NCBI RefSeq assembly: GCF_046119375.1
Contig: NW_027362767.1
Coordinates: 238,080,001 to 238,144,000, forward strand
DNA from: Phyllobates terribilis
Lineage: Eukaryota
Reading direction: 5' to 3'
Length of the DNA stretch: 64,000 nucleotides
Shown: positions 1 to 64,000 of the stretch, piece after piece
How the letters are laid out: every line of letters begins with the position of its first letter
Numbering within the stretch: position 1 is the stretch's first letter
Made by a program: the position numbers and the translations under genes
Notes under the pieces: model-generated
The model's input: only the letters and a program-made list of their open reading frames with translations
Database searches by the model: none
Told to the model about the DNA's origin: nothing

Positions 1-1186
1 AGGTAGTTAGATCATGCGAAGTGCATGATTAAAATATCTTGTGTCTGCAGGGCTGACAGTTATAAGACATAGCAATGCTCGTACATTGCTATGCCTTATA
101 ACTGTGATCAGACTGCAGAAAGTGAAAGTCTCATAGTGAGACAAAATTAAAAAAAAAGTGAAAAAAGTTGTAAAAATATTAAAAAAAAAATCACAAAATA
201 ATAAAAAAAAATAAAAAATATATTGTACCCATAAATATTATTATGAAAAAAATAACTAAATAACCAATAAAGTACACATATTTGGTATCGCCACATCTGG
301 AATGACCCGACCTATAAATCTGTCCCACTAGTTAACCCCTTTAGTAAACACCGTAAAAAATAAAAACCAAGGCAAAAAATGGTGCTTTATCTTCATACTG
401 CCAAACAAAAAGTAGAATAAAATATGATCAAAAAGACAAATGTATATGAAAAATGGTACCACTGAAAACATCATCTTGTCCCGCAAAAAACAAGCTGCCA
501 TACAGCTCCATCAGCCGAAACATAAAAAATATATACCTCTGAGAATAAAGCGATGCAAAAATAATTATTTTTCCTACAAAATAGTTTTTATTGTGTAAAA
601 GTGTCAAAACATAAAAAAGCGATATAAATGTCTTGAATGTGGTTTTGAGCACCTTGAGAGGTGCAGTTTTTAGAATGGTGTCACTTTTGGGTATTTTCTG
701 TCATATAGACCCCTCAAAGTGACTTCAAATGTGATGTGGTCCCTAAAAAAAATGGTTTTGTAAATTTCGTTGGAAAAATGAGAAATCGCTGATCAAATTT
801 TAACCCGTATAACTTCCTAACAAAATAAAAATTTGTTTCAAAAGTTGTGCTGATGTAAAGTAGACACGTGGGAAATGTTATTTATTAACTATTTTATGTG
901 ACATATCTCTCTGATTTCAGTGCATAACAATTCAGAGTTTAAAAATTGCTACATTTTCAACATTTTTGCCAAATTTCTGTTTTGTTTTTTTCTTCACAAA
1001 CAAACGCAAGTGATATCGAAGAAATTTTAGCACTATCATGAAGTACAATATGTCACGAAAAAACAGTCTCGGATTCAGCGGGGTCTGTTGAAGCGTTCCA
1101 GAGTAATTACCTCATAAAGTGACAGTGGTCAGAATTGTAAAATTGGCCTGGTCAGGAAGGTGAAAACAGGCTTGGGGGTGAAGGGG
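1..1186. mobile_element. Right part of a large AT-rich non-autonomous piggyBac-like repeat
   Basis: Ends in AAGGGG followed by TTAA (1187-1190), the piggyBac-type terminus. The internal sequence recurs at 49034-49693 and, reverse-complemented, at about 60200-61080 (e.g. CTAGTTAACCCC at 328-339 vs GGGGTTAACTAG near 60875). No ORF. Confidence 0.5.
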
Positions 1187-1628
1187 TTAAAGGGAATCTG
1201 ACAGCTGATACATACTGCTCAAACCACTGGCTGTACAATTTTAGCCAGGTATACTTAACTCTGAAACGCTGATGCTTTTCAGAGAGAAACATGCTTTAAA
1301 AGCAGTCGGGGACCTAGCCAAATGAGTGAATAATTGAAAAGTCGAGTCCCCAATTGCTTCTCCCCATCTGCCAACAATGATTGACGTCTGTCTCATTATA
1401 CCCGCGCACAGGGAGAGACCTGTCACTCAAAGGGAGTGGGTGCGGAGAAGCCTGCAGGGACTGCAGGGATCTGCCTTTTCAACTAGTTACTCACGCGACT
1501 CAGTCCCCAGCGGCTTTTAAAATAGTTTTTTTCTCTGAAACACTGCCGCATTAAAGAGTCAAACATATATGGCTGAGATCACACAATCAGTGCCTGATGC
1601 ATGCTGCCTGTGGTTCGGGCAGCATTTA

Positions 1629-2328
1629 CAGTGGGTACGGAAAGTATTCAGACCCCTTTACATTTTTCACTCTTTGTTTCATTGCAGCCATTTGGTAAAT
1701 TCTAAAAAAATCTTTTTTTTTTCTCATTAAAGTACACTCTGCACCCCATCTTGACTGAAAAAAAAACAGAAATGTAGAAATTTTTGCAAATTTATTAAAA
1801 AAGAAAAACTGAAATATTACATGGTCATAAGTATTCAGACCCTTTGCTCACACACTCATATTTAAGTCACATCTTGTCCATTTCCTTGCGATCCTCCTTG
1901 AGATGGTTCTACTCCTTCATTGGAGTCCAGCTGTGTTTAATTAAACTGATAGGACTTGATTTGGAAAGGCACACACCTGTCTATATAAGACTGCACCGCT
2001 CACAGTGCATGTCAGACCAAATGAGAATCATGAGATCAAAGGAACTGCCCAAGGAGCTCAGAGACAGAATTGTGGCAAGGTACAAATCTGGCCAAGGTTA
2101 CAAAAGAATTTCTGCATTACTCAAGGTTCCTAAGAGCACAGTGGCCTCCATAATCCTTAAATGGAAGAAGTTTGGGACCATCAGAAGTCTTCCTAGACCT
2201 GGCCGTCCAGCCAAACTGAGCACTTTCGGGAGAAGAGCCTTGGTGAGAGAGGTAAAGAAGAACCCCAAGATCACTGTGGCTGAGCTCCAGAGCTGCAGTA
2301 GGGAGATGGGAGAAAGTTCCACAAAGTC
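1629..2328 (+). mobile_element. 3'-truncated Tc1 element (IR/DR-type TIR plus N-terminal transposase fragment)
   Basis: TA then CAGTGGGTACGGAAAGTATTCAGACC. ATG at 2030 gives [15 protein letters not shown]...HTH. Homology stops near 2328. Same family as 24389-26018. Confidence 0.9.
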
Positions 2329-2962
2329 ACTGAGAGCAGCAACTGACATTCAGTATTGGACCCAGGAAGGATGAGTAAAGCACATGTTGTTTTGTTTTTT
2401 TCTTTTTAAAAAAAAAACAAACATCCTGGGGACATCTCTTTAAGGATGTGGTTTTGAAATACATTTGTGATTTTAACTTATTTTGTATGGTGAATATCGT
2501 GGTTTTAAAAAGATGGAATTAAAAAAATAATCATTTTAATCTATATGACAAAATGCTGGAATTTCTGTGTTTATTATATTGTATGAAATCATGTAGCACT
2601 CCATGTAAATCTGAGCACAGGATCTGTCCAAGACTATGGGAGGAAACCCAGGGGAGCTGATTTATACAATTGTTTGGTTGTTTTGGGAGGGGGGGGGGGG
2701 TTATGCCTTTTTTTATTCACACATTTTTAATAGCATCGTTTAGGTCTTTTAGACAAACTTATAGAAACTTCCTAAAACAAACCCCATCACACCTAGAGCA
2801 TAATGTGTTTAAAAAAATAGCACCAAAAGTGAGGAAAACCTCCACAAACAAATACAAAACATTGGTATTAGTGCATTTTGCTTCTGAATTTTTGCCTAAT
2901 ATCAGGATTTGTTTTTCCCTCCCCAAAAAAATAAGGCTGTGTGTAAAATCAGAAGGGCTCAC

Positions 2963-3032
2963 CTGGACAGGAATCATCAGCATGGGAGAAGGCGGCCACC
3001 GTCCAGATGACTGCAAACAATGACATCCACAT
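2963..3032 (-). CDS. First coding exon of a secreted protein, probably ficolin-like (gene continues left of the window)
   Basis: Minus strand reads ATG TGG ATG TCA ... TGT CCA G|GTGAGC = MWMSLFAVIWTVAAFSHA-DDSCP with a phase-1 donor. Hydrophobic signal peptide ending in S-H-A. TATAA about 60 nt upstream of the ATG. Resembles ficolin exon 1 (signal peptide then xDTCP|E). Confidence 0.65.
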
Positions 3033-3091
3033 GATTATTTGATCTGCACTTTCTTTGTGTCAAGATCCAGGGATGTGAGGAGCGACTCGTC

Positions 3092-3096
3092 TTATA
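3092..3096 (-). promoter_or_regulatory. Candidate TATA box of the ficolin-like gene
   Basis: Minus strand CTATAAGA, at a spacing compatible with a TSS near 3065 and the ATG at 3032. Confidence 0.5.
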
Positions 3097-3477
3097 GATC
3101 TCACCATGGCTAAGCCGCTCCCCTTCTTATCCCGTCATTAGGAAATACACAGCCCTAGAAACAGATAATGCGATATCATTCTTCTCGCACGACATCGCGT
3201 GCAACAGAAAAATGCTTTTCTAGTGAAGGACAAATATTAAAATATTGGCTTATGACTGACTGAACCTGGGCTGCCATACTATCAGGCTGGACAAATTCAC
3301 AAAGAAATATTTTCTTATATCTATAATAAATAAAACCAAATAAATGTGTCAGACAAGTCCCCTATGTTATTTGCATGTACTGTTATTACTTATTCATTTA
3401 CTGCAGGGTATTTGCTCATTTTATTTTTTTATCTTAGATTTTGTCTGTTAAATGACCACAGTGGGAATTTGCACCTA

Positions 3478-5115
<1,638 letters not shown>

Positions 5116-6030
5116 TACATATTGCACTTATACGAACATATGTTCTGGCTCATTTCTTTGGTTTTGCTGTATTTTTTTTGTACTTTGTACATACAGGGGA
5201 GCTTTTTTTTTTTGTTGACTATTTAGCATCCAAAGGGCAGGTGCAAAACAGTCAGGTCTGGGTCCTGCTCTGCCCCCATCTATTTTGAGGTCTGCTGACA
5301 CATAGGTGAACTACAAGAGTTAGGGTCCATCCTGATTGAGTATACCTTGTTGCGGTGGGATGGCCTTAAAGCTTTTTTGATAAAACATATATTACTATTA
5401 TTTATGTATTAACTTACTGCAGGGAATTTGCTAATTTTGTTTTTTTCTATCCTTGGCTTTACCTATAATAAATAGTTACTTTCTGAATTAAAATAACAAT
5501 ATAGGAGCATCATTTTTTTAACAATGCATTGCTCCTCTTTGATACCTCCTGAAAATGTATGAATAAATTGGCAGCCGAATATGATGTGTCCCTTCAAACA
5601 CTGACACTCTCAACCCATTGATTGTAGCAACACAAACCATTGACAAGAGTATAGTAATATTTTAATTTATTCAGCACATTTATTTCCAGGAGGAATAACA
5701 GAGGAGTAGAAAAACAGTAAGTTTTAAGAAAAAATACTCCAGAATTGATATCTCATGGGGAATACAAATGTTTACTATAATAGAAACTTCAGAAGAGTTG
5801 ACAGATCTTCTTTAAAAAAAAATACTAGATGAATTATAAAGGCATTGTGAATGTGACTATAATAAGGTTATTACTGGGCACTGCTGCGCTTGCCAAATTT
5901 TCATGGGCACTGAGATGGCAGATGTGTATAAACAGGGTTGCTTCTGGCACCTTCACAGGGACATAAAACGGTAAAAGTACCAATGTATGTTCACTATACA
6001 GGTACTTTGCCATACAATGCCAGCTGCACT

Positions 6031-7022
6031 TGTGGCACCCCAGGGGTCTGGTTTCCACAGTAACAGCAGTGTTATGTCTGAGAGCAGGTGGGAGGTCTCT
6101 TGATCAGGAATCCTATGCATGCCACACCTCCTGCCCAGTCCTGGGAGGGGAAGAACTTCCCCTATATAAAACTGGGGCTGAGGCAGGGTTAAAGAAGAAG
6201 AGTAGAGAGAAGAAGAGAAGCAGTGATAGGAAAGAAAGATCAGGAGCTCTGTGGGAGTCGTGCTAAGAGGAGATCAGGGCTGGAAGCTGTAGAGCTCGCC
6301 CTGATTGAAGATTTCTTACCGGACCCGGAGTCCGAGGCTGTGGGGACTAACTCCTACCCAGCAGCAGAAACCGACCGGCAGGGGATTTCAGGTCCTCTGG
6401 CCCAGAAACCCGAAGGCTCGGTCACACGTGTGGGACCAGCACCGCCGTCGTGGAGCGGAAGCTACTAGAAGGCCCCGAGTCACCGGCCATACGGGTGAGC
6501 ACCACACGGTACACTCAGGGACGTGGGCTACCTTTACCCGCCTCTAGCAAGGTAGCCAGAAGAGTACAATTAGTTGGGGAGGCCTACAACTCCGCCTGGC
6601 CAAGGGGGATCCCATCTGCTCAAGGACTGACCAGGCCCCGACCGCTAGCCAGTACTCCGGGAGGGTCTATCTTTGTCACCAGTAAAGACCCTGAACTACA
6701 CCGTATCGTCTCTGAGTGATTCCTGCTACCCCCATCATCCACGTCGGCTGCCCTGAGGCCATACCCCTCCCGTTGGGGGTTATACCATCCACGCTGCACC
6801 ATCCTCCCACCGGCCTCAGCGGTTTGCCCTGCAGCGGCAGCTCCATAGCTGCATTCAACGGGTGGCGTAGTCGTTCTACATCTACTGCTAATATACCGTC
6901 ACTTAGTCTGACTCCCTGGGCACGGACCGGGTCACCGCCACGAGACTACTACCCCTATCAGATCCGGCTCCGGGTAGTCCCTGCGTGCGCAACGCTGCAT
7001 CACATAGGCCCAGGGCGCGTCA
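6031..7022 (+). repeat. 5' LTR
   Basis: TGTGGCACCCC...GGGCGCGTCA. TATATAAA at 6163-6170, AGTAAA near 6682. About 99.4% identical to the 3' LTR (six differences seen). Confidence 0.97.
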
Positions 7023-7027
7023 ACTTT

Positions 7028-7045
7028 TGGCGTAGTCGGCAGGAT
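7028..7045 (+). promoter_or_regulatory. Primer-binding site complementary to tRNA-Ser
   Basis: TGGCGTAGTCGGCAGGAT is the complement of the vertebrate tRNA-Ser 3' end (...ATCCTGCCGACTACG-CCA). It lies 5 nt after the LTR. Confidence 0.9.
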
Positions 7046-7526
7046 CTCGTGCCCGCAACCACCGGGTACTGCGTGCCTGAAAAAGACTGTTCAAACTTAC
7101 CAGTGGTGAAGATTCCCGCCATCCGGCGCCATCTTCTACCTTCTTCCCGCCATCCGCAAAGTTTTCCCGCCATCCGGCGCCATTTTCTGCCTTCTTCCCG
7201 CCATCCGTGGAGTTTTCCCGCCGTTGGACGCCATCTTGAAGACGCCGCACGGGAAGAAGAGGGGCGTGGACTCCGAAAGCGCGCGAGAACTGAAGCCCCG
7301 CCTCACGTCCGGACGTTGCGTAAGGTCCTGGAAGGAGCCCAGCAGACGCCGACGTCACAGAAGCGCGACGGAAGGTCCTCAACCCTGACGATCCACTGCG
7401 GAGCCGCGGCCTACGGAAGAGGATCATCGCAAGGTAGGCCACGGTCCACTAGGGGGGAGGAAGAAGTCGGATACGGAGGAGAGCTTCACTGCCTCAACCC
7501 CCGCCAGCGCCACCGCTGCTGCAGTC

Positions 7527-8444
7527 ATGCCTTTCACCATGCCCTATATCCCGGGAGCGGCCTGGCTACCCCAGTACTCAGGGGAGTCACATACTCTGCA
7601 TGACTTTAGAGAAAAGCTGGATAGCCTCTTCCAGGTGTACCCCCTCACAGAAGAGCAAAAAGTGAGCATCCTGGTGGCCCAATTAACTGGGGCAGCCCAA
7701 AGGGAGGTAAAGTCCTGGCCACCTGGGGGAAGGACTGTCGCAGGGATACTAACCCGGCTGAAGGATACCTTTGATACCCGCACCTCAGCCGAGATCAAGC
7801 TTAGATTCTACGGGTGCAAGCAGCGAGCACAAGAGAGTATAAGGGACTATGCACTAAACCTACAAGAGGCCCTGAGAGCCATTAAGCAGACCGACCCTGA
7901 CGGCGTGGGAGACGAGGACCGGCTGTTGACTGAACAATTTATAGAGGGTTTATATTGCAATGCCCACCGAACCCAGTTGCGGGCAATGGCCTTACAGGAC
8001 CCTCATCTGGGATTTGCACAGTTCAAGGACAGAGCCATCCGGGTGCTCCGAGAACCGGCACCAGGTGGCGTTGTGACCCACAGACGCCCCACTACCACTT
8101 ACCACCAAGAGGCGGCGCCCTTGTCGGCAGGGCCTGTGGGAGCTAATGCGCAGGCTTTGAACAATGACCCGGCTCCCGACCTGCACCATCAGGTCCAAGA
8201 GCTAGCTAAAAGCGTTGCTGCGCTAACCCGAACTGTGCAGTCTTTACAGGTTTCTACTCCAGGGAAGATCCAGCTGGCATCCGGACCGGAGGACATCCCG
8301 TGGCACCGACCAAGGAGGACCCCACCGGCCAGAGGAAGACCCAGCGACCGATACAACGAGGACGGACAACCTATCTGCCGCCGCTGCAATCAACCCGGAC
8401 ATATGGCAAGGTACTGTCCTTTAAACTGGCACAACCTAGGGTAG
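7527..8444 (+). CDS. gag: Gypsy Gag (305 aa)
   Basis: Capsid-like ORF ending with a CX2CX4HX4C zinc knuckle (CRRCNQPGHMARYC). Confidence 0.93.
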   Translation: MPFTMPYIPGAAWLPQYSGESHTLHDFREKLDSLFQVYPLTEEQKVSILVAQLTGAAQREVKSWPPGGRTVAGILTRLKDTFDTRTSAEIKLRFYGCKQRAQESIRDYALNLQEALRAIKQTDPDGVGDEDRLLTEQFIEGLYCNAHRTQLRAMALQDPHLGFAQFKDRAIRVLREPAPGGVVTHRRPTTTYHQEAAPLSAGPVGANAQALNNDPAPDLHHQVQELAKSVAALTRTVQSLQVSTPGKIQLASGPEDIPWHRPRRTPPARGRPSDRYNEDGQPICRRCNQPGHMARYCPLNWHNLG

Positions 8445-11400
8445 AGGGCCAACCCCTAGGAAAAAGATCATCAGGCCCATCAAACTGGCGTGACAAATAT
8501 GTGGGAGGACGTCCAGTCTTGCCTGTGGTACTGGATGGCATTCCTATGAGTGCCCTACTGGACACTGGGTCACAGGTCACCACCATCCCGTACGTGCTCT
8601 TCAAGCAGTACTGGAATGACTCGGATATAACCCGCTACCCTGACGACGACTTGAGTATCATCGCCAGCAATGGTCAGCCCGTGCCACAGATCGGATTTAA
8701 AGAGGTGACCATTAAAATCGGTAGAGTCGAGCTGGCAGCCCAGGGACTGATCATTGTGGACATTGATAAGCGCGAGAGTCACCCTAAGATAACTCTAGGA
8801 ACTAATGTAATTGAAAATTGTCTTGCAGAGGTGATTTTTATTTTACAGCAGGTTGCCAAGAACGCCAGCTCCGGCCAGCAGCGAGTGCTCCAAAAAGAGA
8901 TCCGGGCACTGATGCGACGGCAACAGGTGGAACTCTCCGGCGGTGAGATTGGTAGCGTGAGAATGTGTGACCCTTTCCCTATTGCCATGCCCCCAAAAAG
9001 TGAAATGATGATTTGGTGCCGGGCGGCTATTGGTCTGAGAGGTAGAGATTACCAGGCAATGGTAGAACCAGTTTACTCAGACAGTAGGCCCACCATTTTG
9101 ACAGCACGGGGGGTGGTCAATGTACGCCATGGGAGGGTGCCCGTTCGCATAATAAATATCGGGAAGAGGGAAGTGTACCTGCCCCGGTATGCCACGCTAG
9201 CCAAATTGTATACCATCAATCAGAATTCTATACAGTCCGTAGAACCCTTGCCTCCATCTTCTCCGGAGGAAGGTAACGGCTCTAAACAACAAATGGAGGA
9301 TTGGTGTCAGCAACTACATTTGGGTACTGACTCCACTCCCTCCCACCAGAAACAGGGAGTCTACCGGGTGGTTCAAGAGTACGAGAGAGTGTTTAGTAAA
9401 CACCCGTTAGACTTCGGGCGAGTCAAGGAGGTAGAACATCACATCCCCACGGGAGACCATCCTCCCATAAAAGAGAGGTATCGACCCGTACCCCCTGCAC
9501 ACTACCAACACGCCAAGGGGATGCTTAGAGACATGAAGGAGGCTGGGGTAATCAGGGAAAGCTGTAGCCCCTGGGCAGCTCCACTAGTCTTGGTCAAAAA
9601 GAAAGACAACACCATGAGAATGTGTGTAGATTACCGGAAAATAAACCGTATCACACACAAAGATGCGTACCCCTTACCAAGAATAGAGGAGTCTTTGGCT
9701 GCTTTAAAATCTGCTAACTTCTTCTCCACCTTGGATCTCACTAGCGGGTACTGGCAGGTTCCTGTAGCAGAGGCGGATCGGGAAAAGACCGCATTCACCA
9801 CCCCGATGGGACTTAGTGAGTTTACCTGCATGCCGTTTGGACTCTGCAATGCACCAGGAACCTTCCAGCGATTGATGGAGTGCTGTCTGGGACACCGGAA
9901 CTTTGAGACGGTCCTGTTATACCTGGACGATGTCATCGTCTACTCCAAAACCTACGAGGACCACCTGAAGCACCTGGCGGAAGTGTTTGAAGCTCTGGCA
10001 AGTTACGGCCTAAAGGTGAAACCCTCCAAGTGTCACCTCCTGAAGCCAAAGGTGCAGTACCTGGGACACGTGGTGAGTGCTGACGGAGTGGCTCCCGACC
10101 CTGATAAGATCACCGCAATTAAGGAATGGCCAAGCCCCTCCAGTGTAAAGGAAGTGAGGCAGTTCCTCGGGTTGGTAGGCTACTACCGAAGGTTCATACC
10201 CGGTTTCACCAAAAAGGCAGCTCCTATGCAGGACCTCCTGATAGGCCAGTCCAGGAAGGCCAAGAACCAGAAGCCGCCCTTCAGATGGGAGAAGTTGGAA
10301 GAAGAGTCCTTCCGCCAGCTGAAGATGGCCCTCACGGGGGATGAAATCCTGGCGTACCCTGATTATAGCCAACCCTTTATCCTCTACACCGACGCCAGTA
10401 ACATCGGGCTAGGAGCCGTACTATCCCAGATCCAGCAGGGGAAAGAACGGGTAATTGCTTACGCCAGCCGAAAACTGCGACCCACCGAAAGAAATCCTGA
10501 GAATTACAGCTCATTTAAGCTAGAGTTCCTGGCAGTGGTGTGGGCAGTCACCGAACGCTTTAAGCACTACCTCGCTTCTTCCCGGTTCACCGTGTACACG
10601 GATAACAACCCGTTGACACACCTGGACACTGCAAGACTCGGTGCCCTAGAGCAGAGATGGATGGCCCGCTTGTCCAACTATGAGTTTACAATCAAATACC
10701 GGGCAGGACGCTCCAATACCAACGCGGACGCCCTGTCCAGGATGCCAAACCTACCGGACGAGGGTGAGGATTCAGAAGATTTGGAAGAGGTCGAACTCCC
10801 TGCGTTCCACCGTCATGGGACTATCCAGTATTCCCACCGTGTAAGGGGTAAGCAAGCCGCTACGTTCAACCCCTTACCTCACTACAACTGGGCGGAAACG
10901 CAAGACAGTGACCCTGCCGTCCGGCTGGTGAAGGAGATGCTGACTCAGCCAGAAGCTCGCCTTGACCCAGACGCTCCGGAGGAGGCCAAGCAACTGTGGG
11001 TAGAGAAGAGTCGACTGTTCCTTTACAAGGGGAAGTTGTGCCGCAGAATGGTTAACTCCCGGACGCATGAACTGATCTGGCAAGTAGTGGTGCCAAGAAG
11101 GGACGCAGCTATGGTGATGGAGGCATACCACGACGGGGCTGGGCACTTCGGATGGAAGAAGCTGGAGTTCCTGCTGCGCGGGCGGTTCCATTGGGTAGGC
11201 ATGAGAGGAACCATCGAGAGGTGGTGCAGAGACTGTGGCCCATGCAACCTAAGAAGGAAGGACCGTGCCAGCCAGAAGACCCCCCTTCAGTCCATCGTCA
11301 CCCGGCAGCCGTTGGAACTGGTAGCCTTGGATCATGTAAAACTGACCCCAAGCAGAAGTGGCTACGTCTACGCATTAACCATCGTGGATCACTACTCCCG

Positions 11401-12556
11401 GTTCTTGGTTGTCGTCCCCGTCAAGGACTTAACGGCTCAAACAGCAGCTAGAGCCTTCCAGCAGCACTTCTGCCGTCCACATGGCTACCCAGAGCAGGTG
11501 CTGACGGACCAGGGACCTGCCTTTGAAGCGGAGGTCTTCCAAGAGTTCTGTACTCTGTATGGCTGCTGGAAGATCAGGACGACACCCTATCATCCGCAAA
11601 CTAATGGACTTTGTGAGAAAATGAACCAGGTGGTGATAGATCTTCTAAAAACATTGCCCCTGGAAGAACGCAGTCTGTGGCCTGAGAAGCTGCCCGACCT
11701 GGTGGACCTATACAACTACATCCCTGTAGGTTCCACCAACTGTACCCCGGCTTACCTAATGAGGGCAAGACCCGGTAAGCTACCTGTTGACCTGGAGATG
11801 GGAGTCCTGACACCCGAGGACACTTCACCGGAAGCAGACTGGGACACAGAGAGGCAGCAGCAGTACCGGAAAGTACAGGAGAGCGTGGAGCGAAGTCTCT
11901 GTCTAGCTAGGGAAAGACAAGAGAAAACTTACAACCAGTATGCTCCCGCTGTTCCCTTGGTACCCGGAGAGCAGGTCTTGAAGAGGAAAAGACGGCTCCA
12001 CAAGTTGGACGACCAGTGGGAGAAGGACCCGTACATCGTACTGCCCTCAAGCCACGACAACCCGAAGGTCTGTACCATCAGTAAAGACGGAGGGGAAACC
12101 ACAACCATTGTATCCCGGGATCACCTGAAGAAGTGTCCCGAACAGCTACGGAATCCTGAAGAGGAACAAGAAGACCCTCGACCCGTAGAGGAAAGGGAAG
12201 ATGTGGTTAGTACTGTGCTCGGAGACTTCCCTCGGTCCTGGACTCAAGTCAATGGTGCAGTTGTGGTACCCGTCCTCACGTTCCTCCAACCAGCATCCCA
12301 AGTACTCACGGAGCAACCAGTAGAGCTGGAAGAACAGCCGGTCCAGGAGGCAGAAGACTCCACACAAGCAGATCAGGAGGATCAACCCTCTGCTTATAGT
12401 GAGCCTGCCATACCCCTAGTGAGCCAAAGAGCCTGTAGACAGCTGCCCAGTTCACCCTTGACAGCTCCTACACCCTGTAGTTCAGGGCCAGACAGTCAGC
12501 TCCGTAGGTCCACTAGGGCCACTAAAGGCCAGCTACCCGCACGTTGGAGAATTTGA
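8300..12556 (+). CDS. pol: Gypsy Pol polyprotein (protease, dUTPase-like insert, RT, RNase H, integrase), probably entered by -1 frameshift at 8420-8426
   Basis: Uninterrupted 1418-codon frame. LLDTGS at 8561, YLDD at 9920, YTDAS at 10391, HHCC zinc finger at about 11130-11250, and the D-D-E core of integrase. No chromodomain is evident. Confidence 0.97.
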   Translation: MAPTKEDPTGQRKTQRPIQRGRTTYLPPLQSTRTYGKVLSFKLAQPRVEGQPLGKRSSGPSNWRDKYVGGRPVLPVVLDGIPMSALLDTGSQVTTIPYVLFKQYWNDSDITRYPDDDLSIIASNGQPVPQIGFKEVTIKIGRVELAAQGLIIVDIDKRESHPKITLGTNVIENCLAEVIFILQQVAKNASSGQQRVLQKEIRALMRRQQVELSGGEIGSVRMCDPFPIAMPPKSEMMIWCRAAIGLRGRDYQAMVEPVYSDSRPTILTARGVVNVRHGRVPVRIINIGKREVYLPRYATLAKLYTINQNSIQSVEPLPPSSPEEGNGSKQQMEDWCQQLHLGTDSTPSHQKQGVYRVVQEYERVFSKHPLDFGRVKEVEHHIPTGDHPPIKERYRPVPPAHYQHAKGMLRDMKEAGVIRESCSPWAAPLVLVKKKDNTMRMCVDYRKINRITHKDAYPLPRIEESLAALKSANFFSTLDLTSGYWQVPVAEADREKTAFTTPMGLSEFTCMPFGLCNAPGTFQRLMECCLGHRNFETVLLYLDDVIVYSKTYEDHLKHLAEVFEALASYGLKVKPSKCHLLKPKVQYLGHVVSADGVAPDPDKITAIKEWPSPSSVKEVRQFLGLVGYYRRFIPGFTKKAAPMQDLLIGQSRKAKNQKPPFRWEKLEEESFRQLKMALTGDEILAYPDYSQPFILYTDASNIGLGAVLSQIQQGKERVIAYASRKLRPTERNPENYSSFKLEFLAVVWAVTERFKHYLASSRFTVYTDNNPLTHLDTARLGALEQRWMARLSNYEFTIKYRAGRSNTNADALSRMPNLPDEGEDSEDLEEVELPAFHRHGTIQYSHRVRGKQAATFNPLPHYNWAETQDSDPAVRLVKEMLTQPEARLDPDAPEEAKQLWVEKSRLFLYKGKLCRRMVNSRTHELIWQVVVPRRDAAMVMEAYHDGAGHFGWKKLEFLLRGRFHWVGMRGTIERWCRDCGPCNLRRKDRASQKTPLQSIVTRQPLELVALDHVKLTPSRSGYVYALTIVDHYSRFLVVVPVKDLTAQTAARAFQQHFCRPHGYPEQVLTDQGPAFEAEVFQEFCTLYGCWKIRTTPYHPQTNGLCEKMNQVVIDLLKTLPLEERSLWPEKLPDLVDLYNYIPVGSTNCTPAYLMRARPGKLPVDLEMGVLTPEDTSPEADWDTERQQQYRKVQESVERSLCLARERQEKTYNQYAPAVPLVPGEQVLKRKRRLHKLDDQWEKDPYIVLPSSHDNPKVCTISKDGGETTTIVSRDHLKKCPEQLRNPEEEQEDPRPVEEREDVVSTVLGDFPRSWTQVNGAVVVPVLTFLQPASQVLTEQPVELEEQPVQEAEDSTQADQEDQPSAYSEPAIPLVSQRACRQLPSSPLTAPTPCSSGPDSQLRRSTRATKGQLPARWRI
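8420..8478 (+). promoter_or_regulatory. -1 programmed ribosomal frameshift signal (slippery heptamer plus H-type pseudoknot)
   Basis: T TTA AAC in gag phase. Stem 1 CCTAGGG(8435-8441)/CCCTAGG(8454-8460). Stem 2 GGGCC(8446-8450)/GGCCC(8474-8478). Confidence 0.8.
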
Positions 12557-12909
12557 AGTGTTTAAATTGTTTTATTTGTGGTCACCTGTCTGTTACTTGT
12601 AAATAATTATGTGTTTCTAGTTATTTTTAGGAGTCCTTGGTGGATTTACCGGGAATCCTTGTACAATTGGTTGGAGCGTAACTTAGGAATGGACTAAAGA
12701 CTGTTAAGGACTCGGGGCAGGACAGACCCCTACCTGGTTACGTCTCCCTGTTTTGGTGAAATGGACACCTTGCTTTTCTTCAAAAACTGCACCCGGTTGC
12801 GGACACGCCGTGACCATTCTAATATGTTTTTTTTTCTATTGTACCGTTTCTGTTTGTATTGGTTATGTTTTTCTAAAATATGTTTAGTCCCGGAGTACTA
12901 AATTTCACT

Positions 12910-12918
12910 AGGGGGGAA
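12910..12918 (+). promoter_or_regulatory. Polypurine tract
   Basis: AGGGGGGAA immediately before the 3' LTR. Confidence 0.9.
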
Positions 12919-13910
12919 TGTGGCACCCCAGGGGTCTGGTTTCCACAGTAACAGCAGTGTTATGTCTGAGAGCAGGTGGGAGGTCTCTTGGTCAGGAATC
13001 CTATGCATGCCACACCTCCTGCCCGGTCCTGGGAGGGGAAGGACTTCCCCTATATAAACCTGGGGCTGAGGCAGGGTTAAAGAAGAAGAGTAGAGAGAAG
13101 AAGAGAAGCAGTGATAGGAAAGAAAGATCAGGAGCTCTGTGGGAGTCGTGCTAAGAGGAGATCAGGGCTGGAAGCTGTAGAGCTCGCCCTGATTGAAGAT
13201 TTCTTACCGGACCCGGAGTCCGAGGCTGTGGGGACTAACTCCTACCCAGCAGCAGAAACCGACCGGCAGGGGATTTCAGGTCCTCTGGCCCAGAAACCCG
13301 AAGGCTCGGTCACACGTGTGGGACCAGCACCGCCGTCGTGGAGCGGAAGCTACTAGAAGGCCCCGAGTCACCGGCCATACGGGTGAGCACCACACGGTAC
13401 ACTCAGGGACGTGGGCTACCTTTACCCGCCTCTAGCAAGGTAGCCAGAAGAGTACAATTAGTTGGGGAGGCCTACAACTCCGCCTGGCCAAGGGGGATCC
13501 CATCTGCTCAAGGACTGACCAGGCCCCGACCGCTAGCCAGTACTCCGGGAGGGTCTATCTTTGTCACCAGTAAAGACCCTGAACTACACCGTATCGTCTC
13601 TGAGTGATTCCTGCTACCCCCATCATCCACGTCGGCTGCCCTGAGGCCATACCCCTCCCGTTGGTGGTTATACCATCCACGCTGCACCATCCTCCCACCG
13701 GCCTCAGCGGTTTGCCCTGCAGCGGCAGCTCCATAGCTGCATTCAACGGGTGGCGTAGTCGTTCTACATCTACTGCTAATATACCGCCACTTAGTCTGAC
13801 TCCCTGGGCACGGACCGGGTCACCGCCACGAGACTACTACCCCTATCAGATCCGGCTCCGGGTAGTCCCTGCGTGCGCAACGCTGCATCACATAGGCCCA
13901 GGGCGCGTCA
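12919..13910 (+). repeat. 3' LTR
   Basis: Direct repeat of 6031-7022, followed by TSD CACT. Confidence 0.97.
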
Positions 13911-14429
13911 CACTTGTTTGCAGCTGGCATTGTATGGGCACTGATTGGATAGTAGCTACTTTCTAGGTACTTTGAAGTCTTGTCTCAATTGACGGTGAGA
14001 GATGATGGCGTAATTGTGTGCACCCATAGAATATGACGATGTATTCATTATTTCACCATAGTGTGGGAACAATCTTTAAAGTTCAGTTCAATAAGAACAG
14101 TATGAGGCCCGGATTCTCGTAAGATAAACTGTAACCAACTTGTGACCTGGCCTTACACAATAAAAAAAAGTGAATTCTGTTTGTTGATTTTTTGTGTCAA
14201 TGAAGAATTCTGCCTTTCATCACTATAGAGAAGATAAGTGCTATCACTGCGATCTCCACCAGACAAGGCAAGCAGATGGGAATTGACATTTCAAACACTT
14301 CTGTCTTTCCTCACTATAGAAAAAGTCTACAGAACAATCCGATTTGTGAGCCTGGACTTCTGATATACATGGGAGGCCTGCCAGACCCATTTAGGAATTT
14401 GCCCACATCATCTTCTACCTCCCATTTAA

Positions 14430-14845
14430 AGGGTTAATCCCAAAAAGACAAGTTATCTCCTATTCTTAGGGTAGGGGATAACTTGCTGATCACGGGGAGT
14501 CTGATCCCTGAGAACCCCAGCGATCCCGAGATCAGGGTTCTGGAACTCCAAGAACGGAACAGTCCTGAATGGAGTAGAGGTGCATGTACTCGGCCTTCAC
14601 TCCATTCATTGTCAATGGGATTGATGGAGAAAGCAGAGTGCATACTGCTTTCTCTGACAGTCCATTAGACAATGATTTGAGCGGAGGTCAAGCATGCAAA
14701 CCTCTGCTCCATTCAGGACAGGGCTGCAGAGCACGGATCATGGGATCACTGGGGTTCCCAGAGGTCAGACCCCCATCGATTGGCAAGTTATCCCCTCTCC
14801 TTTGGATAGGGAATAACTTGTTTTTGGGGGGGGGAAACACAAACA
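14430..14845. mobile_element. Kolobok/T2-type foldback MITE (right end decayed)
   Basis: TTAA-AGGG start. Two subterminal hairpins CAAGTTAT...ATAACTTG and a central palindrome. Confidence 0.5.
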
Positions 14846-15292
14846 CTTTGAGCTTTTCCAATCCATCCTTAATTCTGCAGCCCAGTTAATCTACTTTTCT
14901 CCTCTACCAAACAATATTCTATCTACCCAGTGCCCAATGCCAACATGGCCATCCAGAACCTCTTCCCTCCATACATTTTTTATTTAATTTTCAACTACCT
15001 AATTCAGTTCTTATAACTGCATGAGACATCAACTCTATAGAGAAACCACCACAGATGACGTTTTGCATTCTGAGTAGAGTTAGTGTGAATCATTTTGCAT
15101 GACCCGGTCCATCGGCAACATCAGTAATCTGTGTCATTGAACGGGAGCCTTCAAAACAACCTCCTACCTCCCAGCAACCATGGCACTTCTTTTAATTAGC
15201 CGGCCTGGTGCGATGTTACATGTGTGCAACATGCAGCAATCATGACGTCGTACTAGGCTTGCGATGGACATGGCCGATGTACGGGGTCATGT

Positions 15293-15814
15293 TGTCACGA
15301 TTCCTCCTATCTGAGTGTCTGGACTCAGTGAATGACAGTTCTGCTGTCCAGTCTAGGACTGGGGTGTGCTGAGCTGTCAGTATGGTGATGGACAGCTCAG
15401 TCGTCCTATCGGCTGTCAGTGTCTGGAGTGACAGATTAGCCATCCAATCAGGACCAGGGTGTGCCAGGACTTCATCCATCTGTCTCTTGTCCAGAGTAAT
15501 TACCTGGCTATTTAACCTGCTCTCTGCCTTTTATTGCTGCCAATTGTAGCTTTGATAATGAGGTGTGTGCTTGCTCTGTGTGCCTGGTCTGGTATTCTAA
15601 TCTTTACTGCTAGACCTAAGATTTGTTTTGACCATCCGTTTGCCTAGCCCTTTTGTCGTGATCCAATACCTCCTTGGAATATTGACCTTGGACTATTTCC
15701 TGACTACGCCTTCGTTTCACCCCTCTGTCTATGACGTACTCTCTTGGCTTTTGACCTCGGACCTATTGACCACCCAGCCTCGTGGCTTGTCCGCGAGTAG
15801 TGACTAGTGTCACA
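15293..15814 (+). mobile_element. Possible solo LTR
   Basis: TGTCACGA...GTGTCACA ends, a TATTTAA box and a T-rich 3' half. No TSD confirmed. Confidence 0.35.
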
Positions 15815-16603
15815 CACGCAAATCGATTTGCACCAATTCTTTTTCTTAGGCCACGTTCAGTATTTGATCAGTATTTTACATCAGTATTTGGAAGCCAAAA
15901 TGAGGAGTAGAACAATCAGACGTAAAGTATAATAGAAACACGTCACCACTACTGTATTTATCACCCACTCCTGGTTTTGCCTTCCAAACACTGATGTAAA
16001 ATACTGATAGTATGTAGCTGAGGAAATTCTGCGCGTTTTTTTTTTGTGCGTATTTGCCATGCGTTTTTTCCAATGCATTGTATAGGAAAAACGCAGGCAA
16101 ATCCGCACAAAGAACGGACATGCTGCTTCTTTTTCCGCACATGAAATCCTGTCAGGAAAATTCCTGATCATGTGCAGAGATCTTCCAAAACCCCATAGAA
16201 ATGCTGGGATAAGGTTTGCAATGTGTTTTTGGGGCCAAATCCTCGTGTATTTGCCGCAGCAAAAACGCATAAACGCACCATGTGCACAAACCCTTAGAGG
16301 CAGTGGCGTACCGCCAATGGCGGCAGGCCACGCAACTGCTATGGGGCCCGTGAGCCGGGGGGGCCCGATAGCAGTCGCCCCCCCACTCCGCTGTTTGATT
16401 GCCACCGCCACTGTGTTCAGACATGGCCATGCGCTGTGCGGCTGTGTCTGGTAGTAATGACGGCAGGGGAGACACTGCGCCTTTAATTGTGCTTGTGTCG
16501 CCCCTGCCGCGTCATTATTACCAGACACAGCCGCACAGCGCGCGGCCATGTCTAAAAACAGTGTCGGCGGGCGGCGTCAATCAAATAGCGGAGCGAAGGT
16601 GCA

Positions 16604-16920
16604 GGAGGGGGGCCCTGTTGAAGGGAGGCACCAATGGAGGGGGGGTCACTGTTGAAGAGAGACCCTGTGGGGTCCCTGTTGAAGGGAAACCCCGTGGGGG
16701 GTCCTTGATGAAGGGAGACCCCGCGGGGGTCCTTGATGAAAGGAGGCCCGGGGGGGGTTCCTTGATGAAGGGAGGCCCGGGGGGCGGGGGTCCTTCATGA
16801 AGGGAGGCCCCGGGGGGGGGGTCCTTGATGAAGGGAGGCCCCATGGGGGCCCTGTTCAAGGAAAATCCCGTGGGGGCCTTGATGAAGGGAGGCCTCGAGG
16901 GGGGGGGGGCCCTGATGAAG
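16604..16920. repeat. G-rich degenerate tandem repeat (about 29-30 bp unit)
   Basis: About 11 copies of GAAGGGAGGCCCNGGGGGGGGTCCTTGAT. Confidence 0.85.
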
Positions 16921-17159
16921 TGTCGGCAATTAAGCAGCGCCAGCGGAGCAGAGGGTGCAGGAGGGGGGACCCGATTAAGAGCTGGCAATCAAACACCGCC
17001 GGAGATCATCCCTGTGGACATGCTGGGGGAGCTGTCTGGGCCCCGACGGCGAGTGGGCCCCTCTGATGGTCCAGACAAGGGGCAGGTAAGTGAGGCTTGC
17101 CACCAGATTCCCTAGTCCCCATATTAAATATATTTCTAATGTGTATTGTGTGTATGTCA

Positions 17160-17160
<1 letters not shown>

Positions 17161-17197
<37 letters not shown>

Positions 17198-17222
17198 GTA
17201 TATGTATATATATATATGTGTG
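17161..17222. repeat. (TG)n(TA)n compound microsatellite
   Basis: Directly visible. Confidence 0.95.
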
Positions 17223-17803
17223 TTTTTAAGAATGTGTTCAAATATGTACGTATCTGTGTATGTGCTTGTCTGCATATGTATGTGTGCATATTTGTTTACC
17301 ATCTGCATGTCTGCGTACCGTGTGCATGCATGTCTGCTTGCTGTGTGCATGTACGTGCATGTCTGCATATGTGAAGGATGAGGGGGCATCCTTTGCCCTG
17401 TGTTGTATACCTACATTTCCCCGCTGTATCTGTGCATCATGAATGCTGTATGTATTAAAGGGGCCACTGAGACTCTTTCGCCCGGGGCCCACGAAAACCT
17501 GGAGCCGGCCTTGGTTGAAAGCAATGATGGAGGAGGGATAGTCATATGACACTCTCTCTCTCATCATTCCTCCTCTACTTCTGACGCAGTGGGGTGATGA
17601 CGCTCCACGCTCTGTCAGACAGTGGAGCTGACAGCTGCTGAGGTGATGACAGAGACGCGCTGCAGAGACTGAAGCAGCCGGGAACGAGGAGCGGTAAGTA
17701 TGTATTTATTTATTTTTGTAAATCAGTGAGTACTGATAATACTGGAGGACTGGGGCTGCATTTTACCCTATGGTGGGGGCTGTCTTTTACCCTATGGGGG
17801 GCT

Positions 17804-18431
17804 GCATTATACTGCATACAGAACCATGGGGAGTTCATTATACTGTGTGGAGGACCATGGGGAGCGCATTATACTGTGTGAAGGACCATGGGGAGCGCAT
17901 TATACTGTATGGAGGACCATGGGGAGCGCATTATACTGTGTGGAGGACCATGGGGAGTGCATTATACTGTGTGGAGGACCATGGAGTGCATTATACTGTG
18001 TGCAGGACCATGGGGAGTGCATTATACTGTGTGCAGGACCATGGGGAGTGCATTATACTGTGTGGAGGACCATGGGGAGTGCATTATACTGCGTGGAGGA
18101 CCATGGCAAGTGCGTTATACTGCGTGGAGGACCATGGCAAGTGCGTTATACTGCGTGGAGGACCATGGCGAGTGCGTTATACTGCGTGGAGGACCATGGC
18201 GAGTGCGTTATACTGCGTGGAGGACCATGGCGAGTGCGTTATACTGCGTGGAGGACCATGGCGAGTGCATTATACTGCGTGGAGGACCATGGCGAGTGCA
18301 TTATACTGCGTGGAGGACCATGGCGAGTGCATTATACTGCGTGGAGGACCATGGCGAGTCCATTATACTGCGTGGAGGACCATGGCGAGTGCATTATACT
18401 GCGTGGAGGACCATGGCGAGTGCATTATACT
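17804..18431. repeat. 31-bp minisatellite, about 20 copies
   Basis: Unit GGAGGACCATGG(G/C)GAGTGC(A/G)TTATACTG(T/C)GT. Translations cycle every 31 aa. Confidence 0.95.
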
Positions 18432-19357
18432 CAGTGGAGTGTGGAGAGGTGTGGGGGTCATTATACTGTATGTAGGCCCACTATACTGCATGGAAGGCTG
18501 TGTGGGGGTCACAGTTGGGGGATTATACTGTGTTGGGGTCACCATACTTTGCCCTGGGAGTTGAGGTGGGGTACAGTAGGCAGGGCTGTGGAGTCAGTAA
18601 GCCAAACCTCCGACTCCTCAATTTCCATGACACAGACTCCAACTGCGACTCCCTCATACATGGCTCATGTTTAAGTGATACATTTATTGTAGCACAGATT
18701 CATCTCCGCTAAAAATCTAGACCCTTAGATCAGGAATAGGACAGACATTTATAGGACATTTCATAACTTTCCCAAATTCTTATGAAAAAAATATTCCCCC
18801 ACAAACTGCATTGAACGACTGTACCCAATTTATTAATTGCTATGCAAAGGCTGGAAAGTTGTGAGATCTGCTCTTCTGTGCCCCCAACAATTATTTACAT
18901 TTTTCTTTTGTGGGGGGGGCCCAATTAGAACTTCTGCTATGGGGCCCATGATTCCTATGTACGCCCCTGCTTAGAGGGGTATCATGTATCGACATTAGCA
19001 TAAGAAAATTGGGGTAGCTTCCCATAGCAACGAATCAGGTTTCAACGCTCATTTATTAGTGGTCAAAAACTGCTACCAGAAGGGCTGCTGGGGGCAACTG
19101 CACCATTTTGTCCCCCTTTCACTAGTTTTTGCTAAGCTCCCAATAATAAAATACAAAAAAAAAAACAGTAACTGTAGATTTCTTTTAGAGGGTTGCAGAG
19201 AATGTAGTACATAAAATTAATTAACTGTATTTTGAAGCCTCTGCACTGTTTAATAAAGTTTGTTGAAAAGAATCAAAATGCTGCGATCAAATGCTTCCAA
19301 GCAGTGTGTTGTTGATAAAGTTTGTTGAAAAAAAAAAAAGCACGTTGTTTGCAGGAC

Positions 19358-19696
19358 CCGGAAGTAGTTTAGTCCTGGTGCAGCAGCACATGGAGAGCAG
19401 CTACGGTGGGTGCAGCCGCCGATCACACTTCTAGGGGGTCTCCAGGAGAATCCCGGGGTGCATGTAATGAAAGGCTCATGGAAAGAGGCGCTGTGTTTCT
19501 AAAGTATTATACAGTAGATAGCCCTGGTTTGGAGATATAATGGCCGAACTACAAATCCCAGCATGCTGTAGGAAAAGCTAATAGGATAACAATCCAGTGC
19601 ATTGAATTGATTCCCCTCCACAGAGCAGAAAGCTGAGGACAGCAGTCTACTACCTGGGGCTCACCAGCACTTGTGGGACTACAACTCCCAGCATGC
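19358..19696 (+). promoter_or_regulatory. RBM34 promoter region: ETS site and two ZNF143/Staf motifs
   Basis: CCGGAAGT at 19358-19365. ACTACAAATCCCAGCATGC at 19548-19566 and ACTACAACTCCCAGCATGC at 19678-19696. Confidence 0.6.
19366..19405 (+). other. RBM34: Putative first (5' UTR) exon of RBM34; start approximate
   Basis: Follows the ETS motif and ends at a GTGGGT donor (19406). The next acceptor is a polypyrimidine tract plus CAG at 20451-20453. Confidence 0.4.
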
Positions 19697-20518
19697 ATGT
19701 TGTAGTTTACAGACACCATACAGGAGGTTGTCTCATGAGGACTTCACCTGTGCTATTAGGAAATGTGCACATTATTCAGGGTTGGGGGTGGGGGGTGCTG
19801 CTTTTTAGATCTTAAAGGGGTGGTCCGCTGCCTCTCACTTCCGCAGCAGAGGGGCGCTCTGCTGTTACAACCCCCTCCTCCCTGCCAATTTTGCATAGGT
19901 CTCAGCAGGTGTGTAGTAACGTCATCAGCACCGCTGCTGAGGTCAGTGGTGCCGGACATCCCCTGACTTCACATGGTTGTCACATATTCCTTGTCGGAAA
20001 ATTTCCAGGCCGGTCACAGCTTTCCTTGCAAAATCAGATTCGTGTCGAGGGTCTCGGGAATGGAGGATTACGTTTTTAAATATTCTTAAAGGAGTCGACT
20101 TTGAAAAAAATCCTGATCAAATGATACTTTTGATCGGTTACCCAATCTTTTGAGTTTCCCCCTCCCCCCACATGATTTACCAACATTTTTATCATGCCTA
20201 TGTGCTATTGTGGCAGAACAGGGACAGTCCTCCTTCGCTGGGAGGCTTGTGACAAGTTTTGCGGGCTGGGGCCAGAACTGTGTGGAGTAAGAGTAGGATG
20301 CTGCTGTCCAGGGTCCAAACATGAGGCCACAGACATTGTATCAGATCAGCATCTCTTGTAACAATTGCGCTTGTATTTTTATTGAGATATATTCACATAA
20401 TTATAATTTTTTTTATTTACTTTTTTTTTTTTTTCCCCTTTGATGTCTATCAGAATCCAGCACCTTTTACTATTTGAGGCTTCATACACATCTGTTCTAA
20501 AAAAAAATAAATAAAAAA

Positions 20519-20583
20519 ATGAAGATGGAAGGATTGAAAAAGAAACCTAAGAAGGAGAAAAAGAAGAGACACGCTAAGGCAAT
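20519..20583 (+). CDS. RBM34: RBM34 coding exon 1 ([12 protein letters not shown]...)
   Basis: ATG at 20519, donor GTGAGT at 20584, phase 2. Confidence 0.8.
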
Positions 20584-23500
20584 GTGAGTATATACTGTGT
20601 ATATATATATATAATGTGTGTGATTGCCCTTTAAGTTCCTTTATGTTGTGCAAAGAAAAACAGCCTTTGGATTTTCCTGCTCGTTTAACAACTTTTCTTG
20701 GACAATCAGTTACTGGTGTATAAGCAGTCATTCTCCTGAGACATAGAACAGCCAGAGTGGGAATGCGTGTCTACCTGAATCCTATTAAAAAACATTTCCA
20801 CCAAAAACAGAGTCAGTGTCACTAACCTCTCTTGCCCGACCTTACAACATGTGTGGAGAGCTGCTAAGGCATTGTGTGCCTAGGAACAAAACTCACCAGG
20901 TGATGTAAAATTGCCCCTGGATGTGCACTGTGCACCATGCTACAAGCCTTACTCCATGCCTAATACAAGAAGTTACAGTGACATTTTAATATGTGGCCAT
21001 ACCTGGTTGACTCCTCTTGCAAATGGGGAAACAAATTGGACATGTTGAAATGCAACACACCCAGTCGTTTTTTCCTCAAAGATCTGAATACAGAGAGCTC
21101 CCTGGAACTTCTGAGATACTAATACAGCTGCGCTTCTTCTTTCCCTCCACCCTTGTGTCTGCTAGAGAGCAGTGATATATTTCCCATTGCTTTATACGAT
21201 ATAAGATTTTTTTTTGACTCCTTGCAGGTGTGAAACTAAAATCTCTGAAGTTGAACCCGAAGTTGAAAGTTATGTAGCGGGAGAAGTGTCAGACAGCTTG
21301 TTCCCGAAGAAATCCAACCAGGGTACAACAACGCTGTCATCACTCTTCAATACGAAGCCTTCCTCCGCTCAGCCCCTCTACGTTCCTGTTGTAATTGTGA
21401 GTTTTATTAAGGGGGTTGTATTTGACTAGAAAAAAAGATTCTTGCCTCCCGGTTGTGTTTGGCACTGCAGCTCTGCCCCATTCAGTTGTGGGCTGCAATA
21501 CCAGACAAAACTGAAAGAAAAATGTGTGTATGGCATATTATATTAGTTGGCACATCGTGCTAGTAAACTGTACAGTGTAATTGGGGACAACAAAAGTCAA
21601 TAATGGGGAAAGAATAATTCATAATCCACAAAATGTAAATAGAATGCAATTTATATATGAAGTACTTGTGGATCGCTAGCTGCTGTGAAACTAAAACTCC
21701 CAGCAAGGCCTGTCTGGCCCAATATTTTGAAAGGCTGCAGAGCTATAAGTTAGAGATAACTGTGATACCAAGTCAATGACCAATCTTGGTATGTTTACAT
21801 TTACTCTGATTTTACTTTTTTTTTTTTTTGATATATAGACAAAAACTAAAAGAAAATTTCCTGAGCCAGATGACGCAAAAAAGAGTAAGCAAGCGCCTGC
21901 TGTCCTTCAGGAAGCTGAGCCGAAGAGCAAGGTCGCTAAAAAAGAGCTGACCTTATCTGAAAAGCGAGTGGAGGACAGGTAAGATCAGGCCAATAAAGTG
22001 AAAACTACAGCTAAGGCTCCAAGGCAACTTTTTAGGATCAAAAGGTGGCTTGTGACTTTTTTTTTTTTTCTTCCCCCATTCACAGGAAGGGCCGCTTCAG
22101 ATGTCCGTGAACTTTATCCGTGCACAATCTGTCTGCGGGCCTCCCAACCCCGAACTCGACAACCTCATATATTACTATGAGGCTTTCGCAGTTAGGTCGG
22201 AAGACTTGCAGACAATGTGTGCTTGGCAGTCCGTGCTCAGAGTTTCACGGACGTCTGACGCAGCCCTTATGCTTGGATTTTACTCTTAGGCAACTCTGTG
22301 GAGTCATAACCTAATTGATAACAGACAGCGTGGGCCCAATTCTCCGATTGCAGCTCCGCGAGTTGTGGGATGGCTATTACTGATTCTGACATTACATGAA
22401 AAAAAAAAAACACGCAGCCCTTGTATGTTGCTGCCAAGATGTTCTGCATCAGTAAGCATTCAGTGAACCAATTAAAAAAAAAAAACAATTCCCCTACAAT
22501 ATACCTGAATACTGTAAATCCAGATCATTGATTACTGTGAAGGTGCTTCATATACATTTGCTTTGGACCGTGGACGTCATAGCGGCCCGGGCACTCTGAC
22601 TGGTCACTTGGCAGATCTCATGTTGTCTGCCTTGATTTTATTTTCTGTGCAGCAGTATTTTGTGTGACTTGATCCTTGGCAGGGTGTGTTCACCTACCTG
22701 TGTTTACATCCATAAAAACTCATTTTGGCCCCCTTTTTTTTTTTTTTTTTTGCACTGTTGCAGGGAGCAGGCACTGACAAATGCAGATGAGGCTGAAAGA
22801 AAGAAAACCGCTAAAATGAAAAACCTAAAAAGCAATAAATACTCTGAAGATGAAGACATGACAAAGCAGGAGAAAAAGAAAATGATTATGGCTGAGGAGC
22901 GGGTGAAGAATAAAAGAACTGTCTTTGTTGGTAATTTGCCATCTTCCTGCACTAAACAGGTATGTGGGAACAGATCTGGAAAAGTATTGCATGAAGTCAG
23001 GTGGACACAGAGGTATAGTCCCTATACAAAAGTAGTGTTGGCTTATCACAATTAATCCAGGTATTTCAGTTTATATAGATAAGCGCCACTCTTGCCCACA
23101 GGCCATGTCTGGTATTGCAGCTTGGCCATATATGCACGTGTCAGCCTAAGGGCCTTTGTTTCTGAATACAATTTTTTTTTTCTAAGATATAGCAAAGTTA
23201 GAGTATTACAGCAATGGCCGGATCCTTGTTTCAGGATAGCGGGTCAAACCAAACAATCCATCCTCCAGTGTGGCTATTTCTTACCAGTGTCGGACATGTT
23301 TAGGGTTTTTCTTCCATTAGTATGAAACTACTTCCTGGCTTTAATGACTGTACCCTTCACTTCGTCTGTGATTATGTGATTTTTGTTTGTTAGATGCTGA
23401 AGTCTTGCTTTAAAGAGTTTGGAACGATCGAGACGATGAGATTCCGTTCTGTGGTATGTTTCCATGTTAAAGGTTTATTTTATTATCTTTTTTTGTTTTT

Positions 23501-26500
23501 ATGAAAATCAGGTCCTGGAGGGATTGTCCTGTCTAGACTGCATCCCTTTATTTTGTTGCTGTCTCCAAATCAAAATTGAACATGTGTGGAAACCTTTCCA
23601 CCCTCCGGATCATCCGATATTGCCTGGAAAGCTACACAATTATCTATTACATGGCACCCACATAAATGCATTGGAGGCGGTGAATTACATGATTGGGCCA
23701 AGTTTTACCTGACTGAGTAGGAAATCCCTGGTTGATTTGATCTTTGAAAGCTTTCATATTAGATTCCTGAAATACTCTCATCTTGGGCTTTATTCACATC
23801 TGCTTTGTGACTTTCATTTACTGCTGCCCACACCACTACCTACATACAAAAATCTGCACCAGCTACTGGCTCGTTCAGACCAACGTAATGTACGCACACC
23901 GAGGGCACACACACCCATTATAGCCGATGGATTAGGAATAGGGCGCATAGTCGGGACCACCTAGTGTAGGTGCTATAGTGTACATAGGCTGCAGTGCTCG
24001 TCTTGATTTTGGTGTTCACATATCTGTTGTATGACTTATAACCGGGTCCATTATTATGTCAGAAAACAAAACGCAGCTCTACTTTCCCATCAACCATTAC
24101 ACATTCTGCCATACAGGCCACCAGTTCAGTATCCAATGCAGATGTGAACACGGCCTTATGCTTTGTGCTGTTGACATGCCAGGTGTCATATAAGTGCTCA
24201 TTTTTATTTATTCCCCCTCCCTTCTTTCTATGTTAAGGCTCGAGCAGACCCCACTGAATCAAGAAAAATTGCTGCTATTAAGTGAGTTGACTTTAGATAT
24301 ATTTTGCAGCTATTTCTCTTTCCTTGGTGCCCATACTATGTGATAGACATATGAGTGCTCCCCTCTCATGGCTGGTCACCTTTACATACAGTGGGTACGG
24401 AAAGTATTCAGACCACTTTACATTTTTCACTCTTTATTTCATTGCAGCCAATTGGTAAATTCTAAAAAGTTTTTTTTTTCTCAGTAAAGTACACTCTGCA
24501 CCCCATCTTGATTGAAAAAAACAGAAATGTAGATATTTTTTGCAAATTTATTAAAAAAGAAAAACTGAAATATCACATGGTCATAAGTATTCAGACCCTT
24601 TGCTCAGTATTGAGTAGACCCCTTTTGGGCTAGTACAGCCATGAGTCTTCTTGGGAATGATGCAACAAGTTTTTCACAGCTGGATTTGGGGATCCTCTGC
24701 CATTCTTCCTTGCAGATCCTCTGCAGTTCCGTCAGGTTGGATGGTGAACGTTGGTGGACAGCCATTTTCAGGTCTCTCCAGAGATGCTCAATTGGGTTTA
24801 GGTCAGGGCTCTGGCTGGGCCAGTCAAGAATGGTCACAGAGTTGTTCTGAAGCCACTCCTTTGTTATTTTAGCTGTGTGCTTAGGGTCATTGTCTTGTTG
24901 GAAGGTCAACCTTCAGCCAAGTCTGAGGTCCAGAGCACTCTGGAAAAGGGTTTCATCCAGGATATCTTTGTACTGGGCCGCATTCATGTTTCCTTCAATT
25001 GCAGCCAGTCGTCCTGTCTTTGCAGCTGAAAAACACCCCCATAGCATGATGCTGCCACCACCATGTTTCACTGTTGGGATTGTATTGGGCAGGTGATGAG
25101 CAGTGCCTGGTGTTCTCCACTCATACCGCTTAGAATTATCAACTAAAAGTTCTATCTTCGTCTCATCAGACCAGATAATCTTATTTCTCATAGTCTGGGA
25201 GTCCTTCATGTGTTTTTGAGCAAACTCTATGTGGGCTTTCATATGTCTTGCACTGAGGAGTGGCTTCCGTCGGGCCACTCTGCCATAAAGGCCCGACTGG
25301 TGGAGGGCTGCAGTGATAGTTGACTTTATGAAACTTTCTCCCATCTCCCTACTGCATCTCTGGAGCTCATCCACAGTGATCTTGGGGTTCTTCTTTACCT
25401 CTCTCACCAAGGCTCTTCTCCCACGATTGCTCAGTTTGGCTGGACAGCCAGGTCTAGGAAGACTTCTGGTGGTCCCAAACTTCTTCCATTTAAGGATTAT
25501 GGAGGCCACTGTGCTCTTAGGAACCTTGAGTAATGCAGAAATTCTTTTGTAACCTTGGCCAGATCTGTGCCTTGCCACAATTCTGTCTCTGAGCTCCTTG
25601 GGCAGTTCCTTTGAGCTCATGATTTTCATTTGGTCTGACATGCACTGTGAGCTGTGAGGTCTTATAGAGACAGGTGTGTGCCTTTCCAAATCAAGTCCTA
25701 TTAGTTTAATTAAACACAGCTGGACTCCAATGAAGGAGTAGAACCATCTCAAGGAAATGGACAGCATGTGACTTAAATATGAGTGTCTGAGCAAAGGGTC
25801 TGAATATTTATGACCATGTGATATTTTAGTTTTTCTTTTTTAATAAATTTGCAAAAAATGTCTACATTTCTGTTTTGTTTTTTTTTGTTTTTTTCAGTCA
25901 AGATGTGGTGCAGAGTGTACTTTAATGAGAAAAAAAATGAACTTTTTAGAATTTACCAAATGTCTGCAATGAAACAGTGAAAAATTTAAAGGAGTCTGAA
26001 TACTTTCCGTACCCACTGTAGATGCTTGAGGGACGGCCTTCATCCCCGTATAGAAGTCATTGCTTGTCATTTCTGTTAATGTTTGACTGATTCTGCTAAC
26101 ATCATCTTTTTTAATGTTTGATTAGTTGATCTTACCTAATTTAGGGTATTTAAAAAATGTTGTTTTCTAAACTTAGACAGCCCCTTTAATATTTTTTTTT
26201 TCATATTCTTACCTTTTCATTCAACCAACCCTCCCTCGCTTGGCAGAAGGGGAGGATTCTCTTAGTCTGGGACTATCCTCTTTTTTACTGTATGCTGAAT
26301 ACTAAAAACAGAAATCTAGTATAAAGGGCAGGAAAAGTGTTAATGTAATATCATAACCATCAGTCTATATATAAGGAAAGTACCTGTTTTAGGCGTTCTC
26401 TTTTCTCCCCTCCTAGTTTTTGGTTTGACTTGATGTAACCATGCTTGGAATGTACATTCTGCTATTTACCATCTTATAACAACCTAGTCATGTATATTTC

Positions 26501-29500
26501 AAGTTATATTCACATTAATGTATGAAAATTTTATTTTCAATAAAAACAAGAAACATCAGTCTGTTCAATCCACTGTTTCTGCTGCAACTATGTCATCACT
26601 TATGTGACTCCTGCAGCCAATCACTGGTTTCATAAGTGACCCTGACATGTTCAGCACATGATCACTGAGGCCAGTGATTGTCTGCAGTGTCGACATGAAC
26701 AATCGACACAAAAGTCGCCTTTTGGAGCAGCCGGCGGATTAAATAGGTAAAATAATATTTTTTTATTCTTTTACCCAACATGTTTCTAGTCCAGTTTTAA
26801 AAATTTCGGGCAACACCTTTTCATTTTAACCTCTGTAATGTAATTTGTCTTCTAGGCGAAATCTGCATCCTAAGCGGAAAAGCATAAATGCTTATGTGGT
26901 GTTTAAGGAAGAAGACAGTGCTACCAAGGCTATTGTAAGGTAATGTTACTAGCTCTGCTCTTGTTCTGGGCGACAACCCCCTATGCGAGATGTAATGTGG
27001 ACCTCTTTGGTTGTTGGACCGCTTTCCGAGGATGTGCAACAACCGTTGTATTTGATATCGGTGGAGTAAATGAAGATGTTCTGCAGCAGCCAATGACATG
27101 ACCAGTTTTGCTCTGCTATAAACCAATGCACTTGTTTTTTTGTTTTTTTTTCAGAAATGGTTTTGAGATCGGCAGTGGATTCCATATCCGAGTTGACCTT
27201 GCTTCAAAAAGCCCAACAGTAAGTGTCCTGCACGTTCCGCTGCCATTAGAAATGGTTTTCAGCAGAGTCTGGTTTTTGATTTTTTTTTTTTTTTTCTTTT
27301 TACAGCACAACAACAAGAAGACTGTATTTGTAGGAAACCTTCCTTATGGTAAGCTGCGCTTCTCCACAGTTCTGATACACTGCACGAGCTCCTTTGCATA
27401 TACTGCCATTTCCCACATCTGTTCTTCCTGGAGGACTTGGCATTGTACAGAAATTCCATTGATTTCAATGGGAACGGTGTAATACTTAATGTGGCCTGTG
27501 GTGGCGCTGCAGGGAAAGTGAGAACTTGCCGCAGGGTTCATCCACAGATTGTAGCTGATTGCTATGAGGTCCAGCAGTGGGGCACCATGTGATCAGTTTA
27601 AAACTTGGGACCAATCGAATAAAAGTTAAACCTAAAAAAATCAAATTCCTGTTGCGACCCCTGTGATCAGCTATCATCTGTGGGGGTAAAACCTGGCAGT
27701 AAGCACTTATTTTTTCTACTGCTTTGACTCACAAAACCCCTAAGGTCAGAGATTGCCCGCAGCGGTCTCAACCCCTTCAATCAGACTTCTATGAAAATTC
27801 ATTTGGCTAATGGCCCTCCATTGTATTGGGCACCATTCAGACCTTAATTATATCATTCTTCTTCTACTTTCCTTTTAGACATTGAAGATGAGGCGCTCAG
27901 ACAGCACTTTTCTGATTGTGGCACCATAGAAGGTGTTCGTATTATCAGAGATAAGAGCACTGGGATCGGGAAAGGTTTTGGCTACGTTTTGTTTCAGGTA
28001 TGTAATGGGAACAGATGTACCATCGTGTACTCCTGCTATTTTGCTTTTTTTTGTATTGGTGTGAGAACACGACAGATCAGAATATTTTGTATGTGCCCAT
28101 ATAGACATCCCCTAAAAGTGTGAATTAATCTACATTCATTTGCATATAAATATTTTTTTCATCGCAAAACTAAGGGTTTACCCCTCACTTTAGGATAGTG
28201 GGCAAAACCATAACCTCTGTCTGGAAAATAGGCAGAGATTTAATGTTTCCATCCACTGTTCTAAAATAAGGAATGAACCTATTGGTTTTGTGATGAAATG
28301 CCTTTACTTTTAGGGATCCTCTGGGGAGATTAAAAAAACTGCATTTATCTCTACATACTGTCAAAAACTTCAAAGAGTCATCCCTTTTTCTGTTGTCATA
28401 TAGCTCTGCATGTGATTTTACAATCCCTCGATGTGACTTCACATCACAGCACCGCTGCTGCTCTGGAGTGATCCCCCTCCCTTCTGAGGGGTGTGCGCCG
28501 CTTCTACTTTATGCAAGCCAGACCCCTGACCGAGCCTCCTCTCCAATCACAGATCAGGGGCATGGCTTCCTTCTTGCTTTTTATGCTAGCCAGCCCCCTG
28601 ACAAAGCCTCATTGCTGACTGTGGACATGTTTGTTGTTCCCCCTCCCTCTCCCTGCTGTTCTATAATGGCTTGCTTTAGATGTCCCATAAGAATTGTGAG
28701 GGAGCGCAGAACGAGTGTGTGTACTGTCATGGCTCCTTCTGCACTTCCTTCCTGCTCAATTACAGCTCTTATGTGATAACTCATGGCTCCTTCTCGCTTC
28801 TTCTGTGCTTGTCACACTTCTCGACACTTCACATACAATCTGTGAAGCAGTGTGGAGGGAGCGGGATGTGTACTGTCATGGCTCCTTCTCGCTTCCTCTG
28901 TGCTATTGTCACACTTCTTGACATATCACATACAATCTGTGAAGCAGTGTGGAGGGAGCGGGATGTGTACTGTCATGGCTCCTTCTCGCTTCCTCCCTGC
29001 TCCATTACAGCTCTTATATGACAACTCATGGCCCCTTCTCGCTTCCTCTGTGCTATTGTCACACTTCTTGACATATCACATACAATCTGTGAAGGAGTAT
29101 GGATGAAGTCATCGGCAGGTTTTCAAAGTGTTTGCACTTAAAATGATTGGATGTTTAAATAATTTGTCCGTTCTCTTCCACATCGGGAGGTCTAATGAAT
29201 AGGATAAATGCGTGTAGACTTGAAGGTCGTTGGTGTCGCTGATCTCCCGTGGCAGAAGTGAGCAATAATAGGACAAAGTGTGTAAGGGCTGGGCAGTAAT
29301 GTAATTTTTTAACCATCAAACTACTTAGGTGCAATCAGCATCTGCCGTGCTGCCGCAGTGTATGAGACCAGCATTAAAGGAGTCGTCCTATCTCAGACAT
29401 TAATGGTATTTGCACAGGATATGCCATAATGGTCCGGACTCAAATCTACCAGACATTTCCTACGGATATCTGCTGTCTGACTGTCTAAGACTGGGATACC

Positions 29501-30073
29501 CCTTTAATTCTATTAGCCGACTAGCCAAACACTTCACAGTCTGAATTAGACTGCTCCAGTCTAACAAACCTCACTGTTTTCCAAACCATTATTTATTTAT
29601 TTTTGCAGGGAACCGACTCCGTGCTGCTTGCTCTTAAGTTGGGAAATTCTGAGCTGATGGGGCGAAAACTCCGAATAAAACGATGCATCTCCAATGATGG
29701 AAAAGGACCAGAGAAAAACAGCAGCTTCAAGCCGAAGTTTCAGTCGCTAAACAAAGGACAAGTGATGAAACACTCATTTGTGGGCGAGAGGGCAAATGGT
29801 GCAAAAAGTAAAAACAAAAGGCCAAACAATAAGATAAATCAAATGGCCACAAAAGCAAACAATAAGCCGTTCAATAAACCAAGGGACAACCAAACAAACA
29901 ATAAGCCGTTCAATAAACCAAGGGACAACCAAACAAACAAGAAGCCGTTCAATAAACCAAGGGACAACCAAACAAACAAGAAGCCGTACAATAAGCCAAG
30001 GGGCAATCAAGCAAATAAGAATCAGTTCAATAAGCGGTACAAAAAGCCAAACAAGCAAGCGCACAGGAAATGA
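20519..30073 (+). CDS. RBM34: RNA-binding motif protein 34 (two RRMs, nucleolar Nop12 family), 11 coding exons, 482 aa
   Basis: join(20519-20583,21228-21396,21839-21978,22764-22959,23394-23453,24238-24281,26856-26939,27155-27218,27306-27348,27879-27997,29609-30073) = 1449 nt. All introns GT-AG with consistent phases. RNP motifs [35 protein letters not shown], and [16 protein letters not shown], as in vertebrate RBM34. Confidence 0.95.
21228..21396 (+). CDS. RBM34: RBM34 coding exon 2
   Basis: TTGCAG acceptor; [11 protein letters not shown]...LSSLF...QPLYVPV; GTGAGT donor. Confidence 0.92.
21839..21978 (+). CDS. RBM34: RBM34 coding exon 3
   Basis: TAG acceptor; TKTKRKF...SEKRVEDR; GTAAGA donor. 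Confidence 0.9.
22764..22959 (+). CDS. RBM34: RBM34 coding exon 4
   Basis: EQALTNAD...[18 protein letters not shown]; GTATGT donor. Confidence 0.95.
23394..23453 (+). CDS. RBM34: RBM34 coding exon 5
   Basis: [20 protein letters not shown]. Confidence 0.93.
24238..24281 (+). CDS. RBM34: RBM34 coding exon 6
   Basis: [15 protein letters not shown]; GTGAGT donor. Confidence 0.9.
24389..26018 (-). mobile_element. Full-length Tc1 (DD34E) element, antisense in an RBM34 intron
   Basis: TA TSDs. TIRs of about 215 bp starting CAGTGGGTACGGAAAGTATTCAGAC with an internal direct repeat. Length 1630 bp. Confidence 0.96.
24604..25620 (-). pseudogene. Tc1 transposase with a single premature stop
   Basis: [10 protein letters not shown]...STQY* in one frame of 339 codons, broken only by TGA at 24913-24915 (probably CGA>TGA). 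D34E spacing. Confidence 0.92.
26856..26939 (+). CDS. RBM34: RBM34 coding exon 7
   Basis: [27 protein letters not shown]. Confidence 0.95.
27155..27218 (+). CDS. RBM34: RBM34 coding exon 8
   Basis: [21 protein letters not shown]. Confidence 0.95.
27306..27348 (+). CDS. RBM34: RBM34 coding exon 9
   Basis: [14 protein letters not shown]. Confidence 0.95.
27879..27997 (+). CDS. RBM34: RBM34 coding exon 10
   Basis: [14 protein letters not shown]...[12 protein letters not shown]. Confidence 0.96.
28700..29100. repeat. Degenerate tandem repeat (about 97-bp unit) in the last RBM34 intron
   Basis: CACATACAATCTGTGAAG at about 28830, 28927 and 29077, and recurrent TCATGGCTCCTTCTCGCTTC. Confidence 0.8.
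29609..30073 (+). CDS. RBM34: RBM34 last coding exon, with a 39-bp/13-aa tandem repeat
   Basis: TTTTGCAG acceptor; [22 protein letters not shown]...; ([13 protein letters not shown])x4-5; TGA at 30071-30073. Confidence 0.95.
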   Translation, partial: GTDSVLLALKLGNSELMGRKLRIKRCISNDGKGPEKNSSFKPKFQSLNKGQVMKHSFVGERANGAKSKNKRPNNKINQMATKANNKPFNKPRDNQTNNKPFNKPRDNQTNKKPFNKPRDNQTNKKPYNKPRGNQANKNQFNKRYKKPNKQAHRK

Positions 30074-30148
30074 ACTGGACAGAGAAGTAATACAAAGACA
30101 GTTTTATGTATCCTGCAGACTCGTGGCTGCTTGCGTTTGACAAAATTA

Positions 30149-30501
30149 GGCTATGTTCACACATCCAGTAATCATCAGTTAGAAAGGATCCGACAGTAAT
30201 CTGTTAACAAACACAACTTTTTTGTCCAGCTTAAAAAAAAAAAAAACTGATTTCAACTGGATCCGCTCTTTTAACATTGAAATCTATGGAAAATTGATCA
30301 GTTAAATATCCATCCATTTTTGTTCCGATTCAAACTGATCCAATAACCAAAAAAACGGATTCTTTTCATATGAAAGAAAAACTGATGGCTATTTAACTGA
30401 TCAGTTAAAATCTTTTTTTTTTTTTTTTTTAGCTGGATAAAGTTGTCTGCACAACTTTCTTGTTAACCAATTACTGCTGGATCCCTTCTAACTGATGATT
30501 A
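30149..30501. mobile_element. Harbinger-like foldback MITE in the probable RBM34 3' UTR
   Basis: TTA-GGCTATGTTCACAC start. Inverted arms TAATCATCAGTTAGAAAGGATCC (from 30169) and GGATCCCTTCTAACTGATGATTA (to 30501). ATTAAA at 30659 and AATAAA at 30891 lie downstream. Confidence 0.6.
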
Positions 30502-31861
30502 AGTCTATGTTCAGGTGCCCAGTATGTTATGAGTGTCTTTAGAAGTGCAGATGAAGCATATGTGGTTTGTTCTCATTTTGTTTTTTTTACCCATTACAGA
30601 ATTAATCATTATCCAAATTGTTTTAAAAAAAAAAACAAAAAAAACATAAAGGTAAAAAATTAAACAGTAGTCGTCATATTTTTTTTTGACCACTAAACAT
30701 TGATTGTGCTGGCTACTTGTGAACAAAGATCGGGAGGGAGACATGAGTGATTTTGCAGAGTTACCCAGTGAAAAAAGTTTTTGTTTTGTTTTTAGATCAA
30801 TGTGGCTGAGCTGCAATACCAGGCACAGCCTATTGACGAGTGGGGTGCTGTTACTTGGGGGAGGGGAAAAAACTTCTCTAATTCCATAATAATAAACACA
30901 GTAAATTTATGATGTATTTTATCTACCTGCTGTTACTAAGCATTACCCACTAGTTAGAAAAGTTTCAGGTGTTGCAAAATGTTTGTGCAGAAACTTCTTT
31001 CTCCAAATTTTGTAACTGTGAACTAGCATAGAAGAATAATAAATTCCCCTCCAGGGAGATCTCTCCTGCCTTCAGCACATATGTGGTCACTGAGTAGTCC
31101 TTTGCCCACCGAGGCAAAGCATCATTCTTCATAAACCTATATGAGAACTTTTAAGTGAAAATGGGAAGAGGACCAATTTTACTTTGGTCTATGAAATTAA
31201 TTGGGGCATGCAGTATTTTTTTGCTACCTAAATGTGAGATGGGCACGCACTTTCCAAACAAACAAGGGTCCAATAGTTCTTCCCTGGGTGGCACTGTTTC
31301 TAGGGGAAAAAAAAAGTACATTTTTTTATTGATCACATTGGCTCACGCTGGTGATGCTTTAGATGGTTCCACCTTTCGGTTATTTTAATTACCACCAAAA
31401 ATTTGCGCCAATTTTTTGGTGCATGAGGTCTCTTTACAAGCCACAACCCATTTTCCATCTAGGCTTTGTCTCTCGGTGTGGAAGATAAATTTACTACCAA
31501 GTTTCCTTCCAGTTTCACTGGGGGTCCCAGCTGCAGGGCAGACACTCTGTGATCTGATTATTGACAAAGGACAACAAGTAGGGGTTTTCCAGAGCAATAA
31601 ACCCCTCTATTAAATAAAGGGAGTCTGTCATGGGCCAGGTAAGGTAAAACACAAGTTGAAGCACATCAGTCTAGTCCTATATACACTTTATATCTGCAGA
31701 GAAAATTAGCATTTTATGAAAGTTCTCTTTGTCTTTCGGGTCTTTATGGCTGAGTTGCTGCGGTTCCTTCCACTTCTTAATAATATCACTCACAGGTGAT
31801 GGGGGAAGATTCAGGAGGAAGAAATGTCATTAACGGACTTGTTACCCCGGTGGCTCCTATT

Positions 31862-33703
31862 AGGTTAAGTGCACACTGAGCGGTTTTGCAGTGTTTTTTC
31901 TGCACGGAAATGTGCCAAAAACGCCTTGTAATCCATCTGCCAGCTAAAGCAATGGCAATCCTGCTGTGCACATGATGCAGAAATTTCCACTCAGGATTGT
32001 CATTGCGTTAAAATATGCAACATGTCCATTCTATGTAGTGTTTCCCGCCAATTGACTTTAATTGAACTGCAGCAAGCTCGCAGGTATAAATATATTTGCG
32101 GATTTGCTGCGGTTGTTTGCTGCGTATTTGACTAGTCAATGGGTCAAATATGCTGCAAAAAATGCAGATGGAATGGTACCCGGGTCGGCTGGGGAAGACT
32201 ACTTCTCCCATCATCTGACCGCCACTCCCGCTGATAACAGCGAGAGCGGCGCAGCTGAGGGGAGCAGTAGTCTCCTCAGCCGAGCCGGTGTCTGCTGTGC
32301 ACTGTGTTAAAAAAATAAATAAATAAATCTCTTAATAATTTAAAAATAACACGATTCTCACCTGTCCGGCGTCCTGATCACCCAGTGGTACACTGACAGG
32401 AGCGCGCTTGCTCCCGGCAGTGTACATCGTTGCTGCTGGGACTGAGGTCACGCGAGTTCATCAGCTGAGAGCTCCGGGACCTCAGTTTACGGCATCGGTG
32501 CTGTGTGGGAATATTCCCATGTACTCTGATGCAGTAATGAGGTCACCAGAGCTGATGAACTCACCTGACCTCAGCCTGCAGCAGAGCAATGTACACTAAT
32601 AGGAGTGATTACAGTGATTGATGTGGCTGCTGTAGAAGTGACCCGGATCGACTTGGGACAATATGGATTATGTCAGGACGGTGGACGGGTGAGGGATATG
32701 GTTGTTTTTTATTTTGTTCAGGAGACGAGGGATTCGGGGATTGGCAGAATAATAAAAAAAAAATTAAAACCGTGTGTAACTTTATTTCAATAAAATACTT
32801 TATTCTGGCCGTGTCTTTTATTGAAAAAGAATTGAAAACTTTACTACGGGGTTAGTAATCGGGGTGTCTTATAGACGCCTCCATTACTAACCTGGGCTTC
32901 ACGTCAGCCGCCAATACAAGGCTGACATGAACCCCACTCGCCTCCGCTACAGGGCAGTGGGAAGACCGGAGGCTAAGCACCAGATTTGGCGTATCTTATG
33001 GATGTGCCATTTCTGGGACTGCTGAGGGCTGATATTATTAGCCGCGGAGGAGGCCAGGATCCACAGCCCTTTTCCTGGCTATTAATATCAACCTGCAGCT
33101 GTCTGTTTAGCCTTTGCTGGTTAGATTTTATAGGGGGACCCTACGTCAATTTTTTTGGGGGGTCCTCCTGTAATCTAGCCTGTAAAGGCTAAGCAAATAG
33201 CTGTGGGTTGTTATTAATAGCCAGGGAACATTTTTGGCTAATGGTCCCTTCCCCAGCTACTAATATCAGCTCCCTCTGCTAGTTATAAAAATGTTGCGGG
33301 AGCCCACGCCATTTTTATTTTTTTCCATTTTAGGCTATGTGCCCACAATCCGGATGTAGCAGCGCTTTGGTGCAGCATATTTTTGCGCGTTCTATTGAAC
33401 ACAGGTAAATCCGCATGTGTTTACTGAACCATGCGGATTTATTGCATTCAATACATTCTCGTGGTCAAATTTCTGTTGTGGAGACTAGAGACTGCGCAAG
33501 AGAATTAGACATGCTGCTGTCCTGAAAGACACGCCGCATGTCAGTGTCCACAGGTGATCCATAGCCTCAGATGCACTCATAGTGGACACGGGATTTCTAG
33601 AAATCCCATCCACTATGCTGTAACATCTGGACGCTGTGGATTTGAAGCTGCATAAACACACAGCTTCAAACCTGCAGCAGCTCTGGATCGAGGGCATGTA
33701 CCC
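31862..33703. mobile_element. Composite non-coding repeat with Harbinger-like foldback modules
   Basis: GTGCACAC/GCCCAC-type ends and self-complementary blocks (31862-32190, 33332-33703). No credible ORF. Boundaries approximate. Confidence 0.4.
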
Positions 33704-34021
33704 AAACTCACCCGCAGCATGTCATTTTCTGTAGCGGAGTTACGGTGTATATTAGTTTAGGAGCTCCGGTCTGCTGTGTATATTTGTTTTGGGGGTCTGG
33801 TTTGCAGTCTATATTAGTTTAGGAAGTCTCATCTAGGGTCAGTATTAGTTTGAGGGGTCTTAACTATTTTTAAGTTTAGGTTCCACAGTCTGTATCAGTT
33901 AATGAGGTGTGTATTGATTTTGAGATCTGATGAAGGAGATTGTATGCACTACTTGTGATTCACATGCCTTAGATTTGGAGATGCGCTCTATATAAATACA
34001 GGGTGCATTATACACATTATA

Positions 34022-35471
<1,450 letters not shown>

Positions 35472-35542
35472 TAGAATACCTAGACAGCTTTGCTATCTGG
35501 ATCCTTTAAAGGGAACCTGTGATGTAAAAAAATGCTATCAAC

Positions 35543-36308
35543 CAGGGCCGGCTCCAGGTTTTTGTGGGCCCCGGAGGAAAGAGTCTCAGTGGCCCCTTTA
35601 GCACATACCACGATTCATGATGCACAGATACGGCGGAGAAATATAGGTATACAACACAGGTCCCAGGCTGTCCCCTCATCCTTCACATATGCAGACATGC
35701 ACACACACAGTACGCAGACACGCGCACACACAATACGCAGACACGCACAGATACATACGCATAAATATTTGAACACATTCTTAAAAACACATAAAACAGA
35801 CATAAATATATATATACACAGTCATACACACTGACATACAGGGCCGGCGTCAGCTGCTGTTCAAGCCCTGCTCTGCTTCATGCAGCAGCAGCAGTGTGTG
35901 GTCAGTGTGCTGCTGCTCCACCAGTCAGGCCCAGTGCCGTCACTTTCCAGACATGGCCGCGCGCTGTGCGGCTGTGTCTGGTAGTAATGACGTGGCAGGT
36001 GCGACACACAAGCAAAATTAAAGGTGCAGTGTCGCCCCTGCGTGTCATTGCTACCAGACACAGCCGCACATCGCACAGCGCACGGCCATGTCTGGAAAGT
36101 GACAGCACTGGGTCTGATTGGTGGAGCAGCAGCACACTGACCGTACACTGCTGCTGCTGCTGCATGAAGCAGAGCAGGGCTGGAACAGCATCGGCGGCTC
36201 TGCACAGATGCCGGGGAAGCGGCTCAGGCCCCGATAACGAGTGGGCCCCCCTGATGGTCCAGGGCCCCGGCACTTGCCCGGGTACGCCGGGTGCTGACGC
36301 CGGCCCTG
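35543..36308. mobile_element. Composite hAT MITE with an internal extra TIR and a long foldback
   Basis: CAGGGCCGGC at 35543 and again at 35839. Right end GCTGACGCCGGCCCTG. TSD CTATCAAC/CTATCAAT. Inserted into a TTAA-AGGGAACCTG (T2-type) MITE. Confidence 0.8.
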
Positions 36309-37831
36309 CTATCAATCTGCAGGTATGGTGTTAATCTGCAGGTTAATAGCGTTCTAAAGCTGATGCATGGAAGAGAATTTCGTTAAAGAGACTGCTGGGC
36401 GAAATGCGTAGGAGGAAAGGGAAAATGGGCAGATATTCATTTAGGGACCAAGATGAGGACCTAGGTTCCCATGTCAGTGCAGGGTCAGGGTTGTTAGGGC
36501 AGGGAATCTGCTGAGGTCAATGGTGATGGATAGAAAAGAGAGAGAACAGGGTTAGCAATAGGAAACTCTGAAAAAATAAGTAGTAACCCATTTTCCCGGA
36601 CGGAATTGCGCCTATTCCTCCATACCTCCTCACCCACAATGCAATTTAACTGACCAACAAATACAATTCTAGGTTTTTACTTATATTTATTTTTTTGCAC
36701 ATCTTTTAGGATTATTTTATAATAAAAGATGTATTAATTTAAAGTGATCTAACGACAGGAGAGATGGTGGTTTGGAAAATGATCCTCATATAAGAATTCG
36801 CATGTGGTCTTGTTGTAAACCACTTAGCTTTATAAACAGAGTAGAAGTAGACGGCTCCATTACTTTACATGCCAATCTGCAGTGAGCTCCCACAAGCAAC
36901 GACTTTGTTTTTTTTTTATGCTTTTTATCTTTCCAATTATAGTAAAATTGCATAAAAAGAAAAAAAAAAAAATTGCTAGTGAATTAAAAGCCATCTGTCT
37001 GTCTGTGGAGCTCATTGTCCCCTCCAAACTCTAATAACTGGGGAGGTTTTTCAGATGGTTTTGCAGCAGGAACTCATTTTCTGAGCTCTGTTCCCTCTTT
37101 CGTAGTGAGTGACACAGCCGCACGACTTCCTGTGAGATCATGTTTAGCTGCAGAAGAGGAAGAAGAGAGGAGACTGAGGAGGAGCTGAGGATGTTGCTGC
37201 CACTGCAGCTGCTGCAGGTCAATTGTGGCTGCACTTACAGTCTTAAGGTGGTCCGGCTGCAGCGGTCAGAGGTAATATGCTGCCAGCACTGGCAGGCTGC
37301 TGCATTATTGTGATTTCTAAGGGAACACATTATGCAGCCTGATGTGCAATGACTATGATTGATGTTCAGCGTCAGCCGCTAATCATTGTGCTCCATTATA
37401 TTTTTAATGCATGACCTGAGTCCGCTCACTTTTGCTTGGCAGGTGACATCACATCTTCTGATACCTGATGGGTCGGTAGCATGATTGGCAGGTACCGTCA
37501 ACCTGTTCTATTCATTACAGTGTATTTTTGTATGTTATGTGTTACCCTGTGAATGCCAGCGTGCTAGAAGTTGACCCTTTTTATGCCAGAGAGCTGAGCG
37601 TGCATGCCCGTGTTTACTGGAGCGTCACCCAGTGGAAGCTGCAAGAGGTTTGGTGTGGAAATGTAGAATGGTTTTGGGGTGCACATATTTAAAGCGATGA
37701 AAACCTTTACAGTTCCATCCAAGTTACATGTGCGGTGAGTAGAGACCATCCAGGTTCTGTCTGGTTTCTGCTTTAAGAAGAGAAAAAAAAACTCATATTA
37801 CAGAACTTCCTTTTTTTTTTTTTTAGTTCTA

Positions 37832-40334
37832 CAGTTGTGGCCAAAAGTTTTGAGACCGATGCAAATTTTGGTTTTGCTGCTTCAATGTTTTTAAAACTTT
37901 TAGTCGGATGTTTCTGACGCGCCCCCTGGGCCGTGGGGTACTCGGTGCCGGGCCAGTCGGTGCAGGGGATGTCACAGTGGCAGGGACCCGGTCCGTGACC
38001 CAGGGCGGTCAATAAAAGGGGATTATAGTTTTTACAGTTTAATGTTCGTGATGCCACCTGTGGTATGCGGCTATATGGGGCCGCCGCTGCGGTGCAGATC
38101 CTCTGGAGCTGATGGTGATGCAGCAGAGTTGGTTCAGCTCTCCACAGGCAGAGCTTAGCTCCAGGGCAGGATGTAGTGATACTATAGGGTAGATGTGGTT
38201 GGTGCTGTGTAGTGCAGGGCTGGTGATGGCGCAGCAATAATTCCAGGACACAGTGGGGTGCAGTCTTCAAGGTTTACTCACAGTTGTTGAACTCCAGGCT
38301 ACCTGGGCCAGGGTAACCTCCCACGCCGTCCTGTGTTTACCTAGGCAGGGGTTCAGCAAACTCCCAGGTGTTTCAGGAGTACATAATGGGACCCCAGTCT
38401 GTGTGCCTTCCTCGGTCGTCTTCCTGCACTGGCTCTCACCCTCCTGCCCTGCGCCTCGCAACCAGTGTCCCAAGCCGGTAACCTCGGATTTTGGCGGGCG
38501 ACCTGCAGTCCCCTGATTCCTATGTGGCTACCTTTTTAGCGATTAGTTGCGGTTGTGGGCAGCTGCACCCTGAAAGTGCAGTAGCCTCCGGTTTCTAGCT
38601 GAGCCTTGTAGTTCTCCACTAGTTAGGGGCCGGTCCCCTTTGCGGCCTGATCCCTCCACGTTCCTGCAGATTCGGGTGCACGGGTGGCTTCCTGCACTTC
38701 CCGTTCCCCTGGGATCCCCGCGCTTCTGGAGCCTTCCTCTGCTCCCTTCCTCGTCCTGCCAGTCCTCCTGGGCCTCTCAGTCTAGGCCGCTCCTCTGAGC
38801 AGAGCTCCTACAGAGCTCCTGCTCCCACTCCTTCTCCTCTCAGACTGATCTCTGACTCGACTCTCTCTCCCAAGATGGTTCCCTCTTTATATACTCCTTC
38901 TGAAGTGCTCCCCTGTACTTCTTCCTCCAGCTAGGGACCAGGGACTGTGCTCTCCCTTAGGAGCAATCTCGCCCTTCCCTCTGAAGTGGAGTGTAATGGA
39001 TGCAAGTGCGTGGGTCCCAGGCAGTACTTCATCGTTACCTGAGAGTGGGATACCACACCTCTGGATGAGATGCAGTACCTCTGTAGCGACTGAACCCGCA
39101 GGGGCGCTACATTCCTATTGTTAGTGAAGTACAGCTATAAACATTCCATACTTTTTTAGACTTTTATTGACAAATACATGAAGTTTATGTAAAGACTTAC
39201 TATTTGCAGTGTTGGCCCTTATTTTTCATGACTTCTGCCTTTCGCCCTAGTGGCTGGTTGTCGGCTTCTGCGCCAAATCCTGACTGATGACCCTTTCTTG
39301 TCTAATCAGTGCTTGAAGTTTAGCACAAATTTTGTGTTTTTGTTTGTCCTTGTTCTTAATTCTTAATGTTCTTAATTCATGGCAGTGTTCTTAAGTTAAA
39401 TTGTGAGTGATGCGCCTCCATAGAAGAAAAGCCCCCATACACACAGGGTCTCAGAATGCTTTACTGTTGGCAGACAGAGGACTCATAGTAGCGCTCACCT
39501 GTTCTTCTCGGGAAAATAATTCTTCCAGATACCCCAAACAGTTTAAAGGGGCTTCATCAGAAAAATAACTTTACCCCCATTCTTTGCAGACCAATCCCTG
39601 TACTTCCTGCACATTGTCAGTCTGTCCTTGATGTATTTCTTGGAGATATGTGACTTCTTTGCTGCCCTTCTTGACACCAGGCTAGCCTCCACCTCACTGT
39701 GTGTGCTGATGCACTGACTCCCGCCTGCTGCCGTTTCTGGCCAAGCTCTGTACTGGTGTTACACTGATCCGGTAGCTGAATCCTCTTTAGTAGTTGGCCC
39801 TGACACTTGCTTGACCTTCTTTGCTACCTGAAGTCTTCTTCACAGAAATTGAACCTCTCTCTATGAAGATCTTGATGATCCAATAAATGGTTAATTTTAG
39901 AGCAATCTCACAACTAGCAATGTCCTTGCCTCAAAAGCCCTTTTGATGCAAAGCATTGACGTCTGCAACTGTTTCCCTAGAGGTAACCAGAATAAGACCA
40001 AAGATTTCAAACACCAGCCCCCCCTTTTAAAGAAGCCAGTCTGCTCTTATAATTCAATCAGCATGGATACCACTGTGATATCAGCTGCCTTGTCCTCGTT
40101 TAAACTTAATCCTTCACTTACCAGAATATCACTGGAGTGACGTACGCAGCTCATTTTGTGGCAGGGCTGAAGTTCAGTGAAAATTAGATTTTTGGGATTA
40201 AAATAATTTTCATGGCAAGGAATGACTGCAATCTTTCACAATTCATCTCATCACTCTGCATAACAATCTAGAGTCAATGCAAATTGCCACTATAAAAAAG
40301 TGAAGCAGCAAACTTTGTGTAAACTAAAATTTGT
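37832..40334 (-). mobile_element. Internally deleted Tc1 element interrupted by a solo LTR
   Basis: TA-CAGTTGTGGCCAAAAGTTTTGAGA start. Minus-strand remnants WGKVIFSDEAP and PTVKHSETLCVWG. Decayed TIR near 40300-40334. Confidence 0.75.
37915..39111 (-). mobile_element. Solo LTR related to the 6031-13910 Gypsy family
   Basis: Minus strand TGTAGCGCCCC...GGCCCAGGGGGCGCGTCA, compared with TGTGGCACCCC...GGCCCAGGGCGCGTCA. TATATAAA near the 5' end, then a GA-rich tract and AGTAAA. TSD TTTC/TTCC. Confidence 0.82.
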
Positions 40335-41050
40335 TTTAGTATTTACAATTGTGGCTAAAAGATTTAAGACTATCACATAGCCAAATCCGGATGGACCCCA
40401 ATCAATGGTGCCCTGATTCTTCTGTTAGCATCAGTTATGCAACTGATCCATTTTACACATTAATTCCCTTCGCCTGTTCCTAACTCATTACAGCGCAGAA
40501 TTCCTGAACCCAATCTAATAAGCTTTTTGGGAAACTTTATCAGTTACTGAAGGAGTTATCAGTTTAAGACCCGGCAAAAATTGGGCAAAATATATGAATC
40601 TAGTGCCTGTGGCATGATAAATTTCACACACTTCTCTTTTTAATGTCATCTAAATCATTTATGTAGGCTCAAAAAGTGTATAAAATCCATGATAAAATTT
40701 GCACACACATGATTTTGGTTATCTGGATGTTTTAGCCTAACACATAATTTATGACTATTTGAAATGTTTCCAAATTTTTGCAGATATTCCTATCGCATAA
40801 ACTGATTGCACATCACTAGGATATGCCATCACTTTATGATTTTGGGGAGGGTCCGATCTGTCGGACAACCGCTGATCCTCAGAATGAAAGGGCTGCAGTA
40901 CTGATTCATTGCTGTCACTGTTTTTCAATGCATCAGATGAAGTGTTAAATACAATTGTAATGTTTTCAGTATTTTATGCTGTTATTATTGGCAAATTATA
41001 TTCCAATATTTCATTTTTTGAATTTTTTTTTTATAGTGGACTACAAAATA

Positions 41051-42556
41051 ATGGAGGGGCTTACATCCTGCCTGAGTGACATGCTGGACAGCGTGAAGGT
41101 AGCACAAGCCAAACTGGACAACAGCCCATTTTCCATGGGAGAATTCTTGAAAAAAGTGGGCATCTCAAGTAATCAGCCAACCATAGTGATGGGTCGCAAG
41201 CAATACAAGTGCGACTTGTGTCAGCGTTGCTTTTCAGACGCTTCCAACCTGAGGCGCCACAAGAACATCCACACAGGCCTGAGGCCATATGTGTGTGATA
41301 TATGTGGCAGCAGCTTTCGTCAAAAGTCCCAGCTGGACCGCCACCATTTGGTGCACACAGGCGAGCGACCTTATCGTTGTCCCTTTTGTACGAAGGGATT
41401 TAGAGACTCTACCGAGCTGAGGATTCACTTTCGGGTGCACACAGGCGAGAGGCCTTACAGTTGTCCTATCTGCCAAAAGAGCTTTTCCCGTATCTGCTAT
41501 ATGAGGAGACACAAGGAAAAGCATGCAAAGATGTTAGTACAGGAACCCGAAAACTGTAATTTAGTCACACCCGCTAATGAGAATGAGGAGATTCCTCAAG
41601 AATTTCAGTGTTCCTACTGCAGTAGATCATTTAAAACCAAGAAAGATCTTGATGCCCATCGTCCTGTGCATTTAAAGATGGGACCTGCGGGGCAAAAACT
41701 TTACGAATGTGTCGAATGTAAGAAGTGCTTCAACAATTCCTCTAATCTAAGAAAGCATGTGGTCATACATACAGGGAAGAAACCTTTCACCTGTAACATC
41801 TGCAATCAATCTTTCCGGCAGGCCACACACCTTCAGCGCCACTACTTGGTCCATACGGGTGAGAGACCATTCAAATGTTCTATATGCCAGAAAGGTTTTC
41901 GAGATACCAGTGATTTGTTAAAGCATCAACGTGTTCATACTGCTGAAAAGCCTTATCAGCGCCCCATCTGGCATAACGCTAGAATACAAAGACAAAGGCA
42001 TTTGGGTGAAGGGTTCAGGCCTGAGGTCAACCCTTTGTCTACACCTCAGTCCATGTCTACTATGAATGAAAACTCTTATGGTGTACGGAAGGAAGAAGAG
42101 AGCCCAAGTGCCAAAAAACATTGGAAAGATGATGACCCTGTACAGGGCAGGCACATTAAAGACAATTTAAAATGCAGTCTATGCGCCAAGTATTTTACCC
42201 GGATTTCAAGCCTCCATCGCCACTACTTGATGCATACAGGTTATCGCCCTTTCAGTTGTCCTATTTGTAGCAGGTCTTTTCAACAGCTCACACACCTCCA
42301 CCGACACAAGCAGATCCACACCAGAGACCAACGATACCACTGCACTACCTGCCGGAAAGCTTTTCGAGAATCCAGTGATCTCTTACATCACCAGCAGGTC
42401 CATACAAAGGATCGATCGGACAGTTGTCATCTGACTTATTCTCAGATGCCTTACCTAAAGTCTCATCACATAAGTCACGGACGGGAGGCCTGCGAGGAAA
42501 GTGAGACTTTGGTAGATTTTGACGATGGCAACTCAATAGAAGTTGTGTTGGTCTAA
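41051..42556 (+). CDS. C2H2 zinc-finger protein (501 aa, 11 intact plus 2 degenerate fingers), single coding exon
   Basis: Polypyrimidine-TAG acceptor at 41035-41036 and ATG at 41051 (the ORF track's upstream extension is intronic). CX2C...HX3H fingers with TGE(R/K)P linkers. No KRAB, SCAN or BTB domain in this exon. Confidence 0.92.
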   Translation: MEGLTSCLSDMLDSVKVAQAKLDNSPFSMGEFLKKVGISSNQPTIVMGRKQYKCDLCQRCFSDASNLRRHKNIHTGLRPYVCDICGSSFRQKSQLDRHHLVHTGERPYRCPFCTKGFRDSTELRIHFRVHTGERPYSCPICQKSFSRICYMRRHKEKHAKMLVQEPENCNLVTPANENEEIPQEFQCSYCSRSFKTKKDLDAHRPVHLKMGPAGQKLYECVECKKCFNNSSNLRKHVVIHTGKKPFTCNICNQSFRQATHLQRHYLVHTGERPFKCSICQKGFRDTSDLLKHQRVHTAEKPYQRPIWHNARIQRQRHLGEGFRPEVNPLSTPQSMSTMNENSYGVRKEEESPSAKKHWKDDDPVQGRHIKDNLKCSLCAKYFTRISSLHRHYLMHTGYRPFSCPICSRSFQQLTHLHRHKQIHTRDQRYHCTTCRKAFRESSDLLHHQQVHTKDRSDSCHLTYSQMPYLKSHHISHGREACEESETLVDFDDGNSIEVVLV

Positions 42557-44197
42557 CTGGTGTCATAATCAGGAAAAATCTACATTTTGGATTGGTAATT
42601 TGTATAGTTGAGCAAAAAAAGATTCGTCCTGTCCAGTCTGGTCCTCCATGGCAGTCTTCACTTCATCGGCCATGATATTGGGTGCCTCTGATGTTTAGTA
42701 GGTCCATGACATCGGGGAGCTTAGCAAACCCTGGCCGTAGAATTGAAGTCTGCCCTGGTCTGGGAGCCACAGAGGACGTTGTGTGATGGCAGTTCGAATT
42801 TTATTCCTCCTCTCTAAAAATTTTCACAGATTGTAGAGGAAGATACTTTTCCTGTTAATGACAAGTTCATTTAGCCACAAATACTCATAGGTTCTTGCTT
42901 CTTCCATCATTTTCAAGATGGCTCTACTGGGACCTGTTTGTTGATGTTTGCCACAGCTTTTGGCACAGCTCTAAATCACCAACTTGACCTTCTAACACAT
43001 ATATAATAGGTGTCAGAAAAACGCAAATTTTATGCATCCTCATAACATTGTATAACAACATATTTTTGGGATAGGTCATTTCGATGTTATCATTGGGGGT
43101 CAGAATCCCGCAATCCTCACCAATAAGCAGAACGGTCCTTTATTGAGGTGCCGGGATTCTGACCCCCACCAATTTGATATTGAGGATCTATCCTAAGAAT
43201 AAGTTATCAAAACCCTTATGATAGGACCTTCAGAAGAGTAAATTGGTAGTTATCAGGGTAAACACTAGGTACCATGCTTGTTAAGCCAAGTGTAGTACTC
43301 TGTGACTGTACATACTGGAGCTAGAGTTTGCACAACTATTGATACCCTTCGAGGTTATCCGGGATTTTTTTCTTTATGTTAAAGTAATAACATACAAATA
43401 AATGTAACTATTCAATCCATCCCTTACTGCAATGACATCACATCTGTTATTCACGAGACCTCTACATCTCATAACTGACCTCAGCAGTCACAGTGATTGG
43501 CTGCAGCGATCACGTGAATGATGGATGTGACGTCATCACTGCAGGACCGGTGGGCAGCAACAGCGGATTGAACAAGGTAGGCCATGATAAGTTTTTTATT
43601 ATAACATATTTCCAGCTATTATACCTATATTTTCTTATCCCAAAGGATCCCTTTCCACTAATTCAGTGGATTACCCATTGTGAGAAAAATTGGTCATGAA
43701 TCTTCAGTCGTCCCAATAAAAAACTTGAAGGTTTTAAGTTTTTAGGTGTTTTTTTTTTTACTTTACACAAAAATGTTTATCATTTCAAATATGTAATTTT
43801 TTCCATCAGTCGTCAAGAAATATAAAACCTGTGCTTCTAAGATTTCCAAACAATTTCTTTATATAGACAAAATGGACACAATCCTTTACTATAAAAGTTT
43901 CCTGACCCTGCGGTATCACTGGATCGTTTTTCATCATCACTTTCCTCTCTTGTCTCTGTATAAAGAATAGTCAACTAGGAGCCATGTTTGCGGTATCTAA
44001 ACTGGAGATTTTGACATTTTATGTCTGTACATGTAGATTCAAGTTATTGCTGTAGAACAGAAATGTATATTATAAGACAATAATAAAATTTTTATCCAAA
44101 ACCTGCGTAGACAATTGTGAGAAAGAAATGGCATACGTAAGCTGGCGCCATAATTATTAGCAGGTTCACATTCATTTTATATTAAGGTTCAGTTTAA

Positions 44198-44827
44198 AGA
44201 TGATCTGTTACCCGCTTTTATTTTATTCCCGCTGTTCCCCTGAGTATTCCGCTTTTTATTTGTTTTTAAAATCCAACAAACGGTTCCAGAGATATGGGCC
44301 TTTATATTCAGTGCTAGTTTTTATTGTCTTTACTAGGGTTGAGCGAGTATGTTCTGTCCGAGTATGCTCGGGCCGAGCTCCGAGTATTTACAGCTGCTCG
44401 GTCATAAGCATGATTTGCATGATTTGCAACTGTTTGGCAGCTTTATTACATGTGAGGAATGTGTAAGAAATAGACATTCCTCACATGTAATAAAGCTGTC
44501 AAACAGTTGTAAATCATGCACACGGGAGCGATTCAACCATATCACCGAGCAGCTGTAAATACTCGGAGCTCGGCCTGAGCATACTCGGCGAAAGGGTTAA
44601 TACAACATACTCTCTCAACACTAGTCTTTACCAAAGGGGTGATGTTCCCTGAGTAATTATGCAAAGCAGCTGAAAGACACGTCCCAGAGGATCCTATGAG
44701 CCACACATCCTTAGTAAACAGCTCCATTGCATTTGACGGATTAAAAAAAAACAAGAACACACAGGGGAGCGCCAGGAATAAATTAACAGCAAAATCTGGC
44801 CACTTATGACCCGGTGACAGGTCCTCT
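44198..44827. mobile_element. Kolobok/T2-type MITE hosting a hAT MITE
   Basis: TTAA at 44194-44197 and 44828-44831. Ends AGATGATCTGTTAC / GTGACAGGTCCTCT. Confidence 0.65.
44334..44623. mobile_element. Foldback hAT MITE
   Basis: TAGGGTTGAGCGA...TCTCTCAACACTA. Perfect 8-bp TSD GTCTTTAC. Near-complete palindrome. Confidence 0.9.
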
Positions 44828-45605
44828 TTAATTTATACGAAAGTTATGGATAATATTTCACCCGATTTGCAGATTTATTATCAATAAAATACATAATGTC
44901 AGGAAATTCCCTATATGAACCCCTTCACGACCTTTGACAAACCTATAATTCATGGTTGGGTAGGGGTTCCCGACCCTTGACGTATAGGTACATCATGGCG
45001 ATCGTGCATGGCACAGGAGCTGTGAGATCGCCACCGGGAGTTCGGCTTAAGTGATAGCTGAGCCCCAGTCATTACAGCCAGGAGCGGTGCCCACATTGCC
45101 CCGTGATGTTTAACCCCCTAAATGATGTGAATGACATTGATCACAGCATTTGGGAGGCTAGGAGAGGGGAGGGGACTTCCTCTCCATCCCAAGTGGCGCC
45201 CACGTGACTTCATCGCGAGGGCCTGATTGTTGTCATGGCAGCTCGAGGTCGTCATAATGACTTCTGGGTCTGCCAGCTACTGTAGACTGTTTAGACCAGT
45301 CCAGTGGTGGCGAACCTATGGCACGTGTGGGCATGCGCGCCATCTCCTCAGTACTGCCGCCACAGCCACCACTCTCCTCAGCCCGCGCGCCATCTCCCTC
45401 ATCACTAGCACAGCGGCCGCTCTCCTCTGCACACACGCTGTCCCATCTGTCTGTGCATGTGCGGAGGAGGGTGAGGAGATGGCGTGTGAGCTGAGGAGAG
45501 TGGCAAAGGTCGCGGCAGAACTGAGGAGATTGCGTGCGCGCCCACAGGTAGGACGGTGATATATGAAGAGACCAAATCAGCTTTGGAGCGGGCAGAGGTG
45601 AGTCA

Positions 45606-46140
45606 GTATACAGTATGGAGGACTATGTGGGGCCATTATACTCTATGGAGGACTATGTGGGGCCCATTATACTCTGGAGGACTATGTGGGGCCATTATAC
45701 TCTATGGAGGACTATGTGGGGGCCCATTATACTGTATGGAGGAATATGTGGGGCCATTATACTGTATGGAGGACTATGTGGGGCCATTATACTCTATGGA
45801 GGACTATGTGGGGCCCATTATACTCTATGGAGGACTATGTGGGGCCATTATACTCTATGGAGGACTATGTGGGGGCCCATTATACTGTATGGAGGACTGT
45901 GTGGGGCTCATTATACTGTGTGGAGCACTATGTGGGGCCCATTATACCGTATGGATGACTATGTGGGGGCCATTATACTGTATGGAGGACTATGTGGGGC
46001 CCATTATACTGTATGGAGGACTATGTGGGGCCCATTATACTGTATGGAGGACTATGTGGGCCCCATTATACTGTATGGAGGACTATGTGGGGCCAGTATA
46101 CAGTATGGAGGACTATGTGGGGGCCCATTATACAGTATGG
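45606..46140. repeat. 30-31-bp minisatellite, about 17 copies
   Basis: Unit TGGAGGACTATGTGGGG(G)CCATTATACT(C/G)TA, clearly related to the 17804-18431 unit. Confidence 0.95.
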
Positions 46141-46500
46141 GGGTGATTTATGGTATGGCTAAGGGGTGATTTATGGTATAGCTAGGGGGTGATTTATGGT
46201 ATGACTAGCCGGTGATTTATGGTTTGACTAGGGGTGATTTATTGTATGACTAGGGGGTGATTTACTATGGGGGGTGATTTATGGTATGGCTGGGGGGAGA
46301 TTTACTATGGGGGGAGATTTATGGTATGGCTGGGGGAGATTTATTATATTGCTGGGGAGGAGATTTATTATATTGCTGGGGGGGGTTATTGTATGGCTGG
46401 GGAAGATTCATTATATTGCTGGGGGGGGATTTATTGTAAGGCTAAGGGGAAGAATTAGTGTGGTGGGGTGTGGGGGGAGATTTATTGTATGGTTGGGGCA
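46141..46500. repeat. Degenerate repeat of about 21-bp units, GGGGTGATTTAT(G/T)GTATGGCT
   Basis: Directly visible, grading into GGGGAGATTTATTATATTGCT. Confidence 0.8.
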
Positions 46501-47336
46501 GAGATTTAGTGTGGGGAGAGGGGTGGGAGAGATTTTGTCTGTGGGTGATTGGTGCGGACACAGAATGGGGAGAATGGGTGCGTGCGCAATATGGGGAGCG
46601 AAGGAGGGGAATGTATGCGGACACAGTATGGGGAGCGAGGGTGATGTGATGTGTGCAGAGAAAGTATGGGGAAATGGGAGGATGTGTGAGGGTAAATATA
46701 TGAGGAGATAGTATGGTTAGCAGGGGGGGATGTGAGAGAAGACAGTATGAGGAGGAGGAGGGGAGGGGGAAATAATGGGGGAAGAAAAGTGTGAGTGGGC
46801 ACAGAATAGAGACTGAGTAGTGTTGGGGGTGTAGTATGGGGGGACAGTGTAAGGCCACAGCCAGGAAGGGATAGTAAGCCAAGAAGGGGGAGTGTGATGA
46901 GGGGTCACAGTATAGAGAATGGGCCCTACAGGGGGGACACAGTGTGAGAGGACAGTGTGAAGAGGAGCCCCAGTATGGAAAGGAGAGGGCAGTGTGGAGG
47001 GCATGTACCATAAGAGGGACAGTGTGGGGTGATATTTTGTGCAGGGAATATAGTGAGGGGCAATTATTTATTCAGGGGTTCAGCGTAGGGCAGGTATTTT
47101 TATTCAGGAACATTATAATGCTTAAGGGCATCGTGTGGGGATGTGCTGCAGAAGACCGGAGAAGATGGAAGTCTGCAGAGACGGCTGTGGATGGGAAAAG
47201 TCATCATGACGTCTGGACAAGATGAAGAAGAAAGAGAACGACTCCAGAGACAATGTCATCTATCAAGTACGTGGATGTAAATGTTTTTTGTGATACTGAC
47301 TAATTCTCATATTTTTATTTATGTTAGGAGCGTTAA

Positions 47337-47672
47337 AGGGGTTGTTTAAGTTTGTGATGAGACTGCAGTCATACTATGCAACTGCAGGCTTCTGAATTCT
47401 CACAGTGCGCACTGCACGCTGTCAGGATTCTCTGGTGCCGGCGATTTGTATACTTGCGATCACATGCTGACTAGACATGCGTGGCCTCACTCAATGACAA
47501 TGAATTGAGCGAGGTCAGACAAGTCTAGTCGGAATGTGGCCAGAAGTATACAAATCACATGCTTGTACAAGGCAGAATCCTAAAGGCGTGCAGTGCATGC
47601 ACTGTGAGAATTCAGAAGTCTGCAGTCACATAGAGTGACTGCAGACTTTAATCTCAATCCTGGACGAGCACT
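47337..47672. mobile_element. Kolobok/T2-type foldback MITE
   Basis: Flanked by TTAA. Long inverted arms (GACTGCAG...GAATTCTCACAGTGC / GCACTGTGAGAATTC...CTGCAGTC). Confidence 0.7.
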
Positions 47673-47978
47673 TTAATTATAAAATAAAGCCTTGTAGCCA
47701 ATCCTAACAGTGTGTAATATACTCACTGTCAGGATTCAGCTCTGCTTGCAGGTTCCAGCAGTCATCACATGGATACCTCACTCATATGCATTTTCATACT
47801 TACAGTCACCTGACAACGAGCTTCTCTTTCTGCTTCTCTCAATTTTTCACTGAACATTGAGAGAAGTAGGCAGAGCAGCTCGTCGGCATGTGACTAAGTG
47901 TGCAAATCGCATATGTGCTTGGGGGGGCGCCAAACTGAACTCTTGCCCTGGGTGCCAGAAAGCCTAGATACACCTCTG

Positions 47979-49031
47979 GCAGAAGAGGTTTTCTTGTAAT
48001 GACTCTTCAATGAAGGCCATATTTGTGCAGGTGTCTCTGAACGGTAGAACAATGTACCACAACTCCAGAGTCTGGTAAATCTTTCTGAAGTTTTTTTGCA
48101 GTCAAGTGGGGGTTCTGAGATGCCTCTCTAGCAATCCTATGAGCAGCTCTCACTGAAATTTTGCTTGGTCTTCCAGACTTTATCTTGACCTTCACTGTTC
48201 CTGTTAACTGCCATTTCTTAATTACATTTCGAACTGAGGAAAGGGCAACTTGAAAACGCTTTTTTATTTCTTATAGCCTTCTCCTGCTTTGTGGGCCTCC
48301 ACCATTTTCATTTTCAGAGTTCTAGGCAGCCGATTAGAACCCATGGCTGCTGTTTTTTTTGGCACAAGGTTAGAAGAGGCTGAGTTTTTATAAAGTTGGG
48401 AAATTTGCATCACCAGGCCTTTCCTAATGATGATAGTGAACAAGCCATAACCCTACCAGGCTAATTAAGGTCTGAGACCATGGTCAAAGTTATGTGAGTA
48501 CACAGAACTCCAAGGGTGCCCAAACTTTAGCATCGGACCATTTTCCTTCTTGTCATTTTAAAAATGTAAGAAATGACAATATGTTTTTTTTTGCCAAAAA
48601 TACAAAGGAAATGTGTCATCTTTAACTTGAGCCTTGTTAGAGATTAGGGTTGAGCGAGTATGTTCTGTTAACCCTTTCGGCGAGTATGCTCCGGCCGAGC
48701 TCCGAGTATTTACAGCTGCTCGGTGATATGGTTGAATCGCTCCCGTGTGCATGATTTGCGACTGTTTGACAGTTTTAATACATGTGAGGAATGTCTATTT
48801 CTTACACATTCCTCACATGTAATAAAGTTGTCCAGCAGTTGCAAATCATGCACACGGGAGCGTTTCAAACATATCACCAAGCAGCTGTAAATACTCGGAG
48901 CTCGGCCCGAGCATACTCGGACAGAACATACTCGCTCATCACTATTAGAGATCATTTCATCTTCAACTTACTTAACTGTTCACAATAACAGTAATTTTGA
49001 CCAGGGGTGCACAAACTTTTACATTTCACTG
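47979..49031 (-). mobile_element. Tc1 5' half (truncated), interrupted by a hAT MITE
   Basis: Right terminus ...GGGGTGCACAAACTTTTACATTTCACTG-TA. HTH fragment SGRPSKISVRAAHRIAREASQNPHLTAKKLQKDL. Confidence 0.8.
48645..48944. mobile_element. Foldback hAT MITE, same family as 44334-44623 in opposite orientation
   Basis: TAGGGTTGAGCGA...TCGCTCATCACTA. Perfect 8-bp TSD TTAGAGAT. Confidence 0.9.
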
Positions 49032-49033
49032 TA

Positions 49034-49693
49034 GTTAACCACTTTAGTGAACACCATACAAAAACATAAATAAGAAATGTTGCAAAAAACGATGCTTTTT
49101 CATCATACTGCTGAAGAAAGTGAAATAAAACACAATCAAAAAGTCGAATGGAAATATAAATGGTATAGCTGAAAATGAGTTCTTGTCCTGCTAAAAAATA
49201 CAAGCCGCCATACAGCTCCATCAGCGGTGAAATAAAAAGCTATAGCTCTCAGAATATAGCGATGCAAAAACAATTTTTTTTCTATAAAATAGTTTTTATT
49301 GTGTAAAAGCGTCAAAACATAAATTATATAAATATGGTATTGCTGTAATAGTACTGACCCAAACAATAAAGCTGCCTGATCACTTTTACCACACGGTGAA
49401 TGGCATAAAAAAAAAAACCCAAAAAAAAAAACAAGTCCTGAATTGTTGGTTTTTGTTCATTCTGCCTCATAAAAATCGGGCTAGAAAGCGATCAAAAAAT
49501 GTTATGTGCCCGATAATGATACAAATGAAAATGTCAACTCGTCCCACAAAAAAAAGCCCTCACATGCCTGTCGGCAGAAATATAGAAAAATTATAGCTCT
49601 CAAAATATGGCGATGCAAAAACTTTTTTCTGTAAAAAAAAAATAATAATTTTTAGTGTGTGATAGTAGCAAAACACATATATATATATACATA
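49034..49693. repeat. Fragment of the large AT-rich piggyBac-like repeat (resumes at about 52993-53561 after the two Tc1 insertions)
   Basis: Matches 330-620 (GCCATACAGCTCCATCAGC, GCGATGCAAAA). Contains an internal duplication. Confidence 0.55.
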
Positions 49694-51269
49694 CACTGCT
49701 CAAAAGAATAAAGGGAACACTCAAATAACACATCCTAGATCTGAATGAATGAAATATTCTCATTGAATACTTTGTTCTGTACAAAGTTGTATATGCTGAC
49801 AACAAAATCACACAAAAATCATCAATGGAAATCAAATTTATTAACCAATGTAGTCACCCCCAAAATTAAAGTGGAAAAACACACTACAGGCCGATCCAAC
49901 TTTGATGTAATGTCCTTAAAACAAGTCAAAATTAGGCTCAGTATTGTGTGTGGCCTCCACGTGCCTGTATGACCTCCCTACAACGCCTGGGCATGCTCCT
50001 GATGAGGTTGCGGATGGTCTCCTGTGGGATCTCCTCCCAGACCTGGACTAAAGCATCCACCAACTCCTGGACAATCTGTGGTGCAACGTGACGTTGGTGG
50101 ATGGAGCGAGACATGATGTCCCAGATGTGTTCAATCGGATTCAGGTCTGGGGAACGGGCGGGCCAGTCCATAGCTTCAATGCCTTCATCTTGCAGGAACT
50201 GCTGACACACTCCAGCCACATGAGGTCAGGCATTGTCCTGCATTAGGAGGAACCCAGGGCCAACCGCACCAGCATATGGTCTCGCAAGGGGTCTGAGGAT
50301 CTCATCTCGGTACCTAATGGCAGTCAGGCTACCTCTGGCGAGCACATGGAGGGCTGTGTGGCCCTCAGAAAGAAATGCCACTCCACACCATTACTGACCC
50401 ACTGCCAAACAGGTCATGCTGAAGGACGTTGCAGGCAGCAGATCGCTCTCCACGGCGTCTCCAGACTCTGTCACGTCTGTCACATCTGCTTAGTGTGAAC
50501 CTGCTTTCATCTGTGAAGAGCACAGAGTGCCAGTGGCGACTTTGCCAATCCTGGTGTTCTGTGGCAAATGCCAAGCGTCCTGCACGGTGTTGGGCTGTGA
50601 GCACAACCCCCATCTGTGGACGTCGGGCCCTCATACCACCCTCATGGAGTCGGTTTCTAACCGTTTGTGCAGACACATGCACATTTGTGGCCTGCTGGAG
50701 ATCATTTTGCAGGGCTCTGGCAGTGTTCCTCCTTGCACAAAGGCAGAGGTAGCGGTCCTGCTGCTGGGTTGTTGCCCTCCTACGGCCCCCTCCACGTCTC
50801 CTGATGTACTGGCCTGTCTCCTGGTGTACTGGCCTGTCTCCTGGTAGCGCCTCCAGCCTCTGGACACTACGCTGACAGACACAGCAAACCTTCTTGCCAC
50901 AGCTCACATTGATGTGCCATCCTGGATGAGCTGCACTACCTGAGCAACTTCTGTGGGTTGTAGAGTCCGTCTCATGTTACCACGAGTGTGAAAGCACAAC
51001 CAACATTCAAAAGTGACCAAAACATCAGCCAGAAAGCATTGGTACTGAGATGTGGTCTGTGGTCCCCACCTGCAGAACCACTCCTTTATTGAGGGTGTCT
51101 TGATAATTGCCAATAATTTCCATCTATTGTCTATTCCATTTGCACAACAGCATGTGAAATTGATTGTCAATCAGTGTTGCTTCCTAAGTGGACCGTTTGA
51201 TTTCACAGAAGTTTGATATACTTGGAGTTATATTCTGTTGTTTAAGTGTTCCCTTTATTTTTTTGAGCA

Positions 51270-51272
<3 letters not shown>
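49694..51272 (-). mobile_element. Tc1 (DD34E) element with a frameshifted transposase
   Basis: TA-CACTGCTCAAAAGAATAAAGGGAACAC TIR. Motifs FTDESRF and QDNARPH...SPDLNPIE. A 20-bp tandem duplication at 50796-50835 shifts the frame. Confidence 0.92.

Positions 51273-51304
<32 letters not shown>
51273..51304. repeat. (TA)n microsatellite between two Tc1-family elements
   Basis: Directly visible. Confidence 0.95.
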
Positions 51305-51307
<3 letters not shown>

Positions 51308-52931
51308 TACAGACCAAAAGTTTGGACACACCTTCTCATTTAAAGATTTTTCTGTATTTTCTTGACTATGAAAATTGTACATTTACACTGAAAGCATCAC
51401 AACTATGAATTAACACATGTGGAATTATATACTTAACAAAAAAGTGTGAAACAACTGAAAATATGTCTTATATTCTAGGTTCTTCAAAGTAGCTACGTTT
51501 TGCTTTGATGACTGCTTTGCACACTCTTGGCATTCTCTTGATGAGCTTCAAGAGGTAGTCGCCGGAAATGGTTTTCACTTCACAGGTGTGCCCTGTCAGG
51601 TTTAATAAGTGGGATTTCTTGCCTTATAAATGGGGTTGGGACCATCAGTTGTGCTGTGCAGAAGTCTGGTGGATACACAGTTGATAGTCCCACTGAATAG
51701 ACTGCTAGCTGCTTTTTTCTTGCCATAATACAAATTCTAAGTAAAGAAAAATGAGTGGCCACCATTACTTTAAGAAATGAAGGTCAGTCAGTGCGAAAAA
51801 TTGGGAAAACTTTGAAAGTGTCCCCAAGCGCAGTTGCAAAAACCATCAAGCGCTACAAAGAAACTGGCTCACATGAGGACCGCCCCAGGAAAGGAAGACC
51901 AAGAGTCACCTCTGCTTCTGAGGATAAGTTTATCCGAGTCACCAGCCTCAGAAATCGCAGGTTAACAGCAGCTCAGATTAGAGACCAGGTCAATGCCACA
52001 CAGAGTTCTAGCAGCAGACACATCTCTTCAACAACTGTTAAGAGGAGACTTTGTGCAGCAGGCCTTCATGGTAAAATAGCTGCTAGGAAACCACTGCTAA
52101 GGACAGGCAACAAGCAGAAGAGACTTGTTTGGGCTAAAGAACACAAGGAATGGACATTAGACCAGTGGAAATCTGTGCTTTGGTCTGATGAGTCCAAATT
52201 TGAGATCTTTGGTTCCAACCACCGTGTCTTTGTGCGACGCAGAAAAGGTGAACTGATGGACTCCACATGCCTGGTTCCCACCGTGAAGCATGGAGGAGGA
52301 GGTGTGATGGTGTGGGGGTGCTTTGCTGGTGACACTGTTGGGGATTTATTCAAAATTGAAGGCATACTGAGCCAGCATGGCTACCACAGCATCTTGCAGC
52401 GGCATGCTATTCCATCCGGTTTGCGTTTAGTTGGACCATCATTTATTTTTCAACAGGACAATAACCCCAAACACACCTCCAGGCTGTGTAAGGGCTATTT
52501 GACCAAGAAGGAGAGTGATGGGGTGCTACGCCAGATGACCTGGCCTCCACAGGCACCAGACCTGAACCCATTCGAGATGGTTTGGGGTGAGCTGGACCGC
52601 AGAGTGAAGGCAAAAGGGCCAACAAGTGCTAAGCATCTCTGGGAACTCCTTCAAGATTGTTGGAAGACCATTTCCGGTGACTACCTCTTGAAGCTCATCA
52701 AGAGAATGCCAAGAGTGTGCAAAGCAGTCATCAAAGCAAAAGGTGGCTACTTTGAAGAACCTAGAATATAAGACATATTTTCAGTTGTTTCACACTTTTT
52801 TGTTAAGTATATAATTCCATATGTGTTAATTCATAGTTTTGATGCCTTCAGTGTGAATGTACAATTTTCATAGTCAAGAAAATACAGAAAAATCTTTAAA
52901 TGAGAAGGTGTGTCCAAACTTTTGGTCTGCA

Positions 52932-52934
<3 letters not shown>
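51305..52934 (+). mobile_element. Full-length DD38E (Intruder-type) Tc1-sibling element
   Basis: TA-flanked. TIRs of about 190 bp starting CAGTACAGACCAAAAGTTTGGACACACC; the right TIR overlaps the end of the ORF. 38 residues between the second D and the E. Confidence 0.93.
51755..52771 (+). pseudogene. DD38E transposase, intact downstream of a disrupted start
   Basis: 338-codon open frame with HTH, WSDE, QQDNNPKH and APDLNPFE. The true ATG (MARKKQL) is on the opposite strand at 51724-51726, inside an inverted segment. TGA at 51752-51754. Confidence 0.88.

Positions 52935-52992
<58 letters not shown>
52935..52992. repeat. (TA)n microsatellite
   Basis: Directly visible. Confidence 0.95.
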
Positions 52993-52995
<3 letters not shown>

Positions 52996-53561
52996 TATCG
53001 CTGTAATCGCACTGACCTGAAGAATAAAGTCGTCTAATCGCTTATACCGCAAGAGGAACTGCATAAAAAATAAATAAAACCAATTTAGATTTAGATGGAA
53101 ACCCCAATGTAAGAGCTCAGTGTTGAACGCAGGATGAATGTGATTAAAAATGTTATAAAACATGTTGCCAATAAAAGCTTAATCTCAATCCACAAAAAAT
53201 GAAAGTCCCCACTCAGGTCCATCATCTGTTAACGGAAATGTAGGGGGCTTCCATGTTAATGGTAGTACAAAGGATCTGGAAAAGCAAAATGGCTCCTTGC
53301 CCCCAAAAGAAATTCAGCAAATTTTGCGCTCCCAAATCCAAATACACCCTTCTGAGCCCCGCAGTGTCCCTAAACCATATTTAGCGCCCACATGTTTGTC
53401 AGTACTGTAGCAAAAAGAGCCTGCTTAATTTATGGGGTACATGTCTCCAGAAACACGAGCTGGACACAATGTATGGGCACTACAATGTATGGGCACTACA
53501 ATTTACGGGCACGCCACTGGCAGATATGCATTTTTCACTCAGCAACATCTACTGCTGCTTG

Positions 53562-54368
53562 TGTGGGAGTGGTGGAGATGATGTTCCACTCTCTGACACC
53601 ACAAGTAGTTAAATGTATTTGATCGTAATGTATGTCATCTGAAAGCAAAATCCTCTAGGGCTACAGTATAGCTGTTATCTGTAGCGGGTCAGCCCAGATT
53701 AGGGAGAGGGAACTGAGAGTTAATGTCAATTTCAGGAAGTGTCAGTTCAGTTAGGGAAAGTGTGGTGAAGGGGATAGCAGTGGTCATATGCAGTGGACTG
53801 CTAGGGCCACCATGAGCCTGTTACTCGGGACAGTGGATTGCCATAGAACCCTTCCGTGTGAATCAATTTGTCAGCCTGGGGACCTCGAGATGGACATCGG
53901 GGCCTTTGGGCGAACTAGGCCTGCTGTGCTGCAGGGACTGATGGACTCAGACTCTCAGAGACGGGAGGTGATGGAATCTGGGTGCATTGCTTGTGGTGGA
54001 AAAGAATTCCTAGTGCTAGAGGAGTTAGCAAGAGGGATAACTCTACCCATACCGAGAACTAGGGCTGAAGTTATGTCTTGGACCTCTGGGAAAGACTTTA
54101 ATCTGTTGTGCCCTATCCTACATGGTTCATTGTAATGACTGTAAACTGCTCTGTAAAAGTTTGATTCTTTTAAAATATTCGGTGTCCCCTGCATTGTGTG
54201 CTACGGTCTGGAAGATGAAAGCTTGGAGCCAGTGGAGGCCTATGACCTACAAGTGTGATGCACTCCACACACACAGCACACCGGAACTGGGAAACTATTT
54301 TCCTATAGGGTGCCAGAGCGTGCAGAAGCAGTAGCTCGCCCACGACTACCTTGCTCAGGCACCTTACA
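53562..54368. mobile_element. Solo LTR (807 bp) of a third family
   Basis: TGTGGGAG...CACCTTACA with 4-bp TSD CTTG (53558-53561 and 54369-54372). The host repeat rejoins across it. Confidence 0.8.
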
Positions 54369-54597
54369 CTTGTTTCTGGCAAACACCCATGGAGTCAAAA
54401 TCGTCACTACACCTGTAGATACATTTCCAGAGGGGTTTAGTTTCCAAACTGAGGTACTCTTCTAACACTTAGGGGCTCTGTATATGGAATATGCAAACTA
54501 TTCTAGGAAAAGCTGTACTCCAAGAGTCAAATAGCGCTCCTTCCCTCTGAGTCTTGCCGTCAAGGCTGCCACCAGGAATTTCAGGGCCCCATACTAG

Positions 54598-54635
54598 CAC
54601 CCCGATGAAGGCTCGCCGAAACACGCGTTGGGGTG
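54598..54635 (+). ncRNA. Degenerate minimal hammerhead-ribozyme-like motif (Penelope-like-element type)
   Basis: CACCCC-GATGA-AGGCTCGCC-GAAA-CACGC-GTT-GGGGTG. Stem I CACCCC/GGGGTG, GAUGA and GAAA core halves, palindromic ACGCGT. The core lacks the canonical CU. Confidence 0.4.
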
Positions 54636-55209
54636 GATGCGCACCCACCCTGAGAGTTTAGTGACAGCATGATTCTACTCCAGCAGGTACCTTACATGCA
54701 GACACAAGTTTAATTAACTATTTATTATGTTCCGTGTCAACCGCCATTTGGCATCTGTATATATGGTATGAACTTTTCAGAATTGTGAGGGGAGTGTTCA
54801 TGTGGTCTGTTTCACAGTTTATTACATGTCTAAATTAGACACTCTATATGGAAATTGTATATATTCTCACTGGTTGCGCAGCGTGTCCCTTGTTTGTCCT
54901 TTGCACGTCATGCTGCCATTGGTTCTATTACACTTTGTGAATCTTTTTAAATACTTTCTTCAATAAAAATGTTATTTTTATATGCTCTTATATTATGATG
55001 GGGATTATTTGATCATCGTTTTCCTCTTATATCTTTTTCAGGCGCAGTGCAAAGCTCAGAAGGGAAGGAGCGCCATATTATAGAGCAGATTTTACTGGTA
55101 TGGTTTGAGGGTGCCATGACCCACTGGGAGAGCCCAGGAGGTGCAGAACAGCAGAACCCCCCCATAAGTGACTCCATTTTACAAACTACACCTCTCAATT
55201 CATCTAGGG

Positions 55210-58200
55210 CAGTGATGGCAAACCTATTACAGACCGAGTGCCCAAACTGCAACCCAAAACCCACTTATTTCTCGCCAAGAGCCAACACGGCAAATTAACC
55301 TAAATACTGAGGTTTTAGTTTAAAAAAAACAACTCATACAGATGGGGGTGGGGGGCAGAGAGCAGCCACAGAAAGGAGCAGGGGTATGAGACTGCAGAAA
55401 TAAAGAATGTATCCATGTATATATGCTGCCCTCCCCCAATCCATGTATATATGCTGCCCTCCCCCAATCCATGTATATATGCTGCCCTCCCCCAATCCAT
55501 GTATATATGCTGCCCTCCCCCAATCCATGTATATATGCTGCCCTCCCCCAATCCATGTATATATGCTGTCCCCCCCCCATTCCATGTATATATGCTGCCC
55601 TCCCCCAATCCATGTATATATGCTGCCCTCCCCCCAATCCATGTATATATGCTTCCCTCCCCCAATCCATGTATATATGCTGCCCTCCCCAATCCATGTA
55701 TATATGCTGCCCTCCCCCAATCCATGTATATATGCTTCCCTCCCCCAATCCATGTATATATGCTTCCCTCCCCCAATCCATGTATATATGCTGCCCTCCC
55801 CCAATCCATGTATATATGCTGCCCTCCCCCAGTCCATGTATATATGCTGCCCCCAATCCTTGCATATATGCTGCCTCCACCCCCCATCCATGTATATATG
55901 GCTGCCTTCCCCCCATCCATGTATATATGCTGCCTCCACACCCCCCATCCATGTATATATGCTGCCCTCCCCCAATCCATGTATATATGCTGCCCCCAAT
56001 CCTTGCATATATGCTGCCTCCACCCCCCATCCATGTATATATGGCTGCCTTCCCCCCATCCATGTATATATGCTGCCTCCACACCCCCCATCCATGTATA
56101 TATGGCTGCCTTCCCCCCATCCATATATATATGCTGCCTCCACACACCCCCATCAAGGTATATATGCTGCCTCCACACCCCCCATCCATGTATATATGGC
56201 TGCCTTCCCCCCATCCATGTATATATGGCTGCCTTCCCCCCATCCATATATATATGCTGCCTCCACACACCCCCATCAAGGTATACATGCTGCCTCCACA
56301 CACCCCCATCCATGTATATATGCTGCCTCCACACCCCCCATCCATGTATATATGCTGCCTCCACACCCCCCCATCCATGTATATATGCTGCCTCCACCCC
56401 CCCCATCAAGGTATATATGCTGCCTCCACACACCTCCTTCAAGGTATATATGCTGCCTCCACACACCCCCATCAAGGTATATATGCTGCCTCCACACACC
56501 CCCTTCAAGGTATATATGCTGCCTCCACACACCCCCATCAAGGTATATATGCTGCCTCCACACCCCCCATCCATGTATATATGGCTGCCTTTCCCCCATC
56601 CATATATATATGCTGCCTCCACACACCCCCATCAAGGTATACATGCTGCCTCCAAACCCCCCATCCATGTATATATGCTGCCTCCACACCCCCCATCCAT
56701 ATATATATGCTGCCTCCACACACCCCCATCAAGGTATATATGCTGCCTCCACACCCCCCATCCATGTATATATGGCTGCCTTTCCCCCATCCATATATAT
56801 ATGCTGCCTCCACACACCCTCATCAAGGTATACATGCTGCCTCCACACACCCCCATCCATGTATATATGCTGCCTCCACACCCCCCCATCCATGTATATA
56901 TGCTGCCTCCACCCCCCCCATCAAGGTATATATGCTGCCTCCACACACCCCCTTCAAGGTATATATGCTGCCTCCACACACCCCCATCAAGGTATATATG
57001 CTGCCTCCACACACCCCCTTCAAGGTATATATGCTGCCTCCACACACCCCCATCAAGGTATATATGCTGCCTCCACACCCCCCATCCATGTATATATGGC
57101 TGCCTTTCCCCCATCCATATATATATGCTGCCTCCACACACCCCCATCAAGGTATATATGCTGCCTCCACACCCCCCATCCATGTATATATGCTGCCTCC
57201 ACACCCCCCATCCATGTATATATGCTGCCTCCACACCCCCCATCCATGTATATATGCTGCCTCCACACCCCCCATCCATGTATATATGGCTGCCTTTCCC
57301 CCATCCATATATATATGCTGCCTCCACACACCCCCATCAAGGTATACATGCTGCCTCCACACACCCCCATCCATGTATATATGCTGCCTCCACACCCCCC
57401 CATCCATGTATATATGCTGCCTCCACCCCCCCCATCAAGGTATATATGCTGCCTCCACACACCCCCTTCAAGGTATATATGCTGCCTCCACACACCCCCA
57501 TCAAGGTATATATGCTGCCTCCACACACCCCCTTCAAGGTATATATGCTGCCTCCACACACCCCCATCAAGGTATATATGCTGCCTCCACACCCCCCATC
57601 CATGTATATATGGCTGCCTTTCCCCCATCCATATATATATGCTGCCTCCACACACCCCCATCAAGGTATATATGCTGCCTCCACACCCCCCATCCATGTA
57701 TATATGCTGCTTCCACACCCCCCATCCATGTATATATGCTGCCTCCACACACCCCCATCCATGTATATATGCTGCCATCACACACCCCCATCAAGGTATA
57801 TATGCTGCCTCCACACCCCCCATCCATGTATATATGGCTGCCTTTCCCCCATCCATATATATATGCTGCCTCCACACACCCCCATCAAGGTATACATGCT
57901 GCCTCCACACACCCCCATCAAGGTATACATGCTGCCTCCACACCCCCCCATCCATGTATATATGCTGCCTCCACACCCCCCATCCATGTATATATGCTGC
58001 CTCCACCCCCCCCATCAAGGTATATATGCTGCCTCCACATCCCCCATCCATGTATATATGCTGCCACCACACACCCCCATCAAGGTATATATGCTGCCTC
58101 CACACCCCCCATCCATGTATATATGCTGCCTCCACACCCCCCATCCATGTATATATGCTGCCACCACACACCCCCATCAAGGTATATATGCTGCCTCCAC

Positions 58201-59147
58201 ACCCCCCATCCATGTATATATGCTGCCACCACACACCCCCATCAAGGTATATATGCTGCCTCCACACCCCCCCATCCATGTATATATGGCTGCCTTCCCC
58301 CCATCCATATATATATGCTGCCTCCACACACCCCCATCCATGTATATATGCTGCCTCCACACACCCCCATCCATGTATATATGCTGCCACCACACACCCC
58401 CATCAAGGTATATATGCTGCCTCCACACCCCCCCATCCATGTATATATGGCTGCCTTCCCCCCATCCATATATATATGCTGCCTCCACACACCCCCATCC
58501 ATGTATATATGCTGCCTCCACACACCCCCATCCATGTATATATGCTGCCACCACACACCCCCATCAAGGTATATATGCTGCCTCCACACCCCCCCATCCA
58601 TGTATATATGGCTGCCTTCCCCCCATCCATGTATATATGCTGCCTCCACCCCCCCATCCATGTATATATATTGCCTCCACACACACACCCGCAGCTGCTG
58701 CTGTTCATGTTCATCGCATATAAAAAGCAAAAAAAAAACATAATAAACATTCCTATTCACCTTCCTTCCTCTCCCGCGCAGCGTCCTCTCCTGTAGCCAG
58801 CAGCTGACTCCAGCATCCTAGCGACAGGGCGCATGACGTCACTGCCTTGTGCCCGGTCGCCTGTACGCTGACATCAGCTGCTGGCCTCTGATTGGCCGGC
58901 AGTGTGTATTGCGGTGCACGGGCCTGGCAACTCGTGCGCTGCAAAACACTTCAGCTAGATGTGTGTCAGAGAGCGCAAATCTAGCTGAAGTAGGGGCTGG
59001 CGTCGGCACTCGGCGGGCTCAAAGTCCTCACCCGCCGGGCCGGGTCCAGGTCCAGGAGAACTAGTACTGCGGCTATGGTGCGCGAGGTCTTAGGGAGGGC
59101 TCTGCGTGCCCCCTCTGGCACCGCGTGCTATAGGTTTGCCTGTACTG
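55210..59147. mobile_element. Non-autonomous hAT element carrying a 3.3-kb minisatellite
   Basis: CAGTGATGGCAAACCTAT / ATAGGTTTGCCTGTACTG ends. Perfect 8-bp TSD ATCTAGGG (55202-55209 and 59148-59155). Confidence 0.92.
55407..58690. repeat. 29-33-bp variant minisatellite, about 100 copies, with higher-order repeats
   Basis: Core CCATGTATATATGCTGCC. Variant units CCCCAATCC..., CCATCAAGG..., GGCTGCCTTCC.... Identical translations recur at spacings of 514-515 bp and 161 bp. Confidence 0.98.
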
Positions 59148-59155
59148 ATCTAGGG

Positions 59156-61080
59156 GTTCAGTGATCATATTGACACCACAGGTGGGTCATAGAATTTTAT
59201 ACCATTGGGAAGTGAAGGAAAAATAATTACATTTTTAACACATAAATGTTGTTTTTGCCCAGATTTTACTTTTTTTTTCAAGGGGAAATGGCTAAAAATG
59301 CCATCAAAATTTGTCACACAATTTCGGCTGCATGTGGCAATATCCCATATGTAGCTGTACATTACTGCTTAGCCACACGGCGACACTCGGGAGGGACGGA
59401 GCGCTATTTGCCTCCTGGAGCGCAGATTTTCCTAGAGTAGTTTGCGGACTCCATATACAGAGCCCCAAAATACTAGAAGAGCAGAATAGCCCTCAAGTGA
59501 CCTCATTTTGGAAATTATACCCCTGCCAAAGATGTGTATGCTAAATGTGGTTTAGGCACACTGGGGCTCAGAAGGGAGGGGGGCATTTGGATTTGGGAGC
59601 GCAGAATTCGCTGATTTTTTTTTCGGGGGCGAGGAGCCATAGTGCTTTTCCAGAGCCTTTGTGCTACCAGTAAAGTGGAAGCCCCCTATATTTCCGTTAA
59701 CAAATTACGGATCTGAGTGGGGGCTTTTTTTTTGGATTGAGTTGAAGCTTTTATTGGGAACATTTTACATAACATTTTGGATCACATTTATCCTGCGCTT
59801 TACACTGAGCACTGATATCGGGGTTTCCATCTGAATCTCCGAGTGAACCCCCGATGGATCCATTCACTATAATGAGCAGCAGAGTTACTCTGGACTATGT
59901 CTGGCCTCTGTTCAGCTTTGTCCTTCTTTTCAAAAGTGCACAAAACTGTGGCGGACTGCGCTTTTATGTACACATAAAAAGACGGACACCGCCGGATCAA
60001 AGTCGAGACGGCGTCCACGGTGCCTACATCTGCCTCATTACAGGGAATCTTCTCCCTGGGGGTTACGTCTGAATCACGCATTTCAGAGATTTGCATGGTA
60101 AGTGCTCATCGTAGAGCGCAGGATAAATGGAAGCCAAGCCTTACTGCGAACAAGTCAGCAGCAGGTGAAGAATTGGTTTTATTTATTTTTTACGCCGTTC
60201 CTCGTGCGGTATAAGTAATTAAATTACTTTATTCTTCGGGTCGGAGCGATTACAGAGATACCAGATTTATATCGGGTTTTTATGTTTGGCAGCTGTCACA
60301 CACTAAAAGACGCTTTTTATTGTGCATCGCCATATTTTGAGAGCTATAATTTTTCCATATTTCGGCCAACAAAGTCAAGTGAGGACTTGTTTTTTGCGGG
60401 ACGAGTTGACCTTTTTATTGGTACCATTTTCGGGCACGTGACATTTTTTGATCGCTTTCTATTCTGATTTTTGGGAGGCAGAATGAACAAAAACCAGCAA
60501 TTTGGGAATTGTTTTGGCGGGGATTTTTTTATGATGCTCCGCAAGTGGTAAAATTGATAAGGCAGCTTTATTCTTCAGGTCAGTACAATTACAGCGATAC
60601 ATTTATATAACTTTTTTTTTATGTTTTTGACACTTTTACACAATAAAAACATTTTTAGAAAAAATAATTGTTTTTGTATCGCTTTATTCTGAAAGCTATA
60701 GCTTTTCTATGGAGCTGTATGGCGGCTTGTTTTTTTTGCAGATCAAGATGATGTTTTCAGCTATATCATTTTTATTTATATTCGTCTTTTTGATGGCATT
60801 TTATTGCACTTTTTTCCAGCGGTATGATGATAAAGCACAGATTGCTACGTTTTTTTTTACGCCATTCACTGCAGGGGTTAACTAGTGTGACACGTTTATA
60901 GATCAGGTTGTTCTGGATGCGGCAATACCAAATATGTGTACTTTTTTTGTTTATTTTTTTCTACATAAAAAATGTTGATTTATTTGTGTAATATTTTTTA
61001 TTATTTTTAAATATATATTTTTATATATTTTTTAAACTTTTTTTTACTTATTCCCTCTATGGGACTTTCACTTTTTTTTA
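59156..61080. repeat. Large AT-rich piggyBac-like repeat (continuation of 55020-55209), with a nested foldback MITE
   Basis: Reverse-complement matches to 200-700, 49100-49690 and 53300-53400. Confidence 0.55.
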
Positions 61081-61565
61081 CAGGTATAATGCATTGCAGT
61101 GCGCTAATAATGCAGTATTATACCAATACTGAAAGCTTCTTAGACCATGACGCGCTATGCCCGTTATATCGATAATCCTCTTCAATACCACCCCACTTTT
61201 TTTTAAAGAGAAATGTGCGACATTTTTAAGGATCGTGTAAATTCTAACTCTACAAATGGCACAAAACATCAAAAGAACAAAAAAAAAAAACAGCTTTGAA
61301 TTTACTCAAAATTCATCAAACATGGTCACTATGATGAATTTGGAGAAAAATTACAAAACAAAAAAATACCCCTCAGCTGATGAATTGGGGGCCTCAATAA
61401 ACCAATATTGGCTACAAATTCCCTATGTGAATGTCCAGGAGAAAATGTCGACTATTGTATATTCAGAGCAGTGATTTCTAGTCACTTTGAGGAGAGGCTG
61501 ACATTATTCTCAGGAGTCAGACATTGTCTCATTTTCAACAGAAACGAAAGCGGTAACAACAACAG

Positions 61566-61624
61566 CCAATCAGCGTCTTTCTTTTTCCCGCCCTGAACGA
61601 TGAGCACGTGACATGTTGCGTCAT
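61566..61624 (+). promoter_or_regulatory. Promoter of the NSMCE3-like gene: CCAAT, E2F, E-box and ATF/CRE-like sites
   Basis: CCAAT 61566-61570, TTTCCCGC 61584-61591, CACGTG 61605-61610, TTGCGTCA 61616-61623, in a local CpG-rich patch. Confidence 0.65.
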
Positions 61625-61629
61625 CAGGA

Positions 61630-61693
61630 AGAGGCGGCGCTGGCTTGCTTTGGTGCCGGGGACTCAGTTGCTGCGCCGGTAGCGCAGGAGAAG
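61630..61693 (+). other. NSMCE3: Putative non-coding exon 1 of the NSMCE3-like gene; start approximate
   Basis: GC-rich stretch ending AAG|GTAACG at 61694. Confidence 0.55.
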
Positions 61694-63153
61694 GTAACGT
61701 TCAGGCTTTGGTGCCGGGTTTGCTGCATTTTGCTTATCCTAGTCCATCTTGTTTAGAGGAAAAGCGCGTTGTATGTGGTCGGTCACCATAGTGGTGGACC
61801 TACTCAGTCCCTCTGCAGCTGATGGTTGTCAGGAAATGCACATTGAGTAGTAGTTGTCCATAGTAACAGCTCTTGCTCCAGTTTTCATTGTCAGGTGGTT
61901 CTATGGAGTTGGGTGAAGTCGCCACACCTGCCAATGGCCTATATATTCATTACTGGTGTTGCCATTAGCAACCAGATTGCACAGCTTACTCTTCAACTCA
62001 TGTAATAAATGATTGTTTTAAAGGAGGGTTATGTTTTTTTAAATGCATGAAATTGAGACTTAAAATCATATTTGAAATTGAATTTTAATAAAAATGTTGC
62101 ACTATTTCCCTTCTGCAGCCTCTATGTTGCACTGTCTTATTGCTGCTTGCATAATGAGTTAACTGAGAATCTGTCAGTGAGACAATCTGCTGTAAGGCTC
62201 ATTTTAACAGTGAGTTAAGCGGTGGTGACACTGCGGCCGCTACCATTCGATTCACATAAGGACTTTGCATTGCCTTTGGAGCTGCCTTATGGCTTCTCAG
62301 ATATGAGTGGCAGTTTTTTGCTGGGTATACAGCGCTGCTGGTTAGATTTGATGTGGAAAGTGTGGTGACAACCCCTACGGAGGCTGTAAGGCACTTTTTA
62401 TGCCACTTCTTTTAACTGCTTTAGGGTTTGAAAGCCCGTTAGTGATTAAAGGGAATCTGTCACCCCATATAAAGTATGGCCAGCACCTTTTTAAGGCCTC
62501 CTTTACAACATACATACTCTCTTCACTCAGACTGCCTTGTCCAGGGGCTTCTCCCAGCACACTGCAGTGCTTTTCTTGTCCTGATGAAGTCTGTAGTACT
62601 AAATAAATAAAAAAGACGCATGTACTTTGGGTCTGGAGTTGGATTTATTATATGGGATACCAGCAGTGCAGATTATCCGCATGTTATCTGTGTTTTCCCT
62701 GTCTGATGACTCATTAGACCTGCAGCAGCTAGATTCATAAGTGACTTAAATGTTGTGTATACACAACTAAATCAGGTTAGTATACCCTTTTAATCACCTT
62801 TTATCTCCCTTTGATACAACCCTGCTGCGCTGTCTTTTTCCTCCTGGTTGTATTCTGGTGCTCATTGCTCAGGCAGCTTTTGCTCTGAAGTATGGAGTCA
62901 AAATGCCAGTGGCAGAGCCATCATACTGACTCAGGAAAACAATCGCCGTCATTTTCTTAAAACTGCTTTGTCCTGGAAACCTGGGCTACCATCTAAATGA
63001 AGCCTCATGCATGTTGCCCAGCTATCCTGAAAAACAAGTAGCAAATGTTATTTTTTTAACACTTTGGAGGAAATCTAGAAATATATATTTTTTTCTTTTA
63101 TTAACAAAATTATATCTGTTTACTTCAAGGTGAATTTCTGAAGTCCAGCTACC

Positions 63154-63207
63154 ATGTCACAGCGAAGGAGAGGTCGGTCTCGGCTTCAGGACACTTCACA
63201 CCTTCAG
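63154..63207 (+). CDS. NSMCE3: NSMCE3 (NDNL2/MAGE-like) first coding exon
   Basis: Acceptor AAG at 63127-63129, Kozak-like GCTACCATG, MSQRRRGRSRLQDTSHLQ, donor GTAGGA. Confidence 0.7.
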
Positions 63208-63836
63208 GTAGGATGCAAAAGTGATCAAGTACACCCGCACGGGGTCATATTCAGACAACTGTGTTGTTGACCCATATTTTAGTTTTTACTGCAGCACAAT
63301 TCCCGGCCCAATCGGGGGTCTCATTCCCTGAATATGCAGCATTGTGTACTCCTTTTGTTGCTGTAGTTGAGGGTCACGAGACCCATGGTTGGGCCGGAAC
63401 TTGCATAACTAATACGGCTGAAAAAATCTGTCTGCAATGCAGTCCTGTAAAACAGCCCATTATAGGCGAGTGCACGAGCTGACGTGTAGCCTACTCATCC
63501 CCTTGTCTCCTGCTATCAGAGGTGAACGTTTCAATATGATGTAAGTGGACATCTTTTTCTCTGTATGTTGTGTGTATCTATTACTGCTGTCATGTATAGA
63601 AATAGCCATTTGGTGTGCTCAGAGCGGCCTTTGGTGAAACCTTCCTTGGCTGTTTATACCGCACCGCAAAGCAATCCACTGCGTCTACCCCGATGAGACA
63701 TGGAGACCCCGTCCTCCTCGGTGTAGGTTGCAGCACATATTCCACTATATTGTCTACATGGAATCTGCTTTCCAGTGTTGCGGCTCGTCCACCCTGAATC
63801 ACCCAGTGTTGCCACTTATTCTTTCCCTTTGTGTAG

Positions 63837-63944
63837 GGTGGAGATGTGGATATGGAGGAAGAGGTTTCATTTACTCAGACACAGACGCCATCTCAGGTGC
63901 AGAGGAACCTGGAGAAGCACTCTCCTGAGCAAATCAATCTAAAG
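63837..63944 (+). CDS. NSMCE3: NSMCE3 (NDNL2/MAGE-like) second coding exon
   Basis: Polypyrimidine-TAG acceptor; GGDVDMEEEVSFTQTQTPSQVQRNLEKHSPEQINLK; donor GTACAG; phase 0-0. Matches the segment that precedes the MAGE homology domain in non-mammalian NSMCE3, as I recall it. Confidence 0.72.
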
Positions 63945-64000
63945 GTACAGCAAGATCATTATAGATGTTGGTTATTCCTTTACTGCAAGAATTCTTGCAA

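What the first reader, a model, noticed from the sequence alone, without database searches (positions are those of the whole stretch)
8420..8478. Textbook -1 frameshift cassette (UUUAAAC plus H-type pseudoknot) joining gag and pol
Seen: pol is in the -1 frame relative to gag. U UUA AAC is in exact gag phase. After an 8-nt spacer come a 7-bp stem 1 (CCUAGGG/CCCUAGG), a 4-nt loop holding the gag UAG, a 5-bp all-GC stem 2 (GGGCC/GGCCC) and a 13-nt A-rich loop 3. Known: UUUAAAC with a downstream pseudoknot is the coronavirus-type -1 PRF architecture. Inference: a compact, functional recoding element in an amphibian retrotransposon.
Basis: partly seen in the sequence, partly recalled or inferred. 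Interest (0 to 1): 0.7.

Follow-up and report, generated by a model that had tools for sequence, protein, structure and literature searches.

The report
Frog retrotransposon's conserved frameshift pseudoknot
A young jumping gene in what is likely a poison frog has, where its capsid gene overlaps its enzyme gene, a slippery seven-letter site followed by a predicted RNA knot whose base pairs are kept with different letters in related jumping genes, so ribosomes likely slip back one letter there to make the enzymes, a well-known viral trick.

Summary
Observation confirmed base for base. The site joins gag and pol of a young, env-less Gypsy (Metaviridae) LTR retrotransposon (LTRs differ at 6 of 992 bases). 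It is not chance or damage. It is the only such pseudoknot in the 5.8-kb element, and 0 of 3000 shuffles give one. All 30 close copies share it. Across 9 families in this genome (gag DNA 45-79% identical to this copy), all 97 pair states shared within the relatives' families are standard pairs; four pairs change on both sides and one family slides stem 2 by one base. Distant relatives use other heptamers and pseudoknots at the same joint. A functional -1 frameshift is very likely but was not measured. Two corrections: the 7+5-bp knot is of the compact SRV-1 type, not the coronavirus type, and the stop in loop 1 is peculiar to this family. The mechanism is long known (28 of 51 animal retroelements have pol in -1; PEG10, PNMA3). 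Eight paper searches listed no description of this cassette. The scan noted a -1 pseudoknot in an unrelated element elsewhere (e1-9854194). New member of a known kind.

The parts
6027..6030 (+). left copy of the 4-bp target-site duplication
   Evidence: same 4 bases at 13911-13914
6031..7022 (+). 5' LTR (TG...CA, 992 nt)
   Evidence: 6 mismatches to the 3' LTR
7028..7045 (+). primer-binding site, TGG-initiated; likely tRNA-Ser (assignment recalled, not tested)
7389..8444 (+). gag ORF (stop to stop; first in-frame ATG 7527): PNMA-like capsid and CCHC zinc knuckle
   Evidence: PF14893 E 1.9e-4, below cut-off; zf-CCHC above cut-off
8420..8426 (+). slippery heptamer U UUA AAC in gag phase, one codon after the last knuckle Cys
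8427..8434 (+). 8-nt spacer; sequence variable, length fixed
8435..8441 (+). stem 1, 5' arm
8442..8445 (+). loop 1, holds the gag stop (8442-8444) in this family only
8446..8450 (+). stem 2, 5' arm
8451..8453 (+). loop 2 (3 nt)
8454..8460 (+). stem 1, 3' arm; holds a second gag-frame stop at 8457-8459
8461..8473 (+). loop 3 (13 nt), purine-rich 5' half conserved
8474..8478 (+). stem 2, 3' arm
8210..12556 (+). pol ORF in the -1 frame (stop to stop), predicted to be entered at 8420-8426: protease, RT, RNase H, integrase
12910..12918 (+). polypurine tract
12919..13910 (+). 3' LTR
13911..13914 (+). right copy of the target-site duplication

Best explanation
This is likely a working programmed -1 ribosomal frameshift signal that joins gag to pol in a young Gypsy LTR retrotransposon: the heptamer, the -1 overlap and the conserved pairing are shown, while pseudoknot folding and ribosome slippage are inferred. 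A ribosome finishing the Gag zinc knuckle would pause with the Leu and Asn tRNAs on U UUA AAC as it meets the compact H-type pseudoknot 8 nt ahead. A minority would slip back one base and read protease-RT-RNase H-integrase as a Gag-Pol fusion. The rest would melt stem 1 and stop at the UAG six codons on. The conserved purines of loop 3 likely brace stem 1 in its minor groove, as in SRV-1. The signal would set the Gag to Gag-Pol ratio.
For: Anatomy exact and unique in the element. Identical in 30 of 30 close copies, whose gag and first 400 pol codons are open in 26 and 24 of 30. The Leu codon of the site is UUA in 70 of 72 relatives against 77 of 517 (15%) Leu codons just upstream. On 57 aligned loci 92.7% of 683 cells pair, 5 of 12 pairs change on both sides, and slid controls reach 20-63%. 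By family (72 of 82 loci, 10 with cassette indels dropped): 109 of 109 shared pair states are standard (97 without the window's own 12), while 35 of 50 rare states break pairing, as post-insertion decay would. On a gag tree the double changes fall on separate branches, and stem 2 shows G-C, G-U and A-U at 8448/8476. One family keeps a 5-bp stem 2 with its 3' arm slid by one base. In contigs of four public runs 8438 and 8457 change together, and no change is listed in the heptamer or stem 2. Distant relatives: 46 of 106 Gag proteins end exactly on LN, GN, EN, GF, DF or NF, about 1 expected; 13 of 14 metagenome elements with pol in -1 have an in-phase heptamer, 8 of 13 with a detectable H-type pseudoknot of unrelated sequence. 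U UUA AAC is among the most shift-prone sites in vertebrate ribosomes (PMC5009743, PMC2995055, passages).
Against: No frameshift was measured; no ribosome profiling or proteomics was available. Stems are mostly invariant G-C and lie in coding frames, so only four covarying pairs, each about one event, carry the structural signal; 100 of 500 shuffles reach the number of doubly changed pairs. One of the four (8437/8458) sits in CpG context in one family and could arise by decay. Stem 2 is only 5 bp, loop 2 is 3 nt, and the pseudoknot energy (about -16.7 against -11.9 kcal/mol for the best nested fold) is a rough hand estimate. Six loci that are not -1 were not explained. The dipeptide set and the detector thresholds were chosen after seeing data.
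Confidence: 0.9

Rival explanations
1. Frameshifting is real but the stimulator is the stem 1 hairpin alone; stem 2 rarely forms.
For: Nested folding finds only stem 1. Three distant elements (L148, L182, L189) show a long hairpin but no pseudoknot by my detector. A paper title listed (PMC3203594) says that stem-loops can substitute for the SRV-1 pseudoknot.
Against: Stem 2 pairs in all 9 families, with G-C, G-U and A-U at one pair and a one-base slide in one family. The 5' change is non-synonymous in both frames (read). A 7-bp hairpin is only about -10.8 kcal/mol.
Confidence: 0.05
2. Pol is made without frameshifting, from a spliced RNA or by initiation at its own AUG (8546), and the conserved RNA element has another job such as packaging.
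For: An AUG lies in the pol frame shortly before the protease DTG motif, and a pol-frame Met upstream of DTG is present in many relatives. Some database gene models join gag to pol directly (P0006).
Against: That Met is missing from part or all of 5 of the 10 clusters scored and starts inside the protease Pfam match. The only GT..AG joint across the site in four runs was one contig of depth 5.4 (about 1700 around it) skipping 438 nt, which stays in the gag frame. Neither route explains the fixed UUA codon or the fixed 8-nt spacer.
Confidence: 0.03
3. The frame offset is a disabling indel in a dead copy and the stems are a by-product of overlapping coding constraint.
For: Many related Gypsy elements have gag and pol in one frame (31 of 46 metagenome loci; P0244). 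Decayed copies do show frame changes (16 of 82).
Against: 30 of 30 close copies and all 9 families share the offset. Both bases of the 8438/8457 pair change Pol residues yet change together.
Confidence: 0.01
4. The pseudoknot drives stop-codon readthrough of the gag UAG, as in murine leukaemia virus.
For: A UAG lies beside a pseudoknot.
Against: The UAG is inside the knot, not upstream of it; a second gag-frame stop follows five codons later; pol is not in the gag frame; the stop position moves between families.
Confidence: 0.005

Closest known systems
-1 gag-pol frameshifts of animal Ty3/Gypsy retrotransposons (Gao et al. 2003, as summarised in PMC5009743; original not held)
   Same: pol in -1 to gag with a classical heptamer; 28 of 51 animal retroelements surveyed
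   Different: That survey was mostly Drosophila. I found no listing of an amphibian or fish Gypsy pseudoknot backed by covariation.
PNMA3 (Ma3) and PNMA5 frameshift signals (PMC5009743, PMC11299033, passages; Wills 2006 not held)
   Same: Gypsy-derived PNMA-type capsid; -1 heptamer plus classical H-type pseudoknot at the end of gag (about 20% for Ma3)
   Different: They use G GGA AAC and have lost pol. The frog Gag has no room for the ~100-aa N-terminal RNA-binding domain, and its Pol gave no dUTPase hit, both marks of the closest PNMA relative (PMC11011659). Stem sequences were not compared.
PEG10 and RTL3 frameshifts
   Same: -1 shift between a Gypsy capsid and protease
   Different: Sushi/SIRH lineage, domesticated, G GGA AAC (PMC11299033, PMC11011659, passages)
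SRV-1 gag-pro pseudoknot (PMC2995055, abstract and passages)
   Same: 12-bp classical H-type knot with a 12-nt A-rich loop across stem 1; works with UUUAAAC in reporters
   Different: Retrovirus; natural site G GGA AAC; here 7+5 bp with a 4-nt loop 1 and a 3-nt junction
Coronavirus (IBV) frameshift element (PMC5009743, passages)
   Same: Heptamer U UUA AAC
   Different: IBV stem 1 cannot be reduced below 11 bp; here it is 7 bp. No Rfam coronavirus model matched.

Membership tests
Canonical eukaryotic -1 PRF signal | X XXY YYZ heptamer in 0-frame phase inside the overlap | tested here: met
   76 of 82 relatives keep N UUA AA(C/U/A), the first base is often G
Canonical eukaryotic -1 PRF signal | spacer of about 5-9 nt (range recalled; 5-8 in PMC11299033) | tested here: met
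   8 nt, same length in all 9 families
Canonical eukaryotic -1 PRF signal | 3' stimulatory structure kept by selection | tested here: met
   covariation and register slide
Canonical eukaryotic -1 PRF signal | long open -1 frame with no complete start of its own | tested here: met
   1378 codons from 8420; first AUG at 8546 is inside the protease match
Canonical eukaryotic -1 PRF signal | measured -1 product | not testable with these tools
   needs a reporter, ribosome profiling or mass spectrometry
H-type pseudoknot | loop of stem 1 pairs with sequence 3' of it | tested here: met
   pairing possible and conserved; folding itself not probed
Coronavirus (IBV-type) frameshift element | stem 1 of at least 11 bp | tested here: not met
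   7 bp; threshold from PMC5009743; no Rfam match
Ty3/Gypsy LTR retrotransposon (Metaviridae) | LTRs, target-site duplication, PBS, PPT | tested here: met
Ty3/Gypsy LTR retrotransposon (Metaviridae) | domain order PR-RT-RH-IN, no env | tested here: met
   362 nt between pol stop and LTR, longest + strand frame 67 aa
Ty3/Gypsy LTR retrotransposon (Metaviridae) | placement in a named clade by an RT tree with reference elements | not tested
   no named references were held; database names say 'Gypsy retrotransposon integrase-like'
Closest metaviral relatives of mammalian PNMA genes (Gypsy-30_Ami type) | N-terminal RNA-binding domain before the capsid; dUTPase | tested here: not met
   capsid match starts at residue 73 of the stop-to-stop ORF; no dUTPase hit; features from PMC11011659
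Closest metaviral relatives of mammalian PNMA genes (Gypsy-30_Ami type) | PNMA-type capsid | tested here: inconclusive
   PF14893 21.3 bits against cut-off 25; listed for 6 of 7 close relatives; no PNMA structure among PDB hits

The most novel reading that the evidence does not exclude
A wide, uncatalogued clade of fish and amphibian Gypsy elements with PNMA-like capsids all join gag to pol through a heptamer plus compact pseudoknot placed just after the zinc knuckle, swapping heptamers (U/G UUA AAC, G GGA AAC, G GAA AAC, G GGU UUU) and stem letters. The mammalian PNMA3/PNMA5 frameshift is a relic of this same joint, and the nine frog families form a natural mutational series for how a frameshift pseudoknot evolves and tunes Gag to Gag-Pol ratios.
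Probability: 0.35. Interest if true: 0.5.

Novelty: new member of a known kind. Interest (0 to 1): 0.3.

Why it matters
The mechanism is textbook, so a specialist would not be surprised. The value is practical. It is a clean, covariation-backed frameshift pseudoknot from a recently multiplying vertebrate retrotransposon, absent from Rfam. It explains why gene models in frogs and fish split or mis-splice these elements. It offers natural variants for studying pseudoknot strength and a comparison point for PNMA3/5, whose frameshift has been called of unclear relevance (PMC11011659).

Tried and rejected
Rfam scan: no match at E<=10. Nested folding z-scores: uninformative for a pseudoknot. PDB search with the Gag profile: three weak hits, no capsid. 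Own-genome searches with P0013 and P0019 returned 13 places already held, which were left out; P0060 returned nothing at 1e-30. Four loci (L050, L054, L058, L066) gave no knuckle tail and were left out. Metagenome scan with the Gag alignment: nothing. IMG/VR: 5 distant loci, of which one had a knuckle and protease, in one frame. Sequencing runs: no RNA holder listed, so nothing on expression; only contigs were laid. Wills 2006 and Gao 2003 were not held, so the PNMA3 stems could not be compared. No supplements were read; Repbase-type annotations or supplements may already mark this frameshift. Rejected: readthrough, a chance indel, the label 'coronavirus-type architecture', and a conserved role for the stop in loop 1.

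Full report
Observation. A 3-nt loop 2 separates the stems. Pol is in the -1 frame and overlaps gag from 8210 to 8444. A strict pseudoknot detector, with thresholds set after seeing the site, fired only here among 5804 positions of the element and in 0 of 3000 shuffles; allowing one G-U per stem added one other site, near 8122. Nested folding shows stem 1 only and no unusual stability. Rfam has nothing.

Context. The site lies in a 7.9-kb LTR retrotransposon: LTRs 6031-7022 and 12919-13910 with 6 mismatches, a 4-bp target-site duplication, a PBS and a PPT. Gag has a weak PNMA-type capsid match and a CCHC knuckle; Pol reads protease, RT, RNase H, integrase; there is no room for env. The genome is 10.6 Gb and the closest named proteins come from poison frogs (89% Gag, 97% RT region), so the host is likely a dendrobatid frog. 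A DNA search scored 40 of 1452 candidates, all near-identical over the junction; the 30 fetched share the cassette letter for letter. These were picked as the best matches, so they show only that the frame offset belongs to the family and is not damage in one copy.

Relatives in the same genome. Searches with divergent Gags gave 82 distinct loci with a readable knuckle (4 without a tail and 13 duplicates left out). They form 11 clusters at 85% identity, merged here to 9 families, 45-79% identical to the window in gag DNA. Pol is in -1 in 65, in another frame in 16, and unscored in 1; 10 of the 16 have an indel inside the cassette and 6 were not explained. The heptamer is U UUA AAC in 35 and G UUA AAC in 26. 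Its Leu codon is UUA in 70 of 72 indel-free loci against 15% of upstream Leu codons, a constraint that Gag protein sequence does not need. Spacer, loops and downstream sequence vary (mean entropy 1.1-1.4 bits; loop 2 0.7), stems and heptamer much less (0.3-0.5).

Covariation. On a 57-row alignment (the loci held at that time) 92.7% of cells pair and no shuffle reached the covariation score, but 100 of 500 reached the count of doubly changed pairs, and related rows inflate these tests. The family view is more telling: all 109 pair states shared within a family are standard pairs (97 without the window), while 35 of 50 rare states break pairing. Four pairs change on both sides: 8437/8458 (U-A or C-G), 8438/8457 (A-U in this family, G-C elsewhere), 8439/8456 (G-C or A-U) and 8448/8476 (G-C, G-U or A-U). 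One family keeps a 5-bp stem 2 with the 3' arm one base further on. On a gag tree of 28 of the loci, cassette excluded, these changes lie on different branches; each is about one event. By the contexts this applies to 8437/8458 only; the other three are not in CpG. In contigs from four public runs (organisms coded A, B, C), 8438 and 8457 differ together at similar depths (692/738, 1105/1164, 859/962, 115/115). The other differences listed within 8420-8478 are in the spacer and loops.

Wider clade. A profile search found 1389 Gag relatives; those looked up by name were from frogs and fish. Of 106 with a knuckle and a tail up to 60 residues, 46 end exactly on LN, GN, EN, GF, DF or NF, the dipeptides that slippery heptamers encode, against about 1 expected; 94 have one in the tail against about 20 (set chosen after inspection). 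Of 85 metagenome and IMG/VR loci, 46 had both knuckle and protease: 31 in one frame, 14 in -1, 1 in +1. Thirteen of the 14 have an in-phase heptamer and 8 of those a detectable H-type pseudoknot of unrelated sequence; the three with the strongest Gag similarity are all -1. The frameshift joint is thus a trait of a broad lineage, though many related Gypsy elements use one ORF.

Mechanism. Shown: heptamer, phase, spacer, open -1 frame, conserved pairing. Inferred: the knot folds (rough estimate -16.7 against -11.9 kcal/mol), pauses the ribosome, and a minority slips to make Gag-Pol while most stop six codons on. Conserved purines at the start of loop 3 would fit minor-groove contacts with stem 1 as in SRV-1, although in SRV-1 most triples lie near the 3' end of that loop (PMC2995055, passages). 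Efficiency is unknown. Splicing, internal initiation, readthrough and damage are each disfavoured.

Comparison. -1 frameshifts between gag and pol are common in animal LTR retrotransposons (28 of 51, PMC5009743, passages citing Gao 2003) and survive in PEG10, RTL3, PNMA3 and PNMA5, all with G GGA AAC (PMC11299033, PMC11011659, bioRxiv 10.1101/2021.04.23.441185; passages, plus the first part of section 8 of PMC11011659). The heptamer matches IBV, but IBV needs an 11-bp stem 1 (PMC5009743); a 12-bp knot with a 13-nt loop is closer to SRV-1. The element is not the nearest relative of mammalian PNMA genes: it lacks room for their N-terminal domain and shows no dUTPase (PMC11011659). PNMA domains in frog Gypsy elements have been noted (PMC4131045, passages), and PNMA genes were linked to zebrafish Gypsy12_DR (PMC3789554, passages). 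PMC5443660 (passages) added only general background. Eight searches (listings seen) showed no paper on this cassette in amphibian or fish Gypsy elements, but subscription papers and Repbase were not searchable.

Verdict. Real, well supported, very likely functional, and ordinary in kind: a new member of a known class. Interest 0.3.

Noticed in passing
window 7460-7470: This copy has a private substitution near the likely gag start, so its first in-frame ATG is at 7527. It may make a shortened Gag.
   Followed up: partly
window 8457-8459: The A-U pair peculiar to this family creates a second gag-frame stop inside stem 1; together with the loop-1 stop it shortens Gag by seven codons relative to sister families.
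   Followed up: yes
L048, L049, L055, L056, L059: Family whose stem 2 3' arm is slid by one base, with a 14-nt loop 3.
   Followed up: yes
P0006, P0202, P0220, P0239: Database gene models that run from gag into protease without the slippery dipeptide or with part of the knuckle missing; probably annotation bridging the frameshift with false introns.
   Followed up: no
P0244, P0074, P0154; 31 of 46 loci: Related elements with gag and pol apparently in one ORF, so the frameshift has been gained or lost within the wider group.
   Followed up: no
L114: Copy in which most of the cassette is deleted just after the heptamer.
   Followed up: no
window 8408-8847: One low-depth contig in run X1 joins these places with GT..AG ends, skipping 438 nt; it stays in the gag frame.
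   Followed up: partly
window 3642-4787 (-), 24913-25839 (-), 51755-52771 (+): Tc1/mariner transposase ORFs or remnants.
   Followed up: no
window 40961-42556 (+): Open frame of 531 codons with a C2H2 zinc-finger array, likely an exon of a host gene.
   Followed up: no
window 17738-18510: Tandem array with a 31-nt period.
   Followed up: no
window 55315-58796: All three + frames open for over 1100 codons, the one scanned without a Pfam hit; probably a tandem repeat.
   Followed up: no
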